Origin: a virus
Lineage: Duplodnaviria; Heunggongvirae; Uroviricota; Caudoviricetes
Virus record (IMG/VR): IMGVR_UViG_2579778956_000001
Location: 1-24,208 of that record
Strand: one strand, 5' to 3'
Length of the DNA stretch: 24,208 nucleotides
Shown here: one piece after another, positions 1 through 24,208 of the stretch
How positions within the stretch are numbered: the first letter of the stretch is position 1
Layout: each line of letters starts with the position of its first letter
Program-made: the position numbers and the translations under genes
The notes under the pieces: generated by a model
What the model saw: the letters and a program-made list of their open reading frames with translations, nothing else
Database searches by the model: none
What the model was told of the DNA's origin: nothing

Positions 1-1053
1 TTACGGGGTAATGCCAACCGCTGCCGCCACTTTGTCGCCACTTGGCAGCGTTGCCAGAGGATTGAAACGGAGCGCCGTTTCCAGATGATCCGGTGCCAGA
101 TGTGCGTAACGCATAGTCATTTTTATATCGTGGTGTCCGAGAATTTTTTGTAAGGCCAGAATGTTTCCACCCGACATCATGAAGTGCGCCGCAAACGTAT
201 GGCGCAGAACGTGTGTGAGTTGACCGCGAGGGAGCACGATAGACGTTTTTTCCATCACGGATAAAAATTGAAAATAGCAGTCTGTGAAGAAATTGAACCC
301 ATCAAGCGCCATGATCTCTTCGTAAAGCTCTTTACTGATAGGGATGCTTCTGTTTTTCTTCCCCTTCGTTCTTACAAAGGTAATTCGGTATTTGGTCACC
401 TGTGAACGAGTAAGATTTACGGCTTCTCGCCAGCGTGCGCCTGTGCTTAAGCATATCTTAACTACCAGTGCCAGAATTGGGTCCTGACGTTTGCAATCAG
501 CCAGTAATTCAACAATCTGCTCATGGGTAAGCCATGCCATCTCTTTTTCTGCGATGGTGAATTTTCGCATGTTCTCCAGTGGGTTCGGATACGACCATTC
601 GCCCAGGCGGGATAGTTCGCTAAAAACACTACTTAGATAGCTTTGCTCCAGGTTAATGGTGACCGGGCTTGCTCCTTTCTTCCATTTCTCGCTGAAGTAG
701 ATCTCACCTGTCAGGCGTTTATCTCGATAGTGGGCAAACATTTTAGAGGTTAGATCAGTTGCAAGGGGATTGCCCAGAGCGTCAACCATCAGCAGCAATT
801 TGTCATAGACATGCTGCCCAGCTGTCAGTGATTTACCATGTAGTTTGAACCATAGCTCAACCACGTCTTTCAGTGTTCGACGATCCACTGATTCACCTAG
901 CCAGGGCTTTGCTTCGGTTTCTTCCATCGTGTGACGCTCAAAAGCCAGTGCTTCGCCTTTGGTGGCGAATTGTTTACGCACACGACGTCCACTACGTCCG
1001 GCGGGGTAACATTCGCAAAGCCATTTTCCTGTGGTGAGTTTTCGTACTGCCAT
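1..1053 (-). CDS. int: P2/186-family tyrosine integrase (site-specific recombinase)
   Basis: 350-aa ORF with the stop codon at window positions 1-3. Contains LSTGARWREA, FVRTKGKK, HVLRHTFAAHFMMSGG, LQKILGHHD and MRYAHL motifs typical of P2-type integrases (catalytic R..HxxR..Y). Sits at the prophage end next to the repressor, as in P2/186. Confidence 0.9.
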   Translation of the reverse strand: MAVRKLTTGKWLCECYPAGRSGRRVRKQFATKGEALAFERHTMEETEAKPWLGESVDRRTLKDVVELWFKLHGKSLTAGQHVYDKLLLMVDALGNPLATDLTSKMFAHYRDKRLTGEIYFSEKWKKGASPVTINLEQSYLSSVFSELSRLGEWSYPNPLENMRKFTIAEKEMAWLTHEQIVELLADCKRQDPILALVVKICLSTGARWREAVNLTRSQVTKYRITFVRTKGKKNRSIPISKELYEEIMALDGFNFFTDCYFQFLSVMEKTSIVLPRGQLTHVLRHTFAAHFMMSGGNILALQKILGHHDIKMTMRYAHLAPDHLETALRFNPLATLPSGDKVAAAVGITP

Positions 1054-1078
1054 AAAAAAGCCCTCATATCAGAGGGCT
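1054..1078 (-). terminator. Hairpin plus T-run (minus-strand sense) between the DUF4041 gene and the int start codon; possible intrinsic terminator or attenuator
   Basis: Stem AGCCCTC (1059-1065) / GAGGGCT (1072-1078) with a 6-nt loop, preceded on the plus strand by AAAAAA (1054-1059), which is a U-run after the hairpin on the minus-strand transcript. The right arm GAGGG also lies 7 nt upstream of the int ATG and could act as its SD. Confidence 0.4.
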
Positions 1079-1136
1079 AAATTTAACTGTATATACAACC
1101 AGTAATCAATGTGTGATTGCTATGAAACATACATTG

Positions 1137-2813
1137 CTAAGCAACATGTAGTTCATCGTTGGCGGAAGTGGCTGCTTTGCGTTCCTGCTCAATAGCTAGT
1201 GACTCTCTATATTCTTTCGCCTCTGCAAACATTGTCCAGTGGGCATTGATGTTCATATCTTCAATAACCGATTTAATTTCTTTAATATTTACGTTAAAAA
1301 ACTCTTTTCGTGAGTTAATTTTATTGACCTGCTTTTCGTTGAAGACTTTATGCAGATGATTTTCTAATGACGGTGCATCATCACTATAAATCATCGCATG
1401 AACATCGAACGAAAAAGGAACACTAGCATCCCCAAGTTCACGAACACGATCAAGTGGTTCAAGGCGGCGTGTCATTCCAATTTTATATACATCTTCGCCA
1501 AATGAGCCAATATTGCTAATTATATAAACATGGCCTGATCTAGTTTGTTGAGCCATAGAAATAGCTCGTTGGTTTTTAGCTTCAGCTTCTTCATATTTTA
1601 ACTGTAGTTCAGCTATTTTTTGCTCTAAAGCTAAGCGTTGTTCTTCATTTGCAAGCATAAGCTCTTTCGTTGCTTTATTTATAGCTTGCTGAATAGCTTT
1701 TTCTTCTTTTTCGGCTTCTTTTATCGCTTTTTCATACTCTCTACGAGCTCTTTCCTCTTCACGAAGCTGTTCTTTAATCCTTCTTTGCTCCTCTTTTTCT
1801 TCGAGCATAATTTCATTAACTGCAACTCCCCATTTTAGCTCGTTGAGTCGTGCCTGAAGATAGATGTCACTTATTTTTGCGGATCTAAAAGCAGAGCCAT
1901 TATAATTTACAAGTTGAAATGCATCTTTTATTTCTTGGGAAAGTTTTCCAAAATTGTTGTGTTTGACTTTTGATAAAATACTGTCAACTCTTCCATTGAA
2001 GGCATCCAAAACAAAGTTGATAGCAGTATTACGCCTGTTTTGCTCAACATAATCACACGAAGCTGCTTTATTAGTTTTTATTAATGATTTTGTTAACTCC
2101 CTGGCTTTTTGTAATTCCTTGCCTGCATCTGTAAACTCATAATTTTCTGCCAATTCATCAAGTACACTACGGTTAGGGATGATCCATTCATCGCCATAAC
2201 CTTCAATTTTATTTTTCATTGATTTGGCAACTGCTTCATATTTTTCTGCAAACTCTTTAGCTTCATATGCTGAACCAGCAATCTCTTTTGCTCTTTCTTC
2301 TGCATCGGAAATAATTTTTACTGCGTTGTCATTAGCATTTGAGATCAGCTCATTTGCTTTACTGTTGGCATTATCAAGACGTTCTTTGGCTTTCAGGCGT
2401 GCATCGCGAGCGTCTTTGGTGATTGCTATAGCTTCGCTATTAGCGTTGCTTATTGTTATCTGAGCTTGATAACTTGCTTCGTTTACTGTCTTAGCTGCCT
2501 TTATTTGGGCTTCTTCTATTTTTTGCCTAGCTATTGAGTCTGCATTTTTTATCTTATTCTCTGCCTCCATCACTGCGCTGTGCAATTCTTCGTATTGCCA
2601 TAATGGTGCTGCTCGCCCTTCAAGCTCTGATAGATCTCGTGCAGTCTGTGCTAACTTTTCTTGATTTTCACTCAGTTGGCTGGAAAGGGCTATGTTGTTA
2701 GCCGTCAGATTATCTATGGCGGCTTTGTGTTCTTTACTTTGCTTAAATAATATTATAGCTAGAACAGGGGCGAGAAATGCTAATAAGAATATAACGATGG
2801 AAAATGAATTCAT
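1137..2813 (-). CDS. Membrane-anchored coiled-coil protein with DUF4041 and C-terminal T5orf172 (GIY-YIG-like, MUG113) domains; candidate defence/abortive-infection moron
   Basis: 558-aa ORF. N-terminal hydrophobic helix (FSIVIFLLAFLAPVLAIILF), long E/K/A-rich coiled-coil region, and C-terminal GHVYIISN...YKIGMTRRLEPLDRVRELG...PFSFDV...LHKVF...REFF, which matches the T5orf172 pattern from memory. AT-rich relative to the phage backbone. Starts 20 nt after the cI stop with AAGGA as SD. Confidence 0.8.
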   Translation of the reverse strand: MNSFSIVIFLLAFLAPVLAIILFKQSKEHKAAIDNLTANNIALSSQLSENQEKLAQTARDLSELEGRAAPLWQYEELHSAVMEAENKIKNADSIARQKIEEAQIKAAKTVNEASYQAQITISNANSEAIAITKDARDARLKAKERLDNANSKANELISNANDNAVKIISDAEERAKEIAGSAYEAKEFAEKYEAVAKSMKNKIEGYGDEWIIPNRSVLDELAENYEFTDAGKELQKARELTKSLIKTNKAASCDYVEQNRRNTAINFVLDAFNGRVDSILSKVKHNNFGKLSQEIKDAFQLVNYNGSAFRSAKISDIYLQARLNELKWGVAVNEIMLEEKEEQRRIKEQLREEERARREYEKAIKEAEKEEKAIQQAINKATKELMLANEEQRLALEQKIAELQLKYEEAEAKNQRAISMAQQTRSGHVYIISNIGSFGEDVYKIGMTRRLEPLDRVRELGDASVPFSFDVHAMIYSDDAPSLENHLHKVFNEKQVNKINSRKEFFNVNIKEIKSVIEDMNINAHWTMFAEAKEYRESLAIEQERKAATSANDELHVA

Positions 2814-2833
2814 TTTTAAATCCTTTTACTATA

Positions 2834-3430
2834 TCAATTTGAAACTATTGTACTTCTTATACAAGCAACCACTTCAATATCAGAAAATGCACATTCAAAG
2901 CTATTCTCTGTAGTTGTAATTTTAATCATACCTTTTGGAAGCTTTGTGATTTTTCGAATGGAATAGGTTCCGTCGATGTTGATTAACCAGTGTCCATCAA
3001 GTACTTCAGAAAATTTTTGATCACAAATGTATGTGACAAGCCCATCCTGAATAACAATTGGTGATGAAAGATTTGCAGGAAGAAATGATGAATCGAATAC
3101 ATATGAACCATCTTCAATCATTTTGCCTGCGGTAAGGCGAAACTTGGGAAGCTCTTCTGTGGCTACTGTCAGCGAGCTTTGCTTAAGTCCTTGCCCGGTG
3201 GTTAACCATTTCAGTGAGGTTCCTGTTTCAAGAGCACATTGGATTATCCAGTCTGCAGGAAACGTATCCCGCAAATACCTGTTCGCCAGAGTGCTTTTTG
3301 ATACTTCCAAGTGATCAGCTAAAGCCTGTCGTGTCGTAAAGCCATAAGCTTCGACTAATCGCTCAATCGCAGCCTTACCACCTTTATTGGGATTTATTTT
3401 GATCTCACTTGGGTACTTTGATGTTGACAT
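2834..3430 (-). CDS. cI: 186-type CI immunity repressor (N-terminal HTH, C-terminal oligomerisation domain)
   Basis: 198-aa ORF. N-terminal LVEAYGFTTRQALADHLEVSKSTLANRYLRD...ALETGTSLKWLTTGQG resembles the phage-186 CI HTH domain. Divergent from the apl/cII genes and adjacent to int. No LexA/S24-type Ala-Gly cleavage site or G-D-S-M motif seen. Confidence 0.75.
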   Translation of the reverse strand: MSTSKYPSEIKINPNKGGKAAIERLVEAYGFTTRQALADHLEVSKSTLANRYLRDTFPADWIIQCALETGTSLKWLTTGQGLKQSSLTVATEELPKFRLTAGKMIEDGSYVFDSSFLPANLSSPIVIQDGLVTYICDQKFSEVLDGHWLINIDGTYSIRKITKLPKGMIKITTTENSFECAFSDIEVVACIRSTIVSN

Positions 3431-3525
3431 ATCTCTTTTGCGATCCTAGTATCAGTTTTGTCCCCATTTGGGTACTTGTCACGATTACTACAGGCTCACC
3501 ACAAGCCAATAGGAGATGTTGCATC
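3431..3525. promoter_or_regulatory. Lysis-lysogeny switch region between divergently oriented cI and apl (expected face-to-face pL/pR promoters and CI/Apl operators)
   Basis: 95-bp intergenic region between the cI start (3430, minus) and the apl start (3526, plus). Contains TTGTCA/TTGTCC-like hexamers and a good SD (AGGAG 3511-3515) for apl. Exact -35/-10 elements and operators not resolved by eye. Confidence 0.4.
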
Positions 3526-3747
3526 ATGACCCCTAACATTTCAATAACTCTGAATACGCCACATGTCACAATTGAGCGTTATAGCGAACTTACTGGTCTT
3601 TCAATCGACACAATTAACGATATGCTGGCTGACGGTCGCATCCCTCGGCATCGCCTTCGGAAAGACAAGAAAAGAGAAAAGGTGATGATCAACCTTGCTG
3701 CTCTTACCGTTGATGCACTTACTGATTGCAATGTTGTATTCAACTAG
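3526..3747 (+). CDS. Apl/Cox-like small HTH DNA-binding protein (excisionase / lytic-switch regulator)
   Basis: 73-aa ORF starting at ATG 3526 behind SD AGGAG; the ORF-track upstream extension from 3409 overlaps cI and is unlikely. HTH-like [24 protein letters not shown]. First gene of the rightward early operon, in the Apl/Cox position. Confidence 0.6.
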
Positions 3748-3779
3748 TTCCATTTTGGGATACATCAGGGGTGTCGACC

Positions 3780-4289
3780 ATGTTTGATTACCAAGTTTCC
3801 AAACATCCACATTTTGATGAAGCCTGTCGTGCATTCGCATTGCGCCACAACCTGGTGCAACTGGCAGAACGTGCTGGCATGAATGTGCAGATTCTGCGGA
3901 ACAAGCTGAACCCATCTCAACCTCATTTATTAACCGCACCAGAAATCTGGCTGCTTACCGATCTGACTGAAGATTCAACGCTGGTAGATGGTTTTCTGGC
4001 ACAGATTCACTGCCTGCCATGTGTACCGATTAATGAGGTTGCAAAAGAGAAACTGCCGCATTACGTCATGAGCGCAACTGCAGAGATCGGACGTGTTGCA
4101 GCAGGTGCGGTATCTGGTGATGTAAAAACTAGTGCCGGTCGTCGTGATGCTATCAGCAGCATTAACTCTGTAACACGACTGATGGCGCTGGCTGCTGTTT
4201 CATTGCAGGCCCGTTTACAGGCTAATCCTGCGATGGCGAGTGCAGTTGATACCGTGACTGGCCTCGGTGCTTCATTCGGTTTGCTGTGA
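3780..4289 (+). CDS. cII: Phage regulatory protein CII (186/P2-family)
   Basis: Start chosen at ATG 3780 ([45 protein letters not shown]...) after the apl stop, with a GGGG SD upstream. Sequence recalled as 186 CII-like; position after apl. Confidence 0.7.
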
Positions 4290-4296
4290 GGTGCTT

Positions 4297-4497
4297 ATGC
4301 TGACGAAAGAACCATCATTTGCATCGCTGCTGGTAAAACAAAGCCCGGCAATGCACTACGGTCACGGCTGGATCATGGGTGAGGATGGTAAACGCTGGCA
4401 TCCGTGCCGTTCACAAGATGAATTGCTGGCAGAACTATCTACGAAAAAACGGGGGAACAAATGGCTATTGAAGGCGCTGCGGCGACTGTTCCATTAA
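4297..4497 (+). CDS. Early-region hypothetical protein
   Basis: 66-aa ORF from ATG 4297 with SD GAGG 5-6 nt upstream, directly after cII. No recognisable domain. Confidence 0.45.
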   Translation: MLTKEPSFASLLVKQSPAMHYGHGWIMGEDGKRWHPCRSQDELLAELSTKKRGNKWLLKALRRLFH

Positions 4498-4802
4498 GCC
4501 CCGGTGAACGCCTGAATGGACTTAATCACATAGCGGAATTAAGGGCGAAAGTTTTTGGCCTGAATATTGAGTCAGAGCTTGAGCGGTTTATTAAAGATAT
4601 GCGTGATCCACGGGATATCAATAACGAACAAAATAAACGAGCACTGGCAGCCATATTCTTTATGGCAAAAATTCCGGCTGAACGTCATAGCATCAGCATT
4701 AATGAGCTGACCACTGACGAAAAGCGGGAGTTGATTAAAGCAATGAATCATTTTCGTGCAGTGGTGAGCTTATTTCCCAGACGGCTAACCATGCCGAATT
4801 AA
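4461..4802 (+). CDS. Early-region hypothetical protein
   Basis: 113-aa ORF with SD GGGGGA upstream of ATG 4461. Overlaps the previous ORF in a different frame, as is common in phage early operons. Confidence 0.5.
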   Translation: MAIEGAAATVPLSPGERLNGLNHIAELRAKVFGLNIESELERFIKDMRDPRDINNEQNKRALAAIFFMAKIPAERHSISINELTTDEKRELIKAMNHFRAVVSLFPRRLTMPN

Positions 4803-4869
4803 CCAACCAATGAAATTAATGGCGTAAACCCGCCGGGCATCCCTTTATCTAAATTCAGGAGAATTGATT

Positions 4870-5103
4870 ATGCGTAATATTGAAACCCTCTCGACCAAAA
4901 CCGGACCGGATGACGCAGGGCTTAATATTTTACTGACAGAGGCTCGTCTGGAAGAACGCCGGGCAAGGGCTGAAGCAATGGCAGCTCGCCTTGATAGCCT
5001 GGCGTGTCATATCACATCCCGCCAGCTAACCCACGTCGAAGCGGCAGAACTGCTTCGTGTGACTGCTGAAGCAATCCAGAACGAAGCGCAGGAGATCCAC
5101 TAA
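4870..5103 (+). CDS. Early-region hypothetical protein
   Basis: ATG at 4870 preceded by AGGAG (4856-4860); the ORF-track start at 4864 is a TTG. Stop overlaps the next gene's start. Confidence 0.5.
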   Translation: MRNIETLSTKTGPDDAGLNILLTEARLEERRARAEAMAARLDSLACHITSRQLTHVEAAELLRVTAEAIQNEAQEIH

Positions 5104-5330
5104 TGGCTGATGCAATGGATCTCGTACAGCAGCGCGTTGAAGAAGAACGCCAACGCCATATCCGTGCTGCCCGTGCCAAAACGCCGGGCGTGTCCCGCGT
5201 GCTTTGCATTGAGTGTGAAGCGCCAATTCCGCCAGCACGCCGCCGTGCCATTCCGGGTGTGCAGCTTTGCATTACCTGTCAGGAAATCGCAGAGCTGAAA
5301 GGCAAACATTACAACGGAGGTGCTGTATGA
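5103..5330 (+). CDS. TraR/DksA-family C4 zinc-finger protein
   Basis: 75-aa ORF with CxxC...17 residues...CxxC (CIECEAPIPPARRRAIPGVQLCITCQ). Start overlaps the upstream stop (TAATG). This family commonly sits upstream of replication genes in P2-like phages. Confidence 0.7.
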   Translation: MADAMDLVQQRVEEERQRHIRAARAKTPGVSRVLCIECEAPIPPARRRAIPGVQLCITCQEIAELKGKHYNGGAV

Positions 5331-6184
5331 GCACCATCCTGAAATGGGCGGGAAATAAAACTGCCATAATGTCCGAACTGAAAAAACATCTTCCTGCTGG
5401 CCCGCGACTGGTTGAACCTTTCGCGGGTTCCTGTGCTGTGATGATGGAGACGGATTATCCCAGCTATCTGGTTGCGGATATTAATCCTGATTTAATCAAC
5501 CTCTATAAAAAGGTTGCCGCTGATTGTGAATCGTTTATATCTCGCGCCAGAGTTTTATTTGAGATCGCAAACAGGGAGGTGGCTTATTACAACATAAGGC
5601 AGGAGTTTAATTACTCAACTGAAATTACTGATTTCATGAAAGCGGTATATTTCCTGTATCTCAATCGTCACGGTTACCGTGGTTTATGTCGCTATAACAA
5701 GAGCGGGCATTTCAACATTCCCTACGGTAATTATAAAAATCCGTATTTTCCTGAAAAAGAAATTCGTGCATTTGCAGTAAAAGCCCAGCGGGCAACGTTT
5801 ATCTGCGCCAGCTTTGATGAAACGCTGGCGATGTTGAAGGCGGGGGATGTGGTGTATTGCGATCCGCCGTATGACGGTACGTTTTCCGGCTATCACACTG
5901 ACGGCTTCACTGAAGATGACCAGTATCACCTGGCATGTGTTCTTGAACATCGGTCATCAGAAGGACATCCGGTCATTGTTTCTAACAGTGACACATCCCT
6001 GATCCGTTCGCTGTATCGCAATTTTACTCACCACTACATCAAGGCAAAACGCAGCATCGGTGTGGCAGCTGGCGAGGGTAAATCAGCAACAGAAATCATT
6101 GCTGTTTCCGGGCCGCGCTGCTGGGTGGGATTTGATTATTCGCGTGGCGTGGATAGTTCTGCCGTGTACGGAGTACGTGCATGA
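5327..6184 (+). CDS. dam: Dam-family N6-adenine DNA methyltransferase (orphan, phage-encoded)
   Basis: Start at ATG 5327 (SD GGAGG 5315-5319; ATGA overlap with the TraR stop). ILKWAGNK near the N-terminus, [23 protein letters not shown] and the catalytic DPPY motif closely parallel E. coli Dam. No restriction gene adjacent. Confidence 0.9.
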
Positions 6185-8595
6185 GTCATGCCGATATGAA
6201 CAACTGCTGCGGCTTTAACGAAGCTGCCGCATCGTTCTCATGGAACAGCCCGAAAAAGGCCATTAACCCTTATCTGGACCCGGCGGAAGTTGCGCCGGTT
6301 TCTACGCTTTCAAACCTGATCACTCTGTACGCTGCCGATAACGAGCAGGAACAGCTGCGCCGCGAGGCACTGAGTGATCAGGTCTGGGAGCGTTATTTCT
6401 TTAATGAATCCCGTGATCCTGTCCAGCGCGAAATGGAGCAGGATAAGCTCATTAGCCGGGCAAAGCTGGCGCATGAGCAGCAGCGTTTTAATCCAGACAT
6501 GGTCATTCTGGCTGACGTCAACGCCCAGCCTTCCCATATCAGCAAGCCGCTGATGCAACGTATTGAATATTTCAGCAGCCTGGGCAGGCCAAAGGCTTAT
6601 TCCCGCTATTTGCGTGAGACGATTAAGCCATGTCTGGAACGACTGGAGCATGTCCGCGACTGTCAGCTATCCACTTCTTTTCGCTTTATGGCAAGCCATG
6701 AAGGGCTGGATGGCCTGCTTATCCTGCCTGAAATGAGTCAGGATCAGGTGAAGCGCCTGTCTACCCTTGTCGCTGCGCATATGAGCATGTGCCTTGATGC
6801 AGCTTGTGGCGATTTGTATGCCACCGATGATGTTAAGCCAGAAGAAATCCGCAAGACATGGGAAAAGGTGGCAGCAGAAACCCTGCGTCTGGATGTCATC
6901 CCGCCTGCGTTTGAGCAACTCCGTAGGAAAAGAAACCGCCGTAAACCAGTGCCCTATGAACTCATTCCGGGTTCGCTGGCGCGTATGCTGTGCGCCGACT
7001 GGTGGTATCGGAAATTGTGGAAGATGCGTTGCGAATGGCGGGAAGAGCAGTTGCGTGCTGTCTGCCTGGTCAGCAAAAAAGCATCTCCCTATGTCAGCTA
7101 TGAAGCCGTGATGCATAAACGTGAGCAGCGCCGTAAGTCGCTGGAGTTTTTCCGTTCTCATGAACTGGTGAACGAAGACGGCGACACGCTGGATATGGAA
7201 GATGTGGTAAACGCCAGTAGTAGCAACCCGGCGCATCGCCGCAATGAGATGATGGCATGTGTTAAAGGTCTGGAGCTTATCGCGGAAATGCGCGGTGACT
7301 GCGCCGTTTTCTACACCATCACCTGTCCGTCACGTTTCCATTCCACGCTAAATAACGGCAGGCCCAACCCGACCTGGACAAATGCGACGGTAAGACAAAG
7401 CAGTGATTATCTGGTCGGCATGTTTGCTGCATTTCGTAAGGCGATGCACAAAGCCGGATTGCGCTGGTATGGCGTGCGGGTGGCTGAGCCGCATCATGAC
7501 GGTACAGTTCACTGGCACCTGTTGTGTTTTATGCGCAAAAAAGATCGCCGCGCCATTACTGCTTTGTTGCGTAAGTTTGCCATTCGTGAAGACCGCGAGG
7601 AACTGGGTAATAACACAGGACCACGCTTTAAGTCTGAGTTGATTAACCCGCGCAAAGGTACGCCAACAAGCTACATCGCGAAATACATCAGTAAGAACAT
7701 TGACGGGTGTGGTCTGGCTGGCGAGATCAGCAAGGAAACGGGTAAATCCCTGCGTGATAACGCTGAATACGTTAATGCCTGGGCGTCTCTGCATCGTGTT
7801 CAGCAATTCCGCTTCTTTGGCATTCCGGGGCGTCAGGCTTACCGTGAACTGCGATTGCTGGCTGGTCAGGCGGCAAGGCAACAGGGGGACAAAAAAGCAG
7901 GTGCGCCGGTACTGGATAACCCGCGCCTTGATGCCATTCTGGCTGCTGCTGATGCTGGTTGTTTTGCCACCTACATCATGAAGCAGGGTGGCGTACTGGT
8001 TCCCCGCAAATATCACCTCATCAGAACTGCTTATGAAATCAACGAAGAGCCGACCGCCTATGGCGATCACGGCATTCGTATTTATGGCATCTGGTCACCT
8101 ATTGCAGAGGGCAAGATCTGCACTCATGCCGTGAAGTGGAAAATGGTTCGTAAGGCCGTTGACGTTCAGGAGGCGGCAGCCGACCAGGGCGCTTGCGCCC
8201 CTTGGACTCGTGGCAATAACTGTCCCCTTGCTGAAAATTTGTACCAACAAGGGAAAGACAAATCAGCTGATGGAGATACCAGAACGGATATCACCCGCAT
8301 GGATGACAAGGAGTTGCACGATTACCTGCACAGTATGAGCAAAAAAGAGCGCCGGGAACTGGCAGCAAGGTTACGCCTGGTGAAACCGAAACGGCGTAAA
8401 GACTACAAACAACGAATTACAGACCATCAGCGACTGCAGCTCGTGTATGAACTGAAGTCCAGGGGATTTGATGGCAGCGAGAAAGAGGTCGATTTACTGC
8501 TTCGCGGCGGCAGTATTCCGTCAGGAGCAGGCCTGCGTATCTTCTATCGGAACCAGCGTTTGCAGGAAGATGATAAGTGGCGAAACCTGTATTAA
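6181..8595 (+). CDS. A: Replication initiation protein gpA (rolling-circle replication endonuclease, HUH family)
   Basis: 804-aa ORF. HUH-like VHWHLLCF and twin-tyrosine SYIAKYISK motifs. ATGA overlap with the dam stop. Size and position match P2 gene A. Confidence 0.9.
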
Positions 8596-8687
8596 TTACG
8601 CGGGTTAACAATTCGTGCTCTTAATAATACCAGGCATATCAGGGTGATGAGCGTAAAAAAACGTTTTACATCAGTAAGATTATTATA

Positions 8688-8707
8688 TACTGTAAATATA
8701 AACAGTG
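8688..8707. promoter_or_regulatory. LexA (SOS) box overlapping a putative promoter upstream of the small ORF at 8748
   Basis: taCTGTaaatataaACAGtg (CTGT 8690-8693, 8-nt AT-rich spacer, ACAG 8702-8705) matches the consensus CTGT-N8-ACAG. Embedded in an AT-rich region with a TTTACA -35-like hexamer upstream, and about 45 bp before an ORF with a strong SD (AGGAGG 8738-8743). Confidence 0.6.
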
Positions 8708-8747
8708 GTTATGTATACAGTATTGCTTTGGTGTCATAGGAGGAAAG

Positions 8748-8936
8748 ATGCAGGACTATTTTTTGGAGTCTTTGAAGCTCCAGCGCATTGATTTTTTTCT
8801 TAAGCTTGTAGCGGCTAGTGAGTGTAGTGATGAAGAGAAGGGGCTGGCTCTGCAGTGGGTTTCAGAGCTGACTGATGAGTTGATGGCGAAAATTCGTGCC
8901 CATGAATATAACCGTGTAATGGATCTTCCCGGTTAG
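8748..8936 (+). CDS. Small hypothetical protein under putative LexA control (possible antirepressor-like or SOS-induced factor)
   Basis: 62-aa ORF with strong SD AGGAGG and an upstream LexA box. Position corresponds to the 186 tum / P2 tin-old region downstream of gene A. No confident homology recognised. Confidence 0.5.
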   Translation: MQDYFLESLKLQRIDFFLKLVAASECSDEEKGLALQWVSELTDELMAKIRAHEYNRVMDLPG

Positions 8937-8949
8937 CAGCAGGGGCGTT

Positions 8950-8980
8950 GCTGGCGTGAGAACTAGATTCTCGCGTCAGC
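8950..8980 (+). other. Long imperfect palindrome / RNA hairpin downstream of the small ORF
   Basis: GCTGGCGTGAGAA (8950-8962), 5-nt loop, TTCTCGCGTCAGC (8968-8980): a 13-bp stem with two G-U wobbles in RNA. No U-tract follows, so not a canonical terminator. Confidence 0.35.
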
Positions 8981-9106
8981 AAGGTCAACTAAGGATTGAA
9001 ACAGAAAGCCCTTGAAAACAGTAGCAAGTTGCCTATTATCTACGCTGTATTTAATCGATGTCATTGGCTGTAATACCTTAAGTGATATTGAAAGGCGGTG
9101 TGGGGA

Positions 9107-10267
9107 ATGGATCTGGCTAAAGTTGAAGAACGCGTCCGAAGAGTCATAGGGACAATGGAGTCTGCCGAGCTTGATGAATATTTTTGGGGTAAGCGCTCGG
9201 GTTTGGGAGACTCATTACCTCCGTATTATCTCGTTTATTTTCTTTTGGTAGATTTACTGAAATTTAAAAATCGTGGGGTTGATGAGAAGATTTCTTTTTC
9301 TATCCCAGTCCGGATTGATGGGACTGTCGTAATTATAGAACATCGTAAACTTGGTTTAGATATATTTATCAAGAGTGATGATGATATAGAGCAAGCTAAA
9401 ACTGTTTTGAGACATATTTGCGCAGGGGTTAAAGCTGCTACGAAATTTTTTGACTCGCTTGCAGACAATGCAGCAAAGACTTCAAATCTAAATGTTAATA
9501 ACAATGCTAATTCTCTTTATGATAGGTTTTGCTATTTTTTAGAGCTATATAAACAGAAGCTTGATGAAGTTGCTGCTGGCCAAGAGTCTAAACTGGAAGT
9601 TGATAGTGAGTTTAAGTCTGATAATTTTTTCAGCCTGTTACAATCCACTTTTGAACAATCAAATAAGATAATTGAACTCCGAAGAGAGGCTATGTGGTTA
9701 GCAACGTCTGCAATTGAGTCATTTTTCAATTGGACCGAGCATGTTTTCATTCTTATTGCAATCTTGAAGGGTGAGATAAAAAATGGGAATGATGTGGCTG
9801 ATAAAGTTGGGAAAGAATGGGGGGAGAAATTCAAATTAGCCATTGATATTAACTCTTCCAGTCTAAAATCATTCTATGATCGTTTACTTATACTCAGAAA
9901 ACAGGTGCGTAATTTTGTAGCCCATGGCGCCTTCGGTAAGGATGGGCAAGCATTGGAATTTCACTCAAGTGTAGGGGCTGTGCCACTATTGCTGCCTCAT
10001 CGAGAAAATAAAGAACGTTTCAAGTTTGGAAATGGTGTGCATTTTTTGGCACCTGAAGCAATGCAATTAATTAACGATTTTCTTGAAAATTTGTGGCAGG
10101 GAGAACTGTCCCCAGCAAAAATTTATATTGAATCTGGATGTCCTTTAATACTATCTTACGTAACTAATGGAACCTATGCGGAGGCGATGAAATCAGAAAG
10201 GAATATGGACTTATTGGTTAATTACTTAACTCGTGAGATGGATAATGCCGCAAACATGGATTGGTAA
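9107..10267 (+). CDS. Hypothetical protein with HEPN-like R-N-x3-H motif (candidate RNase-type defence/abortive-infection effector)
   Basis: ORF with ATG at 9107 (alternative GTG at 9098; SD-like AAGG at 9092-9095, about 11 nt upstream). AT-rich codon usage. Contains LRKQVRNFVAHG, which fits the HEPN consensus R-[NSH]-x3-H. No other domain recognised. Lies in the gpA-Q hotspot. Confidence 0.65.
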   Translation: MDLAKVEERVRRVIGTMESAELDEYFWGKRSGLGDSLPPYYLVYFLLVDLLKFKNRGVDEKISFSIPVRIDGTVVIIEHRKLGLDIFIKSDDDIEQAKTVLRHICAGVKAATKFFDSLADNAAKTSNLNVNNNANSLYDRFCYFLELYKQKLDEVAAGQESKLEVDSEFKSDNFFSLLQSTFEQSNKIIELRREAMWLATSAIESFFNWTEHVFILIAILKGEIKNGNDVADKVGKEWGEKFKLAIDINSSSLKSFYDRLLILRKQVRNFVAHGAFGKDGQALEFHSSVGAVPLLLPHRENKERFKFGNGVHFLAPEAMQLINDFLENLWQGELSPAKIYIESGCPLILSYVTNGTYAEAMKSERNMDLLVNYLTREMDNAANMDW

Positions 10268-10594
10268 ACTCTAGGTGCGGGTTACAAACACACAAAAAAT
10301 CTTCCTGAGTTAGGTGTTATCCCAACCCAAGGCTGTGTCAGGAAAACTTCATATGGCGCATGAGATCGCATGATAGTATGACGATCGTTTTCGCTGATGC
10401 CAGCCTGAGCTGGCGGGCTGTTGCATATGTCATGCAGGCGCATGAAAACCACTGCATAAAGCGGGTAGGCGTGGCGGGGATACGAGCGCGCGCTTGTGGC
10501 TTTGAATACTCAAATCATGTAATGTTAATTGTCCAAGCTCAGATGTTATTTTAGAATCGTAGTTCACTAGAACTGTGTTAATTGGGAAGTATTC

Positions 10595-11845
10595 ATGGAT
10601 AAACAACGTGCTTCACAAGTTTTTGTGCCTGGCGGTATGCCGAAATTGACTTATGTTGAGCGCTCTGAAGGAGAGGTTCATGGAAAACTGGAGAGTGCTA
10701 AAGATAATTTATGTAAGTTAGTGACTTTAACTGGGCAAACAAAGTCTGGTAAGACTGTAATTACAAGAATGGTATTCCCAGTCATGGACGATGATGTTGT
10801 ATGGATTGACGGTGGGAGTATTACAACTGAAGATGATATTTGGGAGCAGGTATTAGAAAAACTAAATGGCTACCATAGTATTGAAGTTAATTCTGGAGAA
10901 AATAGTGCTATTGCAGTTAGTGGTAAGGTATCGGGGACCGCAAGTGCATTCGTTGTTAAAGGTACAGGTGAGGCTGGTTTAGTTCAGACGGATGGAAAGT
11001 CAAATGGTAATAAAAAATCGCGAACGATATCCGCAAAAAGTTCTGCACTAAAAGTTCTCTCTCAAACCAAGTCTAGTCTTATAATTGATGACTTTCATTA
11101 CCTTGATCGTGACCTACAAGGTAACTTTATTAGAGCGATAAAACCATTAGTTTTTGATGGAGTACCAGTTGTACTGATAGCCATTCCACATCGAAGATAT
11201 GATGCTGTAAAAGTTGAAAAAGAAATTACCGGACGGCTAGAAAATATTTCCATGCCTTCGTGGGAAATGGATGAACTAAAACAAATAGCAAAAGTGGGAT
11301 TTCCTCTGTTAAACATGGAAGTTAGTGATTCAGTAATTGATAAAATTGCCAATGAATCATTGGGAAGCCCTCATTTAATGCAAGAGTTTTGCAAGGCTAT
11401 ATGCTTAGCAAATAATGTTAAAGAAACTTTGCCGAGTAAGTTAGTTATTAATTCTTTAGATGATGATATTTTTAGAAAGGTTGCAGAATCCACTGGGAAA
11501 ATAGTATTTGATAAGTTAGCTAGTGGCCCTAATCAGCGAACTGACAGAATTCCTAGAAAACTGAAAAGTGGTGAGGAAGTAGATATATATAAAGTTGTAT
11601 TATATGCATTGTCACATATGAAACCAGGAATGCAAAGTATTCAGTATGAGGAGTTAAGATCAGCCATACGCGAACTGGTGCAAGATGCTCCTCCACAAGC
11701 TCATGAGGTTACTCGTGTTATAGAAAAAATGGCTAAAATAGCTGCTACGGAAGAAGCTTCAACTCCTGTAATAGATTGGGATAAGGAGGACCGAAAGTTG
11801 CATATTACTGATCCATTTTTTGCTTTTTATCTAAAATGGCGATAA
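10595..11845 (+). CDS. P-loop NTPase (Walker A/B ATPase), candidate defence-system ATPase
   Basis: 416-aa ORF with SD GGGAAG upstream. Walker A LTGQTKSGKT (about residue 45) and Walker B-like hhhhDD (SLIIDDFHYLD). AT-rich. No nuclease (Toprim/HNH) motif recognised, so not an obvious Old/Gabija-type protein. Confidence 0.8.
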   Translation: MDKQRASQVFVPGGMPKLTYVERSEGEVHGKLESAKDNLCKLVTLTGQTKSGKTVITRMVFPVMDDDVVWIDGGSITTEDDIWEQVLEKLNGYHSIEVNSGENSAIAVSGKVSGTASAFVVKGTGEAGLVQTDGKSNGNKKSRTISAKSSALKVLSQTKSSLIIDDFHYLDRDLQGNFIRAIKPLVFDGVPVVLIAIPHRRYDAVKVEKEITGRLENISMPSWEMDELKQIAKVGFPLLNMEVSDSVIDKIANESLGSPHLMQEFCKAICLANNVKETLPSKLVINSLDDDIFRKVAESTGKIVFDKLASGPNQRTDRIPRKLKSGEEVDIYKVVLYALSHMKPGMQSIQYEELRSAIRELVQDAPPQAHEVTRVIEKMAKIAATEEASTPVIDWDKEDRKLHITDPFFAFYLKWR

Positions 11846-11852
11846 AGGTTCT

Positions 11853-11871
11853 GGCTGCCAAACTGGCAGCC
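11853..11871. terminator. GC-rich hairpin between the convergent ATPase gene (+) and portal gene (-); putative bidirectional terminator
   Basis: GGCTGCC (11853-11859), loop AAACT, GGCAGCC (11865-11871). Located in the 32-bp gap between two convergent stop codons. Flanking T/A runs are weak. Confidence 0.45.
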
Positions 11872-11877
11872 TTAAAG

Positions 11878-12915
11878 CTAATTTGAATGAAGTTTATATT
11901 CTTCGAACTGTATCACTTTTTCTTTTAACCAAACATTTAACTCTTCAAATCTTTTTTGCAATGGTATTAGTTCATTGCGTACAAATACATTACTTGCCTT
12001 CTCCACATCCCCAAACCCCCCAACATTATTTGGCATTATCCCCATCATCTGTGGCGGCACGCGGTGTGCCGCCATCATGTCATCGCGACTAACATTTTTG
12101 ATATTCAGAAATTCATCCTTCGCTGCGACTTCTGACAACGGGATAATCTGAAGTCCGTCTTTTTTACCATTAGGCGAGTACATAAACAGATTGCGGAAGT
12201 TACCCGGACCTTTGGCGCTTTTCATTGCGTTGCGGAGGTTGTTCACATCCTCCTGGTTCTGCGCGGCATCGGTCATGTACATGATGAAGCCGGCATGACT
12301 GCCGTTAATGTAATACTTGCGGCGGAACAGCGTGGCGGACTCGTTGAGCAAAGCGGATGGGATGGCAGAAAGATAGCCGGGCAGGCCGTAGATCTCCTGG
12401 TTGATGTCCGGTTCCATCAGATGAAAAATGCTGCCTTTCGTGAACTGATACGGCTGGGTTGTCATACCGTATTGCACAAACCAGTAGGTATCCAGGTCTA
12501 ACCCGCGTCGGGTGTATTTTGCCAGCGCAGGCTCAAGGGCGATAACTTCACCGAATCGGTTCGTGCGTTTCTCCAGGTAGGCGTTACCAAATACCAGATA
12601 GTCCTGTACAAAACGCGAAAAAGCCTGTTGGCTGAGCAGCGGATGAGGGATATAGGTACTGGTCAGAATGTTGCACTTTACTGCAATCGGGGAACTGTGA
12701 TGCACGGCAGCCCGGAAGGTGCGCGCCAGTCCGTCAAAACTTACGGGTGGCTCGTACCAACACTCCATCTGTACGCATTCCACATAGTCCAGCAGTTCGC
12801 GGCGGTCCAGAACAGGAACGGGATCACCGAAGCTGAATGCTTCGGCTGAAGTCTGGCTTTTATGCTGGATCTGTTTCGTCGACGCAGCGCGGTTCTTCTT
12901 ACTCTTTCCCATCAA
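11878..12915 (-). CDS. Q: Portal vertex protein gpQ
   Basis: 345-aa ORF; size and position (upstream of and translationally coupled to the terminase gene) match P2 gene Q. Start overlaps the terminase stop. Confidence 0.85.
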   Translation of the reverse strand: MMGKSKKNRAASTKQIQHKSQTSAEAFSFGDPVPVLDRRELLDYVECVQMECWYEPPVSFDGLARTFRAAVHHSSPIAVKCNILTSTYIPHPLLSQQAFSRFVQDYLVFGNAYLEKRTNRFGEVIALEPALAKYTRRGLDLDTYWFVQYGMTTQPYQFTKGSIFHLMEPDINQEIYGLPGYLSAIPSALLNESATLFRRKYYINGSHAGFIMYMTDAAQNQEDVNNLRNAMKSAKGPGNFRNLFMYSPNGKKDGLQIIPLSEVAAKDEFLNIKNVSRDDMMAAHRVPPQMMGIMPNNVGGFGDVEKASNVFVRNELIPLQKRFEELNVWLKEKVIQFEEYKLHSN

Positions 12916-14678
12916 AAAATCTCCACAATATTGCTGGTATTGGCGGACTCGCCCTGCAGCGGTTCGTTAAACAGTGCGTGCATTGTTGCCCAGGCCAGAT
13001 CGGCATGGCTGGCTTCTTCGCTGCGGCTGGCTTCATAGGTCGGGCGGTTGCCACTGGCAGTGGTAGCGCGACGGATTGCCATAAATGACTGCGCAATGTC
13101 GGTGTGCCCGGCGTCAAACTCCAGACGGCGGTGGCTGATAATGTCGTAGGCCTTGAGTACCAGGGCGTTTTTAACATTGGGGTTGTAGACAAACTCCCGG
13201 ACGGCAGGAAAGAACGCTTTCACGTTCTCATAAACCCCGTGACCAACGCCGGTTGAGTCGATACCGATATAGGTCACGTTGTACTGTTCGGTCAGTTTTT
13301 TGATGGCGTCAGCCTGGGCGCGGAAGTCCATCCCGCGCCACTGGTGACGCTCAAGAATGCGGAACTTACCACCAGGCACGGCTGGCGGTGCCACCACCAC
13401 GCATCCGGCGCTGTCGCCGTTTTGCGTACCTTTTGCCGGGTCATAACCGATCCACACTTCGCGCCAGCCAAACGGGCGCAGAGCCAGTGCATGAAAGTCG
13501 GTCCAGACTTCCCAGCTGTCCACCATGCACGCCTGCAGCTCGCTGAGCGGAAATACGGACGCGAGATCGTCCACAAACTCGCACATCAGCAGGTTCTGGT
13601 ATTCGTCCGGGCTGTACTCCATGCGCAACTGGTCAAGGTCGAACAGGTTACAGCCGCCGCGCACCGCATCTTCCACGGTGACTATCTGGCGGTATTGCCC
13701 GTCTGCGCACAGCAGGCCGGGGGCCAGATTGCTGTGGGACAGGTCGATGTCCACCTTGTCGGCCTTGTTGCGCCCACGGTTGAACAGCGCACCGGACCAG
13801 AACGGATAAGCACTGTGTGTCAGGCTGGATGGCGTGGAAAAATAGGTTTGTCGCCATTTTTTGTGAATAGCCATACCGGAAGCCACTTTGCGCAGCTCCT
13901 GGAATTTCGGTATCCAGAAATATTCATCCAGATACAGGTTGCCGTGATAACTCTGGGCCGTGCGGGCATTGGTGCCGAGGAAGTAAAGCGTGGCCCCGTT
14001 AGGAAGCACCATCGGATCGCCTTTCAACTCCACCCCCACTTCTTTGGCGAAGTCGATGATGTACTGCTTAAAGACGTGGGCCTGTGCCTTGCTGGCGGAA
14101 AGGAAAATCTGGTTACGTCCGGTAAGCAGGGCGTCAATCAGGGCTTCACGGGCAAAGTAAAAGGTCGCGCCGATCTGGCGTGACTTCAGCAGGTTGCGGA
14201 TGCGGTTGGTTTTTCCGGCTTCCCACCAGTGGCGCTGGTAGTTGAACATGGAGGAATGGAAGATTTCTTCCAGCTTCTCAATCTGCTCATCGGTGAAAAC
14301 ATTCTTTTCCGGCTGACGGCGTGGGCCTTTATTGCGGTTGGCGACGTTAGGGTTTAAGTCGGCTTCGTTGCCGCCATTGTTAAACTTGCCGATCCGCGCG
14401 TGGCGCTCCGACTGGCGCGCCAGCAGGTCAATCTCTTTGAAATCTTTCCCTTCTTTGTGCTCCTTCATGATGAGCTGGCAGTAGCGTGCGGCGGTGGTGA
14501 GCTGCATCTGATCCAGCGGCCCATAGTCACCCCACTTGTCGCGTTTTTTCCAGCTGTGAACGGTTGCAACTTTCTCGCCCAGCATTTCAGCAATGCGGGC
14601 TACGCGGTATCCCTGAAAGTACAGCAGCATGGCCTGCCGACGGGGATCGAGATCTGCGGGTGTCAGTGTGGTGTTCAT
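12912..14678 (-). CDS. P: Terminase large (ATPase) subunit gpP
   Basis: 588-aa ORF (P2 gpP is about 590 aa), divergent from the scaffold gene O, with the Q gene immediately downstream in the same orientation. Confidence 0.9.
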   Translation of the reverse strand: MNTTLTPADLDPRRQAMLLYFQGYRVARIAEMLGEKVATVHSWKKRDKWGDYGPLDQMQLTTAARYCQLIMKEHKEGKDFKEIDLLARQSERHARIGKFNNGGNEADLNPNVANRNKGPRRQPEKNVFTDEQIEKLEEIFHSSMFNYQRHWWEAGKTNRIRNLLKSRQIGATFYFAREALIDALLTGRNQIFLSASKAQAHVFKQYIIDFAKEVGVELKGDPMVLPNGATLYFLGTNARTAQSYHGNLYLDEYFWIPKFQELRKVASGMAIHKKWRQTYFSTPSSLTHSAYPFWSGALFNRGRNKADKVDIDLSHSNLAPGLLCADGQYRQIVTVEDAVRGGCNLFDLDQLRMEYSPDEYQNLLMCEFVDDLASVFPLSELQACMVDSWEVWTDFHALALRPFGWREVWIGYDPAKGTQNGDSAGCVVVAPPAVPGGKFRILERHQWRGMDFRAQADAIKKLTEQYNVTYIGIDSTGVGHGVYENVKAFFPAVREFVYNPNVKNALVLKAYDIISHRRLEFDAGHTDIAQSFMAIRRATTASGNRPTYEASRSEEASHADLAWATMHALFNEPLQGESANTSNIVEIF

Positions 14679-14724
14679 GGCACAAACCTACAACCTTGAA
14701 TGAAGGCTTTCCCCGCCTGCGGTT

Positions 14725-14742
14725 TGTGTGGTTGTCGGTACA
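14725..14742. promoter_or_regulatory. TGT-N12-ACA dyad (Ogr/Delta-type late-promoter activator site) in the divergent P/O promoter region
   Basis: TGTgtggttgtcggtACA at 14725-14742 within the 142-bp P-O intergenic region, centred about 88 bp upstream of the O start codon. P2 late promoters carry a TGT-N12-ACA element near -55. Confidence 0.45.
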
Positions 14743-14820
14743 AATACCGCGCATTGTTTCACTGCCCCCATCACCGCAACCATAAGGCTCCAGTAAGTTT
14801 TTTCTAACGGAGCACGGCTC

Positions 14821-15459
14821 ATGACAGTGAAAGCAAAGCGTTTTCGCATCGGGGTGGAAGGTGCCACCACCGACGGACGCGAAATCCAGCGTGAATGGCT
14901 GGAACAGATGGCAGCCAGCTACAACCCGGCGGTGTATACCGCGCTGATTAACCTTGAGCACATCAAGTCTTATCTGCCGGACAGCACCTTTAACCGCTAC
15001 GGCAAGGTGACGGCGCTGTTTGCTGAAGAAATCAAGGAAGGTCCGCTGGCAGGCAAGATGGCGCTGTATGCCGACGTTGAGCCAACGGAGTCCCTGGTGG
15101 AACTGGTGAAAAAAGGCCAGAAATTATTCACATCTATGGAAGTTAGCCCGAAGTTCGCTGATACGGGCAAAGCCTACCTGGTCGGCCTGGCTGCCACTGA
15201 TGACCCTGCCAGTCTGGGCACTGAAATGCTGACATTCAGCGCCAGTGCAGCCCATAACCCGCTGGCAAACCGCAAGCAGAATCCCGCCAATCTTTTTACC
15301 GCTGCAGAGGAAACGGTGATCGAACTGGAAGAAATCCAGGATGACAAACCGTCCCTGTTTGCCCGTGTCACGGCGCTGTTCACCAAAAAAGAGCAGTCCG
15401 ATGACGCCCGGTTCTCTGATGTGCATAAGGCCGTGGAACAACTGGCAGGGGATCGTTGA
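14821..15459 (+). CDS. O: Capsid scaffolding protein gpO, C-terminally truncated at a deletion junction (likely nonfunctional)
   Basis: 212-aa ORF with an N-terminus of gpO type (FRIGVEGATTDGREI...YLVGLAATDDPASLGTE). P2 gpO is about 284 aa as I recall. The ORF ends in a short non-homologous tail (QLAGDR*) exactly where tail-tube homology begins in another frame. Confidence 0.75.
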   Translation: MTVKAKRFRIGVEGATTDGREIQREWLEQMAASYNPAVYTALINLEHIKSYLPDSTFNRYGKVTALFAEEIKEGPLAGKMALYADVEPTESLVELVKKGQKLFTSMEVSPKFADTGKAYLVGLAATDDPASLGTEMLTFSASAAHNPLANRKQNPANLFTAAEETVIELEEIQDDKPSLFARVTALFTKKEQSDDARFSDVHKAVEQLAGDR

Positions 15460-15904
15460 GTCGCTGACGCTGCCGAAATTTACCCGCAAATATGAGAAGT
15501 ATCGCGGCGGCGGAATGCCGGGTGCGGTGGATGTGGATCTGGGGCTTGATGACAGTGCGCTGGACACAGAATTTTCCATTGGTGGTACTGAATTGCTGCT
15601 GTTTAAACAGATGGGTAAAGCCACGGTGGATGGCATCCAGCTGCGCTTTACCGGCTCTATTCAGCGTGACGATACCGGGGAAGTGCAGGCCGTGGAGCTT
15701 GTCGTGCGTGGACGTCACAAAGAAGTGGATTCCGGCGAGTGGAAGACGGGCGAAAGCAACACCACCAAAGTGACCAGTACCAACAGCTACGCGAAGCTGA
15801 CCATCAATGGTGAGGTGCTCTATGAAGTGGACCTTATCAACATGGTGGAAATTGTGGACGGTGTGGACCTGATGGAAGCGCACCGCAACGCCCTCGGCCT
15901 CTGA
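15446..15904 (+). pseudogene. FII: Tail tube protein FII, 5'-truncated fragment fused downstream of gpO
   Basis: Frame of ORF 15341..15904. Homology to the P2 major tail tube protein begins about at QGIVESLTLPKFTRKYEKYRGGGMPGAVDVDLGLDD and runs to the C-terminus (...EAHRNALGL). About 25 N-terminal residues and any start codon/SD are missing; the upstream part of the ORF overlaps gpO out of frame. Confidence 0.7.
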
Positions 15905-15958
15905 TATATCTGAACGGCGCGGGATACCGCGCCAGAACCCAATTGACAGGACAGCAAA

Positions 15959-16261
15959 ATGAGCGATAAGCAGACTGAAAAGACCATTCAACTGGATACC
16001 CCCATCAAGCGCGGTAAAACAGAAATCACCGAAATTGTGCTGCGTAAACCGCAGTCCGGTGCGCTGCGCGGTACACGCCTGCAGGCCATTATGGATATGG
16101 ATGTGAACGCGATGATGACCGTGATCCCCCGCATCTCCAGTCCGGCACTGACTGCACAGGAAATTGCAGAGATGGACCCGGCAGATCTCACTGCCATGTC
16201 GGTTGAGGTTGTCACTTTTTTGTTGAAGAAGTCGGTGCTTGCCGGTTTACCGACAGCCTGA
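15959..16261 (+). CDS. E: Tail assembly chaperone gpE
   Basis: 100-aa ORF directly upstream of the tape-measure gene, containing a slippery heptamer near its 3' end, as in P2 E/E' (analogous to lambda G/GT). Confidence 0.8.
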   Translation: MSDKQTEKTIQLDTPIKRGKTEITEIVLRKPQSGALRGTRLQAIMDMDVNAMMTVIPRISSPALTAQEIAEMDPADLTAMSVEVVTFLLKKSVLAGLPTA

Positions 16262-16395
16262 CGGTTGACGATCTGGTGGCAGATATCGCCACCATTTTTC
16301 ACTGGCCGCCATCCGTTACTGACGTTATGCCGCTGACCGAAGTGCTGGAATGGCGGTATAAAGCGATTCAGAGAAGCGGGGCCAACGATGAGTGA
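15959..16395 (+). CDS. E': gpE+E' extended chaperone produced by programmed -1 ribosomal frameshift
   Basis: After a -1 slip at T TTT TTG (16216-16222) the reading frame stays open to TGA at 16393-16395, overlapping the T start codon (16388). Translated by hand: ...FVEEVGACRFTDSLTVDDLVADIATIFHWPPSVTDVMPLTEVLEWRYKAIQRSGANDE*. Confidence 0.7.
16216..16222 (+). other. Programmed -1 frameshift slippery heptamer (X XXY YYZ = T TTT TTG)
   Basis: TTTTTTG, in frame as ac[T TTT TTG] in gene E. Conserved arrangement upstream of tape-measure genes. Confidence 0.7.
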
Positions 16396-19300
16396 TAACA
16401 ACCTGCGTCTGCGGGTCATTCTTAATGCGGTTGACAAGCTCACCCGCCCATTTCGATCTGCGCAGGCCAGTTCAAGAGAACTGGCTGCTGCTGTCAAAAA
16501 ATCCCGCGATGCAATAAAGCAGCTTGATCAGGCCGGGAGCAGTCTGGACAGCTTCCGAAAGCTGCAGGCAGAAAATCAGAAATTAGGCGACAGGCTGAAC
16601 TATGCCCGCCAGCGTGCAAATTTGCTCAGTCAGGAACTGGGAGCGATGGGGCCGCCTTCGCAACGTCAGGTTGTTGCTCTGGGCCGTCAACGGCTGGCTG
16701 TTCAGCGCCTGGAAGAACGCCAGAAAAAGCTGCAGCAGCAGACGGCGCTTGTGCGTGCTGAACTGTACCGGGCGGGAATTTCTGCGAAAGACGATGCGGG
16801 AGCAACTGCCCGTTTAGCCCGTGAAACATCACGTTATAACCAGGAACTTTCGAAACAGGAGGCGCGGCTGAAGCGACTGGGGGAAGCTCAGCGCAGGATG
16901 AATGCAGCGCGTGCCAGTTATGCCCGTTCGCTGGAGGTGCGTGATCGTATTGCAGGTGCCGGAGCCACCACCACGGCTGCAGGGCTGGCAATGGGTGCGC
17001 CAGTGATGGCGGCAGTAAAAAGCTATACCAGCATGGAAGATGCCATGAAAGGTGTGGCAAAGCAGGTCAATGGTCTGCGTGACGATAATGGCAACCGCAC
17101 TGCACGTTTTTATGAAATGCAGGATGCCATCAAGGCTGCCAGCGAACAGTTGCCGATGGAAAACGGTGCGGTGGACTTCGCTGCACTGGTTGAAGGTGGT
17201 GCGCGCATGAACGTCGCAAACCCTGACGACAGCTGGGAAGATCAGAAACGTGACCTGCTGGCCTTCGCCAGTACGGCAGCAAAGGCGGCAACAGCCTTTG
17301 AGCTGCCAGCGGATGAACTGTCAGAAAGTCTGGGGAAAATCGCCCAGCTCTACAAAATTCCTACCCGCAATATTGAACAGCTCGGTGATGCGCTGAACTA
17401 TCTGGATGATAACGCCATGTCGAAAGGGGCAGACATCATTGATGTCATGCAACGCCTGGGCGGTGTGGCTGATCGTCTGGATTATCGTAAAGCGGCGGCG
17501 CTGGGTTCCACCTTTCTGACACTGGGCGCTGCGCCAGAGGTTGCAGCCAGTGCAGCAAACGCGATGGTGCGTGAATTGTCCATTGCCACCATGCAAAGCA
17601 AGAGTTTCTTTGAAGGGATGAATCTGCTGAAACTCAATCCTGAAGTGATTGAAAAGCAGATGACGAAGGATGCGATGGGAACTATCCAGCGCGTACTGGA
17701 GAAGGTGAACGCACTGCCGCAGGATAAACGTCTGTCTGCCATGACCATGTTGTTTGGTAAAGAGTTTGGCGATGACGCGGCGAAACTGGCAAACAACCTG
17801 CCGGAACTGCAGCGCCAGCTAAAACTGACAGCGGGCAATGATGCGCTCGGCTCCATGCAGAAAGAATCCGACATTAACAAGGACTCACTTTCTGCGCAGT
17901 GGTTGCTGGTCAAAACCGGAGCGCAGAACACCTTCAGCAGCCTGGGCGAAACGCTGCGCCAGCCGCTGATGGATATTCTGTACACGGTGAAAAGCATCAC
18001 GGGGGCGTTGCGCCGCTGGGTGGAAGCTAACCCGGAACTGACAGGCACACTGATGAAAGTAGCCGCTGTGGTGGCTGCGGTTACCGTAGGCCTCGGAACC
18101 TTAGCGGTGGCGCTGGCTGCAGTGCTGGGGCCGCTGGCAGTGATTCATCTGGGATTCTCTGTGCTGGGTATCAAAACGTTACCTTCCGTTACGGCAGCAG
18201 TAACCCGAACCAGCAGCGCGTTGTCCTGGCTGGCTGGCGCACCACTGGCACTGCTGCGACGCGGGCTTGCTTCATCGGGCAACGCCGCAGGTTTACTTAC
18301 TGCGCCGTTGTCGTCTTTGCGCCGCACGGCATTACTGACGGGAAATGTCCTGAAAACTGTAGCAGGTGCGCCGGTTGCACTTTTGCGGTCTGGATTATCC
18401 GGTTTACGTGCTGTTGCTGTGATGTTTATGAATCCTCTGGCGGTACTGCGCGGTGGACTGGCCGCCGCAGGCACGGTGCTGCGAGTACTGGCATCTGGTC
18501 CACTGGCGATGCTGCGCGTTGCCCTGTATGCCGTATCTGGTCTGTTAGGTGCTCTGCTCAGTCCGATAGGTCTTGTGGTTACTGCACTGGCGGGCGTGGC
18601 GCTGGTTGTCTGGAAATACTGGCAACCCATCACCGCATTTCTTGGTGGCGTGGTGGAAGGATTCAAAGCGGCGGCAGGTCCCGTCAGTGAAGCATTCGAA
18701 CCGCTTAAGCCCGTGTTCCAGTGGATTGGCGACAAAGTACAGGCGCTGTGGGGCTGGTTTACTGATCTGCTGACGCCCGTTAAGTCGACCTCTGCCGAAC
18801 TGCAGAGTGCAGCGGCAATGGGGCGACGATTCGGGGAGGCACTGGCGGAAGGGCTAAATATGGTCATGCATCCGCTGGACTCCCTGAAATCCGGCGTTTC
18901 CTGGTTGCTGGAGAAGCTCGGCATTGTCAGTAAAGAGGCCGCAAAGGCAAAACTGCCGGAAAGCGTGACGCGTCAGCAACCTGCGACGGTGAATGCAGAC
19001 GGTAAAGTGATGATGCCATCGGGTGGTTTTCCATCATGGGGATATGGCTTTGCGGGGATGTATGACAGCGGCGGGTATATCCCGCGCGGGCAGTTTGGCA
19101 TCGTCGGTGAAAACGGGCCGGAAATTGTTAACGGCCCGGCAAATGTGACCAGCCGGAGAAATACAGCTGCACTGGCTGCCGTTGTTGCCGGAATGATGGG
19201 AGTTGCTGCCGCGCCAGCAGAGCTTCCACCGTTGCACCCTTTGGCACTTCCCGCGAAAGGTGGAGAAGCAATTGTGAGTCGCGCAGCCACTGTGCCGCTC

Positions 19301-19465
19301 GTTCAACGGATTGAGGCACCGACGCAGATCATCATTCAGACGCAGCCAGGACAAAGTGCGCAGGATATTGCGCGGGAGGTGGCACGCCAGCTTGATGAAC
19401 GTGAACGCAGGCTGAAGGCAAAAGCCAGGAGTAACTACAGCGATCAGGGGGGATACGACGCATGA
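16388..19465 (+). CDS. T: Tail tape measure protein gpT
   Basis: 1025-aa ORF; coiled-coil-rich N-terminal half, Ala/Gly/Leu-rich hydrophobic repeats in the middle. Follows E/E' and precedes U and D. Confidence 0.9.
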   Translation: MSDNNLRLRVILNAVDKLTRPFRSAQASSRELAAAVKKSRDAIKQLDQAGSSLDSFRKLQAENQKLGDRLNYARQRANLLSQELGAMGPPSQRQVVALGRQRLAVQRLEERQKKLQQQTALVRAELYRAGISAKDDAGATARLARETSRYNQELSKQEARLKRLGEAQRRMNAARASYARSLEVRDRIAGAGATTTAAGLAMGAPVMAAVKSYTSMEDAMKGVAKQVNGLRDDNGNRTARFYEMQDAIKAASEQLPMENGAVDFAALVEGGARMNVANPDDSWEDQKRDLLAFASTAAKAATAFELPADELSESLGKIAQLYKIPTRNIEQLGDALNYLDDNAMSKGADIIDVMQRLGGVADRLDYRKAAALGSTFLTLGAAPEVAASAANAMVRELSIATMQSKSFFEGMNLLKLNPEVIEKQMTKDAMGTIQRVLEKVNALPQDKRLSAMTMLFGKEFGDDAAKLANNLPELQRQLKLTAGNDALGSMQKESDINKDSLSAQWLLVKTGAQNTFSSLGETLRQPLMDILYTVKSITGALRRWVEANPELTGTLMKVAAVVAAVTVGLGTLAVALAAVLGPLAVIHLGFSVLGIKTLPSVTAAVTRTSSALSWLAGAPLALLRRGLASSGNAAGLLTAPLSSLRRTALLTGNVLKTVAGAPVALLRSGLSGLRAVAVMFMNPLAVLRGGLAAAGTVLRVLASGPLAMLRVALYAVSGLLGALLSPIGLVVTALAGVALVVWKYWQPITAFLGGVVEGFKAAAGPVSEAFEPLKPVFQWIGDKVQALWGWFTDLLTPVKSTSAELQSAAAMGRRFGEALAEGLNMVMHPLDSLKSGVSWLLEKLGIVSKEAAKAKLPESVTRQQPATVNADGKVMMPSGGFPSWGYGFAGMYDSGGYIPRGQFGIVGENGPEIVNGPANVTSRRNTAALAAVVAGMMGVAAAPAELPPLHPLALPAKGGEAIVSRAATVPLVQRIEAPTQIIIQTQPGQSAQDIAREVARQLDERERRLKAKARSNYSDQGGYDA

Positions 19466-19947
19466 TGATGGTGCTGGGATTGTACGTGTTTATGCTGCGC
19501 ACCGTTCCGTATCAGGAACTGCAGTATCAACGCAGCTGGCGACATGCGGCTAACAGCCGGGTAAATCGTCGTCCGTCCACGCAGTTTCTGGGACCGGACA
19601 ACGACATGCTGACGCTTTCCGGTGTTCTTATGCCGGAGATAACAGGCGGCAGGCTGTCGTTGCTGGCACTGGAGCAGATGGCAGAACAGGGGAAAGCATG
19701 GCCTCTGATTGAAGGCAGCGGCACGATTTACGGCATGTATGTGATTGAGGGACTGAATCAGACTAAAACGGAGTTTTTCCGCGACGGTATGCCGCGCCGG
19801 ATTGAGTTCACCCTGTCGCTCAAACGGGTGGATGAATCCCTGTCCGATATGTTCGGTGATCTCAGTGCGCAGCTGAATAATCTGCAGGGAACGGCAACAT
19901 CAGCCTTAAGCGATATCAGTAAAACGGTGGGAGGGCTTCTGTCGTGA
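19462..19947 (+). CDS. U: Tail protein gpU
   Basis: 161-aa ORF; ATGA overlap with the T stop. Position between T and D as in P2. Confidence 0.8.
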   Translation: MMMVLGLYVFMLRTVPYQELQYQRSWRHAANSRVNRRPSTQFLGPDNDMLTLSGVLMPEITGGRLSLLALEQMAEQGKAWPLIEGSGTIYGMYVIEGLNQTKTEFFRDGMPRRIEFTLSLKRVDESLSDMFGDLSAQLNNLQGTATSALSDISKTVGGLLS

Positions 19948-21044
19948 ATTTCAGCTCTGAACTGCTTAACAAAGGCAACAAAACTCCGGCATTCAGCATC
20001 AGTATTGAAGGCAGAAATATCACCACTGTGCTGGACAACCGCCTGATGGGGCTGACGCTGACGGATAACCGGGGATTTGAAGCGGACCAGCTTGATCTGG
20101 AGCTGGACGACGCCGATGGAAAAATCGTGCTGCCGCGCCGTGGTGCGGTCATTACGCTGGCGCTGGGCTGGAAGGGGCAGCCGCTTTTCCCGAAAGGGGC
20201 ATTCACGGTGGACGAGATTGAACACACTGGCGCACCGGACCGCCTGACTATCCGGGCGCGAAGTGCTGATTTTCGGGAAACCCTGAATACCCGCCGTGAA
20301 AAATCTTGGCACAAGACCACCGTCGGGGAAGTGGTAAAGGAAATAGCCGCGCGTCACAAGCTGAAGATGGCGCTGGGTAAAGACCTGTCGGATAAGCCCG
20401 TGGAACATATAGACCAGACTAATGAGAGTGACGGCAGTTTTCTGATGCGGCTGGCGCGACAGTACGGTGCCATCGCGTCGGTGAAAAATGGCAATCTGCT
20501 ATTCATCCGGCAGGGGCAGGGCAAAAGCGCCACTGGTAAACCACTGCCAGTGATCACTATCACACGCAAGGACGGCGACAGTCACCGCTTTACCCTGGCA
20601 GATCGCGGAGCCTACACGGGCGTAATTGCCAGCTGGTTGCATACCCGCGAACCTGCGAAGAAAGAAAGCACCACGGTGAAGCGTAAGCGCAGAACTAAGA
20701 AGCAGAAGAAAGAGCCAGAAGCGAAGCAGGGCGATTACCTGGTGGGTACGGATGAAAACGTGCTGGTACTTAATCGCACTTATGCCAACCGGAGCAACGC
20801 CGAACGAGCGGCGAAAATGCAGTGGGAACGCCTGCAACGCGGCGTTGCGTCATTCTCGCTACAACTGGCAGAAGGGCGGGCAGATCTCTACACGGAAATG
20901 CCAGTGAAAGTCAGTGGCTTTAAACAGCCGATAGATGATGCGGAATGGACCATTACGACTCTGACGCATACCGTCAGCCCGGATAACGGTTTTACGACCA
21001 GTCTGGAGCTTGAAGTGAGGATTGATGATTTCGAAATGGAATGA
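19944..21044 (+). CDS. D: Tail protein gpD (late control gene D family)
   Basis: 366-aa ORF; GTG start overlapping the U stop (GTGA). Position between U and ogr as in P2. Confidence 0.85.
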   Translation: MNFSSELLNKGNKTPAFSISIEGRNITTVLDNRLMGLTLTDNRGFEADQLDLELDDADGKIVLPRRGAVITLALGWKGQPLFPKGAFTVDEIEHTGAPDRLTIRARSADFRETLNTRREKSWHKTTVGEVVKEIAARHKLKMALGKDLSDKPVEHIDQTNESDGSFLMRLARQYGAIASVKNGNLLFIRQGQGKSATGKPLPVITITRKDGDSHRFTLADRGAYTGVIASWLHTREPAKKESTTVKRKRRTKKQKKEPEAKQGDYLVGTDENVLVLNRTYANRSNAERAAKMQWERLQRGVASFSLQLAEGRADLYTEMPVKVSGFKQPIDDAEWTITTLTHTVSPDNGFTTSLELEVRIDDFEME

Positions 21045-21134
21045 TTCTTCGCAATGGAGAACTTTTAAGTTTGCAAAATGGAATAATACGGTATCATTAT
21101 TGTGAATTTAGCAAAAATGGGGAGAACTCGAAAA

Positions 21135-21353
21135 ATGATGATTTGCCCACTGTGTGGAAGTGCCGCCCATACTCGCAGCAGTTTTCAGGTATCTTCATTG
21201 ACCAAAGAGCGTTACAACCAGTGCCAGAATATTAACTGCAGCCATACTTTTGTAACCCATGAAACTTTTGTTCGTTCGATTGCAACGCCAAAAGAGTCAA
21301 ATCCGGTTCAGCCGCATCCAATGAAATCAGGACAGGTGGCGCTCTCTCTTTGA
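21135..21353 (+). CDS. ogr: Ogr/Delta-family zinc-finger late-gene transcription activator
   Basis: 72-aa product from ATG 21135 (SD GGAGA 21121-21125): MMICPLCGSAAHTRSS...KERYNQCQNINCSHTF..., which has the Ogr C-x2-C...C-x4-C pattern and the same length as P2 Ogr. Last gene before the host junction. Confidence 0.8.
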   Translation: MMICPLCGSAAHTRSSFQVSSLTKERYNQCQNINCSHTFVTHETFVRSIATPKESNPVQPHPMKSGQVALSL

Positions 21354-21433
21354 CGCTGCCGCCATTTTGTCGCCATCGTTAAAAAACAGTGCTTCTAACG
21401 TCATGATTTTAAACGGCATAAATTTCAGGCAAC

Positions 21434-21476
21434 AAAAAACCCATCAACCTTGAACCGAAATGGCGGGGTTGATGGG
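21434..21476 (-). terminator. Putative intrinsic terminator downstream of ybjL (minus-strand sense)
   Basis: Inverted repeat CCCATCAACC (21440-21449) / GGTTGATGGG (21467-21476), preceded on the plus strand by AAAAAA (21434-21439), a U-run on the minus strand. The loop is long (17 nt), so confidence is modest. Confidence 0.4.
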
Positions 21477-21588
21477 CTCCACAAAATGGGGACATCAAAG
21501 AAAAGCAGTGGCACTAATTAAGACTGATGCCCTGCGGAAAAGTTCTGCGGTTGTGCAAAAAAATTTCATTTTCAGGGCAACTTCAGTT

Positions 21589-23274
21589 TTATCCTAATCC
21601 TGGCCATACCATGACGATGATTGTCCCTGCCAGCGTCAGCAGGACGTTGGCGATTGCATAGGTGCCCGCATAGCCCAGCGCCGGGATGTTACTGCGAGCT
21701 GTATCACTGATGATCTCCATTGCCGGCGCGCAGGTACGTGCGCCCATCATTGCGCCGAACAACAGTGCGCGGTTCATTCGCAATACATAAGCACCGAACA
21801 AGAAACAGATAACCACGGGCACCAGACTGACAATCAATCCGGCAATCAACATCTGACCGCCAATCGCGCCCAGGCCGTTATTAATACCGCTACCGGCGCT
21901 CAGACCAACGCCTGCCATAAACACCATCAAGCCGAACTCTTTCACCATGCTTAATGCACCTTGCGGAATGTAACCGAAGGTCGGGTGGTTAGCACGCATA
22001 AAGCCCAGCATAATTCCGGCGAATAACAACCCGGCAGCGTTCCCCATGCCGAAACTGAATGTGCTGAACTGGAAGGTGATCATCCCGATCATCAGCCCAA
22101 TAACAAAGAAGGCGCAAAATGCCAGCAGGTCAGTGACCTGGCTGTGAATCGAGATAAAGCCGATGCGATCGGCGATGGTTTTTACGCGACGGGCATCACC
22201 GCTGACTTGTAAAACGTCACCTTTGTTAAGCACGACGTTGTCATCTATCGGCATCTCAATCTGGCTACGAATGACGCGGTTAAGGAAGCAACCGTGATCG
22301 GTCAACTTCAGTTGTGCGAGACGTTTACCTACAGCGTTATGGTTTTTAACGACCACTTCTTCAGTGACGATACGCATGTCGAGAAGGTCACGATCGAAAA
22401 CTTCTTTACCGTTACGGAAGCTGGGATCGAGTCGGGCATGGGCGTCGGGATAGCCTACCAACGCTATTTCATCGCCCATTTGTAGCACGGCATCACCGTC
22501 TGGATTTGCCAGAATCCCGTTACGTCGAATACGTTCAATGTAGCAGCCGGTTTGTCGATAAATACCCAGTTCACGCAGATTTTTGCCGTCGGTCCAGGCC
22601 ACCAGCTCCGGGCCGACGCGATAGGCGCGGATCACCGGTAAATAAACCTTACGGTTGGCATCAGTGTCCAGGCCACGTTCGCGGGCGATTTGCTGGGCGC
22701 TGGTCTGTAAGTCCTGATGCTGCAATTTCGGCAAGTAACGCGCACCAACAATCAAACTCACCAGACCGATTAAATAGGTTAAGGCATACCCGAGGCTCAG
22801 ATTATCCAGTGCCAGTGAGAGCTGCCTGCTTTCCATGCCGGAATGACGCAGTGTATCGCCAGCACCGACCAGAACCGGTGTCGACGTCATAGAGCCTGCT
22901 AACATACCGGCCGTCAGGCCAATATCCCAGCCAAACAGCTTACCTAACCCTAAGGCGATCACCAGCGCACTGCCAACCATCACCAGTGCTAACATTAGGT
23001 AATTTTTCCCATCGCGAAAAAAAATGGAAAAAAAGTTCGGTCCGGCTTCGACCCCGACGCAGAAAATAAACAGCATAAAGCCAAGATTAAGCGCATCGGT
23101 GTTAATGCTGAAATGTTGTTGGCCTAATAACAGCGATACGACTAAAACGCCAATGGAATTACCCAGTTGGATCGAACCAAGTCGTAACTTTCCGAGACAT
23201 AGCCCAAGCGCGAGGACCACAAATAATAACAGAATGTAATTCCCATTTAACAATTCGGCGACGTTTATATTCAC
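21589..23274 (-). CDS. ybjL: Putative AAE-family transport protein YbjL (host chromosomal gene)
   Basis: 561-aa polytopic membrane protein with central TrkA-C-like soluble domains. N-terminus [38 protein letters not shown] matches E. coli YbjL as I recall. Confidence 0.9.
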
Positions 23275-23543
23275 GGAGGCTAACTTCTTGTTTACTAGTA
23301 AGCTGTTGAAAGAAATGGTAATTTACGATAATGTTTTTTACCAGAATTCAGGGCGCAGATTCATTCAGCGCACCTAAACGATAGTAAAGTAACAATATAT
23401 TTTACTAGTGTAATCACATTAGGTATCAACGGCTATATGAATTGCGTTGGCCTATATTAGCATGGAATGCGAAGCGGCTTTATCTTACTGAACGCCACAC
23501 TGGCGAAAAATGTGTTCGATAGACGCAGTGTCAGGAGGAACGA

Positions 23544-23921
23544 GTGAAACATAAACAACGTTGGGCGGGGGCAATCTGCTGTTTTGTCCTCTTCATTGTG
23601 GTGTGCCTTTTTCTGGCGACGCACATGAAAGGCGCTTTTCGGGCTGCCGGGCATCCTGAAATCGGCTTGCTATTTTTCATTCTTCCTGGAGCAGTGGCCA
23701 GCTTCTTTTCACAGCGTAGAGAAGTCCTGAAACCTCTGTTTGGCGCAATGCTGGCGGCACCCTGTTCGATGCTCATTATGCGGCTGTTTTTTTCACCGAC
23801 GCGCTCATTCTGGCAAGAGCTGGCATGGTTACTAAGCGCGGTGTTCTGGTGTGCGCTGGGGGCACTGTGTTTCTTATTTATCAGTAGTTTGTTTAAACCA
23901 CAGCACAGAAAAAATCAGTAA
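23544..23921 (+). CDS. ybjM: Inner membrane protein YbjM (host gene)
   Basis: 125-aa hydrophobic protein; GTG start behind SD AGGAGG (23533-23538). Conserved neighbour of ybjL and grxA. Confidence 0.85.
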   Translation: MKHKQRWAGAICCFVLFIVVCLFLATHMKGAFRAAGHPEIGLLFFILPGAVASFFSQRREVLKPLFGAMLAAPCSMLIMRLFFSPTRSFWQELAWLLSAVFWCALGALCFLFISSLFKPQHRKNQ

Positions 23922-23940
23922 AGCCCTCAACGCGAGGGCT
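23922..23940. terminator. Bidirectional intrinsic terminator between convergent ybjM and grxA
   Basis: Stem AGCCCTC (23922-23928) / GAGGGCT (23934-23940), loop AACGC; A-run upstream on the plus strand (U-run for the grxA transcript). Confidence 0.55.
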
Positions 23941-23950
23941 TGTCAGACGA

Positions 23951-24208
23951 TCAGGCGTCCAGATTTTCTTTCACCCATGCAGCAAAATCGGTATAGCCGC
24001 CGATATGTTGCTGATCGACAAAAATCTGCGGCACGGTTTCTACGGGTTTACCTGCCTTTTGTTGTAGATCTTCTTTAGTGATCCCTTCCGCACGAATATC
24101 TACATACTGATACTGAAAATCATCGCGTTCATTGCTCAATTTCTCAGCCAGATCTTTTGCACGCACACAGTAAGGGCAACCCGAACGACCAAAAATAACG
24201 GTTTGCAT
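23951..24208 (-). CDS. grxA: Glutaredoxin 1
   Basis: 85-aa ORF MQTVIFGRSGCPYCVRAKDLAEKL... with the CPYC active site. Start codon lies at the very end of the window (24206-24208). Confidence 0.9.
   Translation of the reverse strand: MQTVIFGRSGCPYCVRAKDLAEKLSNERDDFQYQYVDIRAEGITKEDLQQKAGKPVETVPQIFVDQQHIGGYTDFAAWVKENLDA

What the first reader, a model, noticed from the sequence alone, without database searches (positions are those of the whole stretch)
1054..1136. Hairpin plus U-run abutting the int start codon, with the SD inside the stem
On the minus strand the DUF4041 gene is followed by a 7-bp GC-rich hairpin (1059-1078) and a T-run that ends directly at the int ATG; the only plausible SD for int (GAGGG) is the right arm of the hairpin. 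This suggests int expression is gated by read-through or unfolding of this structure, for example translational coupling or attenuation from the cI-moron transcript. In P2, int is expressed at low level from the repressor promoter; here an inserted gene and a structured element sit in between.
Basis: partly seen in the sequence, partly recalled or inferred. Interest (0 to 1): 0.3.

Follow-up and report, generated by a model that had tools for sequence, protein, structure and literature searches.

The report
Insulated, SOS-controlled integrase start region
The hairpin in front of the prophage integrase gene is real and conserved, but it sits just after a previously overlooked integrase promoter carrying a LexA (DNA-damage) operator and a CII-type activator site, so it most likely blocks expression from upstream transcripts rather than gating it.

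Summary
A 7-bp hairpin (1078..1059, minus strand) is followed by T6 and then the int ATG, and the only Shine-Dalgarno sequence (GAGGG) lies in its 3' arm.

The 58 nt between the cargo stop codon and the hairpin are not spacer. They hold:
- a 186-CII-type site (1134..1109)
- a -35 hexamer
- the best LexA box in the window (1104..1085)
- a -10 hexamer

This module precedes int in about 1,100 E. coli genomes, whatever cargo lies between cI and int. In Rahnella and Pantoea prophages it precedes int where int follows ogr. It is absent where cI abuts int, as in phage 186.

Forty-three of 46 distinct versions keep a hairpin, built from at least 10 unrelated stem sequences. Thirty-eight of 46 have the SD inside the 3' arm. 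Only the Enterobacteriaceae clade has the T-run.

The 5' arm always ends 7-10 nt after the -10 hexamer, so transcripts from the int promoter should lack it. Median folding energy falls from -13.3 to -2.0 kcal/mol.

Best reading: the hairpin terminates and translationally silences cI-cargo read-through, and int runs from its own CII/LexA-controlled promoter. No transcript data were available, so the start site is predicted. I found no published description.

The parts
1..1053 (-). int, a tyrosine integrase of 350 aa. Its 3' end faces the attachment site next to host rcdA.
   Evidence: ORF. Pfam Int_N and Phage_integrase. Host flank rcdA-ybjJ in E. coli genomes.
1054..1059 (-). T6 run between the hairpin and the int ATG. 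It would form the U-tract of an intrinsic terminator in read-through RNA.
   Evidence: At least 5 T in the last 8 nt in 47 of 67 distinct cassettes, all from the Enterobacteriaceae clade. Absent in Serratia, Yersinia, Rahnella and Pantoea.
1059..1078 (-). Hairpin: 5' arm 1078..1072 (AGCCCTC), loop 1071..1066, 3' arm 1065..1059 (GAGGGCT).
   Evidence: -13.3 kcal/mol, z = -3.6. Conserved as a structure with different sequences.
1061..1065 (-). Shine-Dalgarno GAGGG of int, 7 nt before the ATG, fully inside the 3' arm.
   Evidence: An SD-like tetramer lies fully inside the 3' arm in 38 of 46 distinct cassettes.
1072..1076 (-). Predicted transcription start of the int promoter (point estimate 1074), inside the 5' arm of the hairpin.
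   Evidence: Inference from two rules that agree. One is 7 nt after the -10 hexamer. The other is 35 nt after the end of the proximal CII half-site, as annotated for 186 pE. RNAs starting at 1074 or further downstream lose the hairpin.
1080..1086 (-). -10 element: TTAAAT at 1086..1081, or TAAATT at 1085..1080.
   Evidence: Spacing of 17-18 nt from the -35 hexamer. The equivalent TTGACA-17-AAAAAT is reported by the promoter scan in L001. The window allele scores 8 of 12 and falls below the tool's cut-off.
1085..1104 (-). LexA (SOS) box TACTGGTTGTATATACAGTT, filling the promoter spacer.
   Evidence: PWM score 24.9 bits, the top site in 24 kb. ACTG-N10-CAGT occurs 3 times against 0.36 expected. 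CTG and CAGT are invariant in 46 distinct cassettes. 40 of 47 sites scoring at least 15 bits in 727 kb lie at this position.
1104..1109 (-). -35 hexamer TTGATT (TTGACA or TTGACC in most relatives).
   Evidence: ACATTGA is invariant or nearly so.
1109..1134 (-). 186-CII-type binding site ATGTATG-N12-CACACAT. The proximal half-site ends at the first T of the -35 hexamer.
   Evidence: Same form and geometry as the annotated CII site of 186 pE, ATGTTTG-N13-CAAACAT. It is one of only two ATGT-N18/19-ACAT sites in the window. Present at -77..-85 in 43 of 59 cassettes, and elsewhere almost only at pE.
1137..2813 (-). Cargo gene: PD-Lambda-1-type defence protein (DUF4041 plus T5orf172/MUG113). It starts 20 nt after cI and is probably co-transcribed with it.
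   Evidence: Pfam. PADLOC PD-Lambda-1, E = 7e-120. Vassallo et al. 2022, PMC9519451.
2834..3430 (-). cI, a 186-type immunity repressor and the first gene of the lysogenic operon that the hairpin would terminate.
   Evidence: Pfam Phage_CI_repr and Phage_CI_C.
3780..3806 (.). CII site of the phage's own pE (ATGTTTG-N13-CAAACAT) at the start of cII. Listed as the internal comparator for the site upstream of int.
   Evidence: Same position as in phage 186. CII is of the CP76 family.
8688..8707 (.). Second LexA box (TACTGTAAATATAAACAGTG) downstream of replication gene A, at the position of p95/tum in 186. It shows the phage is wired to LexA.
   Evidence: 23.9 bits.. 186 annotation.

Best explanation
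The interval 1134..1054 is a compact, portable expression module for int, and the hairpin is its upstream insulator.

Shown by sequence and comparison:
1. int is preceded by a sigma-70-type promoter.
2. The promoter spacer is a strong LexA box.
3. The -35 hexamer abuts a site of the kind bound by the 186 CII activator.
4. A hairpin fills the whole space between the -10 hexamer and the ATG, and its 3' arm holds the SD.

Inferred:
1. Transcription from this promoter starts at about 1074, inside the 5' arm. These mRNAs cannot form the hairpin and carry a free SD on a leader of about 20 nt.
2. Transcripts arriving from the cI and PD-Lambda-1 operon contain both arms. In this clade they terminate at the U-run. 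Any that read through have the SD sequestered.
3. Int synthesis is therefore uncoupled from the constitutively transcribed lysogenic and defence operon.
4. Int synthesis then depends on LexA cleavage (SOS, for excision) and probably on CII (after infection, for integration).

The module appears to replace the cI-int overlap of phage 186 wherever other genes separate int from cI.
For: The hairpin is real.

The module belongs to int, not to the cargo.
- 1,135 of 5,426 complete E. coli genomes match the region.
- Only 164 carry the DUF4041 gene. The listed others share int plus 60-85 nt upstream.
- The cargos differ: a P-loop NTPase, a YdcA-like 63-aa protein, a 329-aa protein and a KAP NTPase.

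The LexA box is strong and specific.
- It scores 24.9 bits, the best site in the window.
- It lies 27-34 nt from the ATG, mostly 29-32 nt.
- 40 of 47 strong sites in 727 kb of species-representative loci lie exactly there.
- CTG and CAGT are invariant down to 55% Int identity.

The CII-type site matches its model.
- It has the same form and the same distance to the -35 hexamer as the annotated 186 pE site.
- The pattern occurs only at pE and here in the window.
- 43 of 59 cassettes have it.
- The phage encodes a CP76-family CII.

The promoter scan reports TTGACA-17-AAAAAT in L001.

The structure is conserved rather than the sequence.
- 43 of 46 distinct cassettes have z < -2, and 38 of 46 have the SD in the 3' arm.
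- In the Rahnella clade 7 of 9 pairs vary and 100% of cells stay paired, through G-U-compatible changes.
- The E. coli clade shows one double compensatory change.

The geometry fits.
- The 5' arm ends 7-10 nt after the -10 hexamer in all cases.
- Median folding energy falls from -13.3 to -2.0 kcal/mol when the RNA starts at the predicted +1.

The context fits.
- The cassette is present whenever the cI-int gap is at least 385 nt (52 loci).
- It is absent in all 15 loci where cI abuts int.
- It is present in front of int downstream of ogr, with no cI upstream.

There is precedent for terminators and SD-sequestering stems that protect against impinging transcription: IS200 (PMC4513863).
Against: - No transcript 5' or 3' ends, LexA binding data or CII activation data exist for this element. 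The start site is predicted from consensus geometry only.
- The window allele has weak hexamers (TTGATT, and TTAAAT or TAAATT, 8 of 12). The promoter scan did not report it.
- If transcription started 5 nt after the -10 hexamer, 15 of 46 cassettes would still fold at -8 kcal/mol or better.
- A base-pair-probability estimate of SD exposure changed only modestly, from a median of 0.20 to 0.35.
- LexA bound in the spacer should also block CII-driven transcription during infection. How Int is supplied for integration is therefore not settled. Leaky repression or terminator read-through may be needed.
- The CII-type half-sites differ from pE. They read ATGTATG/CACACAT against ATGTTTG/CAAACAT, with a spacer of 12 rather than 13.
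- A few cassettes have the LexA box but no hairpin (L028, L047, L191-L197).
- Cargo-bearing phages without the cassette exist (L037, L041-L046, Yersinia phage vB_YenM_201.16).
Confidence: 0.55

Rival explanations
1. int has no promoter of its own and is expressed from the cI-cargo transcript. The hairpin acts as a leaky terminator and SD trap that sets a low Int level.
For: - In 186 and P2, int is expressed from the lysogenic transcript. The 186 cI-int overlap is shown.
- The terminator-like hairpin with its SD in the stem is real.
- The window's promoter hexamers are weak.
- Some read-through could solve the problem of Int supply during infection while LexA is bound.
Against: - A LexA box, a -35 hexamer, a -10 hexamer and a CII-type site are conserved at fixed distances from the ATG down to 55% Int identity.
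- The same unit sits after ogr, where no cI transcript can arrive.
- Many relatives have the hairpin without a U-run, so leaky termination is not the conserved feature.
Confidence: 0.15
2. The int promoter starts upstream of 1078, so the hairpin is the 5' end of the int mRNA itself. It would then act as a stabilising 5' stem-loop, a constitutive translational brake, or an early attenuator of the int promoter's own transcripts.
For: - Start-site choice can deviate from the 7-nt rule.
- With a start 5 nt after the -10 hexamer, 15 of 46 cassettes keep a stem of -8 kcal/mol or better.
- An RNA starting at 1078 keeps the hairpin.
- IS200 tnpA has an SD-sequestering stem in its own 5'UTR (PMC4513863).
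Against: - The stem begins only 0-6 nt after the -10 hexamer. To include the whole 5' arm the start would have to lie at an unusually short distance from the -10 hexamer.
- The hairpin plus the spacer to the ATG fills the entire 25-28 nt between the -10 hexamer and the ATG. It cannot fit inside a normal leader.
Confidence: 0.12
3. It is simply the rho-independent terminator of the cI-cargo operon. The overlap with the int SD is a by-product of tight packing and has no regulatory meaning.
For: - The window hairpin has the canonical terminator shape.
- Sub-threshold Rfam hits are all to terminator-ended sRNAs and leaders.
- In one allele, flanking A- and T-runs make it look bidirectional.
Against: - At least 10 unrelated stems all place the SD in the 3' arm.
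- Hairpins without a T-run abut the ATG directly in Serratia, Yersinia, Rahnella, Pantoea and Brenneria.
- Wobble-only substitutions preserve pairing.
Confidence: 0.1

Closest known systems
Phage 186 lysogenic operon (pL/pE - cI - int), its CII-activated pE and its LexA-repressed p95 (tum)
   Same: - The same phage type: CI of the Phage_CI_repr/CI_C families, CII of the CP76 family, and Fil.
- The same CII half-site form and the same distance to the promoter as at pE.
- A LexA box downstream of gene A, as at p95.
   Different: - In 186, cI and int overlap by 1 nt, and int has no promoter, LexA box or hairpin of its own.
- Here a defence gene separates them, and int carries a separate module that combines a CII-type site and a LexA box in one promoter.
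Lambda pI, the CII-activated int promoter (textbook knowledge, not tested here)
   Same: - A dedicated int promoter that responds to the lysogeny-establishment activator CII.
- int expression is separated from the main operon.
   Different: - Lambda CII is unrelated to 186 CII.
- Lambda pI has no LexA operator.
- Lambda controls read-through int expression by sib retroregulation at the 3' end, not by a 5' hairpin.
Protection of transposase genes from impinging transcription. IS200 has a left-end terminator plus an SD-sequestering stem (PMC4513863). IS10 and IS50 are recalled from memory (Davis, Simons and Kleckner 1985).
   Same: - A terminator and/or a stem that hides the SD of a recombinase gene from transcripts entering from outside.
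- In IS10 the element's own promoter fires inside the structure, so its own mRNA escapes.
   Different: - Here one hairpin does both jobs.
- The gene is a phage integrase.
- The internal promoter is regulated by LexA and probably by CII.
- The start-site position is predicted, not measured.
LexA-regulated integron integrase promoters (intI; PMC3108266)
   Same: A LexA box overlaps the core promoter of a tyrosine-recombinase gene. This ties recombination to the SOS response.
   Different: - A different recombinase family and a different element.
- No CII-type site and no SD-sequestering terminator.
Intrinsic (rho-independent) terminators
   Same: A G+C-rich stem-loop followed by a U-run at the end of an operon.
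   Different: - The 3' arm doubles as the ribosome-binding site of the next gene.
- The stem overlaps that gene's predicted start site.
- Relatives keep the stem but lose the U-run.

Membership tests
Intrinsic terminator | G+C-rich stem-loop immediately followed by a U-tract | tested here: met
   A 7-bp stem with 5 G-C pairs, then T6. This holds only for the Enterobacteriaceae clade, 47 of 67 cassettes.
Intrinsic terminator | RNA 3' ends at the U-tract in vivo | not testable with these tools
   No Term-seq or RNA-seq data were available.
LexA (SOS) operator | Palindrome CTG-N10-CAG with an A+T-rich centre, close to TACTGTATATATATACAGTA | tested here: met
   The box matches the consensus at 16 of 20 positions. 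It scores 24.9 bits on a PWM built from E. coli boxes recalled from memory. The annotated 186 p95 site scores 27.5 on the same PWM.
LexA (SOS) operator | Overlaps the core promoter of the regulated gene and is conserved in orthologous positions | tested here: met
   The box fills the -35/-10 spacer. It lies 27-34 nt from the ATG in 67 distinct cassettes.
LexA (SOS) operator | LexA binding and SOS induction of the gene | not testable with these tools
   No ChIP, EMSA or expression data. No paper was found.
186 CII-activated promoter (pE type) | Two inverted 7-bp half-sites (ATGTTTG) about two helical turns apart | tested here: inconclusive
   The window has ATGTATG-N12-CACACAT. That is 6 of 7 and 5 of 7 matches, with a spacer 1 nt shorter than at pE. 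Many relatives have exact CAAACAT.
186 CII-activated promoter (pE type) | Proximal half-site ends at -35 relative to the start site, and the phage encodes a CP76-family CII | tested here: met
   The half-site ends at the first T of the -35 hexamer, the same as the 186 pE annotation. CII matches Pfam PF06892 at E = 3.6e-42.
186 CII-activated promoter (pE type) | Activation by CII | not testable with these tools
   A reporter assay is needed.
SD-sequestering protection from outside transcription (IS10/IS200 type) | The SD of the recombinase gene is base-paired in transcripts that enter from upstream | tested here: met
   GAGGG lies in the 3' arm. The full-length RNA folds with the hairpin intact. 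This holds in 38 of 46 cassettes.
SD-sequestering protection from outside transcription (IS10/IS200 type) | The element's own promoter starts inside or beyond the 5' arm, so its own mRNA is translatable | tested here: inconclusive
   This is predicted from geometry only. The 5' arm ends 7-10 nt after the -10 hexamer, and the energy falls from -13.3 to -2.0 kcal/mol. The start site has not been measured.
Attenuator, leader or riboswitch | Match to a curated RNA family, a conserved leader peptide, or an alternative antiterminator pairing | tested here: not met
   No Rfam match reaches its gathering score; the best is RyhB at 28.6 against 55. The small ORFs that start in the ATGT half-site have different frames and stop codons in the two E. 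coli alleles (reading of the alignment). No competing helix appears in the 117-nt fold.

The most novel reading that the evidence does not exclude
186-like prophages carry a self-contained 'insulated int module'. It is a dual-input promoter, activated by CII and repressed by LexA, that fires from inside a terminator and SD-trap hairpin. Only promoter-initiated mRNAs would be translatable. On this reading the module is what lets defence genes be inserted between cI and int, and lets int be moved next to ogr, without disturbing integration or excision control. Int supply in these phages would then be directly SOS-controlled, in addition to antirepressor control of CI.
Probability: 0.45. Interest if true: 0.6.

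Novelty: new variant of a known kind. Interest (0 to 1): 0.5.

Why it matters
P2/186-like prophages are among the commonest in Enterobacteriaceae. This int module is in about a fifth of complete E. coli genomes, including an E. coli B laboratory derivative, AS19.

In the 186 model, int is simply the gene after cI. If the reading here is right, many relatives instead control Int directly through LexA and CII, and they shield it from the lysogenic and defence operon.

That would explain three things:
- How a defence-gene hotspot between cI and int can exist without mis-expressing Int.
- How int can be relocated next to ogr.
- How Int could be supplied when DNA damage triggers induction.

It would also provide a compact natural part, a terminator with an embedded promoter, that may interest circuit designers. 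Every step can be tested directly with standard reporters in strains that already carry the prophage.

Tried and rejected
- Cargo-borne ('moron') terminator: rejected. The hairpin and about 60-85 nt upstream stay with int under every cargo.
- Known RNA family: none reaches threshold.
- One global MAFFT alignment for covariation: the stems are too different to align in register. I used per-sequence folding and two within-clade alignments instead. The shuffle controls there are uninformative, because almost all changes are one-sided.
- SD exposure from base-pair probabilities: the contrast was weak. This is partly because my 6-nt SD window included loop bases and the 30-nt coding flank offered alternative pairings. 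The local energy comparison is clearer.
- Upstream inverted repeat ATGTATG...CATACAT as a second RNA hairpin: rejected in favour of a CII-type protein site. The outer span is fixed at 26-27 bp. Rahnella versions (ATGTATA...CAAACAT) are not self-complementary. The motif matches the annotated 186 CII site.
- Leader-peptide attenuation: the small ORFs are not conserved between alleles.
- Literature: four searches for a LexA- or CII-controlled int promoter in P2/186-like phages found nothing relevant. One search for E. coli B start-site maps also found nothing. Older subscription papers are not covered.
- Salmonella BTP5 transcriptome paper (PMC7067206): it says only that the repressor and int are weakly transcribed, and it gives no start site.

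Full report
**Setting.** The left 3.4 kb of the window, read on the minus strand, is the lysogeny end of a 186-type prophage.
- cI lies at 3430..2834 (Pfam Phage_CI_repr and Phage_CI_C).
- Twenty nt later comes a 558-aa DUF4041/T5orf172 gene at 2813..1137. PADLOC calls it PD-Lambda-1 with E = 7e-120.
- int lies at 1053..1.
- cII (CP76 family) and the early genes lie on the other strand.
- In E. coli genomes the 3' end of int faces host rcdA.

**The observation.** The minus strand at 1078..1051 reads AGCCCTC-TGATAT-GAGGGCT-TTTTT-ATG.
- The stem-loop folds at -13.3 kcal/mol with z = -3.6.
- It is the only minus-strand terminator-like site in the first 4.5 kb.
- GAGGG (1065..1061) is the only plausible SD for int, and it is entirely in the 3' arm.
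- The description is correct, with one exception. Fifty-eight nt separate the cargo stop codon from the stem.

**The hairpin belongs to int, not to the inserted gene.**
- A megablast of cI through int against 5,426 complete E. coli genomes hits 1,135 of them. Only 164 carry the DUF4041 gene.
- In the sampled listing, the other records match from query position 2367-2389 onward. That is int plus 60-85 nt upstream.
- Different cargos lie between cI and this conserved block: a P-loop NTPase, a 63-aa YdcA-like protein, a 329-aa protein and a KAP NTPase.
- Aligning these loci shows two E. coli alleles of the hairpin..AGCCCTC..GAGGGCT.. and ..ATGCTCTCY..GGAGGGCAT... Both are followed by T6-ATG.

**What the 58 nt contain.** I compared 155 loci with a recognisable int start, from 77 species-representative genome loci, 80 IMG/VR contigs, four E. 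coli genomes and the window. They show a fixed order.
- First comes ATGT-N18/19-ACAT.
- Next comes TTGAC(A/C/T).
- Next comes CTG-N10-CAG.
- Next comes an A+T-rich hexamer.
- Last come the hairpin and the ATG.

The CTG-N10-CAG element is a LexA box.
- The window copy (1104..1085, TACTGGTTGTATATACAGTT) scores 24.9 bits. The PWM was built from E. coli boxes that I recalled from memory.
- It is the best site in the 24-kb window. The annotated LexA site of 186 p95 scores 27.5.
- In 727 kb of species-representative loci only 47 sites reach 15 bits, and 40 of them lie at this position.
- The box ends 27-34 nt before the ATG, mostly 29-32 nt.
- CTG and CAGT are invariant in 46 distinct sequences, down to 55% Int identity, while the centre varies.
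- The box fills the spacer of a sigma-70-type promoter. The scan tool reports TTGACA-17-AAAAAT in locus L001.
- The window allele (TTGATT, then TTAAAT or TAAATT) is weaker and falls below that tool's cut-off.

**The CII-type site.** The ATGT...ACAT element (window 1134..1109, ATGTATG-N12-CACACAT) matches the CII-binding site annotated at pE in the phage 186 GenBank record.
- That site is ATGTTTG-N13-CAAACAT.
- The window has only two ATGT-N18/19-ACAT sites. One is at the start of cII (3780-3806), which is the pE position in 186. The other is this one.
- Forty-three of 59 distinct cassettes have the motif at -77..-85 from the ATG. Elsewhere in 280 kb it occurs almost only at pE.
- In the 186 record the promoter features end at the start site. 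The proximal CII half-site of pE therefore ends at -35.
- Here the half-site ends at the first T of the -35 hexamer, which is the same geometry.
- I first read this repeat as a second hairpin and then rejected that. Its outer span is fixed, and the Rahnella versions are not self-complementary.

**The hairpin is conserved as a structure.**
- Forty-three of 46 distinct cassettes fold between the -10 hexamer and the ATG with z < -2.
- Thirty-eight fold at -8 kcal/mol or better. Thirty-eight have an SD-like tetramer wholly in the 3' arm.
- At least ten unrelated stem sequences are used.
- In 14 distinct Rahnella-type sequences, 7 of 9 pairs vary and every cell stays paired. All changes are C-to-U opposite G or A-to-G opposite U. 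This fits selection on the sense-strand RNA.
- The E. coli clade shows one double compensatory change, AGTCCTC/GAGGACT.
- The T-run is not general. At least 5 T occur in 47 of 67 cassettes, all from the E. coli, Klebsiella and Enterobacter group. In Serratia, Yersinia, Rahnella, Pantoea and Brenneria the stem abuts the ATG or leaves a short non-T spacer.
- The conserved property is therefore SD sequestration. Termination is an added feature of the window's clade.

**Geometry relative to the promoter.**
- The last base of the 5' arm falls 7-10 nt after the -10 hexamer in every folded cassette.
- The stem, the loop and the spacer to the ATG fill the whole 25-28 nt between the -10 hexamer and the ATG.
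- Two rules place the window's start site at about 1074, inside the 5' arm. One is 7 nt after the -10 hexamer. The other is 35 nt after the CII half-site.
- RNAs starting at 1074 or further downstream lose the hairpin. The z-score drops to about 0.
- Across the 46 cassettes the median energy falls from -13.3 kcal/mol to -2.0 when the RNA starts at the predicted +1.
- This step is inference. No start site has been measured.

**Context supports an autonomous module.**
- All 52 distinct cassette-bearing upstream sequences with a cI homologue upstream have at least 385 nt, and at least one gene, between cI and int.
- All 15 loci where cI abuts int (gap of 1-3 nt) lack the cassette. Phage 186 has that arrangement.
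- In Rahnella, Pantoea and related prophages the same cassette precedes int directly downstream of gpD and ogr. Host genes follow int, so no cI transcript can reach it.
- Some cargo-bearing phages manage without the cassette (L037, L041-L046, Yersinia phage vB_YenM_201.16).

**Mechanism proposed.**
- Transcripts of the cI and PD-Lambda-1 operon carry both arms. They stop at the U-run, and any read-through has a buried SD.
- Transcripts from the int promoter lack the 5' arm and are translatable.
- The promoter is held down by LexA and is probably boosted by CII.
- Int would thus be tightly off in a stable lysogen, made on SOS induction for excision, and made after infection for integration.
- The weak point is that LexA in the spacer should also limit CII-driven transcription in an uninduced infected cell.

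**Comparison with known systems.**
- The parts are all known kinds: the 186 pE CII site, the 186 p95 LexA operator, lambda's CII-dependent pI, LexA-controlled integron integrases (PMC3108266), and terminators and SD traps that protect IS200 and IS10 transposase genes from impinging transcription (PMC4513863).
- The combination is what I could not find described. It is one dual-input promoter firing from inside a terminator whose 3' arm is the SD, attached to a phage int gene.
- The search library omits most subscription journals.
- I therefore rate it a new variant of a known kind. The structure and the operators are well supported. The start-site-dependent logic is only moderately supported.

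**Verdict.**
The SD trap and terminator are real, but int is probably not dependent on read-through.
- Interest is 0.5.

Noticed in passing
window 8688-8722 and ORF 8748-8936 (+): There is a strong LexA box (TACTGTAAATATAAACAGTG, 23.9 bits) with a weaker overlapping box at 8703-8722 (15.6 bits). They lie just after replication gene A, which is the position of the SOS promoter p95/tum in phage 186. The downstream ORF is a 62-aa protein of phrog_698. It has no Pfam match and no DinI/Tum similarity, so it may be a different SOS-induced antirepressor.
   Followed up: partly
window 9098-10267 and 10595-11845 (+): Two further cargo genes follow the LexA-controlled small ORF, in the known A-Q defence hotspot of P2-like phages. 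One is a 389-aa protein with no family match. The other is a 416-aa AAA-type protein that matches the PADLOC candidate PDC-S59 (E = 1e-31). They might be co-transcribed from the SOS promoter.
   Followed up: partly
window 1137-2813 and the equivalent interval in L001-L004, L162, L163 and many L0xx loci: The cI-int interval is a variable cargo hotspot. Its contents include PD-Lambda-1, P-loop and KAP NTPases, a 63-aa YdcA-like protein (phrog_6000), and one- to three-gene sets of 300-660 aa. The cargo starts within about 20 nt of the cI stop codon, so it is probably expressed with the repressor in lysogens.
   Followed up: partly
L029 3711-6056; L033 4615-6065; L166-L199: In Rahnella, Pantoea, Pectobacterium and related prophages, int lies downstream of gpD and ogr at the opposite prophage end and is followed by host genes. 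The attachment site therefore sits on the other side of int relative to the cI region, unlike in P2 and 186.
   Followed up: partly
L004 4746-5974; L162 5186-5518: Some E. coli prophages carry extra genes between int and the host junction next to rcdA. One carries a Panacea-domain protein plus a 251-aa protein, and another a 110-aa protein. This is cargo between int and the attachment site.
   Followed up: no
L028, L033, L035, L038, L040, L047 (about 45-75 nt upstream of the LexA box): Where a strong G+C-rich terminator, presumably that of ogr, lies immediately upstream of the CII-type site, the SD hairpin is weak or absent (0 to -8.9 kcal/mol). This would fit a redundant insulating role. However, several Rahnella loci have both features, so the trend is not clean.
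   Followed up: partly
L002 3483-3563 (allele with ATGCTCTCY stem): In this allele the ATG inside the distal CII half-site is in frame with int, with no stop codon between them. That would give a possible 26-aa N-terminal extension. In the window allele the same frame stops after 4 codons, so this is probably not meaningful.
   Followed up: no
L071 about 4850-4968 (Kosakonia arachidis): Here the hairpin and T-run are intact, but the LexA box is degenerate (7.3 bits) and the Int N-terminus diverges after residue 12. This looks like a decaying copy of the module.
   Followed up: no

Follow-up and report, generated by a model that had tools for sequence, protein, structure and literature searches.

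A SNIPE (PD-lambda-1) family gene between the CI repressor and integrase genes of a 186/P2-like prophage

[quoted passage not shown] In phage 186 the cI and int genes overlap by one base, in agreement with the original prediction that int adjoins the repressor gene there. The inserted gene (1137-2813, minus strand) starts with ATG and is intact according to both the ORF prediction and its PADLOC match, and its GC content of 37.5% (0.375) is below that of int (0.483), of gpA (0.526) and of the window as a whole (0.49). It is preceded by the gene for a 186-type CI repressor of 198 amino acids (2834-3430, minus strand; Pfam Phage_CI_repr 8.4e-32, Phage_CI_C 2.5e-27) and followed by that for a tyrosine integrase of 350 amino acids (1-1053, minus strand; Pfam Int_N 3.2e-32, Phage_integrase 7.2e-22). 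The cI stop codon (2834-2836) and the ATG (2811-2813) are separated by a spacer of 20 nucleotides on the same strand (2814-2833), which contains the Shine-Dalgarno sequence AAAGGA at 2821-2826, seven nucleotides before the ATG. The description of an AT-rich gene that follows cI by 20 nucleotides and has its own Shine-Dalgarno sequence is therefore correct. Judged by its sequence, the gene is an intact member of the SNIPE (PD-lambda-1) family, which already has a name, and its product is very probably a SNIPE defence protein that acts as a membrane-tethered nuclease on injected DNA.

PD-lambda-1 was discovered functionally by Vassallo et al. 2022 (PMC9519451) and renamed SNIPE by Saxton et al. 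(Nature 2026; PMC13190303), who describe the tested protein as a GIY-YIG nuclease located in the inner membrane, where it cuts the DNA of siphoviruses while this is being injected. The reference protein is that of Escherichia coli ECOR26 (RCP76574.1, 500 amino acids), which was recovered from phage PhiR26_1 and is annotated there as PD-lambda-1. The 558-amino-acid protein matches two PADLOC PD-Lambda-1 models, PDLC03976 with E = 7.3e-120 (residues 107-550 against profile positions 37-481 of 491) and PDLC03977 with E = 3.7e-116 over nearly its full length, as well as PHROG 1847 (3.8e-132). Klebsiella phage KP12 encodes a protein that is 100% identical to it, recent RefSeq records name the same gene "SNIPE associated domain-containing protein", and the Pfam label of DUF4041 (PF13250) in the precomputed annotation is PF13250:SNIPE. 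The profile searches that had been proposed as a check, Pfam and PADLOC alike, support the DUF4041/T5orf172 assignment, whereas the statement that the architecture does not correspond to a named defence system is contradicted by the PADLOC match, the RefSeq name and the published mechanism (PMC9519451; PMC13190303).

The protein begins with a transmembrane helix, residues 4-23 (FSIVIFLLAFLAPVLAIILF), followed by KQSK (2745-2804, minus strand). This is the sole segment in which the Kyte-Doolittle mean over 19 residues exceeds 1.6, with a peak of 2.99, and the transmembrane helix of reference SNIPE lies in the same N-terminal place. By analogy with PhoA/LacZ data on the reference (PMC13190303), the topology would be N-out/C-in. 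A single transmembrane helix is found in 59% of SNIPE homologues, and membrane targeting is accordingly typical of the family but not universal. Residues 24-260 (2034-2744, minus strand) constitute a helical, coiled-coil-like region in which AlphaFold2 places helices at 2-67 and 71-203, with pLDDT values of 60-86 up to about residue 170; BLASTP against reference SNIPE finds no similarity upstream of residue 265. DUF4041 covers residues 267-322 (1848-2015, minus strand; Pfam E = 3.1e-12, 46.6 bits against a curated cut-off of 27) and is connected by a long, charged helical linker, residues 323-425 (1539-1847, minus strand; AlphaFold2 helices 317-387 and 390-425), to a GIY-YIG-type nuclease domain at residues 427-520 (1254-1535, minus strand). 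The latter is matched by Pfam T5orf172 over residues 427-520 (E = 5.9e-17, 62.5 bits against a cut-off of 20) and by MUG113 over residues 443-520 (E = 1.6e-19, 70.7 bits against 22.3). In the pairwise alignment E484 (codon 1362-1364, minus strand) corresponds to the catalytic E414 of reference SNIPE, and Y430, G446, R449, R450, E459, E484 and N497 are invariant among 70 diverse family members. In the reference the E414A mutation abolishes defence and DUF4041 is necessary for it (PMC13190303). The AlphaFold2 model, built on an input alignment of 20 sequences that are 81-97% identical to the query, has a mean pLDDT of 54.3 and a pTM of 0.22, and the values for DUF4041 and the nuclease domain stay under 50. 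Its long helices span residues 2-67, 71-203 and 317-425, and moderate confidence is limited to the first ~170 residues and to residues 350-410. The model is thus too poor to serve as a fold-level check of the nuclease domain, and a profile search of PDB sequences for solved relatives returned none at E <= 1. The original reading of the protein as a membrane anchor followed by extended helices, DUF4041 and T5orf172 nevertheless stands, as the Pfam matches exceed their cut-offs, the hydropathy peak is clear and the helices are predicted by AlphaFold2.

The proposed mechanism is that of the reference. DUF4041 would bind DNA as well as the tape measure protein of a siphovirus that is injecting its genome, and the C-terminal GIY-YIG-type nuclease with its catalytic E484 would cut the phage genome while it crosses the membrane, so that infection fails and the cell survives. 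The distinction between self and non-self would depend on where the DNA is, not on its sequence or modification, with the membrane tether holding the nuclease away from the chromosome. BLASTP against RCP76574.1 yields 49% identity over the C-terminal 293 amino acids (E = 1e-76), and on the strength of this homology the protein is expected to be an active nuclease that provides direct, non-abortive defence.

The same enzyme might instead act as an abortive-infection effector, a nuclease set free or switched on by infection that then attacks the host chromosome and degrades it, which kills the cell and blocks the spread of the phage. When its transmembrane helix is removed, reference SNIPE is toxic, binding to the nucleoid and causing double-strand breaks (PMC13190303), which means that damage to host DNA is possible for the enzyme, and the different N-terminal region of the present subfamily could entail a different regulation. 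However, infected cells that carry the reference stay alive and continue to grow when the multiplicity of infection is high, in contrast to those with an abortive control (PMC13190303). Since membrane anchor, DUF4041 and nuclease are all kept and no sensor or protease domain has been added, abortive action is unlikely here. The T5orf172/MUG113 domains are part of the GIY-YIG clan, which includes phage homing endonucleases, and the gene is AT-rich relative to the prophage backbone; both features would also suit a selfish element of the homing-endonuclease type, one that invaded the cI-int junction by itself and plays no part in host defence. Such an element would not be expected to carry a membrane anchor and a helical/DUF4041 region of ~400 amino acids, in a protein where Pfam detects no homing-endonuclease DNA-binding module, nor to give an end-to-end match to the profile of a defence gene that was isolated by functional selection. 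The slot moreover holds 15 other, unrelated cargoes, several of which are known defence genes, and the unit of exchange is cI together with its cargo rather than the nuclease gene alone (see below). Homing-endonuclease identity is rejected on the grounds of architecture and exchanged unit, and the probability left to a selfish element is very small.

An equally slight chance is given to a structural or cell-cycle protein in place of a nuclease. This reading takes its cue from GenBank, where the gene of Klebsiella phage KP12 and that of vB_EcoM-813R9 are annotated as "chromosome segregation ATPase", and from weak matches to DivIVA_Wag31, SMC_prok_A and JetC/LmuB. All of them remain far under their curated cut-offs, the first two with 24.5 bits against 260 and 15.5 bits against 729.4, respectively, and the weak matches fall in the helical regions, as coiled-coil composition predicts; the sub-threshold NCBIfam matches to DivIVA, SMC and V-ATPase subunit E are accordingly rejected as compositional. 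Pfam finds no ATPase or P-loop domain, and the "chromosome segregation ATPase" annotation is rejected on account of this absence. A membrane-tethered nuclease directed against incoming phage DNA is the preferred reading.

It is reasonable to regard the 558-codon ORF as an anti-phage gene that is expressed in the lysogen. A promoter cannot fit within the 20-nucleotide spacer, and the scan for promoter- or terminator-like sites between cI and SNIPE found none. The cI gene is presumed to lie upstream of SNIPE in the same transcription unit, and given the 20-nucleotide gap, the shared strand and the lysogenic operon of 186, a pL-type promoter would drive constitutive expression of SNIPE in lysogens on the same transcript as cI. 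In the annotation of phage 186 pL transcribes the lysogenic operon, with a predicted operon terminator beyond int and orf69. A strict promoter scan of the window located pR at 3424-3452 (plus strand) but not pL. A relaxed pattern offers TTGAAA-17-TATAAC at 3604-3576 (minus strand) as a candidate; with 61 matches against 68.7 expected the relaxed search is not enriched over chance, and this assignment of pL is therefore only a guess.

On the other side of the SNIPE gene lies the conserved int leader (1054-1136, minus strand), which forms the int-side border of the slot and was delimited by sequence scans and by comparison across cargo types. It contains a promoter-like site (TTGATT at 1104-1109, a 17-nucleotide spacer and TTAAAT at 1081-1086, minus strand) and a hairpin formed by AGCCCTC (1072-1078) and GAGGGCT (1059-1065) with a T-run at 1054-1059 that directly abuts the int ATG. 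This hairpin and T-run (1078-1059, minus strand) had been taken for a terminator of the inserted gene; the structure does follow the gene, but the leader block of ~80 nucleotides is kept before int behind all 16 cargo types seen in this slot and also in three other genera, and by its sequence conservation the hairpin is part of the int leader and not the SNIPE gene's own terminator. In one copy of the leader the two arms of the stem read AGTCCTC and GAGGACT, a change that is compensatory. The GAGGG of the 3' arm is the only Shine-Dalgarno-like sequence available to int. It is conceivable that RNA reading through from upstream forms the hairpin, which would either terminate transcription or hide the int ribosome-binding site, and that RNA from the promoter-like site just upstream starts inside the 5' arm and so would escape the hairpin. 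In this manner the leader may make the expression of int independent of the cI-cargo transcript.

The arrangement is not confined to this prophage. Homologues recur at the same position, another point that was to be checked: the layout of cI, 20 nucleotides, SNIPE, 82-83 nucleotides and int is repeated in prophages of Klebsiella, Salmonella and Enterobacter with integrases of 339, 344 and 350 amino acids, and the SNIPE copies in these genera have the AAAGGA spacer with the same spacing. Their only neighbours, as in E. coli, are cI and int, which characterises SNIPE as a single-gene system without a dedicated partner gene. Phage 4LV2017 is homologous to the window over 1-1136 and then again from 3423, with no alignment in between, and this break delimits an exchangeable module of cI and SNIPE cargo at 1137-3422 (minus strand). 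Among 80 prophages with an integrase at least 99% identical, the cI-int slot holds 16 cargo types, including Old, PDC-S20, PDC-M18 and PDC-M11, and across these 80 loci 16 cI alleles are paired with the 16 cargo types almost one-to-one. Six of the 16 slot types encode no protein with a significant PADLOC or Pfam match: a 63-amino-acid, secreted-looking protein that is present in about half of the 80 prophages, two gene pairs of the 349+201 kind, a pair of related proteins of 324-325 amino acids, a 355-amino-acid protein and a 488-amino-acid protein. Tentatively, and with rather less than even confidence, it is proposed that the cI-int interval of enterobacterial 186-like prophages is a defence hotspot of high turnover in which the cargo is inherited together with the immunity repressor, with a leader that may insulate int, with six unmatched cargo types as candidate defence systems and with a long-N-terminus SNIPE that may have another partner.

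Taken alone, the gene contributes little that is new beyond a further prophage-borne example of a characterised system; about 3% of complete E. coli genomes contain SNIPE, which PADLOC, Pfam and RefSeq already name. Saxton et al. propose that DUF4041 and the N-terminal region set the phage specificity (PMC13190303), and a natural variant with a conserved nuclease, a diverged DUF4041 and an unrelated N-terminus could be used to test this proposal. More is to be gained from the setting than from the gene, as a compact slot with a defined border on each side provides a place to look for candidate defence genes, and while the gene is known, its genomic setting may not have been fully described. 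If the hotspot reading is true, the six slot types without PADLOC or Pfam matches become candidates for new defence systems.

The protein shares its domain order with ECOR26 SNIPE: in both, the N-terminal transmembrane helix precedes a helical region and DUF4041, and a long helix then leads to the GIY-YIG/T5orf172 nuclease. Both are also single-gene systems on temperate phages. The domains are offset by exactly +70 residues, with DUF4041 at 197-252 in the reference and 267-322 here, and T5orf172 at 357-448 and 427-520, respectively. The nuclease domain is 73% identical and retains the catalytic glutamate (E414 in the reference, E484 here), the helical linker (residues 323-425) is 47% identical, and DUF4041 only 28%. 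The protein is longer (558 against 500 amino acids), and its N-terminal ~260 amino acids are unrelated and about 70 longer than the corresponding region of the reference. Two positions at which mutation altered tape-measure binding in the reference (PMC13190303) differ as well, E223 corresponding to S292 here and W257 to K327. The association of reference SNIPE with ManYZ is proposed to proceed via the N-terminal region, which is highly variable among homologues (PMC13190303); the ManYZ part of the model is not transferable to the present protein, because its first 260 residues give no alignment with the reference. Considering the unrelated N-terminus and the low identity of DUF4041, both the partner in the host, which for the reference is ManYZ, and the range of phages attacked probably differ, and the long-N-terminus proteins could represent a subfamily that uses a partner other than ManYZ and hence targets other phages. 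The genetic contexts are also distinct: the ECOR26 gene has ren and rha as its neighbours within a lambdoid nin region, lies on the strand opposite to theirs, and was cloned and assayed with its native promoter, whereas the present copy follows cI by 20 nucleotides in a P2/186-like prophage.

Comparable slots have been reported in related phages. Rousset et al. 2022 describe a cI-integrase defence hotspot in Vibrio K139-like, P2-related phages (PMC9122126), and "integrase to primase" appears as a minor hotspot of P2-like prophages in a survey from 2026 (PMC13586616); according to their hotspot passages the cargo is likewise variable and includes known defence systems. The former hotspot belongs to the Vibrionaceae, the latter to enterobacteria at a coarse integrase-to-primase resolution only, and these same passages make no mention of a link between cargo and cI allele or of a conserved int leader (PMC9122126; PMC13586616). 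The argument from an unusual location in the original prediction is weaker than claimed, in view of these similar slots and of the many cargoes for which the cI-int interval is a hotspot in the present prophage lineage. In phage lambda the exclusion genes rexA and rexB are co-transcribed with the repressor gene as cI-rexA-rexB. SNIPE likewise lies directly downstream of the repressor gene and on the same strand, and it would share with rexAB and with P2 old, tin and fun the expression logic of a prophage anti-phage gene that is made in the lysogen, while the proteins and mechanisms are unrelated. The P2 loci differ from the cI-int slot, with old and tin between gpA and gpQ and fun among the tail genes (PMC9519451), yet a homologue of Old sits in the same slot of sister prophages.

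The SNIPE (PD-lambda-1) gene of this prophage is a 558 aa ORF (1137-2813, minus strand) situated between the genes for a 186-type CI repressor (198 aa, 2834-3430, minus strand) and the tyrosine integrase Int (350 aa, 1-1053, minus strand), both ORF calls with Pfam matches. Its ATG lies 20 nt from the cI stop codon, with AAAGGA seven nt upstream, and its GC content of 37.5% is below that of the window overall (49%), int (48%) and gpA (53%). A one-base overlap joins cI and int in phage 186, and the original prediction was right to regard them as neighbours there. The protein matches the Pfam families DUF4041 (residues 267-322), T5orf172 (residues 427-520) and MUG113 (residues 443-520), all above the curated cut-offs. 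Residues 4-23 form its sole strongly hydrophobic stretch (Kyte-Doolittle mean 2.99), which is followed by KQSK, and the AlphaFold2 model has long predicted helices at residues 2-67, 71-203 and 317-425. The ORF and domain description in the original prediction was thus accurate, since the ORF, the Pfam domains including DUF4041 and T5orf172, the hydropathy and the hairpin were all recovered. It had not recognised the architecture as a named defence system, but two PADLOC PD-Lambda-1 models match the protein over nearly the whole profile (E = 7.3e-120 and 3.7e-116), a recent RefSeq name for the gene is "SNIPE associated domain-containing protein" and the precomputed Pfam label of PF13250 is now SNIPE; PHROG 1847 also matches (3.8e-132). 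Its guess of an anti-phage function is sound. The protein is a member of the SNIPE family with a complete architecture and its catalytic residues present, and the system is already named, found by standard tools and mechanistically characterised.

PD-lambda-1 was obtained by Vassallo et al. 2022 (PMC9519451) through functional selection and renamed SNIPE by Saxton et al. (Nature 2026, PMC13190303). The reference protein (E. coli ECOR26 RCP76574.1) resides in the inner membrane with its N-terminus out and its bulk in the cytoplasm; removal of the transmembrane helix renders it toxic, and it then binds the nucleoid and causes double-strand breaks. Its defence is lost in the E414A mutant and upon deletion of DUF4041 (PMC13190303). 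When a variant with defence-enhancing mutations was cross-linked from a site within DUF4041, the tape measure protein of phage Bas14 was captured; DUF4041 of the reference also promotes DNA binding (PMC13190303). The reference blocks siphoviruses, not the tested myoviruses and podoviruses (PMC13190303). By homology, the protein described here would be expressed from the cI transcript in lysogens and tethered to the inner membrane, where its GIY-YIG-type domain would cut siphovirus DNA as it enters at the injection site, with DUF4041 probably supplying contacts to DNA and the tape measure. We infer its activity, localisation, direct mode of defence and co-transcription with cI in this way. The reference cleaves lambda DNA during injection and its defence is direct and non-abortive (PMC13190303); a role in abortive infection is very unlikely.

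Two other readings concern what the gene encodes. That it is a selfish homing endonuclease is highly improbable, and that its product is a structural or ATPase protein is equally hard to credit. The name "chromosome segregation ATPase" appears in phage records (OM835953.1, ON470620.1) for an identical or 97% identical protein and was rejected as no ATPase domain was found; it is an annotation error that arose from coiled-coil similarity. Klebsiella phage KP12 (OM835953.1, KP12_343) encodes an identical protein and Escherichia phage vB_EcoM-813R9 one of 97% identity, and homologues of 82-85% identity occur in Klebsiella, Salmonella, Citrobacter, Enterobacter and other genera. Of 5,426 complete E. 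coli genomes, 165 carry the gene over at least 80% of its length, and all but one of these copies have a nucleotide identity of at least 95%. The copies examined share one layout (cI of 198 aa, 20 nt, SNIPE, 82 nt, int) with an int of 339, 344 or 350 aa, and recurrence at the int-cI position was found among them in Klebsiella, Salmonella and Enterobacter.

The cI-int location is a cargo hotspot with published precedents. Rousset et al. 2022 (PMC9122126) describe a hotspot between cI and the integrase in Vibrio K139-like P2-related phages, and a 2026 survey (PMC13586616) describes a minor P2 hotspot from integrase to primase holding 8% of systems. In 80 IMG/VR loci chosen for an integrase with 99% or more identity to that of the window, the interval is 408 to 2,633 nt long and forms 16 sequence clusters, all with a GC content of 30-37% and with every gene on the cI/int strand. 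PADLOC identifies SNIPE (12 loci), a full-length Old homologue (E = 9e-235), PDC-S20 KAP-type NTPases, PDC-M18A/B, PDC-M11A/B and a 662 aa AriA/AAA_15-like ATPase as cargoes. Six of the 16 types have no protein with a significant PADLOC or Pfam match, the commonest (41 of the 80 loci) encoding a single 63 aa protein with a signal-like N-terminus and a Cys-rich tail (L003:6621-6812). The other unmatched cargoes are two 349+201-like gene pairs (L053:5255-6911; L065:5205-6910) and proteins of 324 and 325 aa (L041:5945-6919; L081:3503-4480), 355 aa (L077:4094-5161) and 488 aa (L034:5445-6911), and their position in the slot makes them candidate defence or lysogenic-conversion genes. Alleles of cI clustered at 90% identity pair nearly one-to-one with the cargo types (16 with 16), which suggests that cI and cargo are exchanged as one unit. 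Homology to phage 4LV2017 extends over positions 1-1136 of the window and picks up again at 3423, so the replaced unit corresponds exactly to SNIPE and the whole cI gene (1137-3422).

The int-side border of the slot is the int leader (1054-1136, minus strand), a block of about 80 nt upstream of int that stays conserved whichever of the 16 cargoes precedes it and is also conserved in three other genera. It contains a promoter-like element (TTGATT at 1109-1104, a 17-nt spacer and TTAAAT at 1086-1081, minus strand; TTGAC(A/C)-17-T(T/A)AAAT across copies) and a hairpin (1078-1059, minus strand) with a T-run that directly adjoins the int ATG. The hairpin occurs in two versions, with a compensatory stem change in one copy, and GAGGG in its 3' arm is the only Shine-Dalgarno-like sequence available to int. 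The original prediction took it for the terminator of the SNIPE gene, but its conservation behind all cargoes makes it part of the int leader and not of the SNIPE cassette. Judging from sequence, read-through RNA from cI and cargo may fold the hairpin and be terminated or have the int ribosome-binding site hidden, and RNA from the local promoter-like site may start within the 5' arm and escape it. What remains of interest is the cI-linked slot with its unannotated cargoes, together with this leader.

Compared with 4LV2017 the prophage is defective, lacking about 10.96 kb from within gpO (scaffold) to within gpFII (tail tube), with 3 nt shared at the junction (15435-15437). The deletion takes out the genes for capsid, lysis, baseplate, fibre and sheath; the other cargo region is intact, as are cI and SNIPE. 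The canonical P2 hotspot from gpA to gpQ (8600-11870) also carries low-GC cargo (39% GC), comprising a 416 aa protein (10595-11845) that matches the PADLOC candidate PDC-S59 (E = 1.2e-31) and weakly AAA_22, and a 389 aa protein (9098-10267) without PADLOC or Pfam match. Host genes for a YbjL-like transporter (Asp-Al_Ex and TrkA_C) and YbjM occupy 21589-23921, which places the prophage end near 21.5 kb, and the int-side att site lies outside the window as this begins at the int stop codon.

The SNIPE family is large, with 3,355 cluster representatives matching at E <= 1e-3, of which 1,405 reach E <= 1e-30. Many of the representatives align to the 558 aa protein from about residue 5 to 545, and the long N-terminal form is thus a common subfamily and no oddity. 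In an alignment of 70 members, 31-52% identical to it, the invariant columns include Y430, G446, R449, R450, E459, E484 and N497, all of which it retains. The 500 aa reference was retrieved from the record of phage PhiR26_1, which annotates it as PD-lambda-1; its gene, in a lambdoid nin region, runs on the strand opposite to its neighbours. BLASTP aligns the C-terminal 293 residues of the two proteins with 49% identity (E = 1e-76) and detects no similarity ahead of residue 265, the N-terminal ~260 residues being unalignable. The nuclease domains are 73% identical, the helices preceding them 47% and the DUF4041 domains 28%; the Pfam domains lie exactly 70 residues further along in the 558 aa protein, and the catalytic E414 of the reference corresponds to its E484. 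[quoted passage not shown]

Follow-up and report, generated by a model that had tools for sequence, protein, structure and literature searches.

The region analysed is an ordinary lysis-lysogeny switch of a P2/186-like (186/Fels-2-type) Escherichia coli prophage, and it very probably combines a CI repressor whose C-terminal domain is a catalytically dead S24 fold with a LexA-controlled, TumA-like antirepressor encoded 5 kb further downstream, after the replication gene. Switches of this type are already known from earlier descriptions for phages 186, PSP3 and Fels-2. The window, that is, the whole stretch of viral DNA that was analysed (24,208 nucleotides), derives from an E. coli prophage that sits at rybB/ybjL. 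Its gene order, int-(cargo)-cI / apl-cII-fil...A, is that of 186, with cI and int on one strand, cI being the upstream gene and facing the apl-cII early operon. A single PD-Lambda-1-like gene lies between cI and int, an insertion that sets the window apart from 186. The coordinates given for the immunity region in an earlier note on this DNA (2834-3780) were correct: cI occupies 2834-3430 (minus strand) and apl 3526-3747 (plus strand), and the cII start codon (ATG) is at 3780.

The immunity repressor CI (2834..3430, minus strand; 198 amino acids) consists of a helix-turn-helix (HTH) N-terminal domain at residues ~17-83, a linker, and a C-terminal domain at residues ~94-196. Residues 20-83 match the Pfam profile PF07022 (Phage_CI_repr) over its full length with an E value of 8.4e-32, which bears out the earlier proposal of a 186-CI-like HTH domain, and residues 94-190 match PF16452 (Phage_CI_C, E 2.5e-27). 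Residues 21-189 were also matched to the 186 CI crystal structure 2fjr in a search of PDB sequences (E 6e-27). With these two domains, which are those of 186 CI, and with its genomic setting, CI is a member of the 186-type repressors. The alignment to 186 CI that the earlier note had called for gave 33% identity over the full length (BLASTP E 1e-34); because identity is only 33%, operators and immunity different from those of 186 are expected. CI is 100% identical to the repressor of Klebsiella phage KP12, and its exact sequence is present on at least 1000 contigs. The Fels-2 CI is 41% identical to it overall (70% in the N-terminal and 28% in the C-terminal domain), and the PSP3 CI carries a duplicated HTH domain.

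It had also been claimed that CI lacks an S24 signature and an Ala-Gly cleavage site. The S24 profile search proposed as a check returned no match to PF00717 (Peptidase_S24) for whole CI at E<=1 or for the C-terminal domain alone at E<=10, while the positive control, E. coli LexA, matched with an E value of 1.1e-36. PF00717 was likewise found in none of 120 CI homologues among those listed. Hhalign of CI against LexA gave a probability of 4%, and neither this comparison nor a CI profile run against PDB sequences detected S24 relatives, which were found by fold search alone. In the AlphaFold model of CI (pLDDT 84), the C-terminal domain superposed on 2fkd with a Foldseek TM score of 0.93 and an rmsd of 1.3 Å. 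The C-terminal domains of LexA, lambda CI and UmuD' ranked directly behind 186 CI (E 1e-7 to 1e-2), with TM scores of ~0.6 and 9-15% identity. CI thus resembles lambda CI, LexA and UmuD in the beta-fold of its C-terminal domain and in the order of a DNA-binding N-terminal and an oligomerising C-terminal domain, but unlike them it has no Ser-Lys dyad and no in-register Ala-Gly, and sequence similarity to them is not detectable.

Structural analysis of 186 CI showed a deleted nucleophile half-loop and an Arg at the position of the base (PMC12984324). When this structural register was carried over through a gap-free alignment with 186 CI, Q128-D129-G130 formed a stub in place of the G-x-S nucleophile loop and R159, near-invariant in the family, fell at the position of the Lys base; the family alignment holds no conserved Lys anywhere in the C-terminal domain. 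In the same published register the equivalent of the lambda A111-G112 bond is R98-L99. The one Ala-Gly dipeptide of CI, A101-G102, lies three residues C-terminal of this position and out of register, and Ala101 varies in the family (A/N/D/S/E). Judged from the model, the C-terminal domain is a catalytically dead S24-fold domain, and RecA* should be unable to trigger CI self-cleavage because the Ser nucleophile loop is lost and Arg replaces the catalytic Lys. The earlier claims therefore stand as far as an in-register Ala-Gly, PF00717 and the Ser-Lys dyad are concerned, but an Ala-Gly dipeptide does exist and the domain still has the S24 fold.

A putative early lytic promoter resembling pR (TTGACA-17-TAGTAT, 3424..3452, plus strand) scored 10/12 in a consensus scan and occupies the position equivalent to 186 pR; its -35 element overlaps the cI start codon. 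Candidate operators were sought among repeats. One copy of a direct repeat (D2), TCACTTGGGTACTT, lies just upstream of the pR -35 (3405..3418, plus strand), and a second, CCATTTGGGTACTT, just downstream of the -10 (3464..3477, plus strand), 59 bp from the first. Exact AYTTGGGWA sites number three in the 24-kb window, all within 3142-3474, against 0.92 expected window-wide; two of them flank pR as predicted CI or Apl sites, and outside the immunity region the motif with 3 mismatches was no more frequent than chance. The third core copy, ACTTGGGAA, is located inside cI (3142..3150, plus strand), ~295 bp left of pR. By analogy with 186, where the FL flanking site lies ~306 bp left of pR, it may possibly be a counterpart of FL, a weak suggestion. 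In 186 the pR operators and FL/FR are bridged by a CI 14-mer wheel. A candidate lysogenic promoter pL (TTGAAA-17-CAACAT, 3516..3544, minus strand; 8/12) faces pR across ~50 bp, and its offset from the apl start is the same as that of 186 pL. Both pL and the SOS promoter described below were missed at the standard threshold and were found with a lenient promoter scan.

As in 186, pR and pL would be placed face to face, with apl first and then cII. The first gene of the pR operon, apl (3526..3747, plus strand), encodes a 73-residue Cox/Apl-like excisionase and repressor that matches phrog_575, labelled 'Cox-like excisionase and repressor' (E 9.6e-32), with weak HTH_17/excisionase matches besides. 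It is followed by cII (3780..4289, plus strand), the 186-type activator of lysogeny establishment, which matches PF06892 (E 2.6e-42) and is 69% identical to 186 CII.

The early operon ends with the replication endonuclease gene gpA (6181..8595, plus strand, from the ORF list), whose product is 99% identical to the KP12 'replication protein', and the SOS module follows directly. The LexA box previously noted after gpA, TACTGTAAATATAAACAGTG (8688..8707, plus strand), agrees with the consensus at 17 of 20 positions. It is the sole match in the window at <=3 mismatches, a level reached in none of 100 shuffles, and contains the window's sole perfect CTGT-N8-ACAG. This box begins ~90 bp past the gpA stop (8595) and ends 41 bp ahead of a 62-codon ORF. 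Among 43 related loci, drawn from many Enterobacterales genera, 41 have such a box ahead of the corresponding gene, consistently ~150 bp after gpA. In the window the box overlaps the -10 of a p95-like promoter (8665..8693, plus strand; -35 TTTACA at 8665-8670), for which the -10 may be TACTGT (8688-8693, 17-nt spacer) or TATACT (8686-8691, 15-nt spacer). The former corresponds to 186 p95, whose annotated -10 is formed by the opening 6 nt of its LexA box; as in 186, a promoter presumably repressed by LexA follows gene A and has the box across its -10.

A second LexA box, CAGTGGTTATGTATACAGTA (8703..8722, plus strand), has a core that shares one base with the core of the first and is present in 24 of the 43 loci; 186 differs in having a single box. 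Over 37-39 nt the double box is 90-92% identical to the promoters of colicin Y and cloacin, and by this nearly identical sequence 8688-8722 is a colicin-type double LexA operator. Colicin double boxes are bound by two LexA dimers (PMC2994835). If LexA binds the predicted boxes in this way, repression would be very tight, with expression at strong or prolonged SOS only. Unlike the colicin and cloacin operators, that of the window controls a putative antirepressor rather than a toxin, and the likeness may stem either from shared ancestry or from convergence towards the LexA consensus.

The ORF behind these boxes (8748..8936, plus strand), hereafter tumA-like, starts 153 bp past the gpA stop, the same place as in related loci. 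It has a strong ribosome-binding site and encodes a putative CI antirepressor of 62 amino acids with a predicted helical hairpin. An antirepressor under LexA control had been anticipated after the replication gene, and this ORF fits the expectation, with antirepression of CI attributed to it by homology. The protein is 95% identical to both Fels-2 STM2728 and KP12_333. Its family, phrog_698, was matched by residues 7-44 of 186 Tum (E 2.4e-5), phrog_8554 was matched by both the 62-residue protein and 186 Tum (E 3.7e-8 and 1.4e-11), and phrog_1993 gave a further cross-match between the two. In direct Smith-Waterman comparison they scored 57 against 20.9 +/- 4.2 in shuffles (z 8.6; 0 of 2000 shuffles reached 57), aligning in the same register over residues 6-41. 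At the profile level, these results argue for homology of the protein with the N-terminal half of 186 Tum, the antirepressor part, and place it with the PSP3 TumA type. The antirepressor N-terminal 40 residues align in register, but Tum is a 146-residue fusion with a DinI domain, whereas the window encodes a stand-alone protein.

Other comparisons of this short protein gave less. BLASTP did not align it to 186 Tum or PSP3 TumA, a negative result that is uninformative at such short length because the accepted homologues 186 Tum and PSP3 TumA also fail to align with each other; its relationship to PSP3 TumA is very remote. A low-diversity alignment of the protein scored weakly in hhalign against 186 Tum (probability 16%), Foldseek found nothing significant for its model among viral structures, the helical hairpin being non-specific, and no family in Pfam, NCBIfam or PADLOC covers the ORF. 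In public records it is labelled 'hypothetical' or 'levan regulatory protein'. The BLASTP and hhalign outcomes, the lack of a covering family and these labels were counted against the overall reading.

The Tum mechanism of antirepression has been described for 186 (PMC7708051). According to PMC3121763, Fels-2 and PSP3 have tum as two genes, the upstream one for the antirepressor and the downstream one a dinI homologue. The window resembles both Fels-2 (STM2728 plus DinI) and PSP3 (tumA/tumB, annotated as separate genes, with the note 'UV induction of prophage' for tumA) in having a small antirepressor gene directly after gpA, and its first LexA box has exactly the Fels-2 sequence. The lethality of lexA null mutations in LT2 is ascribed in PMC8072944 to the Fels-2 prophage. 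Unlike Fels-2 and PSP3, the window has no downstream DinI/tumB gene, and no DinI-like match was found anywhere in it. This missing partner was counted against the overall reading. About half of the related loci also lack DinI, however, so its absence was rejected as a special trait of this prophage, and DinI/tumB is probably dispensable for antirepression. A strong RNA hairpin follows the tumA-like gene (8944..8986, plus strand; dG -29.9 kcal/mol, z -5.7). It has no U-tract, and a terminator scan found no canonical terminator after the gene; the hairpin is possibly a partial terminator or a module boundary.

In the proposed mechanism, a lysogen would produce CI from the leftward promoter facing pR, and CI, with its 186-type HTH and a C-terminal oligomerisation domain derived from the LexA/S24 fold, would act around pR to shut the early operon (apl-cII-fil...dam-A). 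As RecA* would be unable to make CI cleave itself, DNA damage would be sensed indirectly. LexA would occupy the colicin-type double SOS box over the promoter -10 just after gpA; once LexA is cleaved, the TumA-like helical-hairpin protein would be made, bind CI reversibly and block operator binding, and pR would fire. Inactivation by a protein inhibitor would set CI apart from lambda CI, LexA and UmuD, with their RecA*-stimulated cleavage. A similar arrangement, a non-cleavable repressor with a small LexA-controlled antirepressor encoded outside the immunity region, is seen in Gifsy-1/-2/-3 and N15 (GfoA, GftA, AntC), where antirepressor genes often adjoin a dinI homologue. The repressor and antirepressor families of those phages are unrelated to the ones here, however, and dinI comes first in the Gifsy phages.

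Across relatives the TumA-like protein is 67-98% identical, against 42-100% for the CI N-terminal and 26-100% for the CI C-terminal domain. TumA-like proteins of at least 75% identity accompany at least 11 classes of CI C-terminal domain and at least 7 classes of N-terminal domain. TumA divergence tracks the N-terminal domain weakly (Mantel r 0.29, p ~0.01) and the C-terminal domain not at all (Mantel r 0.01). Strict co-evolution of TumA with CI was rejected on a counter-example from Pantoea stewartii, in which a TumA-like protein is paired with a 186-like CI. Such low co-variation is atypical for a tightly co-evolving inhibitor-target pair and counts against the overall reading. Instead of being matched to one cognate CI, the TumA-like protein may act as a generalist whose target is a surface conserved among 186-family CI proteins, an idea we put forward tentatively and regard as somewhat doubtful. 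In the CI N-terminal domain, R24, Y29, F31, H40, R51, Y52, R54 and E68 are invariant.

The low co-variation also lends something to the alternative that the ORF encodes no antirepressor and that the LexA promoter serves downstream genes, the prophage being non-inducible like P2 or induced otherwise. The genes meant are the DinI homologue in relatives and, in the window, cargo genes of 389 and 416 amino acids. No U-tract terminator separates the ORF from these same-strand cargo genes, the 186 p95 transcript extends over orf97 too, and direct functional annotation of the ORF is absent. We nevertheless consider this unlikely, since the ORF with its LexA box is the constant element (41/43 loci) while DinI is missing from about half and the cargo differs, since the profile-level homology falls on the part of Tum that is missing from shorter, non-antirepressor Tum products, and since PSP3 tumA is annotated with UV induction of the prophage. 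Still less credible is a CI that cleaves itself in response to RecA like lambda CI or LexA, through non-canonical residues such as S157 with a basic residue and a cut at A101-G102. The S24-like fold, the single Ala-Gly and the near-invariance of S157 would suit it, but PF00717 signal is absent, the nucleophile loop is truncated to Q128-D129-G130 and R159 stands at the base position as in the 186 CI structure, Ala101 is unconserved and three residues past the scissile equivalent, and Tum, not cleavage, is what inactivates the homologous 186 CI; the chance of such a mechanism appears minimal.

The prophage has suffered a deletion of 10.96 kb from gpO to FII, with the head, lysis and tail genes gone. 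The earlier note mentioned neither this loss of ~11 kb nor the colicin-type double LexA box and the absence of tumB. Because these ~11 kb are deleted, induction cannot yield phage; derepression could at most turn on the early genes and allow excision and replication. A deleted prophage may be under relaxed selection for inducibility, which was counted against the overall reading. The deletion would also agree with a switch that is an inert relic, its cI, tumA and LexA boxes being functionless and in decay since the morphogenesis and lysis genes were lost. This is very improbable: all early genes including cI, apl, cII, gpA and tumA are intact ORFs, they are 95-100% identical to the genes of the isolated phages KP12 and Fels-2 and of an E. 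coli prophage that is intact and occupies this site, the LexA boxes exactly match those of intact relatives, and CI must stay active, as otherwise Fil and the replication functions would be expressed. A 186/Fels-2-type switch with a dead-fold CI and a TumA-like antirepressor under LexA control remains by far the best account.

The value of this result lies mainly in annotation, as it explains the LexA box after gpA and helps to interpret the rest of the window. A putative function is also given to a small ORF that is very common but left 'hypothetical', or mislabelled 'levan regulatory protein', in Pfam, NCBIfam, PHROGs and RefSeq. SOS-inducing antibiotics are predicted to derepress the element, with early expression and possibly excision and replication, and no phage release. 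If the TumA-like protein is a generalist, one SOS-induced TumA, even from a crippled prophage, would derepress all co-resident 186/Fels-2-type prophages in trans, and their derepression would have a shared high threshold, given by the colicin-type double LexA lock. The double LexA operator and the weak TumA/CI co-variation thus offer inexpensive leads on cross-talk among Enterobacterales prophages.

The repressor CI (198 aa; cI, 2834-3430, minus strand) contains both domains of 186 CI (PF07022, E 8.4e-32; PF16452, E 2.5e-27), which bears out the 186-CI-like HTH N-domain seen in the earlier note, and it matches 2fjr, the sequence of the 186 CI crystal structure (E 6e-27). Alignment to 186 CI, as that note had proposed, gave 33% identity over 172 residues. 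The absence of an S24 signature was likewise upheld: no Peptidase_S24 profile match was found in CI, even with the isolated C-domain at E≤10, in a search in which the LexA control matched PF00717 at 1.1e-36, and none of the 120 listed CI homologues carried PF00717. In an AlphaFold model (pLDDT 84), the Foldseek matches following 186 CI were the C-domains of LexA, lambda CI and UmuD' (E 7.5e-7 to about 1e-2, TM about 0.6, identity 9-15%), so the CI C-domain is predicted to be a diverged S24 fold. 186 CI belongs, according to a 2026 structural survey, to a LexA-endopeptidase-like family (PMC12984324). When the catalytic-site positions of 186 CI were carried over through a gap-free stretch of the pairwise alignment, the nucleophile stub corresponded to Q128-D129-G130 and the base position to R159. 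The family shows almost no variation at R159, and no conserved Lys was found across the C-domain. The claim that CI lacks an Ala-Gly cleavage site held only in part, as one Ala-Gly, A101-G102, does exist. This pair was rejected as a cleavage site because lambda A111-G112 corresponds to R98-L99 and because homologues differ at Ala101 (A/N/D/S/E); A101-G102 is a hairpin turn.

Across the CI family (homologue alignments A2/A3; related loci L005-L041), conservation is much stronger in the HTH N-domain (residues 17-83) than in the C-domain. N-domains are often >90% identical where C-domains are 40-55% identical, a pattern suggesting that the oligomerisation domain drives diversification. Some relatives of about 290-330 aa carry a second N-terminal HTH copy, as does PSP3 CI.

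The switch region (3431-3525) separates cI from apl (3526-3747, plus strand, 73 aa; phrog_575 'Cox-like excisionase and repressor', E 9.6e-32) and is followed by cII (start 3780; PF06892, E 2.6e-42), fil, DUF5347, DUF2732, a DksA-type zinc finger, dam and, last of the early genes, gpA (6181-8595), the same order as in the 186 early operon. The early lytic promoter pR (3424-3452, TTGACA-17-TAGTAT) has a -35 element overlapping the cI start codon. A weak leftward candidate for the lysogenic promoter pL (3544-3516, TTGAAA-17-CAACAT) matches the position of pL relative to apl in 186, so that the two promoters would lie face to face, about 50 bp apart. pR is flanked by the two copies of a 14-nt direct repeat, TCACTTGGGTACTT (3405-3418) and CCATTTGGGTACTT (3464-3477). 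The repeat core, AYTTGGGWA, occurs three times in the 24 kb, all inside 3142-3474 (0.92 expected in the whole window), and the third copy, about 295 bp left of pR, recalls the 186 flanking operator site FL; these repeats are candidate operators only. Between int and cI lies a gene for a 558-aa DUF4041 and T5orf172/MUG113 protein (1137-2813, minus strand) with a PADLOC match to the anti-phage system PD-Lambda-1 (E 7e-120); the gene's orientation with the cI-int operon makes expression from pL in the lysogen probable.

The LexA box placed after gpA by the earlier note proved unique: exactly one CTGT-N8-ACAG occurs in the window (8690-8705), and the 20-nt LexA consensus with ≤3 mismatches has exactly one match (8688-8707, box 1) and none in any of 100 shuffles. 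A -35 element, TTTACA (8665-8670), precedes TACTGT with a 17-nt spacer, so box 1 covers the -10, as annotated for the SOS promoter p95 of 186. The core of a second box (box 2, 8703-8722, CAGTGGTTATGTATACAGTA) overlaps box 1 by one base. Such overlapping boxes were found in 24 of 43 loci; only one box is present in 186, PSP3 and the Pantoea/Erwinia relatives. Over 37-39 nt the double box (8688-8722) is 90-92% identical to the operators that precede the colicin Y and cloacin genes of small Col plasmids (L043 2501-2537, L044 61-99), and 332 plasmid records matched it. Two LexA dimers bind a colicin double box, which holds the lethal genes fully off until strong SOS (PMC2994835); by this likeness, tight locking and late SOS expression would be expected of the gene downstream.

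That gene, a 62-aa ORF (8748-8936, plus strand), starts 41 bases downstream of box 1 behind a GGAGGA ribosome-binding site, and its kinship to 186 Tum supports it as the predicted antirepressor gene beyond the replication gene. BLASTP returned no alignment between the two proteins. 186 Tum residues 7-44 matched phrog_698, the ORF's own family (E 2.4e-5), and both proteins, 186 Tum and the ORF, matched phrog_8554 (E 3.7e-8 and 1.4e-11) and phrog_1993 (E 2.5e-3 and 1e-22). Their Smith-Waterman score of 57, obtained in the same register (6-41), was reached by 0 of 2000 shuffles (20.9 ± 4.2); it is as strong as that of the pair PSP3 TumA and 186 Tum (55), whose relatedness the PSP3 record accepts. 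The structure model (pLDDT 87) is a two-helix hairpin (H2-23, H28-58) with an invariant Cys26 in the turn. The protein is annotated publicly as 'hypothetical protein' or, apparently spuriously, 'levan regulatory protein'; PHROG 698 is labelled 'unknown function', and neither Pfam nor NCBIfam has a model for it.

In 37 loci from different Enterobacterales species retrieved with the 62-aa protein, the tumA-like gene invariably follows gpA by about 150 bp, with a 186-type cI 5-6 kb upstream wherever the flank is long enough. A LexA box (≤1 core mismatch) precedes it in 41 of the 43 loci examined. 186 Tum is described in the literature as an antirepressor-DinI fusion; in Fels-2 and KP12, homologues 95% identical to the ORF (STM2728 and KP12_333) directly precede a 77-aa DinI gene. 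DinI is missing from about half of the loci, so its absence here is ordinary. A hairpin directly 3' of the tumA stop (8944-8986, plus strand; -29.9 kcal/mol, z -5.7, no U-tract) may act as a partial terminator, stabilise the RNA or be a recombination scar at a cargo boundary. Between tumA and the portal gene, two cargo genes replace DinI/orf97-type genes: one for 389 aa without family (9098-10267, plus strand; faint Csx1-HEPN match, E 0.04), shared with E. coli L725, where subsequent genes differ, and one for a 416-aa AAA ATPase (10595-11845, plus strand; defence candidate PDC-S59, E 1.2e-31). Since no canonical terminator was found between tumA and these same-strand genes, read-through may make them partly SOS-inducible.

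Strict one-to-one co-evolution of TumA and CI was disfavoured. In 33 loci with both genes, identity to the window was 67-98% for TumA, 42-100% for the CI N-domain and 26-100% for the C-domain. Mantel tests, which ignored kinship, gave r 0.29 (p about 0.012) for TumA against the N-domain, a hint only, and r 0.01 (p 0.45) against the C-domain. TumAs ≥75% mutually identical occur beside CIs of no fewer than 11 C-domain classes and no fewer than 7 N-domain classes, and a Pantoea stewartii locus combines a CI 67%/59% (N-/C-domain) identical to 186 CI with a TumA only 18% identical to 186 Tum; both argue against such pairing. TumA could be a generalist antirepressor that cross-induces heteroimmune relatives, as shown for the unrelated Gifsy antirepressors (PMC3121763).

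The prophage is P2/186-like, 97% identical in nucleotide sequence to Klebsiella phage KP12, with host flank rybB-ybjL-ybjM-grxA. The RybB sRNA gene (21431-21509, minus strand; Rfam RF00110, 105 bits) overlaps the attR core CAGGCAACAAAAAACCCAT at 21426, so the phage integrates into the rybB 3' end beside ybjL, restoring rybB. Relative to phage 4LV2017, position 16474 is joined to 27431 at 15435-15437, a clean 10,956-bp deletion (4LV2017 16475-27430) spanning the gpO 3' end, N, M, L, X, holin, endolysin, LysB, R, S, V, W, J, I, H, G, FI and the first 46 nt of FII. The prophage is thus defective, having lost its genes for the capsid, small terminase, lysis, baseplate, fibre and sheath, and derepression cannot yield particles or lysis. 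The junction fuses the truncated gpO scaffold gene to the truncated FII tail-tube gene (ORFs 14821-15459 and 15341-15904). In complete E. coli genomes, related prophages are about 35-38 kb long; the one inspected, an intact 37.5-kb relative at the same chromosomal site in L725, has the deleted genes.

The earlier note was correct in both observation and interpretation. The system is already established for 186, PSP3 and Fels-2; the exact CI and 62-aa sequences occur on at least 1000 and on 146 public contigs, respectively. What the analysis adds is modest: a CI C-domain that is a dead S24 fold, an antirepressor left unnamed by public annotation, its stand-alone form without DinI, the absence of co-variation between TumA and CI, and a colicin-type double LexA lock that the earlier note did not contain.

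Follow-up and report, generated by a model that had tools for sequence, protein, structure and literature searches.

A Dam-family adenine methyltransferase gene overlapping gene A in the early lytic operon of a 186-like Escherichia coli prophage

The window analyzed here is the whole stretch of 24,208 nucleotides of the IMG/VR record IMGVR_UViG_2579778956_000001 (positions 1 to 24,208). Reading of the sequence showed, on the plus strand, a block of four genes following one another without any spacer. The first gene (4870-5103, 77 aa) encodes a DUF2732 protein (PF10809 at 1e-28, PHROG 128), the homologues of which are P2 orf80 and a 186 ORF annotated as non-essential. It is followed by genes for a TraR/DksA-family C4 zinc-finger protein (5103-5330, 75 aa), an orphan Dam-family N6-adenine DNA methyltransferase (5327-6184, 285 aa) and the replication initiator gpA (6181-8595, 804 aa; PF05840 at 2e-127), whose start overlaps the Dam stop. 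The first junction, TAATG, joins the TAA of the DUF2732 gene (5101-5103) to the ATG of the zinc finger (5103-5105) through a 1-nt overlap. At the second one, ATGA, the Dam start (ATG, 5327-5329) and the zinc-finger stop (TGA, 5328-5330) share a 4-nt overlap, and at the third one, also ATGA, the gpA start (ATG, 6181-6183) is superposed on the Dam stop (TGA, 6182-6184). Shine-Dalgarno-like sequences are placed 6-8 nt before the three starts: AGGAG at 5090-5094 for the zinc finger, GGAGG at 5316-5320 for Dam, and GGAG at 6170-6173 for gpA. At the zinc-finger/Dam junction, the Shine-Dalgarno sequence, the spacer and the overlapping ATG/TGA constitute the 15-nt plus-strand element GGAGGTGCTGTATGA (5316-5330).

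The conservation of these junctions was assessed in 69 IMG/VR relatives presenting a gapless match to positions 4864-6300. The exact series TAATG/ATGA/ATGA was found in 61/69 and TGATG/ATGA/ATGA in 7/69, while a single relative (1/69) had a TTG start with the stop overlap kept. The structure expected of a coupled pair, in which stop and start overlap and the Shine-Dalgarno sequence falls within the upstream ORF, was observed in the window and kept in 69/69 relatives, minor variants included. On sequence grounds, this overlapping arrangement is in excess of chance. By analogy, we infer that Dam and gpA may be translationally coupled; independent initiation is also possible at each gene, as a strong Shine-Dalgarno sequence stands before each start. 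Also, in relatives such as L037 an extra gene is inserted at the zinc-finger/Dam junction, and the 15-mer GGAGGTGCTGTATGA is then present on both flanks.

The zinc-finger protein matched PF01258 (3.1e-11, 43.5 bits for a cut-off of 24.9) and the TraR-family model TIGR02419 (65.8 bits for a cut-off of 59.7), and its four cysteines are arranged as C35-x2-C38 and C56-x2-C59. It was matched by F-plasmid TraR in the RNA polymerase complexes 5W1S and 6N57 (E = 2.6e-9), fell under the cut-off of the F-plasmid TraR equivalog model (40.4 vs. 108 bits), and was 68% identical to the zinc-finger ORF of 186. gpA shared 36% identity with 186 A and 32% with P2 A, and the A N-termini diverge when the Dam/A junction is aligned against 186 and P2. 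When aligned locally with the ori sites annotated in these two phages, the gpA gene proved to contain a homologue of their origin nick region (8186-8223, plus strand). No GATC cluster was present at this ori homologue, the nearest sites (8065 and 8115) being 70-120 nt off.

The third gene product matched PF02086 at 1.9e-75 over the complete profile (positions 1-253 of 253; 254.3 bits for a cut-off of 22) and the NCBIfam Dam family TIGR00571 with 317.6 bits (cut-off 114.85). The structure of E. coli Dam (2G1P) matched at E = 5e-72 over residues 4-263, and 46.9% of 258 aligned residues were identical between the two enzymes. The domain order is that of the alpha class, collinear with E. coli Dam. 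Catalytic motif IV, D179-P-P-Y182 (nt 5861-5872), aligns with D181-Y184 of E. coli Dam, and the AdoMet-binding motif I reads F32-A-G34-S-C36, with a Cys for the last Gly of FxGxG. Of the seven positions through which E. coli Dam contacts GATC (K9, Y119, N120, L122, R124, P134, Y138; roles in recognition described in PMC4417163), 6/7 were identical in the phage enzyme. The exception is N120, which corresponds to R118 and is an Arg in every member of the clade; also, R137 of E. coli Dam is N135 here. The six other contact residues and D181-P-P-Y184 (E. coli numbering) were invariant across 58 distinct alleles. A C-terminal extension of 22 residues completes the protein, and the DNA encoding it holds the Shine-Dalgarno sequence and the start of gpA. 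In sequence terms, the phage enzyme is a full-length alpha-class (D12, Dam-family) DNA N6-adenine methyltransferase, and its methylation target is most probably GATC.

With the model of chromosomal Dam (equivalog NF008152), the phage enzyme scored 284.3 bits for a cut-off of 441, and is thus a Dam-family paralogue rather than the housekeeping Dam. The chromosomal enzyme of E. coli (2G1P, 4GOL) is likewise an orphan with a DPPY motif, collinear over residues 4-263, but it lacks the N120R and R137N replacements, the FAGSC motif I, the 22-residue C-terminal extension and the location in a phage-borne repressed operon.

The best PADLOC model for the phage enzyme was that of an orphan methyltransferase (oMTase, 365 bits), and none of the large ORFs of the window, all scanned against Pfam, PADLOC and PHROGs, gave a restriction-nuclease domain. 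The only nearby ORF left unassigned, which has no recognizable domain (9098-10267, 389 aa), was considered as a cognate nuclease and rejected, as it accompanies Dam in only 1/80 related loci and is not co-inherited with it. An earlier note on this DNA had described an orphan Dam-like adenine methyltransferase lying between a TraR-like zinc finger and gpA, with the overlaps TAATG, ATGA, and ATGA. All three overlaps are present in the sequence, domain matches confirm the placement, and PF02086, TIGR00571 and the E. coli Dam structure agree on the enzyme. Its orphan nature likewise holds, given the two neighbors, the oMTase model and the window free of nuclease domains. The span that had been given for it, 5103-6184, does include Dam but covers two genes, the zinc finger (5103-5330) and Dam (5327-6184).

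The surrounding genes follow the early lytic synteny of 186-like phages (int, cI, divergent pR/apl, cII, fil, DUF2732, zinc finger, A), and the annotated relatives Cartapus and 186 were used for comparison of the operon. A putative pR-like early lytic promoter (3424-3452, plus strand; TTGACA-17-TAGTAT, 10/12 consensus matches) is located just past the start of the divergent cI (2834-3430, minus strand), as is pR in phage 186. A consensus scan gave no further plus-strand promoter-like site from 3452 to 9012, and the pR-like site is presumed to be the source of the Dam-carrying transcript. Just 5′ of the DUF2732 gene lies a homologue of the tR1 terminator region of phage 186 (4821-4849, plus strand; GGCGTAAACCCGCCGGGCAT...), which shares a 20-nt core with 186 tR1 (L085 2885-2913); its fold (4795-4870) is indistinguishable from that of shuffled sequence (z = -0.04), and the analogy is purely positional. 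The 186 record counts tR1 among several terminators overridden by anti-termination in early lytic growth. A hairpin, CCGGCG-N7-CGCCGG with TTTCT after it, was detected ~100 nt inside gpA (6276-6302, plus strand; -13.8 kcal/mol, z = -1.5, not significant alone). By positional analogy only, it is a possible counterpart of 186 tM1, found 86-113 nt into A, at which, by annotation, lytic transcripts are expected to terminate when A is untranslated.

Of 5426 complete E. coli genomes, 1241 (~23%) carry the same segment. It also occurs in many Peduoviridae of Klebsiella, Escherichia and Salmonella and in at least 599 stretches of IMG/VR, its DNA being 97-98% identical to that of Klebsiella and Escherichia Peduoviridae. 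The exact protein, WP_025649907.1, is carried by a single contig within the searched collection. A protein that NCBI names "retron EC67 DNA adenine methylase" matches it at 98% identity and falls with it in one 90% cluster of 4038 members. [quoted passage not shown] An intact ORF of 285 aa was present in 80/80 IMG/VR relatives, and the dN/dS of Dam against relatives was 0.10-0.14. Such values over the whole ORF, and 58 alleles in which no catalytic or recognition residue varies, point to purifying selection on the enzyme itself, beyond the maintenance of an open frame.

The closest described counterpart is the Dam of Ec67, which has the same length (285 aa); both come from 186-related E. coli prophages. 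The identity of the window Dam to the 1990 protein itself is indirect, passing through the protein named by NCBI. PMC7826664 and PMC6868368, which cite Hsu et al. (1990) and Dodd and Egan (1996), place the Ec67 element among the 186-related prophages and mention its Dam ORF; the title of the publication, as cited, credits the Ec67 protein with "Dam methylase functions" (Hsu, Inouye and Inouye, 1990, PNAS 87:9454). Unlike the Ec67 prophage, the window carries no retron, and it differs also by other hotspot cargo and by two private Dam substitutions. More distant phage enzymes showed low identity, 35.5% for P1 Dam and ~22% for T4 Dam (tblastn). P1 Dam is linked to packaging at the pac site; phages of the 186 type package from cos. 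The Dam enzymes of P1, T2/T4, HP1 and VT2/933W, grouped together in PMC7556043, belong to the same family and also lack a cognate nuclease, but their genomic position and known roles are unlike those of the window Dam.

In 186 and P2, the operon order is the same as in the window: cII, fil, (dhr or DUF5347), tR1, DUF2732, TraR zinc finger, variable ORFs, and A. In 186, the junction after the zinc finger, GGAGGTGCTTTATGA, is nearly identical to GGAGGTGCTGTATGA, but the next gene differs. The slot occupied by Dam in the window holds in 186 an exonuclease-like ORF, a DUF5405 protein and the PAPS-reductase-like orf84, and in P2, which encodes no methylase (PMC3091744), a DUF5405 protein (orf83-A arrangement). 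The 186 ORFs in this slot are annotated as non-essential; the gene preceding A overlaps it through an ATGA, as in the window. Further relatives extend this picture: the Salmonella phage SW3 carries a C5-cytosine methyltransferase in the slot, ASCH-like genes are also among its contents, and at least four mutually divergent Dam lineages occur in this neighborhood. In other Peduoviridae genera, this neighborhood is held by divergent Dam lineages (53, 41, and 39% identity). The content of the slot thus differs among relatives, while the junctions persist.

Taken together, we consider it likely that this Dam is a probable GATC methylase, borne as an accessory orphan gene by a 186-like (Peduoviridae) E. 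coli prophage in the variable slot of its CI-repressed pR operon, and that it tops up the methylation of phage DNA during lytic growth. Upon derepression, transcription from pR would pass through the tR1-like site. Ribosomes ending the zinc-finger ORF would re-initiate on Dam at the ATGA overlap, and those ending Dam would re-initiate on gpA, so that Dam would be made together with the replicase; translation of Dam would also aid that of A, as the 186 record notes for orf84 and A. The extra Dam would then supplement the host enzyme, which would be limiting for rapidly amplified DNA, and progeny genomes (~3.5 GATC per kb) would exit the cell fully methylated. Full methylation would guard them against methylation-sensitive GATC restriction (DpnII/MboI type) in the next host, and would avoid host processes that depend on hemimethylation, such as SeqA binding and MutH nicking. 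We infer that this very allele acts on GATC, that translation is coupled, when Dam is expressed and what the phage gains from it. A preprint (bioRxiv 10.1101/2020.06.22.160242) describes host Dam as limiting for high-copy DNA and views phage Dam as anti-restriction; PMC7556043 notes that what phage Dam enzymes do is still poorly understood. Against a benefit stand the Dam that the host already has and the non-essential annotation of the 186 ORFs in this slot. GATC sites are close to their expected density in the window (87 observed vs. 94-109 expected), so that phage DNA would be a substrate; avoidance or enrichment of GATC was also considered as a sign of function, and these counts gave no such signal. 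Among the roles suggested in the earlier note, a lytic-phase one in protecting phage DNA or in supporting its replication is plausible.

More tentatively, the site immediately upstream of A in Peduoviridae could be a dedicated, translationally coupled docking slot, in which DNA-modification or nucleic-acid enzymes are captured time and again, swapped as cassettes at GGAGGTGCTGTATGA, made together with the cis-acting replicase, and act on nascent phage DNA; we regard this generalization as possible but rather doubtful.

The variability of the slot also fits another explanation, according to which selection would keep an ORF ending on the ATGA of gene A, feeding ribosomes to A and preventing termination inside it, methylase activity being incidental in a Dam-positive host. 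The curated record of 186 states that [quoted passage not shown] although orf84 is a different, PAPS-reductase-like gene annotated as non-essential. The DUF5405 protein of P2 and the persistence of junctions around changing contents point the same way. Nevertheless, a whole-ORF dN/dS of ~0.1 and residues of catalysis and recognition that do not vary among 58 alleles argue for the enzyme, and the divergent Dam lineages of other genera suggest repeated retention of the methylase function. As a full account of the gene, a translational bridge therefore seems unlikely to us; it is nonetheless compatible with a function of the enzyme.

Decay of this particular copy, as an inactive remnant in a defective prophage, has to be weighed as well. 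The prophage has no head and tail genes, ~12 kb of morphogenesis genes being deleted, and its Dam may be under relaxed selection because of this loss. Two private non-synonymous changes absent from 80 relatives, E151V and S204C, were found in Dam against zero private synonymous ones; E151V hits a Glu common to E. coli Dam and all 80 relatives, and the confinement of the exact protein to one contig of the searched collection goes in the same direction. However, the ORF is intact with all its motifs, two substitutions are too few for inferring decay, and the neighboring gpA is also intact, its private changes being mostly synonymous. We give this reading a small chance.

The earlier note had further suggested that Dam could affect Dam-regulated host genes from the prophage. 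Retention of the defective prophage in the chromosome would be in line with such a lysogenic conversion by a constitutive Dam altering host GATC methylation. Dam is, however, inside the pR operon, behind the cI-controlled promoter and the tR1 homologue, and the scan gave no promoter-like site between pR and this gene. Also, the host E. coli encodes its own Dam, which should leave hardly any GATC site unmethylated. In other systems, methyltransferases of prophages can change host expression (discussion of PMC4659465; PMC12435837, by its title), but a Dam homologue of another prophage, possibly outside this family, had no transcript in an E. coli lysogen and was predicted inactive in EC958 (RT-PCR; PMC4659465). 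We hold it unlikely that the dormant prophage converts the host epigenome, and very unlikely that it does so through a constitutive Dam.

Just as slight is the probability that N120R, R137N or the 22-residue C-terminal extension confers an altered or relaxed specificity, for a site other or broader than GATC, that would protect against other restriction systems: the base-contacting N120 is replaced by Arg throughout the clade and phage adenine methyltransferases of relaxed specificity exist (PMC7556043; PMC3299994, by its title), but R124, L122, P134, Y119, K9, and Y138 are all kept and the near-identical Ec67 protein was published, by its title as cited, with "Dam methylase functions."

A Dam gene before gpA is an ordinary and well-known prophage gene, which carries little weight as a discovery, and its value is practical. 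Prophage copies of Dam, with their frequency of ~23% among complete E. coli genomes, are relevant to the reading of methylomes after prophage induction and to phage sensitivity under GATC-directed restriction. They are also relevant to Dam-sensing defense systems such as retron-Sen2 (bioRxiv 10.1101/2020.06.22.160242).

Among the other contents of the window, the only known RNA element detected with Rfam was the host RybB (21431-21509). Two matches of defense type were also observed, PD-Lambda-1 (1137-2813) and a PDC-S59-like ATPase (10595-11845).

On the plus strand, positions 4870-8595 read as four ORFs with zero intergenic space: a DUF2732 gene (4870-5103), a C4 zinc-finger gene (5103-5330, 75 aa), the methyltransferase gene (5327-6184, 285 aa) and gene A, encoding gpA (6181-8595; PF05840, 2e-127). 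The earlier note had described a Dam-like methylase at 5103-6184, lying between a TraR-like zinc finger and gpA with overlapping start and stop codons on both sides. This description was accurate, but the span covers the zinc finger plus Dam. The overlaps were read in the sequence as TAATG between DUF2732 and the zinc finger (5101-5105), ATGA between the zinc finger and Dam (5327-5330) and ATGA between Dam and gpA (6181-6184). Shine-Dalgarno-like sequences sit 6-8 nt ahead of all three starts, with AGGAG (5090-5094) for the zinc finger, GGAGG (5316-5320) for Dam and GGAG (6170-6173) for gpA. Among the 69 relatives with a gapless match to 4864-6300, the three junctions were identical in 61, and the overlap was retained in the remainder. 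The neighbours were also correctly named: besides the PF05840 match of gpA, the zinc finger is of the TraR family (TIGR02419, 65.8 bits for a cut-off of 59.7), also matches PF01258, and aligns with F-plasmid TraR bound to RNA polymerase (E = 2.6e-9).

The 285-aa protein is a full-length match to the D12/Dam family (PF02086, 1.9e-75) and also hits the NCBIfam Dam-family model TIGR00571 (317.6 bits, cut-off 114.85); with the chromosomal Dam equivalog it reached 284 bits, under the 441-bit cut-off. It is collinear with the solved E. coli Dam structures 2G1P and 4GOL (E = 5e-72) and shares 46.9% identity with E. coli Dam over 258 positions. In the E. coli enzyme, R124 contacts Gua4 of GATC, Y119 intercalates, L122 and P134 contact the third base pair, K9 and Y138 the first, and N120 makes a base hydrogen bond (PMC4417163). 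All six of R124, Y119, L122, P134, K9 and Y138 are kept in the window Dam; N120 is replaced by Arg and R137 by Asn. Motif I is FAGSC instead of FxGxG, and DPPY occupies residues 179-182. The GAT CCG codons for Asp-Pro of DPPY form a GATC site (5861-5864), and the presence of the presumed target within the active-site codons of Dam itself is probably trivial. The best PADLOC model was 'orphan methyltransferase' (365 bits), and Pfam, PADLOC and PHROG scans of the large ORFs across the window found no nuclease domain. The sole unassigned ORF nearby (9098-10267) is present in 1 of the 80 retrieved Dam loci, while cII, DUF5347, Dam and gpA co-occur in 74-80 of them. These matches argue for the adenine methyltransferase without cognate nuclease that had been proposed.

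The Dam ORF is intact in 80 of 80 relatives, which carry 57 nucleotide and 39 protein alleles. Third codon positions account for 89 of the 144 variable sites, dN/dS ranged between 0.10 and 0.14 with the window as reference, and all catalytic and recognition residues are invariant. The intact frame, the low dN/dS and the invariant residues thus indicate selection on the enzyme, beyond mere maintenance of an open frame. Two non-synonymous changes are private to the window copy, E151V (5778) and S204C (5937), both absent from all 80 relatives, and it has no private synonymous one; Glu at residue 151 is common to E. coli Dam. Given that the prophage is also defective, these changes call for mild caution on the activity of this allele.

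This Dam feature is not new, and existing records annotate it. Many Peduoviridae of Klebsiella, Escherichia and Salmonella match the 1.6-kb segment at 97-98% identity, and their records carry the labels DUF2732, DksA-like zinc finger, Dam DNA adenine methylase and gpA. Of 5426 complete E. coli genomes, 1241 contain the zinc finger-Dam segment, annotated alike by PGAP, and at least 599 IMG/VR stretches encode a relative. The exact protein is WP_025649907.1, whose 90% cluster has 4038 members, including one labelled 'retron EC67 DNA adenine methylase' that shares 98% identity with the window Dam. In the 1990 Ec67 paper, Dam was reportedly ~44% identical to E. coli Dam. According to the passages of PMC7826664 and PMC6868368 that cite Hsu et al. 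1990 and Dodd & Egan 1996, retron Ec67 lies within a 34-kb 186-related prophage, whose Dam methylase was reported in 1990.

Dam occupies a variable slot between the zinc-finger gene and gene A of Peduoviridae. The G+C content of the Dam gene (46.6%; 42-45% in its centre, 5400-6000) is lower than that of the zinc finger (56.6%) and gpA (52.6%), with 52-57% in the flanking genes, and therefore fits horizontally acquired cargo. In P2, which lacks a methylase (PMC3091744), the slot holds a DUF5405 ORF, and in phage 186 it holds exonuclease-like, DUF5405 and PAPS-reductase-like ORFs. Salmonella phage SW3 carries before gpA a 39%-identical Dam (2998-3981 of its locus), a small ORF and a C5-cytosine methyltransferase (4205-5128), the annotated end of which overlaps the gpA start by 8 nt. 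The Dam of Klebsiella phage Kp4851-1 (2989-3933 of its locus) is 41% identical. Both divergent proteins bear a C-terminal CxxC...CxxC extension, possibly a zinc ribbon, which the window Dam lacks. Yersinia phage vB_YenM_42.18 (OM046624.1) encodes an intact, 53%-identical Dam of 279 aa (2965-3804 of its locus). In the public record this ORF is unannotated and small ORFs are listed instead; the gpA start given there probably lies too far upstream.

An extra 100-aa ASCH/DUF3850-like gene separates the zinc finger from Dam in 6 of the 80 relatives, a sample picked by Dam search and hence uninformative on the frequencies of slot contents. The 15-nt junction GGAGGTGCTGTATGA (window 5316-5330), which comprises the Shine-Dalgarno sequence and the ATGA overlap, occurs on both sides of this gene (3688-3705 and 3987-4004 of relative L037). 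In phage 186, the nearly identical GGAGGTGCTTTATGA follows the zinc finger (~3377-3394 of its locus), with a different gene next. The repeated junction and its counterpart in 186 suggest that genes are exchanged like cassettes at a conserved coupling junction, and the 15 nt resemble a conserved junction at which variable cargo docks.

Phage 186 has the same operon, in which the zinc finger and A are separated by different, non-essential ORFs. According to its curated record, translation of the A protein apparently needs 'translation to end of orf84'; a terminator tM1, 86-113 nt into A, is 'expected ... in absence of translation of A gene', and tR1, 5' of the DUF2732 gene, is anti-terminated during early lytic growth. 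The window contains the tR1 core sequence (4821-4849), as well as a hairpin with a short T-tail at 6276-6302, ~100 nt into gpA; neither is statistically significant alone. No further plus-strand promoter-like site was found from the pR-like promoter (3424-3452, plus strand) to 9012, and thus we infer that Dam would be produced only after pR derepression, alongside gpA. This speaks against the suggestion of the earlier note that Dam might alter host Dam-regulated genes from the prophage state; the rest of its interpretation is supported. From RT-PCR evidence, a different prophage Dam homologue was predicted to be inactive in an E. coli ST131 lysogen (PMC4659465).

As a substrate for Dam the phage DNA is ordinary, with 87 GATC sites observed in the window for 94-109 expected, i.e., ~3.5 per kb. 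A regulatory role of Dam at the origin is not supported, because the predicted origin (8186-8223) has no GATC cluster. Host Dam becomes limiting when DNA is present in many copies, and phage Dam is anti-restriction at the cost of triggering retron-Sen2 (bioRxiv 10.1101/2020.06.22.160242). Since host Dam is limiting and phage Dam protects against restriction, the most probable role would be topping up GATC methylation of fast-replicating progeny DNA. The function of phage Dam enzymes was still described as poorly understood in a recent paper (PMC7556043).

The window corresponds to a 186-like E. coli prophage. An integrase, a PD-Lambda-1 defence gene and cI in its left part are followed by the pR-like promoter, cII, fil, DUF5347 and the DUF2732-zinc finger-Dam-gpA block. 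The PD-Lambda-1 protein (1137-2813, minus strand, 558 aa; PADLOC 7e-120, T5orf172/MUG113 and DUF4041 domains), encoded between integrase and cI, recurs in only 3 of the 80 related loci. Between gpA and the portal gene lies a hotspot region of low G+C content (39%) with two cargo genes: the plus-strand ORF 9098-10267, whose 389-aa product has no Pfam, PADLOC or PHROG match, and an AAA-type protein of 416 aa (10595-11845, plus strand; candidate defence family PDC-S59, 1.2e-31). The DinI/tum-like gene of relatives is apparently missing there. The prophage is defective: capsid/head, lysis, baseplate, sheath and most tail genes are missing, and a shortened gpO scaffold gene (207 of 268 profile positions) is fused to the tail-tube gene at ~15435 (region 14821-16388). 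It measures ~21.5 kb, versus ~33-35 kb in intact relatives. The last phage gene is an Ogr-like zinc-finger ORF (21135-21353, plus strand, 72 aa), the host sRNA gene RybB (21431-21509, minus strand; Rfam, 105 bits) adjoins the right prophage end, and ybjL-ybjM-grxA in the right flank match E. coli chromosomes at 100% identity.

Follow-up and report, generated by a model that had tools for sequence, protein, structure and literature searches.

A putative LexA-controlled tumA antirepressor gene behind a double SOS box in a defective 186-like prophage of the P2 family

The window, by which we mean the whole stretch of 24,208 nt analysed here, is a 186-like prophage of the P2 family and of the Fels-2/DuoHS type, as judged by gene order and domain searches (Table 1). 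A 62-codon ORF, here called tumA, is the first gene downstream of the replication gene A, on the same strand, and stands ahead of a cos-proximal accessory region and the portal gene. This placement after A is common to the window, 186, DuoHS, Fels-2 and PSP3 in the records compared. Directly past ogr, the RybB sRNA (Rfam RF00110, 105 bits) at 21431-21509(-) marks the host flank, with ybjL at 21589-23274(-). The insertion region, rcdA / rybB-ybjL, is that of DuoHS in E. coli HS.

The prophage is defective, with int, cI, cII and A intact and about 11.2 kb missing relative to DuoHS, from the interior of the scaffold gene O to the interior of the tail-tube gene FII. Window positions 11952-15437 align with DuoHS as far as mid-gpO, and positions 15435-23155 pick up within the tail-tube gene, the junction lying at 15435-15437 and the missing stretch corresponding to 26098-37281 of the DuoHS record (L004). 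The deletion removed N, M, L, X, holin, lysozyme, lysB/C, R, S, V, W, J, I, H, G and FI, which include capsid, lysis, baseplate, fibre and sheath genes. This junction was found in none of the top E. coli genome matches. As the prophage is devoid of capsid, lysis and most tail genes, the switch discussed below cannot give productive induction here.

Table 1. Features of the window around tumA and of the surrounding prophage
Feature	Position	Strand	Remarks
int	1-1053	-	
DUF4041 gene	1137-2813	-	adjoins int
cI immunity repressor	2834-3430	-	Phage_CI_repr + Phage_CI_C; presumed TumA target
apl-, cII- and fil-like genes, dam	between cI and A		
Replication gene A	6181-8595	+	Phage_GPA 2e-127; TAA stop 8593-8595
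Intergenic region	8596-8747		152 nt, between gene A and the 62-codon ORF
A-tract	8655-8661	+	just 5' of the -35; AAAAA at least 90% conserved in 39 aligned upstream regions
-35 hexamer TTTACA	8665-8670	+	TTGACA 5/6; TTTAC/TTTCA in nearly all homologous loci
-10 region	8686-8693	+	TACTGT 8688-8693, 17-nt spacer, as annotated for 186 p95
SOS box 1 (predicted LexA operator), TACTGTAAATATAAACAGTG	8688-8707		consensus 17/20
SOS box 2 (predicted), CAGTGGTTATGTATACAGTA	8703-8722		consensus 15/20; shares 5 bp (CAGTG) with box 1
Shine-Dalgarno AGGAGG	8738-8743	+	(A/G)GGAGG in most loci
tumA, 62-codon ORF	8748-8936	+	ATG 8748, TAG 8934-8936
Conserved stem-loop	8944-8986	+	arms 8948-8962 and 8968-8982; 15-bp stem plus extension
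Accessory gene	9107-10267	+	
Accessory gene	10595-11845	+	
Portal Q	11878-12915	-	terminase P also on the minus strand

The intergenic region between A and tumA carries a promoter laid out like p95 of phage 186. The distance from the -35 hexamer to the LexA box is the same as for the annotated -35 of 186 p95, and the left half of box 1 is itself the TACTGT -10 hexamer, again as in the annotated p95. The -10 could also be TATACT at 8686-8691, for which the spacer is 15 nt; with either choice, LexA at box 1 would cover both the -10 and the predicted start site. Among the aligned loci TATACTGT is conserved in the -10 region, and the A-tract is a possible UP-like element. The tumA promoter escaped a scan for consensus promoters, since TACTGT agrees with TATAAT at just three of six positions. 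Box 1 stands 40 nt upstream of tumA. An earlier note on this DNA, made from its letters and open reading frames, had described a near-perfect SOS box that overlaps the promoter region of a 62-aa ORF with a consensus Shine-Dalgarno sequence, the first gene behind gpA. All of its coordinates proved correct, the box indeed overlaps the -10 in a p95-like layout, and the 186 record bears out its statement that 186 holds p95-tum at this position.

The boxes were judged by their mismatches to the consensus and by comparison with published colicin E1 values. When up to three mismatches to the full 20-mer LexA consensus were allowed, box 1 was the single site in the window, and none of 100 shuffles contained any. 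The bare core CTGT-N8-ACAG is weak evidence on its own, being found once in the window against 0.32 expected and at least once in 30 of the 100 shuffles. Conservation across loci argues more strongly for an SOS box than these chance statistics do. The larger dyad described in the earlier note is present (ATACTGTA at 8687-8694 and TACAGTAT at 8716-8723), but it is better read as a second SOS box that overlaps the first in the geometry of colicin operators, with GTG in place of CTG in its left half.

Conservation was followed in 40 loci, comprising 37 fetched loci with homologues of the ORF, from about 20 enterobacterial genera, together with the window, DuoHS and Fels-2. In 37 of them a CTG-N10-CAG core precedes the homologous ORF by no more than 130 nt. 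In the alignment of upstream regions the half-sites of the box are kept while its 8-nt spacer is variable; the TTTAC(A) hexamer, the A-tract and the Shine-Dalgarno sequence are likewise conserved, and the spacer between -35 and -10 varies freely. Among the exceptions, one locus (L011) is truncated by a contig end, and in another, from Siccibacter turicensis (L039:2871-3186), the tumA homologue is frameshifted and the core is gone, as if operator and gene had decayed together. In Erwinia piriflorinigrans (L038) the right half-site is also lost. Twenty-five of the 40 loci, all of the Enterobacteriaceae-type branch, show the double core CTG-N10-CAG-N12-CAG, and box 2 is absent from the Pantoea/Erwinia branch, 186 and PSP3, which have a single box. 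Box 1 is identical in the window, DuoHS and Fels-2, and the intergenic region of the window is nearly base-for-base equal to those of both phages, the two boxes included.

Dual overlapping SOS boxes were reportedly described for ColE1 cea by Lu and Chak in 1996. The ColE1 operator TGCTGTATATAAAACCAGTGGTTATATGTACAGTA, at ColE1 5061-5095, is made of two 20-bp boxes with 5 bp (CAGTG) in common, as in the window. Over this stretch the window is identical to ColE1 at 29 of 35 nt and Fels-2 at 31 of 35, box 2 of Fels-2 being exactly the second ColE1 box. Box 1 of the window is nearer to the consensus than its ColE1 counterpart (TACTGT...ACAG as opposed to TGCTGT...CCAG). Whereas the dual operator controls a toxin/lysis operon in colicin plasmids, in the window it precedes an antirepressor gene. 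Colicin dual operators bind two LexA dimers, which results in very tight repression (Kamensek et al. 2010, PMC2994835). By analogy, the operator of the window may also accommodate two LexA dimers.

The substitution pattern of tumA points to a real gene under purifying selection. Over the first 53 codons of the homologue alignment, the variable columns are distributed 30/16/49 by codon position, and codon differences relative to the window amount to 530 synonymous and 276 non-synonymous ones. The protein, which the earlier note had been unable to match to Tum, is identical at 57 of 60 residues (95%) to the 62-aa product of DuoHS tum (ECHS_RS04495), and 92% identical to STM2728 of Fels-2. Its relation to the Tum of 186 is more distant. 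No alignment to 186 Tum was obtained by BLASTP, and when two shallow alignments were compared by hhalign, residues 5-44 matched 5-44 colinearly, though with a probability of only 8% and an E value of 0.004; the homology to 186 Tum thus rests on cross-hits to PHROG families and on intermediate sequences. TumA matches phrog_698 (4.7e-36), phrog_8554 (3.7e-8) and phrog_1993 (2.5e-3), and residues 1-70 of 186 Tum match the same three families (5.9e-6, 3.4e-12 and 1.5e-23, respectively). An exhaustive HMMER profile search retrieved 87 cluster representatives of the ORF family. Dozens of intermediates match both the ORF profile and a profile of the Tum N-terminus, with values of 1e-12 to 1e-8 on the latter; one of them, P0261, scored 4.1e-15 library-wide on the ORF profile and 1.1e-11 on the Tum N-terminal one.

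A joint alignment leading from the window protein to 186 Tum is colinear and ungapped, with the shared motif E-x3-L-(Q/E)-R-(I/V)-x-(L/M)-x2-R-L-x5-C-x3-(D/E)-(K/R)-x-(L/I)-A-x5-E-(L/I). These comparisons argue that the ORF and the N-terminal part of 186 Tum, the half without DinI similarity, make up a single continuous family. The fold predicted by AlphaFold is a two-helix hairpin (pLDDT 87.8), and a conserved cysteine, Cys26, lies in the turn that joins the helices. The DinI-like gene tumB was absent from the window in a tblastn search with the DuoHS DinI-like protein; the same kind of search found such a gene in 24 of the 37 fetched loci and in DuoHS, Fels-2, PSP3 and 186, so that tumB is missing from the window and from about one third of the loci. 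In the window tumA is directly followed by a hairpin, with no DinI-like domain fused to it or encoded downstream. Judging by these sequence relationships, the ORF is the stand-alone N-terminal antirepressor half of Tum, TumA, and not an accidental truncation. The earlier suggestion of a novel or truncated antirepressor under SOS control therefore holds as regards an SOS-controlled antirepressor; novelty and truncation are contradicted by DuoHS tum, STM2728 and PSP3 TumA.

The hairpin behind tumA has a folding energy of -31.3 kcal/mol (z = -5.1) and shows compensatory changes at 7 of 17 pairs across nine loci, PSP3 included. Copies of it stand behind tumA or behind tumB in Fels-2-like phages and PSP3, and it was also located at L002:6383-6435, L006:3431-3483, L013:3432-3484, L019:3432-3484 and L043:9552-9604. 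Rfam holds no family for it. The stem-loop has no U-tract, and a consensus scan found no canonical terminator between tumA and the cargo genes; termination at the hairpin is thus not assured. The element may serve as a terminator, to stabilise the RNA, as an RNase III site or as a boundary for recombination. Its position coincides exactly with the change from conserved sequence to variable cargo. Among 5426 complete E. coli genomes, about 1100 contain the segment made of the end of A, the operator and tumA; in most of these homology ends at about position 8985, and only 10 continue into the first cargo gene of the window.

This cargo region is the known gpA-gpQ defence hotspot of P2-like phages (Rousset et al. 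2022, PMC9122126; also PMC13586616), and tumA lies on the conserved side of its boundary. Neither of these two papers mentions tum, LexA or SOS. The 416-aa AAA-type protein encoded at 10595-11845 resembles the PADLOC candidate PDC-S59 (1.2e-31), and the 386-aa protein encoded at 9107-10267 has a faint Csx1-HEPN match (E 0.04). The DUF4041 protein encoded next to int resembles PADLOC PD-Lambda-1 (2.6e-119); the three accessory genes of the window occupy two P2 hotspots.

The earlier note had also proposed co-option of the SOS promoter for the expression of the cargo genes upon DNA damage. On such a reading the ORF would be a leader or minor product. The cargo is indeed on the same strand as tumA, with no canonical intrinsic terminator in between, and in 186 the terminator t95a acts only partially, p95 transcripts reaching orf97 according to the 186 record. 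However, the module of promoter, tumA and hairpin is found in the same approximately 1100 E. coli genomes, homology mostly ending behind it, and other genes follow it in L002, DuoHS and Fels-2. The cargo is a separate island of low GC content (35-39%, against 50-54% in the phage core), and a strong covarying hairpin closes the module. Promoter-like hexamers occur 5' of both cargo genes (9012-9039 and 10529-10557); since such matches are found at chance frequency, they only weakly support independent cargo promoters. Moreover, the ORF is under strong purifying selection and the corresponding gene is required in DuoHS. The proposal finds no support in this comparison, and we consider it quite improbable. 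The promoter, we conclude, exists to express tumA, although partial read-through into the cargo, as at 186 t95a, could still take place.

Since the prophage is defective, the module might instead be a non-functional relic, a LexA box and an ORF that have not yet decayed. The large deletion described above fits this view, as it removed N, M, L, X and the lysis, baseplate, fibre and sheath genes, and joint decay of box and ORF is known from the frameshifted Siccibacter locus. Nevertheless, the promoter, both boxes, the Shine-Dalgarno sequence and the ORF of the window are all intact and nearly identical to those of the functional DuoHS and of Fels-2, as are cI, int, cII and A preserved, and SOS-induced synthesis of TumA would still work whatever the later fate of the phage, which makes a relic very improbable. 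Hardly credible at all is another kind of SOS modulator, DinI-like or a "levan regulatory protein", with no antirepressor function: some records do label family members "levan regulatory (domain) protein", and RefSeq labels 186 tum as DinI, but the DinI similarity of Tum is limited to residues 72-142 while the ORF aligns to residues 5-44, Pfam, PADLOC and PDB sequence searches with the ORF gave no match, the DinI-like protein is a separate downstream gene in DuoHS, Fels-2 and the fetched loci that carry it, and loss of the 62-aa gene alone blocks DuoHS induction (PMC12055606).

The segment 8655-8986 is very probably the SOS operon of a 186-like P2-family prophage of the Fels-2/DuoHS type. The repressor that it would act upon is consistent with this. 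The CI protein of the window has the same domain architecture as 186 CI, with 33% identity to it along its length and 55% to DuoHS CI, and no Peptidase_S24 domain was found in it by domain search. As this CI is without the S24 autocleavage domain, an antirepressor is the expected route to SOS induction. In the undamaged cell, LexA dimers would sit on box 1, covering the -10 and the predicted start site, and probably also on the overlapping box 2, keeping the TTTACA-N17-TACTGT promoter shut. Upon DNA damage, RecA would become active and LexA would cleave itself, the promoter would fire and the 62-aa TumA would be made. By homology with 186 Tum, TumA would then bind the 186-type CI and block its binding to the operator, CI itself being unable to sense RecA for want of an autocleavage domain. 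With CI out of action, the early lytic promoter would be derepressed. The stem-loop would end or stabilise the short transcript ahead of the unrelated defence cargo.

This scheme is built on observed sequence features, their conservation and homology, and on the genetic need for tum and a cleavable LexA in DuoHS, whose protein is 95% identical; the pairing of TumA and CI in the window is assumed by analogy, its CI being only 55% identical to that of DuoHS. The two proteins have indeed diverged to very different extents between window and DuoHS (8748-8936 and 2834-3430 compared with L004:19620-19808 and L004:13701-14270), TumA being 95% identical as opposed to 55% for CI. The similarity of the CI proteins is concentrated in the N-terminal HTH domain. 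This pattern suggests that TumA may recognise a conserved surface of CI and could act across immunity types.

Because TumA is near-invariant while the CI proteins diverge, and because a defective prophage keeps an intact, tightly LexA-locked tumA without tumB, we considered whether the TumA of this prophage might act in trans and induce co-resident heteroimmune prophages of the Fels-2/186 type during the SOS response. Such an action would resemble the crosstalk seen for Gifsy antirepressors. On this view the colicin-type double operator might also require more damage for induction than does 186 with its one box. All this is a speculation that we regard as unlikely. In a weaker variant, damage-dependent read-through past the U-less hairpin may boost the defence cargo.

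The gene and operator reported here constitute an already known antirepressor switch, and there is little new biology in them. The same gene and operator were genetically tied to DuoHS induction in 2025 (PMC12055606), and the split into tumA and tumB was already known in 2002 from Fels-2 and PSP3. The value of the finding lies mainly in annotation: a tumA label flags a P2-like prophage as SOS-inducible and shows where the gpA-gpQ defence hotspot borders on conserved sequence. In the records examined the RefSeq name of the protein is "hypothetical", and phrog_698 is listed in PHROGs as of unknown function. Many entries of the family are 87-101 aa long, their start having been called upstream, across the SOS operator. 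Over-long or misnamed entries include P0010, P0014, P0055-P0072 and others, as well as MK416009 and MK422454 among phage records. All such entries could be renamed TumA. As regards regulation, the double SOS box and the covarying hairpin at the end of the module are minor points.

Among known systems, DuoHS is very similar to the window. Its operator and promoter are essentially identical, with both SOS boxes, the gene occupies the same place after gpA, and the two prophages share their backbone and their attachment region (rcdA / rybB-ybjL). Ortiz de Ora et al. (Nat Microbiol 2025, PMC12055606) call ECHS_RS04495 tum in their supplementary file 3, and in their study deletion of tum or a non-cleavable lexA abolished induction by mitomycin C; this evidence is a genetic requirement and not CI binding. 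The two differ in that tum of DuoHS is followed, at a distance of 10 nt, by a DinI-like gene that the window lacks, in that DuoHS is complete and inducible whereas the window has an 11 kb deletion in the late region, and in their cargo.

Fels-2 (STM2728 / STM2726.1) likewise has a stand-alone short antirepressor gene behind a LexA box after gpA, with the same double box as the window. According to the account given by Lemire et al. 2011 (PMC3121763), Bunny et al. 2002 found tum split by a stop codon in Fels-2 and PSP3, and the upstream PSP3 gene to be the antirepressor. In its own record, PSP3 has a gene labelled tumA ("UV induction of prophage") and, behind it, the DinI-like tumB. PSP3 shares with the window the tumA gene and the terminal hairpin; its TumA belongs to the 186-like sequence branch, with about 18% identity to the window protein, and it has a single box. 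Both Fels-2 and PSP3 keep tumB, unlike the window.

In coliphage 186 the p95-tum SOS operon, reportedly described by Brumby et al. in 1996, occupies the same genomic position, with its TACTGT -10 also serving as the left half of the LexA box, and its target is a CI of the same type without S24. The Tum of 186 has 146 aa, a DinI-like part being fused to it as its C-terminal half, and the window ORF is the counterpart of its N-terminal part only. Moreover, 186 has a single SOS box and the canonical U-tract terminator t95a, in contrast to the double box and U-less hairpin of the window. Binding of 186 Tum to CI, which prevents operator binding, was demonstrated biochemically by Shearwin et al. 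1998, as related in PMC3121763. The antirepressors GfoA/GftA of Gifsy prophages and AntC of N15 (PMC3121763) follow the same logic, a small LexA-repressed antirepressor directed against a non-cleavable repressor. Their protein families are unrelated to TumA, and in Gifsy prophages dinI comes first in the gene order, unlike in operons of the type found in the window.

Follow-up and report, generated by a model that had tools for sequence, protein, structure and literature searches.

What does a P2-family prophage of E. coli carry next to its cos site, and do the genes found there act together? The window, i.e. the whole analyzed stretch of 24,208 nucleotides, has three ORFs on the plus strand between replication gene A and portal gene Q: 8748-8936 (62 aa), 9098-10267 (389 aa) and 10595-11845 (416 aa). 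A sequence-only reading had taken them for one three-gene cassette of AT-rich cargo forming a candidate anti-phage module. The three same-strand ORFs were confirmed, as was the low GC content of the two large genes, 0.377 for the HEPN-like gene and 0.373 for the NTPase gene, in comparison with 0.526 for A and 0.566 for P in the backbone. The single cassette did not survive; the 62-aa ORF belongs to the backbone, and a cos block (10348-10494) parts the two large genes. We consider it likely that the region, part of an SOS-inducible 186-type E. coli prophage of the P2 family, is mosaic: conserved backbone elements alternate with two single-gene cargo modules that can be exchanged independently.

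The locus had also been placed at an antiviral hotspot of P2, rightly so: the cos-adjacent gpA-gpQ interval is a known hotspot of P2-like prophages (Rousset et al. 2022, PMC9122126), and the locus table of that study contains both large proteins, solely as 'hypothetical'. P2 itself (NC_001895) shares with the window this position and AT-rich accessory genes; however, all P2 cargo (tin and old, both leftward) lies on the right-end side of cos with nothing between cosL and Q, whereas the window has a single rightward gene on either side of cos. Neither Tin nor Old homology was detected, and the PADLOC search gave no Old-type match. The repressor gene of the prophage, CI (2834-3430, domains Phage_CI_repr/CI_C), is of 186 type and its CII is CP76.

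The block at 10348-10494 (plus strand, 147 bp, GC 0.558) is colinear in local alignment with positions 123-268 of the P2 cos junction circularized in silico. Near its end, at 10468-10486 (plus strand), we saw the 19-nt sequence GGCGTGGCGGGGATACGAG, similar to cohesive ends of the P2 family: it matches P2 cosL/cosR (NC_001895) at 14 of 19 positions, PSP3 at 15, Smp131 at 18 (PMC3931495) and SEN4/5 at 16 (PMC5261728). The 19-mer is identical in seven of eight aligned haplotypes, the last base being different in the eighth (L121). The block was found at 83-95% identity in 632 of 5,426 E. coli genomes as well as in 75 phage records. Judged by these similarities, it is a phage cos site made of a terminase recognition region and a cohesive end, with terminase cleavage predicted at 10468-10486. 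This GC-rich block had gone unremarked in the earlier reading of the sequence. In all the P2-type loci examined (eight loci, another four E. coli prophages and 12 viral contigs) cos stands between the two cargo positions; it is the only conserved sequence between the two slots, and both slots abut it. As cos separates the genes, the first large gene must occupy the right end of the virion DNA, where P2 has tin/old, and the NTPase gene the left end, between cos and Q.

The 62-aa ORF (8748-8936, plus strand) had been claimed to be under control of a LexA box, and the box is indeed present. The LexA (SOS) box TACTGTAAATATAAACAGTG is located upstream of the ORF, at 8688-8707 (plus strand), agrees with the consensus at 17 of 20 positions and, in alignment, coincides with the LexA site annotated at p95 in phage 186. 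It is the sole CTGT-N8-ACAG in the window, yet at least one such match was present in 30 of 100 shuffled sequences. The ORF matches phrog_698 (E 5e-36); identity of its product is 95% in Fels-2, RE2010 and Klebsiella P2-like phages and 84% in SopEPhi, and it follows gpA in every P2-type locus examined. Because about 1,250 E. coli genomes carry the initial ~330 bases of the query and the Fels-2 identity is 95%, we assign the ORF to the backbone; it is a regulatory gene and not cargo. In Fels-2 and PSP3 the tum gene is split, its upstream half being the antirepressor (PMC3121763), and the ORF corresponds to this half. Its putative role as SOS antirepressor derives from the Fels-2 ORF, to which identity is 95%, and from a personal communication that the literature cites. 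The location is that of a 186-type SOS antirepressor as well: gpA is directly followed by a LexA-controlled gene, and the CI of the prophage is of 186 type.

The SOS module is closed by a strong conserved hairpin with 15-nt arms (8948-8982, plus strand; RNA fold −29.9 kcal/mol, z −5.8), which lacks a U-tract and has the position of the partial terminator t95a of phage 186. The hairpin is retained after DinI in UMNF18 and straight after the 62-aa ORF in a Salmonella prophage, L010. Phage 186 (NC_001317) has the order p95/LexA site, tum, t95a, orf97, t95b, cos; thus, a LexA-controlled promoter, a small regulatory gene, a hairpin or partial terminator, an accessory gene and cos follow gene A in both elements. 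There are two differences. The window ORF is of the Fels-2/PSP3 split type with the DinI half missing, and BLASTP gave no alignment of its product with 186 Tum; also, the accessory gene of the window codes for a 386-aa HEPN-like protein unrelated to 186 orf97. The latter, if expressed from a plasmid, blocks infection by 186 according to its annotation, and the right-end slot therefore has a precedent for exclusion genes.

The right-end cargo slot (8986-10347, plus strand, GC 0.383) extends from the SOS module to cos and corresponds to the position of tin/old in P2 and orf97 in 186. In other prophages it is occupied by PD-T4-10 A+B, an HNH endonuclease, a protein with HsdR-N domain or small ORFs, or it is empty. 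In the window it holds a gene called earlier from GTG 9098 (389 aa); homologues and RefSeq use ATG 9107, so the gene is 9107-10267 (plus strand) and the protein has 386 aa. The R-N-x3-H motif noticed in the protein is indeed present, as R-N-F-V-A-H-G at aa 268-274 (9908-9928, plus strand), a putative HEPN catalytic motif of the Rx4-6H form; R268, N269, H273 and G274 do not vary among 33 homologues of 44-66% identity. The protein is probably HEPN-like. A weak Pfam Csx1_HEPN match at aa 219-279 (E 0.04) is below cut-off; among curated HEPN profiles none in NCBIfam or PADLOC matched, and none of the 33 homologues passed. Other invariant motifs of the family are SLPPYYLVYF, EHRKFG, SWTEH, FHSxxGAVP and a C-terminal ANMDW. 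Unlike stand-alone or fused HEPN defence proteins (AbiA with its C-terminal HEPN, HepN toxins, Csx1/Csm6, LsoA, ApeA), this protein does not belong to a Pfam, NCBIfam or PADLOC HEPN family, has a distinct conserved N-terminal alpha/beta domain, and is without an adjacent MNT-type antitoxin or a fused RT or CARF domain.

The left-end cargo slot (10495-11852, plus strand, GC 0.37), from cos to a tQ-like hairpin, is essentially empty in P2, where just 167 bp separate cosL and Q (NC_001895). Elsewhere the slot holds GmrSD/HEC-06, DprA, SieB, a DUF4145 protein, a P-loop NTPase or a three-gene set. The 416-aa product of the window gene (10595-11845, plus strand) was predicted to have Walker A and B motifs; both were found, GQTKSGKT at 10733-10756 (G47-T54) and LIIDDFHY at 11078-11101 (I164-D-D166), and both are invariant; the protein is a P-loop (AAA+) NTPase. 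An R-R motif follows Walker B. Pfam AAA_22, TniB and AAA_16 each scored below cut-off. The AF2 model (pLDDT 75) has a disordered insert at aa 96-144; Foldseek retrieved Orc1/Cdc6 structures (2qby_A, E 4.4e-9; 1fnn_A, E 3.9e-8) and CED-4 (E 1e-6), and also RFC, RuvB and TnsC. In the arrangement of AAA+ base, lid and C-terminal winged helix the protein resembles Orc1/Cdc6 initiators as well as STAND NTPases of CED-4 type (Foldseek E 4e-9 to 1e-6); however, identity to Orc1/Cdc6 and CED-4 is just 11-15%, the predicted-disordered Ser/Gly-rich insert of 50 residues between Walker A and B sets the protein apart, and the sensor repeats and effector domain of Avs/bNACHT-type STANDs are missing.

The claim that no catalogued system matches these proteins held for the HEPN-like protein and fell for the NTPase, to which the PADLOC candidate PDC-S59 aligns over the full length (E 1.2e-31, about 108 bits; aa 7-415 on positions 6-402 of the 428-position model). 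All 30 members of the NTPase family that were examined match this HMM, with E from 1e-31 to 3e-37 and about 108-125 bits; as such bit scores are low for an alignment of 400 residues, we regard the family as a distant member, a sister clade of the PDC-S59 model. PDC-S59 is a single-gene 'phage defence candidate', one of 145 PDCs in a preprint (Payne et al. 2024), and was defined by its embedding in BREX, DISARM or type I R-M loci, mobility genes having first been excluded; our literature search found no paper naming it. The window gene has in common with PDC-S59 the full-length match and the single-gene occurrence, although its location between cos and Q of a P2-type element is not a part of the PDC-S59 definition. 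The gene stands alone in the hotspot of the Salmonella prophage L010 and in Vibrio and Pseudomonas chromosomes.

As had been described, a terminal hairpin is shared with the convergent late operon. It lies at 11853-11871 between the NTPase and Q stops and has the 8-bp perfect stem GGCTGCCA/TGGCAGCC; in P2 (NC_001895) the terminator tQ is annotated at the corresponding place, 5 nt away from the stop of Q. Folding energies on the two strands are −16.2 and −15.3 kcal/mol (z −2.8 and −3.2); a clear U-tract is absent on both strands.

Are the two large genes partners? An HEPN-like effector with a P-loop NTPase as sensor or motor would make a two-component anti-phage system, with the 62-aa ORF as a LexA-controlled third member. 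The genes are adjacent, same-strand and AT-rich, they occupy a known defence hotspot, and ATPase and nuclease pairs recur in defence (OLD, Gabija, PARIS). The distribution of the genes, however, has largely refuted this pairing. The pair is absent from all 5,426 complete E. coli genomes, where the HEPN-like gene occurs in 10 and the NTPase gene in seven, the two sets being disjoint; at least 80% of the cassette was present in none of these genomes. Neither was the pair seen at any of 94 other loci (the NTPase at none of 84 other HEPN-family loci, the HEPN gene at none of 10 NTPase loci) or in any of 24 viral contigs, in which the HEPN-like gene is always before cos and the NTPase gene always after, never both. 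Each gene is met alone or with other partners: GmrSD/HEC-06 or a three-gene set for the HEPN-like gene, PD-T4-10 for the NTPase gene, which is solitary in L010; no conserved neighbour was found for either family. Moreover, cos and a 327-bp intergenic region separate the genes, and each has a weak promoter-like site of its own (plus strand; TTGAAA-16-TATTAT at 9012-9039, 10/12, and TTGTCC-17-TAGAAT at 10529-10557, 9/12), the second lying within a stretch that invariably accompanies the NTPase gene, although such sites are no more numerous in the region than expected from shuffled sequence. The ATPase is AAA_22/Orc1-like and not of the ABC type (AAA_15/21) of OLD, PARIS and Gabija, and the 62-aa ORF is backbone. 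With the genes on opposite sides of cos, at opposite ends of the packaged genome, and shuffled independently, they do not make a partnered system; the two-component arrangement is very improbable.

Pairs of ABC-ATPase and nuclease of the OLD/Gabija/PARIS/Septu kind were considered separately. The likeness, an NTPase beside a nuclease-like protein in the same hotspot, is superficial: the window proteins have HEPN instead of a TOPRIM/DUF4435 nuclease, AAA_22 instead of AAA_15/21, and are not co-inherited. This candidate was rejected on the AAA_22, TniB and AAA_16 matches, the Orc1/Cdc6 fold and the lack of PADLOC matches to Old, GajA, AriA or PtuA.

The history of the junction is recorded in the haplotypes. 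Up to 10493 the window is ~99% identical to HEPN-type haplotypes, and from 10495 to NTPase-type haplotypes; since identity switches inside the cos block, the window is a recombinant. Recombination within or at cos re-assorts left and right cargo, the window being one such product, and one could speculate that cohesive-end-mediated exchange between co-resident P2-like elements provides a route. In the survey of related prophages proposed in the sequence-only reading, other systems (PD-T4-10, GmrSD/HEC-06, SieB) occupy the two slots. The mosaic reads gpA, LexA-repressed promoter, 62-aa tum-type ORF, conserved hairpin, right-end slot with the 386-aa HEPN-like gene, cos, left-end slot with the 416-aa AAA+ NTPase, tQ-like hairpin and portal Q.

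Independent assortment may be compatible with functional synergy in this particular strain. The independently evolved modules could cooperate here, by complementary phage ranges or synergy, with the combination being selected; PD-Lambda-1 (1137-2813) in the same prophage makes, with the two cargo genes, a stack of three defence-type genes, and fast swapping and mixing of P2-hotspot defences has been reported (10.64898/2026.02.27.708500). Still, the combination is unique among the genomes searched, and a recent chance recombinant fits equally well; we rate selected cooperation as rather improbable.

Separate modules could also serve purposes other than defence. The NTPase might act in DNA transactions of mobile elements (the roles named are TniB/TnsC- or ORC-like replication, targeting or maintenance), while the HEPN protein might be a self-regulated toxin or addiction module, or a prophage-stabilizing stress RNase. 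The weak Pfam TniB and AAA_22 matches, the Foldseek match to TnsC, the lack of an effector domain and a Tn5-type transposase adjoining the NTPase gene in Vibrio point this way; that the defective prophage has kept both cargo genes fits any host-beneficial or selfish role. Against it, the same slots hold validated defence systems in sister prophages (PD-T4-10, HEC-06/GmrSD, SieB), and PDC-S59 was defined by its BREX/DISARM/R-M embedding with mobility genes already excluded. Defence genes are abundant beside the HEPN family; immediate neighbours in 80 diverse genomes (no matched control) include MkoA-like, AbiEi, type I and IIG R-M, Dsr2, PD-T7-3, HerA, DRT UG17 and GmrSD-like proteins. No conserved antitoxin adjoins the HEPN-like gene among ORFs down to 25 aa, and no tandem-repeat RNA does. 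A non-defence function for one or both genes is, on balance, unlikely. A toxin-antitoxin of HEPN-MNT type had been tried as a candidate and was rejected, as neither MNT nor another antitoxin is conserved beside the gene and no neighbour family occurs in more than eight of 80 loci.

Of the proposed anti-phage module, then, one part stands: each gene is a plausible candidate for a single-gene defence in a known hotspot; one HEPN plus ATPase system they are not, as the genes are not co-inherited and cos lies between them. The layout of the region, the independence of its modules and their recombinant junction have been shown; the functions are inferred and differ for the two proteins. For the NTPase, a separate switch of Orc1/Cdc6/STAND type driven by ATP is most likely; its mechanism is a matter of conjecture, there being no recognizable effector. 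By way of its C-terminal winged-helix region it would engage DNA or a phage protein and stop a competitor's replication or packaging, having no enzymatic effector domain itself.

Our most likely reading of the 386-aa protein is a stand-alone RNase of the abortive-infection type. The N-terminal alpha/beta domain would restrain the C-terminal HEPN domain (R268/N269/H273) in uninfected cells; upon infection, RNA would be cleaved and phage growth halted. The gene may also receive read-through transcription from the SOS promoter, as does orf97 in phage 186. Between the two candidates the HEPN family, which spans Proteobacteria, Nitrospirota, Acidobacteriota, Chloroflexota, CPR and Bacteroidota, is the more novel. 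We suggest, tentatively, that the protein founds an unnamed single-gene abortive-infection family in which a new N-terminal sensor domain gates a divergent HEPN RNase, with cos as the pivot re-assorting the cargo. If so, the site of the gene in the SOS operon of 186-type prophages would let DNA damage or prophage induction, besides infection, turn this defence on.

The region between replication gene A and portal gene Q carries three plus-strand ORFs, 8748-8936 (62 aa), 9098-10267 (389 aa) and 10595-11845 (416 aa), as listed in the sequence-only reading; in homologues and in RefSeq the second protein starts at ATG 9107, giving 386 aa, and this numbering is used below. Several other features that it described were recovered as well. 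The two large genes have a low GC content (0.377 and 0.373, versus 0.526 for gene A and 0.566 for P). The sole CTGT-N8-ACAG of the window is a LexA box at 8690-8705, its 20-mer matching the LexA consensus at 17 of 20 positions. The HEPN-type motif R-N-F-V-A-H-G occupies aa 268-274 of the 386-aa protein and is invariant across its family; Walker A (GQTKSGKT) and Walker B (LIIDDFHY) are both invariant in the family of the 416-aa NTPase; a hairpin with a perfect 8-bp stem (11853-11871) lies where the NTPase and portal Q genes converge, between their stop codons. The locus is a known one, the cos-adjacent gpA-gpQ hotspot of P2-like prophages (Rousset et al. 2022, PMC9122126). The observation was partly confirmed, and its interpretation was partly supported.

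It was the unity of the cassette that failed: no genome among 5,426 complete E. coli genomes carried at least 80% of 8600-11900 (megablast). The 386-aa gene was present in 10 and the NTPase in 7 of these genomes, the two sets being disjoint; the genes did not occur together in any of 84 loci carrying a 386-aa family gene, in any of 10 NTPase loci or on any of 24 viral contigs. What comes after the 386-aa gene differs: three other genes in E. coli strain L725, and a GmrSD-type enzyme matching PADLOC HEC-06 on a Logan contig. The NTPase is located 3′ of DinI and small ORFs in UMNF18, 64EVA and one ENA contig; in Salmonella prophages it stands alone or after PD-T4-10 A and B, and in the chromosomes of Vibrio cholerae and Pseudomonas it occurs singly. 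When all ORFs within 3.5 kb of a 386-aa family gene were clustered for 80 genomes of many phyla, no ORF family appeared in more than 8 of the 80 loci; a second pass, down to 25-aa ORFs, found no conserved ORF outside the 386-aa gene. A small-ORF antitoxin next to the HEPN gene was considered and rejected, as the sole recurrent ORFs overlap the gene's own conserved ends; no tandem-repeat (ToxI-like) RNA was found. The 386-aa gene and the NTPase are independent of each other and, as a pair, are not a system.

The 327-bp intergenic stretch between the two genes, first suspected to be a pseudogene or ncRNA, proved to be something else. Similarity to haplotypes of the 386-aa type stops at 10493 and similarity to haplotypes of the NTPase type begins at 10352; the 142-bp overlap (GC 0.558), unannotated, was found in 632 of the 5,426 E. 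coli genomes as well as 75 phage records. Within this overlap we saw GGCGTGGCGGGGATACGAG at 10468-10486; the published cohesive ends of the P2 family are GGCGAGGCGGGGAAAGCAC (P2), GGCGTGGCGGGGAGACGAG (Smp131), ggcgtggcggggaaagcat (PSP3) and ggcgaggcgggggaacgag (SEN4/5) (PMC3931495, PMC5261728). When the P2 reference was joined in silico at its annotated right and left ends and aligned, positions 10348-10494 proved colinear with the junction; the match spans ∼120 nt from the right end, the 19-mer and GCGCGCT. The 19-mer with GCGCGC is identical in seven of eight aligned haplotypes (that of comparison sequence L121 differs at two bases), and all rightward divergence starts directly after it (alignment A6). 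As judged from these alignments, the element between the 386-aa gene and the NTPase is cos. Rfam, run on the whole window and at a permissive threshold on 8550-11950, found no retron or other ncRNA in the 327-bp stretch; its sole match was RybB, outside the region. A 64-aa ORF on the plus strand (10360-10554) straddles the cos block and has no PADLOC match; its RefSeq entry, ‘hypothetical protein’ WP_071533703 (4629-4823 of comparison locus L002; flagged as a pseudogene in one genome), probably arose from spurious gene prediction across a packaging site that is conserved but non-coding.

With cos between them, the 386-aa gene is at the right end of the virion chromosome and the NTPase at the left end. 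At the right-end position P2 has tin and old and phage 186 has orf97 instead of the 386-aa gene, while P2 has just 167 bp between cos and Q, where the window has the NTPase. In P2-type viral contigs (12 of 12) the 386-aa gene preceded cos and the NTPase followed it. Four additional E. coli prophages, unrelated, likewise have cargo to the left and right of cos (DprA; HsdR-N-domain protein/P-loop NTPase; HNH/SieB; 203-aa protein/DUF4145 protein). Over the left half of the cos block, the window agrees with the 386-aa-type haplotypes, and to the right of the block it is identical to the NTPase-type haplotypes; this switch places the crossover that created the combination inside cos. Both the anatomy of the region and its recombinant origin are demonstrated. 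Rousset et al. 2022 described the hotspot as cos-adjacent and speculated on cohesive-end-driven exchange there (PMC9122126); its split into two slots, from the SOS module to cos (right end) and from cos to Q (left end), is our own reading of these data.

The left-end slot of strain L725 (locus L001, 7036-8914) codes for proteins of 355 aa, 106 aa (STAS-like) and 162 aa with no PADLOC match; this three-gene set is a candidate for another uncharacterized system in the same position. In two P2-like viral contigs all that is left of the NTPase gene is its final 15 codons (93% identical), beside portal Q (87-131 of L119, 2444-2488 of L120); this resembles a scar from replacement of the cassette within the left-end slot.

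The 62-aa ORF, previously counted as cargo, matches phrog_698 and shares 95% identity with its counterparts in Fels-2, RE2010 and many P2-like phages of Klebsiella (84% in SopEPhi); it was present 3′ of gpA in every P2-type locus examined and, on such sequence comparison, is a backbone gene. The annotated order in phage 186 is A, the p95 promoter with a LexA site, tum, partial terminator t95a, orf97 (annotated ‘blocks 186 infection’), t95b and cos; the LexA box of the window aligns with the 186 LexA site. Tum of 186 is an antirepressor fused to a DinI-like half; tum is split in Fels-2 and PSP3, and the upstream gene of PSP3 has antirepressor activity (Lemire et al. 2011, PMC3121763). As BLASTP found no similarity between the 62-aa ORF and 186 Tum, its putative antirepressor role rests on position, regulation and identity with the ORF of Fels-2. 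A strong, conserved hairpin at 8948-8982 (−29.9 kcal/mol, z −5.8), which follows DinI where present and otherwise directly follows the 62-aa ORF, is the end of the conserved SOS module. Lacking a U-tract, the hairpin would plausibly allow read-through into the 386-aa gene. The LexA box itself is within a larger imperfect inverted repeat (8687-8723; 18-nt arms, 83% complementary) ending in TATACAGTAT; the repeat may represent a second degenerate half-site or an additional operator.

The 386-aa protein had no PADLOC or NCBIfam match, and its sole Pfam match was Csx1_HEPN (E 0.04). Its family comprises >1,040 members when clustered at 90%, and 983 clusters at 50% identity, nearly all of ∼385 aa and none named; at 40% identity or more it extends to Proteobacteria, Nitrospira, Acidobacteriota, Dehalococcoidia, Saccharibacteria and Bacteroidota. 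The following motifs are invariant: SLPPYYLVYF, EHRKFG, SWTEH, RNxxxHG, FHSxxGAVP and a C-terminal ANMDW. The AlphaFold model, a confident one (pLDDT 88), combines an alpha/beta domain at the N-terminus with a long helical stretch at the C-terminus. The family profile had no match among PDB sequences, and longer fusion members (P0244 and others) had no Pfam domains. We consider the HEPN assignment probable rather than proven, since Foldseek gave no significant match of the model to PDB. Among 136 immediate neighbours of the family in diverse genomes, scanned without a matched control, strong PADLOC matches were MkoA-like, AbiEi, type I and IIG R-M, Dsr2, PD-T7-3, HerA, DRT UG17, GmrSD-like Orf5 and several PDCs (PADLOC phage defence candidates), a defence-island signature. 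The ‘Putative HEPN’ tested by Rousset et al. (pFR103) is an unrelated protein. In Plastoroseomonas (loci L004/L016, 7197-12325) a distant family member is located directly beside a queuosine cluster (Vut_1, QueC, QueG, QueF, TGT, QueA), and in locus L005 another, on a conjugative element, has a QueC-like gene, a HipBA pair and a PIN-domain gene nearby; this proximity may be fortuitous or may point to 7-deazaguanine-type defence islands.

The NTPase matched PADLOC PDC-S59 over its full length (E 1.2e-31), with similar scores in 30 of 30 family members; we place it as a sister clade of that model. PDCs are 145 candidates, untested in the source, defined by embedding in BREX, DISARM or type I R-M (10.1101/2024.01.29.577857). 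Of the claim that neither protein matches a named system, the part on the 386-aa family stands, as that family is uncatalogued; the NTPase is already catalogued, as a candidate. Literature searches found neither PDC-S59 nor the RefSeq accessions of the two proteins in main texts; the accessions of both turned up only in the supplementary locus table of Rousset et al., as ‘hypothetical’ (PMC9122126). Pfam matches to AAA_22, TniB and AAA_16 were all below cut-off. The NTPase family has >1,670 members and is highly conserved, with at least 53% identity from E. coli to Nostoc. The model (pLDDT 75) includes a Ser/Gly-rich insert predicted to be disordered (aa 96-144); Foldseek found Orc1/Cdc6 (E 4e-9), CED-4, RFC, RuvB and TnsC, while the family profile had only marginal RuvB and zeta-toxin matches among PDB sequences. 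No effector domain was recognizable in the NTPase. Weak matches to PADLOC LmuA (E 4e-4) and NCBIfam DS8 (E 0.04) were discounted as noise from the local P-loop or a short segment.

The element is a 186-type prophage (int, PD-Lambda-1 homologue, cI, cII, dam, A), and its host is E. coli, as the ybjL, ybjM and grxA flank is 100% identical to many E. coli strains. A 558-aa gene between integrase and cI (1137-2813, minus strand; GC 0.375; Pfam DUF4041 and T5orf172) is a strong PD-Lambda-1 homologue (PADLOC E 7e-120), the third defence-type module of the prophage, in a different hotspot. The prophage is defective (14821-21044), with late genes lost in a large internal deletion: gpO stops short at 212 aa, and almost directly after it come a tape-measure-like gene (T; 16388-19465), a 161-aa ORF at the position of gpU, and gpD; the genes for capsid and lysis are absent, as are most of those for the tail. 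In a relative at the same chromosomal site (strain 2014C-3097), the HEPN gene and ybjL are ∼13 kb further apart. The right boundary is between 21044 and 21431, adjoining rybB (RybB sRNA, 21431-21509, minus strand; Rfam 105 bits), after which come host genes ybjL and ybjM (21589-23921). Three defence-type genes are thus present within a defective prophage.

We infer that each of the two genes acts alone, in defence or in competition between phages: the 386-aa protein would be a HEPN RNase of the Abi type, with its N-terminal domain as the gate, and the NTPase an ATP-driven DNA- or protein-binding switch, the NTPase mechanism being the weakest step. Two testable single-gene candidates emerge, a P2-borne clade of the PADLOC candidate PDC-S59 and a HEPN-like family that is uncatalogued and very widespread, whose motifs are strongly conserved and whose neighbours are those of defence islands; the HEPN-like family is worth testing and, if validated, would add a new sensor-effector design to Abi-type RNases. 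Adjacent AT-rich genes in a prophage hotspot need not form one system, and a tempting mis-annotation is corrected here. The gpA-gpQ hotspot of P2-like phages consists of two slots parted by cos, with contents assorting independently; when such loci are mined for multi-gene systems, they should be split at cos.

Follow-up and report, generated by a model that had tools for sequence, protein, structure and literature searches.

A predicted HEPN-domain protein encoded in the gpA-gpQ cargo hotspot of a P2-like prophage is a candidate single-gene phage defense of an undescribed family

Introduction

Solo HEPN proteins such as HepS, ApeA and DARNA form a recent, major class of self-sensing abortive-infection effectors, each of which responds to a different trigger. 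The commonest target of solo HEPN defenses is the tRNA anticodon loop, and ApeA was reportedly presented by Gao et al. in 2020 as a single-gene HEPN defense. HEPN domains normally dimerize, and two Rx4-6H motifs together make up one metal-independent RNase site; the motif lies at the end of HEPN helix-3 with a polar residue after the arginine, and an acidic residue of helix-2 near the motif is commonly conserved within families, typically in the form Ex3[KR] (Anantharaman et al. 2013, PMC3710099). HepS, from the Gifsy-1 prophage of Salmonella, is presumed to be off by default, senses infection itself with a siphovirus tail-tip protein as its trigger, and cuts tRNA anticodon loops (PMC13043305). 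ApeA is a deoxydinucleotide-activated tRNA anticodon nuclease, with the N-terminal, Mid and split HEPN domains of Ec2ApeA spanning residues 1-198, 199-309 and 335-583 (bioRxiv 10.64898/2026.01.26.701840), and DARNA (PD-T7-3), also a tRNA anticodon nuclease, is switched on by ssDNA that the phage SSB presents (bioRxiv 10.64898/2026.02.22.705581). In all three, non-catalytic domains or insertions block the active site and release it only on receipt of an infection cue (PMC13043305; bioRxiv 10.64898/2026.01.26.701840, 10.64898/2026.02.22.705581). The HEPN domain of lactococcal AbiA keeps an Rx6H motif yet has no RNase activity in vitro and plays a role in dimerization (PMC11077055), so that fold and motif together do not prove catalysis.

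The interval between gpA and the portal gene of P2-like prophages is a hotspot of anti-phage systems, as demonstrated in two experimental studies (PMC9122126, PMC9519451), and a 2026 study found such loci to be swapped extremely fast (PMC13586616). The same study reports that most of the loci of unassigned function tested in the analogous P4 hotspot give protection, and that only 15-32% of the uncharacterized P2 hotspot proteins score as antiviral by machine-learning predictors (PMC13586616). Here we describe a gene of this P2 hotspot that, because it is swappable cargo and encodes a predicted HEPN RNA-cutting domain, is most likely a new single-gene phage-defense candidate of a familiar type.

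Results

The DNA analyzed here, a stretch of 24,208 nt that we refer to as the window, is a P2-like prophage. It encodes an integrase (1-1053, minus strand), a homolog of PD-Lambda-1 (1137-2813, minus strand), a CI repressor (2834-3430, minus strand) and a Dam-like methylase (5267-6184), followed by the left border of the hotspot, a P2 gpA-type replication endonuclease (6181-8595, plus strand) recognized from the annotation of syntenic E. coli prophages. A conserved 62-aa P2 ORF (8748-8936, phrog_698) precedes the HEPN gene. Downstream are a 416-aa P-loop ATPase that constitutes independent cargo (10595-11845, plus strand; PADLOC PDC-S59 at 1.2e-31 and Pfam AAA_22), the P2 gpQ-type portal that forms the right border (11878-12915, minus strand; Pfam Phage_portal and syntenic prophages) and the terminase (12912-14678, minus strand). 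GC content is 0.37-0.41 across the two cargo genes, the HEPN gene and the ATPase gene, compared to 0.52-0.58 in the adjacent core genes. The position of the HEPN gene between gpA and the portal gpQ is repeated in syntenic E. coli prophages, and this gpA-to-portal interval is the classical old/tin locus.

The HEPN gene is a complete, stand-alone gene at positions 9107-10267 on the plus strand, as indicated by the ORF list, the homolog alignment and the RefSeq annotation, with its reading frame intact up to a TAA stop at 10265-10267. The initial annotation had described a protein of 389 aa; the intact ORF held up, but the length from its own ATG at 9107 is 386 aa, and 389 aa is reached only with an upstream GTG at 9098. 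The ATG is the better start because homolog N-termini align with the residues MDLAKVEE and because the RefSeq record WP_032248694.1 ("hypothetical protein," a 1161-nt CDS of E. coli) begins at the same position. The genes for WP_032248694.1 in 10 E. coli genomes are 99.4-99.6% identical to the window gene at the DNA level. A weak sigma-70-like promoter candidate (TTGAAA-16-TATTAT, 10/12) is located at 9012-9039 on the plus strand, 68 nt upstream of the ATG; promoter-like sites in the region numbered 9 against 8.8 expected from shuffled sequences, which is no excess.

Sequences matching the flanks of the locus are present in 1252 of 5426 complete E. coli genomes, whereas the HEPN gene is present in only 10, in every case on the chromosome. 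Downstream modules were compared at four loci (this window, L725, 2014C-3097 and 1283), and three alternatives were found: the P-loop ATPase in the window; a module encoding proteins of 355 and 162 aa and a STAS-like protein in both L725 and 2014C-3097; and a 557-aa protein in strain 1283. In E. coli UMNF18, the ATPase module is present without the HEPN gene. Because each of these two genes is found in the absence of the other, the HEPN gene is an independent module, and a two-gene system composed of the HEPN protein and the ATPase (PDC-S59) was rejected for the same reason. The gpA-gpQ hotspot also holds DinI-like and other accessory genes.

The protein was originally singled out by an R-N-x3-H motif in its C-terminal third. 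This motif is present within the peptide LRKQVRNFVAHG, which covers residues 263-274 (nt 9893-9928), and reads R268-N269-F-V-A-H273, an Rx4H motif with a polar N after the R and followed by G274 (9908-9925, plus strand). The codons of R268 and H273 are at 9908-9910 and 9923-9925, placing the predicted catalytic motif 68-71% along the protein, and R268-H273 is the sole Rx4-6H motif in the 386 residues. In 20,000 composition-preserving shuffles of the protein, an Rx4-6H motif appeared in 63%, R[NHQD]x3H in 5.3% and RNx3H in 1.8%. Since shuffles often contain such motifs by chance, the motif alone is only weakly significant, and the caution originally attached to it, that a single short motif is weak evidence, was well placed. 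What raises RNx3H above chance is conservation among homologs, a check proposed at the outset: R268, N269, H273 and G274 are invariant in alignments of 34, 114 and 16 sequences, the last of which takes in a subfamily with an identity of only 20-25%.

Only 13 columns are invariant in the 16-sequence alignment (G83, N132, E211, W238, K241, L260, R268, N269, H273, G274, P293, M384 and D385). The acidic E211 (9737-9739, plus strand), in a W-T-E-H segment of the inferred helix-2, is invariant in all three alignments and is a candidate second active-site residue; it is followed by H-V-F-I, unlike the usual Ex3[KR] of HEPN helix-2. The extreme C-terminal tail N-M-D-W (10253-10264, plus strand), with W or F at the last position, is conserved family-wide: even the 20-25% identity subfamily shows no variation at M384 or D385 and at least 90% conservation at N383.

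An AlphaFold2 model of the protein based on the 114-sequence alignment (mean pLDDT 89.8, pTM 0.83) predicts two parts. Residues 1-125 (9107-9481, plus strand) are modeled as an N-terminal alpha/beta domain consisting of helices 3-14 and 40-50, a three-stranded sheet (64-70, 73-80 and 83-88) and helices spanning 91-124, with conserved residues G57, E60, K61, K81 and G83; this domain is a candidate sensor or oligomerization domain and had no convincing PDB neighbor in the structure search. Residues 126-386 (9482-10264, plus strand) are modeled as a HEPN domain with insertions. The inferred core helices are H1 (134-167), H2 (174-220), H3 (251-273) and H4 (315-343), of which H1 and H2 are very long, and the additions are a helical insert at 227-245 between H2 and H3, a beta-hairpin at 284-293 after the motif, and C-terminal helices at 349-382. 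The last block of the model is of lower confidence. The predicted helix layout matches the published HEPN description, and R268-H273 fits the HEPN positional rule in that it closes helix 251-273 at its C terminus.

The HEPN domain of the model was closest in structure to the HEPN domain of AbiA (PDB 8oz7). Further matches were to HI0074 and the SO_3166 HepT (score 8.2 each), an AMPylated HEPN toxin (7.9), YutE (7.7), AF0298 (7.5), SsR10 (7.3), the HEPN toxin 7ae2 and the HEPN protein 4nqf (6.9 each), TTHA0636, TT1696 and the C-domain of kanamycin nucleotidyltransferase (6.8 each), the sacsin HEPN domain (6.7), Csx1 (6.6) and Csm6 (6.5), with Las1, MtlR and Roquin lower in the list. A Foldseek search of the PDB with the full-length model returned nothing significant and only coiled-coil noise. 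From the model, residues ~126-386 very probably adopt the HEPN fold. The structural check suggested with the initial annotation thus came out in favor of a HEPN fold for the predicted monomer, with the motif ending helix 251-273. Its statement that the N-terminal ~260 aa lack annotation was right for about 125 aa and wrong for the remainder, since the HEPN domain with its insertions fills ~260 residues.

Sequence profiles were far less informative. PADLOC (v2; E<=1), PHROGs and NCBIfam (r20) gave zero matches to the protein, none of the curated HEPN sequence profiles was matched significantly, and PDB sequences were matched neither by phmmer with the single protein nor by hmmsearch with a 114-sequence profile, so that no PDB chain is detectably similar to the protein at the sequence level. 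The sole Pfam signal was a sub-threshold match of residues 219-279 to Csx1_HEPN (E 0.04, 14.7 bits versus a cutoff of 23), and of 114 family members only 1 gave it. The initial remark that the protein contains no other recognizable domain is accurate for these profile libraries. UniRef names one Thalassospira homolog "Apea-like HEPN domain-containing protein," but HEPN_Apea (PF18739) was matched by none of 10 family members that included this homolog at E<=10, nor by the window protein at E<=1, and a scan of all 114 members at E<=1 did not place it in the top 25 Pfam families by frequency. Because the HEPN_Apea match is not reproducible, the UniRef name is a hint of HEPN and not of ApeA membership.

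Among 5.8 billion clustered proteins (90% clustering), 1245 relatives were detected, nearly all of them full length (~375-400 aa), none with a Pfam domain, and the named ones all hypothetical. An exhaustive profile search of 1.84 billion representatives at 50% identity found 1013 at E<=0.001, of which 349 were at E<=1e-30. When a single genome was scanned for each of 185,579 species, 238 stretches proved to encode relatives, and 80 loci were retrieved. These 80 loci are from Alpha-, Beta-, Gamma- and Zetaproteobacteria, Nitrospirota, Acidobacteriota, Bacteroidota, Chlorobiota, Chloroflexota, Cyanobacteria, Verrucomicrobiota, Actinobacteriota, Desulfobacterota and Saccharibacteria. In phage GenBank records, no homolog was found by tblastn.

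No conserved partner was apparent at the 80 loci. Within four ORFs on either side (at least 70 aa), no neighbor family occurred in more than 4 loci and none was fixed in position; small ORFs of 25-110 aa within 500 bp were not conserved except between near-identical genomes. An MNT nucleotidyltransferase was absent from the window and from the recurrent neighbor families, tandem repeats were not found in 8600-10650, and Rfam gave no match at E<=1 in 8500-12000. The families that recur among 149 neighboring ORFs are mobile-element genes (integrases, resolvases and a T4SS coupling protein) and defense or toxin-antitoxin (TA) genes (RES-Xre, HEPN_Apea, Gabija GajA/GajB, type I restriction-modification, DRT reverse transcriptase and AbiEi). 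In Thalassospira, the family gene starts 2 nt after hipA of hipBA, in a conjugative-element region with other TA genes, whereas the Plastoroseomonas and Bacterioplanes copies are solitary insertions amid housekeeping genes. Many homologs have ordinary chromosomal surroundings with no recognizable defense neighbors, and several adjoin housekeeping genes such as those for queuosine biosynthesis or ABC transporters. Rarity, patchiness, horizontal mobility and the lack of a partner are together typical of single-gene defense or toxin cargo.

Discussion

The best functional analogy for the window protein is HepS, which is likewise a prophage-encoded single protein with one HEPN domain, a canonical Rx4-6H motif and no partner or inhibitor gene. 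The two differ in that the HepS motif is R100-H105, no separate 125-aa N-terminal domain has been described for HepS, and its prophage is lambdoid rather than P2-like. ApeA is similar in being a single gene that encodes one or more non-catalytic N-terminal domains followed by a C-terminal HEPN domain, but at ~580 aa, with a catenin-like N-terminal domain and a PafA-like Mid domain, it differs from a 386-aa protein with one alpha/beta N-domain of ~125 aa. Membership in ApeA was rejected, with no match to HEPN_Apea or to the PADLOC ApeA profiles and the three-domain architecture absent. DARNA/PD-T7-3 shares the features of an E. coli single-protein HEPN defense that acts by abortive infection and has a second, non-catalytic sensing domain. 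Its HEPN domain (R117x4H122) is N-terminal, followed by a Pds5-like C-terminal domain, and the 456-aa protein forms a dodecamer, whereas the HEPN domain of the window protein is C-terminal; with this reversed domain order and no PADLOC match, membership was rejected as well. The best reading is that the window protein would be analogous to HepS, ApeA and DARNA, yet belongs to a distinct family.

To our knowledge, HepT (DUF86, type VII TA; PDB 5yep, 7ae2, 8xdj) is ~130 aa and always paired with an MNT antitoxin. The window protein is three times that size and lacks a conserved neighbor, and membership in HepT/MNT was rejected on finding no adjacent MNT nucleotidyltransferase in the window or at the 80 loci. 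A type III TA or AbiF-like HEPN system was likewise rejected, there being no tandem-repeat RNA antitoxin array and no Rfam match. In AbiA, a reverse-transcriptase-like polymerase is joined to the HEPN domain, which carries Rx6H as opposed to the Rx4H found here; neither Pfam nor the model places an RT domain in the window protein, the resemblance is confined to the HEPN domain, and AbiA membership was rejected. The P2 cargo genes old, tin, PARIS and PD-T4/PD-T7/PD-Lambda, as described in PMC9122126 and PMC9519451, share with the HEPN gene the gpA-gpQ locus, low GC content and modular replacement among prophages that are otherwise nearly identical, but their protein families are unrelated to it.

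Motif conservation and the predicted HEPN fold together support the original interpretation of the protein as a putative HEPN RNase. That it is a catalytically active RNase is predicted with good confidence, and an anti-phage role appears reasonably likely, if somewhat less so. The combined explanation, a single-protein abortive-infection-type HEPN RNase defense candidate that travels as exchangeable P2-prophage cargo, is the one we favor, with slightly better than an even chance of being correct. By this mechanism, two HEPN domains would dimerize, and the paired R268-N269-x3-H273 motifs would build a metal-independent RNase site at the interface, probably assisted by E211. The enzyme may be held off in uninfected cells by its N-terminal domain together with the H2-H3 and H3-H4 insertions, and perhaps by the NMDW tail, until an infection cue switches it on, after which it would cut host and/or phage RNA (tRNA or other) and halt translation before the release of progeny. 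More tentatively, and with a chance that falls somewhat short of even, the protein may be the founding member of a broad one-protein immune family in which an alpha/beta sensor domain, possibly together with an NMDW latch, gates a HEPN RNase in response to a cue other than those of HepS, ApeA and DARNA.

To a specialist, another HEPN gene in a P2 hotspot is unsurprising; the family is nevertheless large, unannotated and cleanly predicted. No paper naming the protein came up when the literature was searched by its RefSeq accession, nor is it described in the passages on HEPN in the P2/P4 hotspot papers (PMC9122126, PMC9519451) or in the passages of PMC13586616 that were searched. As no paper names it, the protein represents an undescribed family with a sensor-like N-domain in a familiar effector class and niche. 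The family is invisible to PADLOC, Pfam (at threshold), PHROGs and NCBIfam, yet spans Enterobacteria to Chloroflexota and Saccharibacteria. If confirmed, it would add a new sensor module to the HEPN defense repertoire and close an annotation gap for ~1000 protein clusters (50% identity) in more than 10 phyla. Structure prediction can in this way give unannotated genes of the P2 gpA-gpQ hotspot a specific, falsifiable function, and this family can be tested directly and easily in E. coli.

Other explanations were weighed against this reading. Very improbable, and already disfavored, is that the RNx3H string arose by chance in a helical protein that has no HEPN domain: the shuffle frequencies, the failure of sequence profiles to find the family and the coiled-coil noise of the full-length Foldseek search are all compatible with it, and the conservation of the motif among homologs and the predicted HEPN fold speak against it. 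A less remote, though still unlikely, explanation accepts the fold and takes the HEPN domain to be a catalytically silent scaffold for dimerization or nucleic-acid binding, in which case activity would come from the N-terminal domain or from RNA/DNA binding or sequestration. AbiA provides the precedent, as its HEPN domain is the closest fold found, is inactive as an RNase in vitro and serves dimerization (PMC11077055). HEPN families that lose catalysis usually degrade the motif, however (PMC3710099), and here the R, N, H, the following G and E211 are invariant down to 20-25% identity. The N-terminal domain, from which activity would have to come, matches no known enzyme. Strict conservation of this kind is typical of catalytic residues.

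We also consider it quite unlikely that the protein is the toxin of a TA module whose antitoxin was overlooked, whether it is a small protein, an RNA or a modifying enzyme with its gene elsewhere, and whose main role is prophage addiction or stabilization. The best structural matches do include minimal HEPN toxins (HepT/MNT), the Thalassospira gene follows hipA by 2 nt in a region with other TA genes, and RES-Xre and AbiEi modules are among the neighbors. Against this, the 80 loci contain no conserved adjacent ORF in either size class (at least 70 aa or 25-110 aa) and no recurrent MNT-type neighbor, the flanks hold no type III-like tandem repeats or Rfam match, and a protein of 386 aa with an extra conserved domain resembles the self-regulated solo effectors more than the 130-aa HepT. 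A non-immune role in RNA processing, lysogeny regulation or counter-defense, at a hotspot site that merely tolerates cargo, is likewise of low probability. P2 hotspots do hold non-defense genes, e.g., DinI-like ones, several homologs lie beside the housekeeping genes named above, and the low proportion of P2 hotspot proteins predicted to be antiviral (15-32%; PMC13586616) would allow for such a role. No conserved genomic tie to any housekeeping pathway was found, however, and the patchy, multi-phylum, low-frequency spread and rapid module swapping are typical of defense cargo. The solo HEPN proteins of prophages that have been tested are defense effectors.

Genes flanking the HEPN gene

The HEPN gene is preceded directly by a 62-aa ORF (window 8748-8936, + strand), which is a conserved P2-type gene (phrog_698, E 5e-36). 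This ORF also occurs in prophages that do not carry the HEPN gene (WP_001154428.1 / WP_001154431.1) and is therefore no partner of it. The ORF has a faint, sub-threshold likeness to MafI immunity proteins (E 0.037).

Downstream, a second cargo gene (window 10595-11845, + strand) encodes a 416-aa P-loop ATPase with the Walker A sequence GQTKSGKT, which matches Pfam AAA_22, phrog_6841 and the PADLOC candidate system PDC-S59 (E 1.2e-31). Since the compared prophage of E. coli UMNF18 carries the ATPase gene without the HEPN gene, the ATPase gene is a hotspot module independent of the HEPN gene. The two cargo genes are separated by a non-coding, relatively GC-rich stretch of ~140 bp (window ~10352-10495). 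Of the 5426 E. coli genomes, 632 contain a match to it at 80-90% identity, as a rule in unannotated sequence within P2-type hotspots. In P2-like phages of Klebsiella and Salmonella, the matching sequence stops at this stretch, which may be a conserved joint for the exchange of cassettes.

The HEPN protein family and its neighbors

The extreme C-terminus of the HEPN protein, N-M-D-W (W/F) (residues 383-386; window 10253-10264, + strand), is kept in essentially every family member, even those only 20-25% identical. Confidence in the predicted model drops at this tail, which is possibly a latch or oligomerization peg.

A homolog from Thalassospira indica (P0299; locus L005, 7436-8590) is titled "Apea-like HEPN domain-containing protein" in UniRef, but hmmscan of this homolog against current Pfam finds no HEPN_Apea match, even at E ≤ 10. 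Its gene starts 2 nt after the stop codon of hipA, in a region that also holds genes for a T4SS coupling protein, PIN_4 and a QueC-like/M78 peptidase. When the two genes on either side of family members were scanned in other genomes (loci L009-L073), three neighboring ORFs matched Pfam HEPN_Apea (best E 1.5e-11), so distinct HEPN defense genes sometimes adjoin those of the family.

Defense cargo in an apparently defective prophage

The prophage in the window appears defective. Its scaffold gene gpO is shortened to 212 aa, which span positions 2-207 of a 268-position profile, and it continues into the tail-tube gene FII, whose match begins at profile position 14. At this junction (window 14821-15904), the expected genes for major capsid, terminase small subunit, head completion, lysis, baseplate, tail fiber and sheath are missing. 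Only ~21 kb separates the integrase from the host genes, a ybjL-like permease gene (window 21589-23274) and ybjM (window 23544-23921). Defense cargo is therefore still held in a prophage that has undergone deletion. At a second site of such cargo, a low-GC stretch (0.36-0.39) with the integrase on one side and the CI repressor on the other, a gene (window 1137-2813, - strand) encodes a 558-aa strong homolog (PADLOC 7e-120; Pfam T5orf172/MUG113 and DUF4041) of the validated defense gene PD-Lambda-1.

Follow-up and report, generated by a model that had tools for sequence, protein, structure and literature searches.

Results and discussion

The GC-rich patch is almost certainly a P2-family cos site

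Comparison with phage genomes identifies the GC-rich patch between two cargo genes of an Escherichia coli prophage, almost certainly, as the cos site of a phage of the P2 family (Peduoviridae, Fels-2/Felsduovirus-type). The patch is thus an element already described, and neither a new RNA nor a new regulator. The whole stretch of DNA analysed, referred to hereafter as the window, comprises 24,208 nucleotides. An initial annotation had offered three options for the patch: a structured RNA, a regulatory site with a promoter, or the remnant of a displaced gene at a seam between separately acquired genes. It missed the identity of the patch as a phage cos site, although the seam option was right in substance. 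The main value of the result is correct annotation, in that the spacer is not an unexplained regulatory region.

The spacer lies between a 389-aa open reading frame (ORF) that ends at 10267 and a 416-aa ORF that starts at 10595, and spans 327 bp (10268-10594). GC content is 57% at 10380-10510, as compared with 38% and 37% in the left and right flanking genes, and a 100 nt profile reaches its maximum of 62% at 10400-10499. The length of the spacer and the GC-rich patch noticed initially were both borne out, and the contrast in composition is real. The hairpin GCCAGC-CTGA-GCTGGC was also found, at 10399-10414, as were a 10 bp palindrome, AGCGCGCGCT, at 10485-10494 (the earlier estimate being one base further left) and a 64-codon ORF (10360-10554) not preceded by a purine-rich Shine-Dalgarno sequence. 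The description of the patch as palindrome-dense did not stand up to comparison with 2000 dinucleotide shuffles. At least one 10 bp palindrome occurred in 30% of the shuffles, so that the palindrome is not significant (p = 0.30); at least two 8 bp palindromes occurred in 41% (p = 0.41), and at least two hairpins with a 6 bp stem in 11% (p = 0.11).

The right end of the window is 100% identical to the ybjL-ybjM-grxA region of many E. coli strains. The order of the prophage genes places the spacer within the gpA-gpQ interval of a P2-like phage:

1-1053, - strand: integrase
1137-2813, - strand: AT-rich T5orf172/DUF4041 gene
2834-3430, - strand: CI repressor
3726-4289: CII
5267-6184: Dam methylase
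6181-8595, + strand: replication gene A, the hotspot's conserved left border (Pfam Phage_GPA, 2e-127)
8748-8936: 62-aa gene
9098-10267, + strand: left cargo gene, 389 aa, 38% GC, in the slot between gpA and cos
10268-10342, + strand: tail of the left cargo module (3' flank of the 389-aa gene), which travels with that gene
10494-10594, + strand: AT-rich leader of the ATPase gene, which travels with that gene
10595-11845, + strand: right cargo gene, a 416-aa P-loop ATPase, 37% GC, in the slot between cos and portal gene Q
11878-12915, - strand: portal gene Q (Pfam Phage_portal)
12912-14678, - strand: large terminase gene P (Pfam Terminase_6N/6C, Terminase_5)

Beyond P lie a truncated scaffold gene O and then the tail genes FII, E, T, U and D and an ogr-like gene.

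The joined right and left ends of P2 (NC_001895), 186 (NC_001317) and P4 (NC_001609) were aligned with positions 10330-10560 of the window and with Fels-2 (NC_010463). Relative positions (- or +) are counted from 10468, the first base of the 19-mer. The alignment with the joined ends was essentially gapless over ~150 bp, and 10468-10486 fell, without gaps, on the annotated 19 nt cohesive ends of P2, 186 and P4. Identity of the 19-mer was 14/19 to P2 and P4, 15/19 to 186 and 19/19 to Fels-2 and SEN8 (NC_047753). The cohesive end annotated in the P2 record (cosL/cosR), GGCGAGGCGGGGAAAGCAC, resembles GGCGTGGCGGGGATACGAG in the window. The 19 nt interval of P2, 186 and P4, GGCG(A/T)GGCGGGGA(A/T)A..., is shared by the window, which differs from P2 and P4 at five positions and from 186 at four, having an ATACGAG tail instead of AAAGCAC/AAAGCAT. 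From left to right, the elements common to the alignment are GCATG repeats near -110/-100, a GC-rich palindrome near -60, TCATGCA at -38, GCAT(G/T)AAAACC at -28, AAG(C/T)GGG at -9, the 19-mer itself and GCGCGC at +20. In the 186 record the top strand is cut at the 5' end of the 19-mer and the bottom strand at its 3' end. Bases 1-19 of the SEN8 record, identical to the window 19-mer, are annotated 'putative cos site'. In Cartapus (NC_070909), bases 1-59 bear the annotation 'putative cos site, homologous to the cos of P2 phage' and match 10436-10493 at 96.6% identity. These two phage records thus both carry the ATACGAG variant as 'putative', and a search for a phage record with experimentally mapped ends of this variant returned such putative annotations only.

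Besides the homologous cohesive end, the window contains, at 10439-10493, the ~55 bp core of P2-family cos sites (Ziermann and Calendar, 1990, to the extent cited in PMC5694545). Position and orientation also agree with the P2/186/P4 family, with gpA (+, 6181-8595) followed by cos and then by Q (-, 11878-12915). A complete cognate terminase is not encoded by the element, gpP being present and gpM absent; this bears on whether the window's copy works, not on its sequence identity. Deletion of cos from a P2 lysogen stops packaging of the phage, while cos-bearing cosmids are still packaged (PMC9942202).

Anatomy of the cos region

The following features were placed in and around the patch:

10343-10493, + strand: conserved cos region, from ~125 bp left of the putative first nick through 7 bp right of the 19 nt interval
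10355-10373, + strand: distal GCATG repeat pair GGCGCATGAGATCGCATGA, candidate terminase recognition repeats
10360-10554, + strand: 64-codon ORF across cos, read as a chance open frame in GC-rich conserved DNA and not as a gene
10399-10414, + strand: hairpin GCCAGC-CTGA-GCTGGC, a decayed, register-shifted form of the family hairpin at -69 to -50
10430-10450, + strand: proximal repeat pair TCATGCAGGCGCATGAAAACC, a partly inverted copy of the distal pair (conserved columns -38 to -18)
10439-10493, + strand: ~55 bp core (C/T)GCATGAAAACC...AAGCGGG..(19-mer)CGCGCGC, delimited by information content and matching the described P2-family 55 bp core
10461-10467, + strand: left half-site GCGGGTA, directly 5' of the putative top-strand nick (family consensus GCGGGC(A/G))
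10468-10486, + strand: cohesive-end interval GGCGTGGCGGGGATACGAG, by homology to annotated cosL/cosR (P2) and cos (186)
10487-10493, - strand: right half-site CGCGCGC (top) / GCGCGCG (bottom), ending at the putative bottom-strand nick

By homology, the top-strand nick would fall on the 5' side of 10468 and the bottom-strand nick after 10486, leaving 5' overhangs. Directly 5' of these predicted nicks the top strand reads GCGGG(C/T)(A/G) and the bottom strand GCGCGC(A/G), and the two half-sites would thereby give the staggered nicks a two-fold symmetry. Such symmetric half-sites would account for the palindrome AGCGCGCGCT, which is made up of the right half-site and the last two bases of the 19-mer. 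GCGCGC at +20 to +25 is nearly invariant among 97 cos regions (1.6-2.0 bits) and lies outside the pattern by which these regions were found.

To the left of the 19-mer the region is rich in GCATG repeats, which probably serve in terminase recognition. Within the window an inverted repeat links 10359-10373 with 10430-10444, and a direct repeat, GGCGCATGA, occurs at 10355 and 10437. The motifs keep fixed positions across the family: TGCAT is found at -124 in 59/97 cos regions, at -111 in 64/97 and at -101 in 47/97, and ATGCA at -36 in 72/97, with further TGCAT/ATGCA motifs at -29. The density of GCAT/ATGC is 5.5 per 100 nt in the block and 0.6 outside it, a difference of ~9-fold. The window itself has CGCAT instead of TGCAT at -111 and -101.

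Conservation and position of the cos block

A blastn search with the spacer found 10352-10493 conserved at 83-96% identity in 1401 of 5426 complete E. coli genomes, and also in Fels-2 and in P2-like phages of Klebsiella, Yersinia and Salmonella. None of the 5426 E. coli genomes matched the spacer as a whole over at least 80% of its length. A 43 nt degenerate cos pattern was derived from the alignment and run on contigs of a one-genome-per-species collection. It matched the window once, with 0 mismatches, and gave 0 matches in 100 shuffles; across other species it found 98 loci, nearly all in Enterobacterales. With this match and its conservation in 1401 E. coli genomes, the patch as such goes far beyond what chance would give. 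The window's 19-mer was the commonest variant, at 34 of the 98 loci. Wherever marker genes were found, the P2-like loci had gpA (+) upstream, then cos, and Q (-) downstream, and P4-like satellites had psu (+) upstream, then cos, and int (-) downstream.

The per-column information content of 97 distinct cos regions climbs at about -125, stays close to 2 bits between -29 and +25 and drops to about zero beyond +25; columns -28 to +14 are fixed by the search pattern, and +15 to +25 and -38 to -32 are free of it. The limits of information content (about -125 to +25) set the functional block at about 10343-10493. Conservation ends abruptly on both sides and variable AT-rich cargo lies beyond, which indicates that the two cargo genes do not form an operon. 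The premise that the spacer is a gap inside an operon was accordingly wrong, and the flanking genes occur separately in other strains (see below). Reading the patch as cos accounts for both the abrupt shift in composition and the length of the spacer.

RNA, promoter and gene-remnant readings of the patch

A structured RNA, whether a small RNA or a leader regulating the ATPase gene in cis, might be expected to appear as a conserved non-coding block bearing several short inverted repeats, which the patch is. The hairpin at -69 to -50 is moreover enriched across cos regions, with pairing kept while the stem sequence varies. The conservation is, however, strongest over the 19 nt cleavage interval and its flanks, which are conserved in sequence and without covariation. 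Minimum free energies of the spacer and the cos block were at the level of dinucleotide shuffles on both strands (z = 0.25, 0.02 and -0.68), so that there is no excess stability. An Rfam scan of 8500-12000 at E<=10 returned five chance-level matches, none of them in the spacer (10268-10594), and a tRNA/tmRNA scan of the window found none. The same block also adjoins unrelated genes in either orientation and lies at the physical ends of P2, 186 and P4 DNA. We therefore regard an RNA as extremely unlikely.

The patch could instead be a promoter or operator that controls the ATPase gene. This gene would need a promoter of its own, since cos and, in relatives, a terminator-like hairpin stand between it and transcription from upstream, and there is one sigma-70-like match (TTGTCC-17-TAGAAT, 10529-10557). 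The match falls not in the GC-rich patch but in the AT-rich leader, which accompanies the ATPase gene, and one such match is what chance predicts (1 found, 1.0 expected). Dryocola sp. BD613 (L018), whose ATPase homologue is 90% identical, does not retain these hexamers upstream of that gene. Elsewhere the patch itself stands before numerous unrelated genes, or immediately before the 3' end of Q. A regulatory role of this kind is very unlikely.

Next to no probability attaches to the third proposal, that the patch is what recombination left of a displaced gene. Its composition does differ from that of both neighbours, and it sits exactly at the boundary of two modules with different histories. 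Yet its GC content (55-57%) fits the phage core (52-59% in Q, P and tail genes), it has no coding signature, and searches with the patch, including the BLASTN comparison suggested for tracing it to another gene, returned only cos regions of P2-like phages and prophages and no internal part of any gene. The patch is a conserved functional core element of the phage, not a gene remnant. The associated idea of a seam between separately acquired genes holds, as the two genes occur independently and blocks of identity end at 10493 and begin at 10352.

The hairpin at 10399-10414 is a decayed accessory element

Most Fels-2-type relatives with the same 19-mer carry, at the position of the window's hairpin, the terminator-like sequence GCCCGCCA-GAAC-TGGCGGGC followed by TTTT. 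The hairpin in the window has four differences from the commonest form among cos regions with the same 19-mer, and three (10406, 10409 and 10420) from its closest E. coli relative, 2014C-3097. These substitutions shift the register of the stem and break the T-run to TGTT. Perfect stems of at least 6 bp were found in 29 of the 97 cos regions (30%), as compared with 5% of shuffles. Although enriched, the hairpin is absent from P2 and many other cos regions and so is not a universal feature of cos; it is a frequent, non-essential accessory. Phage 186 has an annotated terminator, t95b, further upstream than the palindrome.

As a Rho-independent terminator the window's hairpin was rejected. Its 6 bp stem is followed by GGGCTGTTGC, with no direct T-run, and a terminator scan of the window called none on the + strand. 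The hairpins of relatives have 8-11 bp stems followed by TTTT, and may act there as a terminator or insulator between early and cargo transcripts and the cleavage site, a function that would have decayed in the window.

The ORF at 10360-10554

The 64-codon ORF that crosses cos deserves separate consideration, since it matches the phrog_28685 profile (E = 1.3e-20), and PGAP annotates the same ORF in strain UMNF18 (WP_071533703.1). Of 29 relatives sharing the window's 19-mer, 21 keep the frame open over 47 codons or more. It could on these grounds be a real gene for a small protein. The profile match spans only aa 1-46, however, which is exactly the conserved DNA block, and the point at which the ORF ends differs between relatives, within the variable right flank. 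Selection on the reading frame was sought in 28 in-register relatives as a synonymous excess, third-position variation and absence of stops, and was not found: the synonymous fraction was 0.25, as compared with 0.24-0.35 in the other five frames; variants by codon position numbered 34/44/39, with no third-position excess; and in-frame stops occurred in 7/28. The ORF lacks a Shine-Dalgarno sequence, as noted above, and every packaging event would cut it in two. A protein-coding function is very improbable. Its PGAP annotation over cos and its clustering as phrog_28685 very probably represent a recurrent artefact of annotating a conserved DNA signal.

Predicted working of the site and comparison with known cos systems

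Homology with P2, 186 and P4, together with general knowledge of cos phages and of how cos sites work (described in PMC7617512), suggests the following cycle. In a complete phage, terminase (small subunit gpM and large subunit gpP) would recognize the ~150 bp cos region on replicated circular DNA and nick the two strands 19 nt apart, and the procapsid would take up the DNA via the gpQ portal. After injection the 19 nt 5' overhangs would anneal and be ligated, re-forming cos. In an integrated prophage cos would be internal and silent.

The cos sites of P2, 186 and P4 share their architecture with the window, and also their position, with the early/replication arm on the upstream side and the 3' end of Q on the downstream side. 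Q follows cos by ~190 bp in P2 and 186, whereas in the window the 1.25 kb ATPase gene lies in between; the cos of P2, unlike that of the window, has no hairpin. The putative cos sites of Fels-2, SEN8 and Cartapus have an identical 19-mer and a block 83-97% identical, and here too cargo genes tend to be carried between cos and Q. The window differs from these in its decayed hairpin (6 bp stem, broken T-run) and in a rare T at -2, and its prophage, unlike theirs, has lost the small terminase and capsid genes.

Lambda cos (cosN/cosB) has a terminase recognition region beside a nicking site with partial two-fold symmetry; the nicks are staggered, leaving 5' cohesive ends whose annealing and ligation restore the site. 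The window's cos would work in the same way, but has no sequence similarity to that of lambda and does not belong to the lambda cos family. The overhang is 12 nt in lambda and would be 19 nt here. Unlike in lambda, the presumed recognition sequences of the window lie almost all on one side, extending over ~125 bp to the left of the nicks and 7 bp to the right.

State of this copy

The prophage (~21 kb) lacks ~13 kb of late genes, including those for the small terminase, the capsid and most of the tail. A tblastn search of the window gave no match for FI, H, I, J, W, V, S, R, the endolysin, X, L, M or N. O is cut short at residue 212 of 277, and a deletion that fused this truncated gene to FII explains the missing late genes. 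Because gpM and the capsid have been lost, the prophage should be unable to cut or package DNA at its own cos, which would be usable only with a related helper phage.

The cos of the window has six substitutions that are absent from both closest E. coli relatives, three of them in or next to the hairpin. Another of the six, a C to T change at -2 (10466), beside the putative nick, is shared by few others, T being found there in only 2 of 97 cos regions. These six substitutions may reflect relaxed selection and, as gpM, N and 11 other late genes are absent, this copy of cos may be a decaying relic. The prophage nevertheless keeps int, the repressor, gpA and cos, along with three AT-rich cargo genes, and might be mobilized, in the way that satellites are, by an intact helper of the Fels-2 type.

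Cos divides the gpA-gpQ hotspot into two independent cargo slots

The gpA-gpQ hotspot is directly adjacent to cos, and the core cos signal is common to P2 and P4 (Rousset et al., 2022, PMC9122126); the position between cosL and Q is a known insertion hotspot (PMC5694545). As in the published descriptions of this defence hotspot (PMC9122126; NAR 2026, PMC13586616), the window has variable AT-rich cargo between gpA and gpQ beside cos. It is no different in kind; what it makes explicit is the division by cos into two independently recombining slots.

The left-hand gene had been labelled 'HEPN-like', a label that we could not confirm: the 389-aa protein has no match in Pfam, NCBIfam, PHROGs, PADLOC or PDB sequences. 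A terminator-like hairpin lies on the minus strand at 10304-10331, in the tail of this module. The right-hand 416-aa ATPase matches the PADLOC candidate PDC-S59 (1.2e-31) and, just under the cut-off, Pfam AAA_22 (1e-05). Its gene is preceded by a ribosome-binding GGGAAG at 10584-10589, and GGGAAGT(A/G)TTCATGGATAAACAA is kept in Dryocola sp. BD613, in which the homologue (90% aa identity) directly follows cos.

Each cargo gene also occurs without the other. E. coli 2014C-3097 has the 389-aa gene and no ATPase; it is 97.6% identical to the window over 6269-10493 (from gpA), diverges from 10494, and carries three unrelated genes between cos and Q. Conversely, UMNF18 has the ATPase and no 389-aa gene. 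Its genes left of cos are unrelated and it diverges left of 10352. Over 10352-14000 (the ATPase gene, Q and P) identity to the window is 99.4%, and 10494-10594 contains a single mismatch. In LF82 a further, different gene (DUF4145) occupies the right side of cos. We conclude that the two cargo genes occupy independent slots of the gpA-gpQ defence hotspot, split by cos, and that it would be wrong to treat them as a two-gene 'HEPN + ATPase' system.

A base-by-base comparison shows the window agreeing with 2014C-3097 over the distal half of cos and with UMNF18 from the core to the right, and the switch lies inside the ~75 bp cos core, at about 10419-10493. It thus looks like a recombinant, with a 2014C-3097-like left arm (gpA, the 389-aa gene and distal cos) and a UMNF18-like right arm (cos core, ATPase, Q and P). 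The two strains are not its literal parents, because a few sites interleave. A broader reading, in which cargo is exchanged at cos by crossovers clustered in the core, with helper mobilization of the deleted prophage as a second thread, is speculative, and we give it only a small chance of being right. If crossovers do cluster in the cos core genome-wide, beyond the expectation from length of homology, this would directly support the published speculation that terminase-cut ends drive cargo swaps.

For P2-like prophages in general, cos provides an exact landmark for delimiting defence cargo, with limits at about -125 and +26 from the start of the 19-mer. The Q stop codon is 1410 nt from cos in the window, on account of the inserted ATPase gene, Q and P normally lying ~200 bp to the right of cos. 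Among the 54 loci with Q downstream, the Q stop was 181-212 nt from cos in 26, which have no right-hand cargo, and 28 had 0.4-3.2 kb of cargo between cos and Q. Loci with the window's 19-mer carried right-hand cargo in 20 of 23 cases, the other three having none.

An open reading frame over cos

The following reading frame lies across cos, the cohesive-end packaging site.

10360-10554 (4009-4203 in the UMNF18 locus): 64-aa ORF across cos, annotated by PGAP as WP_071533703.1

This ORF has a PHROG of its own (phrog_28685, unknown function). A coding signature was absent from it, and it is therefore probably an annotation artefact that recurs over a conserved DNA signal.

Motif positions in that signal were compared in 97 distinct cos regions, drawn from the cos-pattern loci L010-L107 from a one-genome-per-species collection together with P2, 186 and P4. 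TGCAT/ATGCA occurred at fixed positions (-124, -111, -101, -36 and -29 relative to the 19-mer of the cohesive-end interval, 10468-10486), and its density within the cos block was about ninefold that of sequence outside it. On the 5' side of each inferred nick, the adjacent bases make up symmetric half-sites, GCG(G/C)G(C/T)(A/G). We regard the TGCAT/ATGCA motifs and the symmetric half-sites as candidate terminase recognition elements.

A mosaic cos in a deleted prophage

Comparison of the window with the UMNF18 and 2014C-3097 loci over 10352-10493 showed that a mosaic junction lies within cos. In its distal half the window copy resembles 2014C-3097; the core and all sequence rightward resemble UMNF18. 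Across 3.6 kb the window and UMNF18 differ by ~22 mismatches, nearly all of them located in 10352-10466. Six substitutions (10406, 10409, 10420, 10425, 10454 and 10466) are unique to the window with respect to both close relatives. The last of these places a rare T at -2, beside the inferred top-strand nick, a base found in 2 of the 97 cos regions, and some of the six weaken a hairpin and its T-run. These window-specific substitutions may represent decay in a defective prophage.

The prophage carries an internal deletion, seen at 14821-15904. The scaffold gene O breaks off at residue 212 of 277; near 15398-15456 it is fused to the tail tube gene FII. No match was found in the window to the capsid N, small terminase M, L, lysis, baseplate, tail fibre or sheath genes, and intact relatives that occupy this ybjL site have a late-gene arm ~13 kb longer.

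Cargo genes and adjoining hairpins

Two hairpins adjoin the cargo genes flanking cos, and a further AT-rich gene lies between the integrase and the CI repressor.

10304-10331 (-): terminator-like hairpin with T-run, just downstream of the stop of the 389-aa gene
11853-11871: GC-rich 8-bp hairpin, GGCTGCCA-AAC-TGGCAGCC
1137-2813 (-): 558-aa gene, 37% GC, with DUF4041 and T5orf172/MUG113 (GIY-YIG-like) domains

The hairpin at 10304-10331, a putative terminator, is part of the left cargo module and would block leftward transcription across cos. The ATPase gene and the portal gene Q converge, and the 32 nt between their stops are occupied by the hairpin at 11853-11871, which is probably a bidirectional terminator; a simple terminator scan did not call it because it has no long T-run.

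The 558-aa gene represents a third piece of cargo and lies in another minor P2 hotspot that is already known. The 389-aa putative 'HEPN-like' protein (9098-10267) had no match in Pfam, NCBIfam, PHROGs, PADLOC or PDB sequences, and its gene is conserved at 96-98% in several prophages of E. coli, among them that of 2014C-3097 (WP_032248694.1). The 416-aa ATPase (10595-11845) gave a weak AAA_22 match and matched PADLOC PDC-S59, a candidate single-gene system, at 1.2e-31. A homologue 90% identical to this ATPase directly follows cos in Dryocola sp. BD613.

What the first reader, a model, noticed from the sequence alone, without database searches (positions are those of the whole stretch)
10595..11845. 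Stand-alone 416-aa Walker A/B NTPase without an attached nuclease domain
A P-loop at residues about 45-53 (GQTKSGKT) and a Walker B (IIDDFHYLD) about 110 residues later define an ATPase core; the about 200-residue C-terminal region is unassigned. P2-hotspot ATPases usually carry Toprim (Old, GajA) or partner with nucleases. Here the potential effector (the HEPN-like protein) is a separate upstream gene, suggesting a split sensor/effector pair or two independent single-gene systems.
Basis: partly seen in the sequence, partly recalled or inferred. Interest (0 to 1): 0.65.

Follow-up and report, generated by a model that had tools for sequence, protein, structure and literature searches.

The report
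Solitary prophage ATPase beside cos
The gene is real and encodes a self-contained ORC/Cdc6-like ATPase with a winged-helix tail. Temperate phages carry it as a lone cargo gene, it is unrelated to its HEPN-like neighbour, and it belongs to a catalogued but never tested candidate anti-phage family.

Summary
The ORF (10595-11845, +, 416 aa) and its Walker A (GQTKSGKT, residues 47-54) and Walker B (IIDDFHYLD, 162-170) are confirmed and invariant across the family.

The "unassigned" C-terminal half is an AAA+ lid plus a winged-helix domain. The whole protein has the three-part ORC/Cdc6-like (also STAND-like) core and no nuclease or other effector domain.

It matches PADLOC's PDC-S59 over its full length. 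PDC-S59 is a single-gene "phage defence candidate" that nobody has tested.

It is not a partner of the 389-aa HEPN-like gene:
- The two genes never co-occur in 5,426 complete E. coli genomes (10 genomes versus 7+3, overlap 0).
- They lie on opposite sides of the prophage cos site, in two separate cargo slots (gpA-cos and cos-portal).
- Cargo in the two slots assorts independently.

About 80 homologous loci from many phyla share no recurrent neighbour. In Salmonella P2-like prophages, a homologue is often the only cargo apart from the widespread DinI gene.

Most likely it is an autonomous accessory gene, probably for phage exclusion, that acts by ATP-driven assembly rather than cleavage. That mechanism is inferred, not shown. 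Interest is moderate.

The parts
10595..11845 (+). CDS of the 416-aa ATPase (stop codon 11843-11845). It is identical to a protein seen on 385 E. coli contigs and always named 'hypothetical'.
   Evidence: PADLOC PDC-S59 E=1.2e-31 over residues 7-415
10622..10663 (+). Conserved N-terminal motif, residues 10-23 (FVPGGMPxLTYVxR). It precedes the helix that leads into the P-loop strand.
   Evidence: invariant F10, P12, G13, G14, P16, T19, R23
10733..10756 (+). Walker A / P-loop, GQTKSGKT, residues 47-54.
10862..11032 (+). Insert of residues 90-146 between helix alpha2 and the Walker B strand. Its length is fixed at 57-58 aa, its sequence is variable, it is rich in G/S/T/K, and most of it has low confidence in the AF2 model.
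   Evidence: pLDDT <50 for residues 97-142; consensus identity 0.42 against 0.70-0.79 in the flanking segments
11078..11104 (+). Walker B, IIDDFHYLD, residues 162-170.
11177..11197 (+). Invariant IAIPHRR, residues 195-201, at the end of strand beta4. This is the expected place of sensor 1 and an arginine finger. That assignment is inferred.
   Evidence: secondary structure
11255..11422 (+). AAA+ helical lid, residues 221-276, with invariant SPHLMQxFC. His260 sits where RuvB has its sensor-2 arginine (GSPH against GTPR).
11471..11842 (+). C-terminal winged-helix domain, residues about 293-416, with a conserved basic stretch GPxQRxDRxxRxLK and an invariant TDPFFAFxLxW tail.
10529..10557 (+). Sigma-70-like promoter candidate, TTGTCC-17-TAGAAT, 38 nt upstream of the ATG and inside the cassette. 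This is a pattern match only.
   Evidence: number of sites not above shuffles; conserved with the gene in UMNF18
10468..10486 (+). Homologue of the P2 cohesive end (cos), GGCGTGGCGGGGATACGAG. It marks the left border of the ATPase cassette and separates it from the 389-aa gene.
   Evidence: P2 cos junction aligns to 10436-10494 at 44/59 (cosL and cosR annotated in NC_001895); the identical motif occurs once in every P2-like locus checked, about 110-140 bp before the ATPase start codon where the locus carries the ATPase
10352..10494 (.). Conserved 143-bp cos-region element, present in about 630 E. coli genomes and mostly unannotated. Homology among ATPase-carrying loci stops sharply at 10493.
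11853..11871 (.). Hairpin GGCTGCCA-AAC-TGGCAGCC between the convergent ATPase and portal stop codons. It sits at the position of P2's annotated tQ terminator. Function is inferred.
   Evidence: sequence; positional equivalents in all aligned loci, including P2

Best explanation
The gene is an autonomous, single-gene cargo cassette of temperate phages. In this defective 186/P2-like prophage it fills the short interval between the cos site and the portal gene. It encodes a minimal three-domain NTPase: an AAA+ core, a helical lid and a winged helix. This is the architecture of Orc1/Cdc6 and of the archaeal PAB2304/SSO1545 ATPases, and it resembles the NOD core of STAND proteins. All nucleotide-binding and hydrolysis residues are intact and there is no enzymatic effector domain. 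It belongs to the PADLOC candidate family PDC-S59. Inferred, not shown: it most likely serves the lysogen as a phage-exclusion or defence protein. The proposed mode of action is an ATP-driven switch that assembles on an invading phage's nucleic acid, or on a replication or packaging protein, and blocks it stoichiometrically rather than cutting it. P2's own cargo Tin is, from background knowledge rather than anything tested here, a precedent for such stoichiometric blocking. It does not work with the 389-aa HEPN-like gene, which is a separate cargo module in the other slot (gpA-cos). Approximate confidence by layer: fold and family about 0.9; independence from the 389-aa gene about 0.85-0.9; a defence or exclusion role about 0.55-0.6; the specific assembly-and-block mechanism about 0.3.
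For: Identity and fold:
- PDC-S59 full-length match, E=1.2e-31.
- AAA_22 and AAA_16 hits in 33 of 35 family members.
- The lid aligns to the RuvB lid.
- Catalytic motifs are invariant.

Autonomy:
- Among 78 loci from different species, no neighbour family recurs. The largest blastp cluster spans 3 loci, and no Pfam family matches more than 3 of 113 flanking proteins.
- The gene is solitary among unrelated chromosomal genes in Pseudomonas and Vibrio.
- It is a lone opposite-strand gene in a Serratia lambdoid prophage.
- In two of the four Salmonella P2-like arrangements shown it is the only cargo apart from the widespread orf62 and DinI, and that homologue is indexed in 2,787 blocks of the collection.
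- Of the best 150 of 2,295 representatives, 148 are not fused to anything (about 405-465 aa for apparently full-length ones, shorter for fragments).

Independence from the 389-aa gene:
- In complete E. coli genomes the 389-aa gene is in 10 and the ATPase in 7, plus 3 at 70% identity, with no genome in common.
- cos lies between the two genes.
- The 389-aa gene is followed after cos by different cargo in L725.
- A 203-aa slot-R protein is 99% identical next to ATPases that are only 69% identical.

Accessory or defence context:
- The location is the known P2 defence hotspot (PMC9122126).
- GC is 34-41% against 52-58% in the backbone.
- The gene is present in fewer than 1% of E. coli genomes that match this hotspot.
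- It is retained in two differently deleted prophages.
- PDC families were nominated because members sit embedded in BREX, DISARM or type I RM systems (bioRxiv 10.1101/2024.01.29.577857).
Against: No experiment exists. PDC-S59 is among 145 explicitly untested candidates, and the protein appears only as 'hypothetical' in the Rousset hotspot inventory.

Association with defence genes in non-prophage loci is weak. Only a handful of 113 flanking proteins are RM, NERD or AbiEii-like.

The winged-helix region is not basic overall (mean net charge -2.5), so DNA binding is not obvious.

His replaces the sensor-2 arginine, so the ATPase cycle may be atypical.

The very high cross-phylum conservation (45-60% identity) is unusual for immune proteins and could point to another conserved cellular role.

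No sequenced phage isolate carries a close homologue.
Confidence: 0.55

Rival explanations
1. Split sensor/effector pair. The ATPase senses infection and activates the upstream 389-aa HEPN-like RNase, or the reverse.
For: The genes are adjacent, on the same strand and 327 bp apart in this window. The 389-aa protein has a faint Csx1_HEPN hit. It is listed as a 'putative novel defense gene' with remote Csm6/Csx1 similarity in the DefensePredictor tables.
Against: There is zero co-occurrence in 5,426 complete E. coli genomes. None of the 10 best places carrying the identical ATPase has the 389-aa gene. cos separates the two genes, so they sit at opposite ends of the packaged DNA. Each gene is found with other partners or alone. 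No HEPN-like neighbour recurs in 78 distant loci.
Confidence: 0.04
2. The ATPase is a defence sensor or switch that needs an unlinked partner: a host-encoded nuclease or replisome component, or a second NTPase acting in trans. In that case the cassette alone would be incomplete.
For: It has no effector domain. Two of the best 150 representatives (P0137, P0140) are fused to a second ORC/STAND-like P-loop NTPase of about 480 aa, which hints at a possible partner family. The extreme conservation fits interaction with a universal host component.
Against: The fused module is not encoded beside the ATPase in any of about 100 fetched loci. The gene transfers and persists alone across very distant phyla, which is hard to reconcile with dependence on a specific partner. 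A universal one such as DNA or the replisome remains possible.
Confidence: 0.15
3. The role is not defence. It could be a phage or host DNA-transaction or regulatory factor, such as a replication initiator or loader, a cos or packaging accessory, or a transcription regulator.
For: The closest folds are Orc1/Cdc6, clamp loaders, DnaA, MuB and TnsC. In P2-like prophages the gene always sits directly beside cos and the portal/terminase operon. Conservation is unusually high for a defence gene. The P2 hotspot also holds non-defence cargo.
Against: P2 itself has no CDS annotated between cosL and gene Q, and about 99% of E. coli genomes matching this hotspot lack the gene. It is therefore not needed for the phage life cycle. 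It is low-GC cargo. In Serratia it lies far from any packaging genes. In Pseudomonas, Vibrio and many MAGs it is not in a recognisable prophage. There are no sequence-level matches to any replication or packaging family.
Confidence: 0.2
4. It is an orphan TniB/TnsC/MuB-type transposition ATPase, a remnant of a mobile element.
Against: No transposase recurs next to it. It carries a C-terminal winged helix like Cdc6 and PAB2304, which match it best. The uniform full-length conservation argues against remnants.
Confidence: 0.03

Closest known systems
PADLOC PDC-S59 (single-gene 'phage defence candidate', Payne et al., bioRxiv 10.1101/2024.01.29.577857)
   Same: Full-length profile match: E=1.2e-31, residues 7-415 against profile positions 6-402 of 428. 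Single-gene organisation is confirmed here by neighbourhood analysis.
   Different: PDC-S59 is only a computational nomination, one of '145 untested' candidates. No phenotype, fold or mechanism was found for it in the literature searched. The placement in the cos-portal slot and the domain assignment come from this work.
Archaeal Walker-type ATPases PAB2304 (2qen) and SSO1545 (2fna)
   Different: Identity is only 12-16%. There is no Pfam ATPase_2 hit. These archaeal proteins are themselves listed only as a 'Walker-type ATPase' and a 'conserved hypothetical protein'. The 57-aa insert and the N-terminal FVPGGMP motif are specific to this family.
Orc1/Cdc6 replication initiators (AAA+ initiator clade)
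   Different: There is no sequence-level relationship. His replaces the sensor-2 arginine. The gene is accessory, horizontally mobile, and not linked to an origin or to replication genes.
STAND/NLR-like bacterial immune ATPases (Avs, bNACHT) and BREX BrxC
   Different: It has neither an N-terminal effector nor a C-terminal repeat sensor. At 416 aa it would be a bare NOD.
P2 Old, Gabija GajA and PARIS AriA
   Same: It is P-loop ATPase cargo of the same P2/P4 hotspots.
   Different: Those are ABC-type ATPases coupled to Toprim domains. This protein is AAA+, gives no AAA_15/AAA_21, Old, GajA or AriA hit, and has no Toprim domain or partner.

Membership tests
PADLOC PDC-S59 candidate family | Full-length match to the family HMM | tested here: met
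   E=1.2e-31, 108 bits, residues 7-415 against profile positions 6-402 of 428
PADLOC PDC-S59 candidate family | Single-gene system with no obligatory neighbour | tested here: met
   No recurrent neighbour in 78 species. Lone cargo in Salmonella, Serratia, Pseudomonas and Vibrio
PADLOC PDC-S59 candidate family | Anti-phage activity | not testable with these tools
   The family is explicitly untested. No paper mentions PDC-S59 or WP_000360886
AAA+ ATPases | Walker A GxxxxGK[ST] and Walker B hhhhD[DE] | tested here: met
   GQTKSGKT at 47-54 and LIIDD at 162-166, invariant in 35 sequences
AAA+ ATPases | Alpha-helical lid following the alpha-beta-alpha core | tested here: met
AAA+ ATPases | Sensor-2 arginine in the lid | tested here: not met
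   Invariant His260 (GSPH) aligns with the arginine of RuvB GTPR
Orc1/Cdc6 initiator clade | C-terminal winged-helix domain | tested here: met
Orc1/Cdc6 initiator clade | Initiator-specific helical insertion (ISM) between alpha2 and beta3 | tested here: inconclusive
   There is a 57-aa insertion at that position, but it is predicted as a hairpin, a low-confidence loop and a helix, with pLDDT <50 for residues 97-142
Orc1/Cdc6 initiator clade | Sequence-level membership and a replication-origin role | tested here: not met
   No Cdc6/ORC Pfam, NCBIfam or PDB sequence hit. The gene is accessory cargo, absent from about 99% of E. coli genomes matching this hotspot
STAND NTPases | NOD module of nucleotide-binding domain, helical domain with GxP motif, and winged helix | tested here: inconclusive
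   The architecture and the GSPH motif fit. Only 3 of 35 members give weak NB-ARC hits, and there are no NACHT or nSTAND hits
STAND NTPases | Fused effector and repeat or sensor domains | tested here: not met
   All 416 aa are accounted for by core, lid and winged helix. 148 of the best 150 representatives have no extra domain
OLD/Gabija/PARIS-type ABC ATPase-Toprim systems | ABC-type ATPase (AAA_15/AAA_21) with a Toprim domain or partner | tested here: not met
   No such Pfam or PADLOC hits. The fold is AAA+. No Toprim neighbour was found
TniB/TnsC/MuB transposition ATPases | Encoded next to a transposase in a transposon operon | tested here: not met
   The TniB hit is below threshold (18.2 bits against 22.4). 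No recurrent transposase neighbour was found
   10 genomes against 7+3 genomes with overlap 0. cos lies between the genes

The most novel reading that the evidence does not exclude
A bare ORC/Cdc6-STAND-like NTPase core (AAA+, lid and winged helix, no effector, no sensor repeats, no partner) would be a complete anti-phage immunity protein by itself. It would act non-enzymatically, by ATP-driven assembly on phage DNA or on a replication or packaging protein. The fixed-length, hypervariable 57-aa insert would be the recognition element. Its 45-60% identity across Bacteria, including candidate phyla radiation (CPR) lineages, would reflect a universal target.
Probability: 0.25. Interest if true: 0.75.

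Novelty: new member of a known kind. Interest (0 to 1): 0.5.

Why it matters
If the gene protects on its own, it would be one of the smallest effector-less NTPase immune proteins known. It would show that the ORC/Cdc6-STAND core can deliver immunity without a nuclease, TIR or protease module. It would also give the first function to a large, strongly conserved family: 617 clusters at E<=1e-30 and about 1,500 at E<=1e-10.

Separately, cos appears to split the P2 'gpA-portal hotspot' into two independently assorting cargo slots. That refines how adjacent hotspot genes should be grouped into 'systems'. Adjacency across cos is not evidence of partnership.

Tried and rejected
Sequence searches that added little:
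- Sequence searches against solved structures, with the single protein and with a profile, gave only marginal RuvB-lid hits. These were useful only for the sensor-2 position.
- NCBIfam gave nothing meaningful. PHROGs gave only an unknown-function family, phrog_6841.
- Foldseek against BFVD viral structures gave only generic clamp-loader and AAA+ hits with TM <=0.45.
- The afdb50 fold library was unavailable.

Literature searches that found nothing on this protein:
- Searches for PDC-S59, WP_000360886 and 'AAA_22 + anti-phage + single-gene' returned no papers.
- The DefensePredictor supplements as stored list the 389-aa protein but not the ATPase. Those files are truncated, so absence is not informative.
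- The NAR 2026 P2/P4 paper has no supplements held as text.

Ideas rejected:
- The 64-aa ORF at 10360-10554 as a partner. It spans cos, its first 45 codons lie in the conserved cos element that is unannotated in most of the about 630 genomes carrying it, and it carries an internal stop in strain 64EVA.
- The 203-aa 'valyl-tRNA synthetase' ORF as a partner. It is 99% identical next to ATPases that are 69% identical, and it is often absent.
- The exact P2 cohesive end in the window. It was not found with up to 3 mismatches. A diverged version was then found at 10468-10486.

Not achieved:
- Counting defence-island enrichment properly. The family scans report only the most frequent families, not per-locus totals.
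Full report
**1. Observation**

The ORF is real. The ORF listing gives 10595..11845 (+), ATG start, 416 aa. The translation carries GQTKSGKT at residues 47-54 and IIDDFHYLD at residues 162-170. The N-terminus aligns residue for residue with the starts of 34 homologues, and GGGAAG lies 8 nt upstream. Both Walker motifs are invariant in an alignment with 63% mean column identity.

**2. Setting**

The window is a 186/P2-like prophage. In order it holds:
- an integrase (1-1053, minus strand);
- a CI repressor (2834-3430, minus strand) and a CII-like regulator (3726-4289);
- a Dam methylase (5267-6184);
- gpA (6181-8595);
- cargo genes;
- portal (11878-12915, minus strand) and terminase (12912-14678, minus strand);
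- tail genes, gpD and ogr, followed by the host gene ybjL.

The prophage is defective. The scaffold gene gpO stops at profile position 207 of 268 and runs into the tail-tube gene FII. The interval between gpA and the portal is the P2 defence hotspot described by Rousset et al. (PMC9122126). The cargo is 34-41% GC, against 52-58% in the backbone.

**3. What the protein is**

Sequence libraries place it as follows:
- Pfam gives sub-threshold AAA_22, AAA_16 and TniB hits. Across the family, 33 of 35 members hit AAA_22 and AAA_16.
- PADLOC gives a full-length match to PDC-S59, E=1.2e-31.
- NCBIfam, PHROGs and PDB sequence searches give nothing that names it.

Structure prediction and fold search give the domain layout:
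- An AlphaFold2 model built from 35 sequences (pLDDT 75.7) shows an alpha-beta-alpha core, a helical lid and a C-terminal alpha/beta domain. Residues 97-142 have low confidence.
- A family profile aligns residues 220-279 to the RuvB lid. Invariant His260 (GSPH) falls on the RuvB sensor-2 arginine (GTPR).

The class is AAA+ of the ORC/Cdc6/STAND-like kind, not ABC or KAP. No nuclease, TIR, protease or transmembrane module is present.

**4. Special features of the family**

- There is an invariant N-terminal motif, FVPGGMPxxTYVxR.
- There is an invariant IAIPHRR after strand beta4.
- There is an invariant C-terminal TDPFFAFxLxW.
- A conserved basic stretch sits at residues 311-323, although the winged-helix region as a whole is slightly acidic.
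- An insert at residues 90-146 has a fixed length of 57-58 aa but only 0.42 consensus identity, against 0.70-0.79 in the flanking segments. It lies between alpha2 and the Walker B strand. From established knowledge of ORC, DnaA and TnsC, initiator-clade AAA+ proteins carry their DNA-contacting ISM at that position. This comparison was not tested here.

**5. Family size and spread**

- The word-indexed search found 1,673 clusters, all about 416-430 aa. Members at about 55% identity come from Pseudomonas, Nostoc, Vibrio and others.
- The exhaustive profile search of 1.84 billion representatives found 617 proteins at E<=1e-30, 1,522 at E<=1e-10 and 2,295 at E<=1e-3.
- A scan of one genome per species returned 118 relatives; 80 loci were kept. 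They come from Proteobacteria, Bacteroidota, Cyanobacteria, Acidobacteriota, Planctomycetota, Chloroflexota, Firmicutes, Patescibacteria (including a closed Saccharibacteria chromosome) and one MAG labelled Aenigmatarchaeota, whose binning I did not verify. Most are 45-55% identical to the query.
- Distant homologues at 22-35% identity sit on plasmids of Firmicutes and Actinobacteria.
- No deposited phage isolate has a close homologue.
- Seventeen IMG/VR viral contigs carry full-length members.

**6. Is there a partner?**

I called ORFs in 78 loci from different species and clustered up to four neighbours on each side by blastp. The largest cross-locus cluster spans 3 loci. Pfam and PADLOC scans of the 113 immediate neighbours found no family in more than 3 of them. 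The scattered hits include RM methylases, a BsuBI/PstI endonuclease, NERD, an AbiEii-like ATPase, integrases, and many housekeeping genes.

Individual contexts agree:
- In Pseudomonas oryziphila and Vibrio cholerae the gene stands alone among unrelated chromosomal genes.
- In Serratia it is a lone opposite-strand gene inside a lambdoid prophage.
- In Salmonella enterica a 69%-identical homologue, indexed in 2,787 blocks of the collection, sits in the same P2-type hotspot. In two of the four arrangements shown it is the only gene there besides orf62 and DinI.

Only 2 of the best 150 representatives are longer (902 and 917 aa). They are fused to a second P-loop NTPase with weak ORC-CDC6-like, AAA_16 and nSTAND similarity. 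That module is not encoded near the ATPase in any fetched locus. The cassette is therefore autonomous at the genomic level.

**7. Relation to the 389-aa HEPN-like gene**

- In 5,426 complete E. coli genomes the 389-aa gene occurs in 10. The ATPase occurs in 7, plus 3 at about 70% nucleotide identity. No genome has both.
- None of the 10 best places carrying the identical ATPase has the 389-aa gene.
- In the one 389-aa-gene genome inspected (L725), the gene is followed by different cargo: a 355-aa HATPase_c-like protein, a STAS-like protein and a 162-aa protein.
- Upstream of the ATPase one finds DinI with a 203-aa protein, a 141-aa minus-strand ORF, DUF8087, IS1 plus DUF6236, or nothing.
- The 203-aa protein is 99% identical in an E. 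coli locus and a Salmonella locus whose ATPases are only 69% identical. Upstream and downstream cargo therefore assort independently.

**8. Why they assort: cos lies between them**

- The P2 cos junction (cosR/cosL annotated in NC_001895) aligns to window 10436-10494 at 44 of 59 positions. The cohesive-end homologue GGCGTGGCGGGGATACGAG lies at 10468-10486.
- The identical motif occurs exactly once in every P2-like locus I fetched from E. coli, Salmonella and Dryocola. Where the locus carries the ATPase, the motif is about 110-140 bp upstream of the start codon. In L725 it lies between the 389-aa gene and the next cargo.
- It sits inside a 143-bp element (10352-10494) present in about 630 E. 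coli genomes and mostly unannotated.
- Six ATPase-carrying loci are identical up to window position 10493 and diverge immediately after it.

So the "hotspot" is two slots:
- gpA-cos holds the 389-aa gene here, and tin/old in P2.
- cos-portal holds the ATPase here, and has no annotated CDS in P2.

In packaged linear DNA the two genes would be at opposite ends.

The annotated 64-aa ORF (10360-10554) spans cos. Its first 45 codons are the conserved cos element, and it has an internal stop in strain 64EVA. It is probably not a gene.

A promoter-like site at 10529-10557 (pattern only) and a hairpin at 11853-11871, at the position of P2's tQ terminator, complete the cassette.

**9. What is known**

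- PDC-S59 comes from Payne et al. They nominated genes embedded in BREX, DISARM or type I RM systems and state that the 145 PDC systems are untested.
- No paper in the library mentions PDC-S59 or WP_000360886 in its text.
- The protein appears only as "hypothetical" in Rousset's Table S5A of hotspot contents.
- NCBIfam (June 2026) has no model for it.
- The exact protein is on 385 contigs and is always unnamed.
- The 389-aa neighbour is separately listed as a putative novel defence gene with remote Csm6/Csx1 similarity in the DefensePredictor tables.

**10. Mechanism**

Shown:
- an intact, conserved AAA+ NTPase with a lid and a winged helix;
- no effector domain and no linked partner;
- carriage as accessory cargo by at least two unrelated temperate-phage types, and by chromosomal islands and plasmids;
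- retention in decaying prophages.

Inferred: the protein benefits the lysogen as a phage-exclusion or defence factor. Lacking any catalytic effector, it would act through nucleotide-dependent assembly on nucleic acid or on a phage protein and block replication or packaging. ORC, MuB and TnsC assemble on DNA in this way, and P2 Tin poisons a phage replication protein. Both comparisons come from established knowledge and were not tested here.

Points against, or left open:
- the defence association outside prophages is weak;
- the winged-helix region is not basic;
- His replaces the sensor-2 arginine;
- the cross-phylum conservation is unusual for immune proteins.

I put about 0.9 on the fold and family assignment, 0.85-0.9 on independence from the 389-aa gene, 0.55-0.6 on a defence or exclusion role, and about 0.3 on the specific assembly-and-block mechanism.

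**11. Verdict**

The gene is a new member of an already catalogued but functionally unknown candidate family. Interest is moderate at 0.5. The family is a clean, small, testable candidate for effector-less immunity with puzzling conservation, but nothing here is categorically new and the function remains unproven.

Noticed in passing
window 10352-10494 (cos core 10468-10486); also L001-L005, L011, L091-L094, L097-L100 and L104: The P2-type 'gpA-portal hotspot' is split by the cos site into two cargo slots, gpA-cos and cos-portal, whose contents assort independently. The left junction of the cos-portal slot is sharp, 7 nt after the cohesive-end homologue. The papers read here treat the interval as one hotspot 'near cos'.
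   Followed up: partly
window 10360-10554 (+): The 64-aa ORF, annotated in RefSeq as WP_071533703 and matching phrog_28685 over residues 1-46, spans the cos site. It is unannotated in most of the about 630 genomes carrying the element and has an internal stop in strain 64EVA. It is probably a spurious gene call.
   Followed up: partly
window 14821-15904: The prophage is defective. The scaffold gene gpO ends at profile position 207 of 268 and overlaps the start of the tail-tube gene FII, so the capsid, small-terminase, lysis, baseplate and fibre genes are deleted. A different deletion variant (L099) keeps the ATPase but has lost the portal and terminase.
   Followed up: partly
window 1137-2813 (-): A 558-aa protein with DUF4041 plus T5orf172/MUG113 (GIY-YIG-like) domains sits between the integrase and the CI repressor. 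It is another cargo gene, in the minor integrase-to-primase hotspot mentioned in PMC13586616.
   Followed up: no
window 9098-10267 (+): The 389-aa protein (RefSeq WP_032248694, annotated as 386 aa) is listed in the DefensePredictor tables as a putative novel defence gene (log-odds about 10.6) with remote Csm6/Csx1 similarity. In the complete E. coli genome inspected (L725), a three-gene cargo follows it after cos: a 355-aa HATPase_c-like protein, a STAS-like protein and a 162-aa protein.
   Followed up: partly
P0137 (902 aa) and P0140 (917 aa), from the representative search: These are rare fusions of the PDC-S59 module to a second P-loop NTPase of about 480 aa (GRRGxGKT; weak ORC-CDC6-like, AAA_16, nSTAND and PDC-M28C hits). 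The two C-terminal halves are 32% identical to each other. The module is not found beside the ATPase in any fetched locus.
   Followed up: partly
L001 3965-4576 and L094 5090-5701: A 203-aa hotspot protein that RefSeq names 'valyl-tRNA synthetase' has only a sub-threshold hit to the Val-tRNA-synthetase C-terminal coiled-coil arm (E=0.009). It begins with a hydrophobic stretch that may be a membrane anchor (my reading of the sequence). The name is almost certainly a misannotation.
   Followed up: partly
protein cluster of the window ATPase: The 90%-identity cluster holding this protein also lists several 50-aa 'ribosomal protein L33' entries. This looks like an artefact of the collection, not biology.
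   Followed up: no
window 11878-12200 (portal 3' end): The 3' end of the portal gene is AT-rich (about 40% GC) and diverges among P2-like loci together with the adjacent cargo. Cassette exchange may therefore extend into the portal C-terminus.
   Followed up: no
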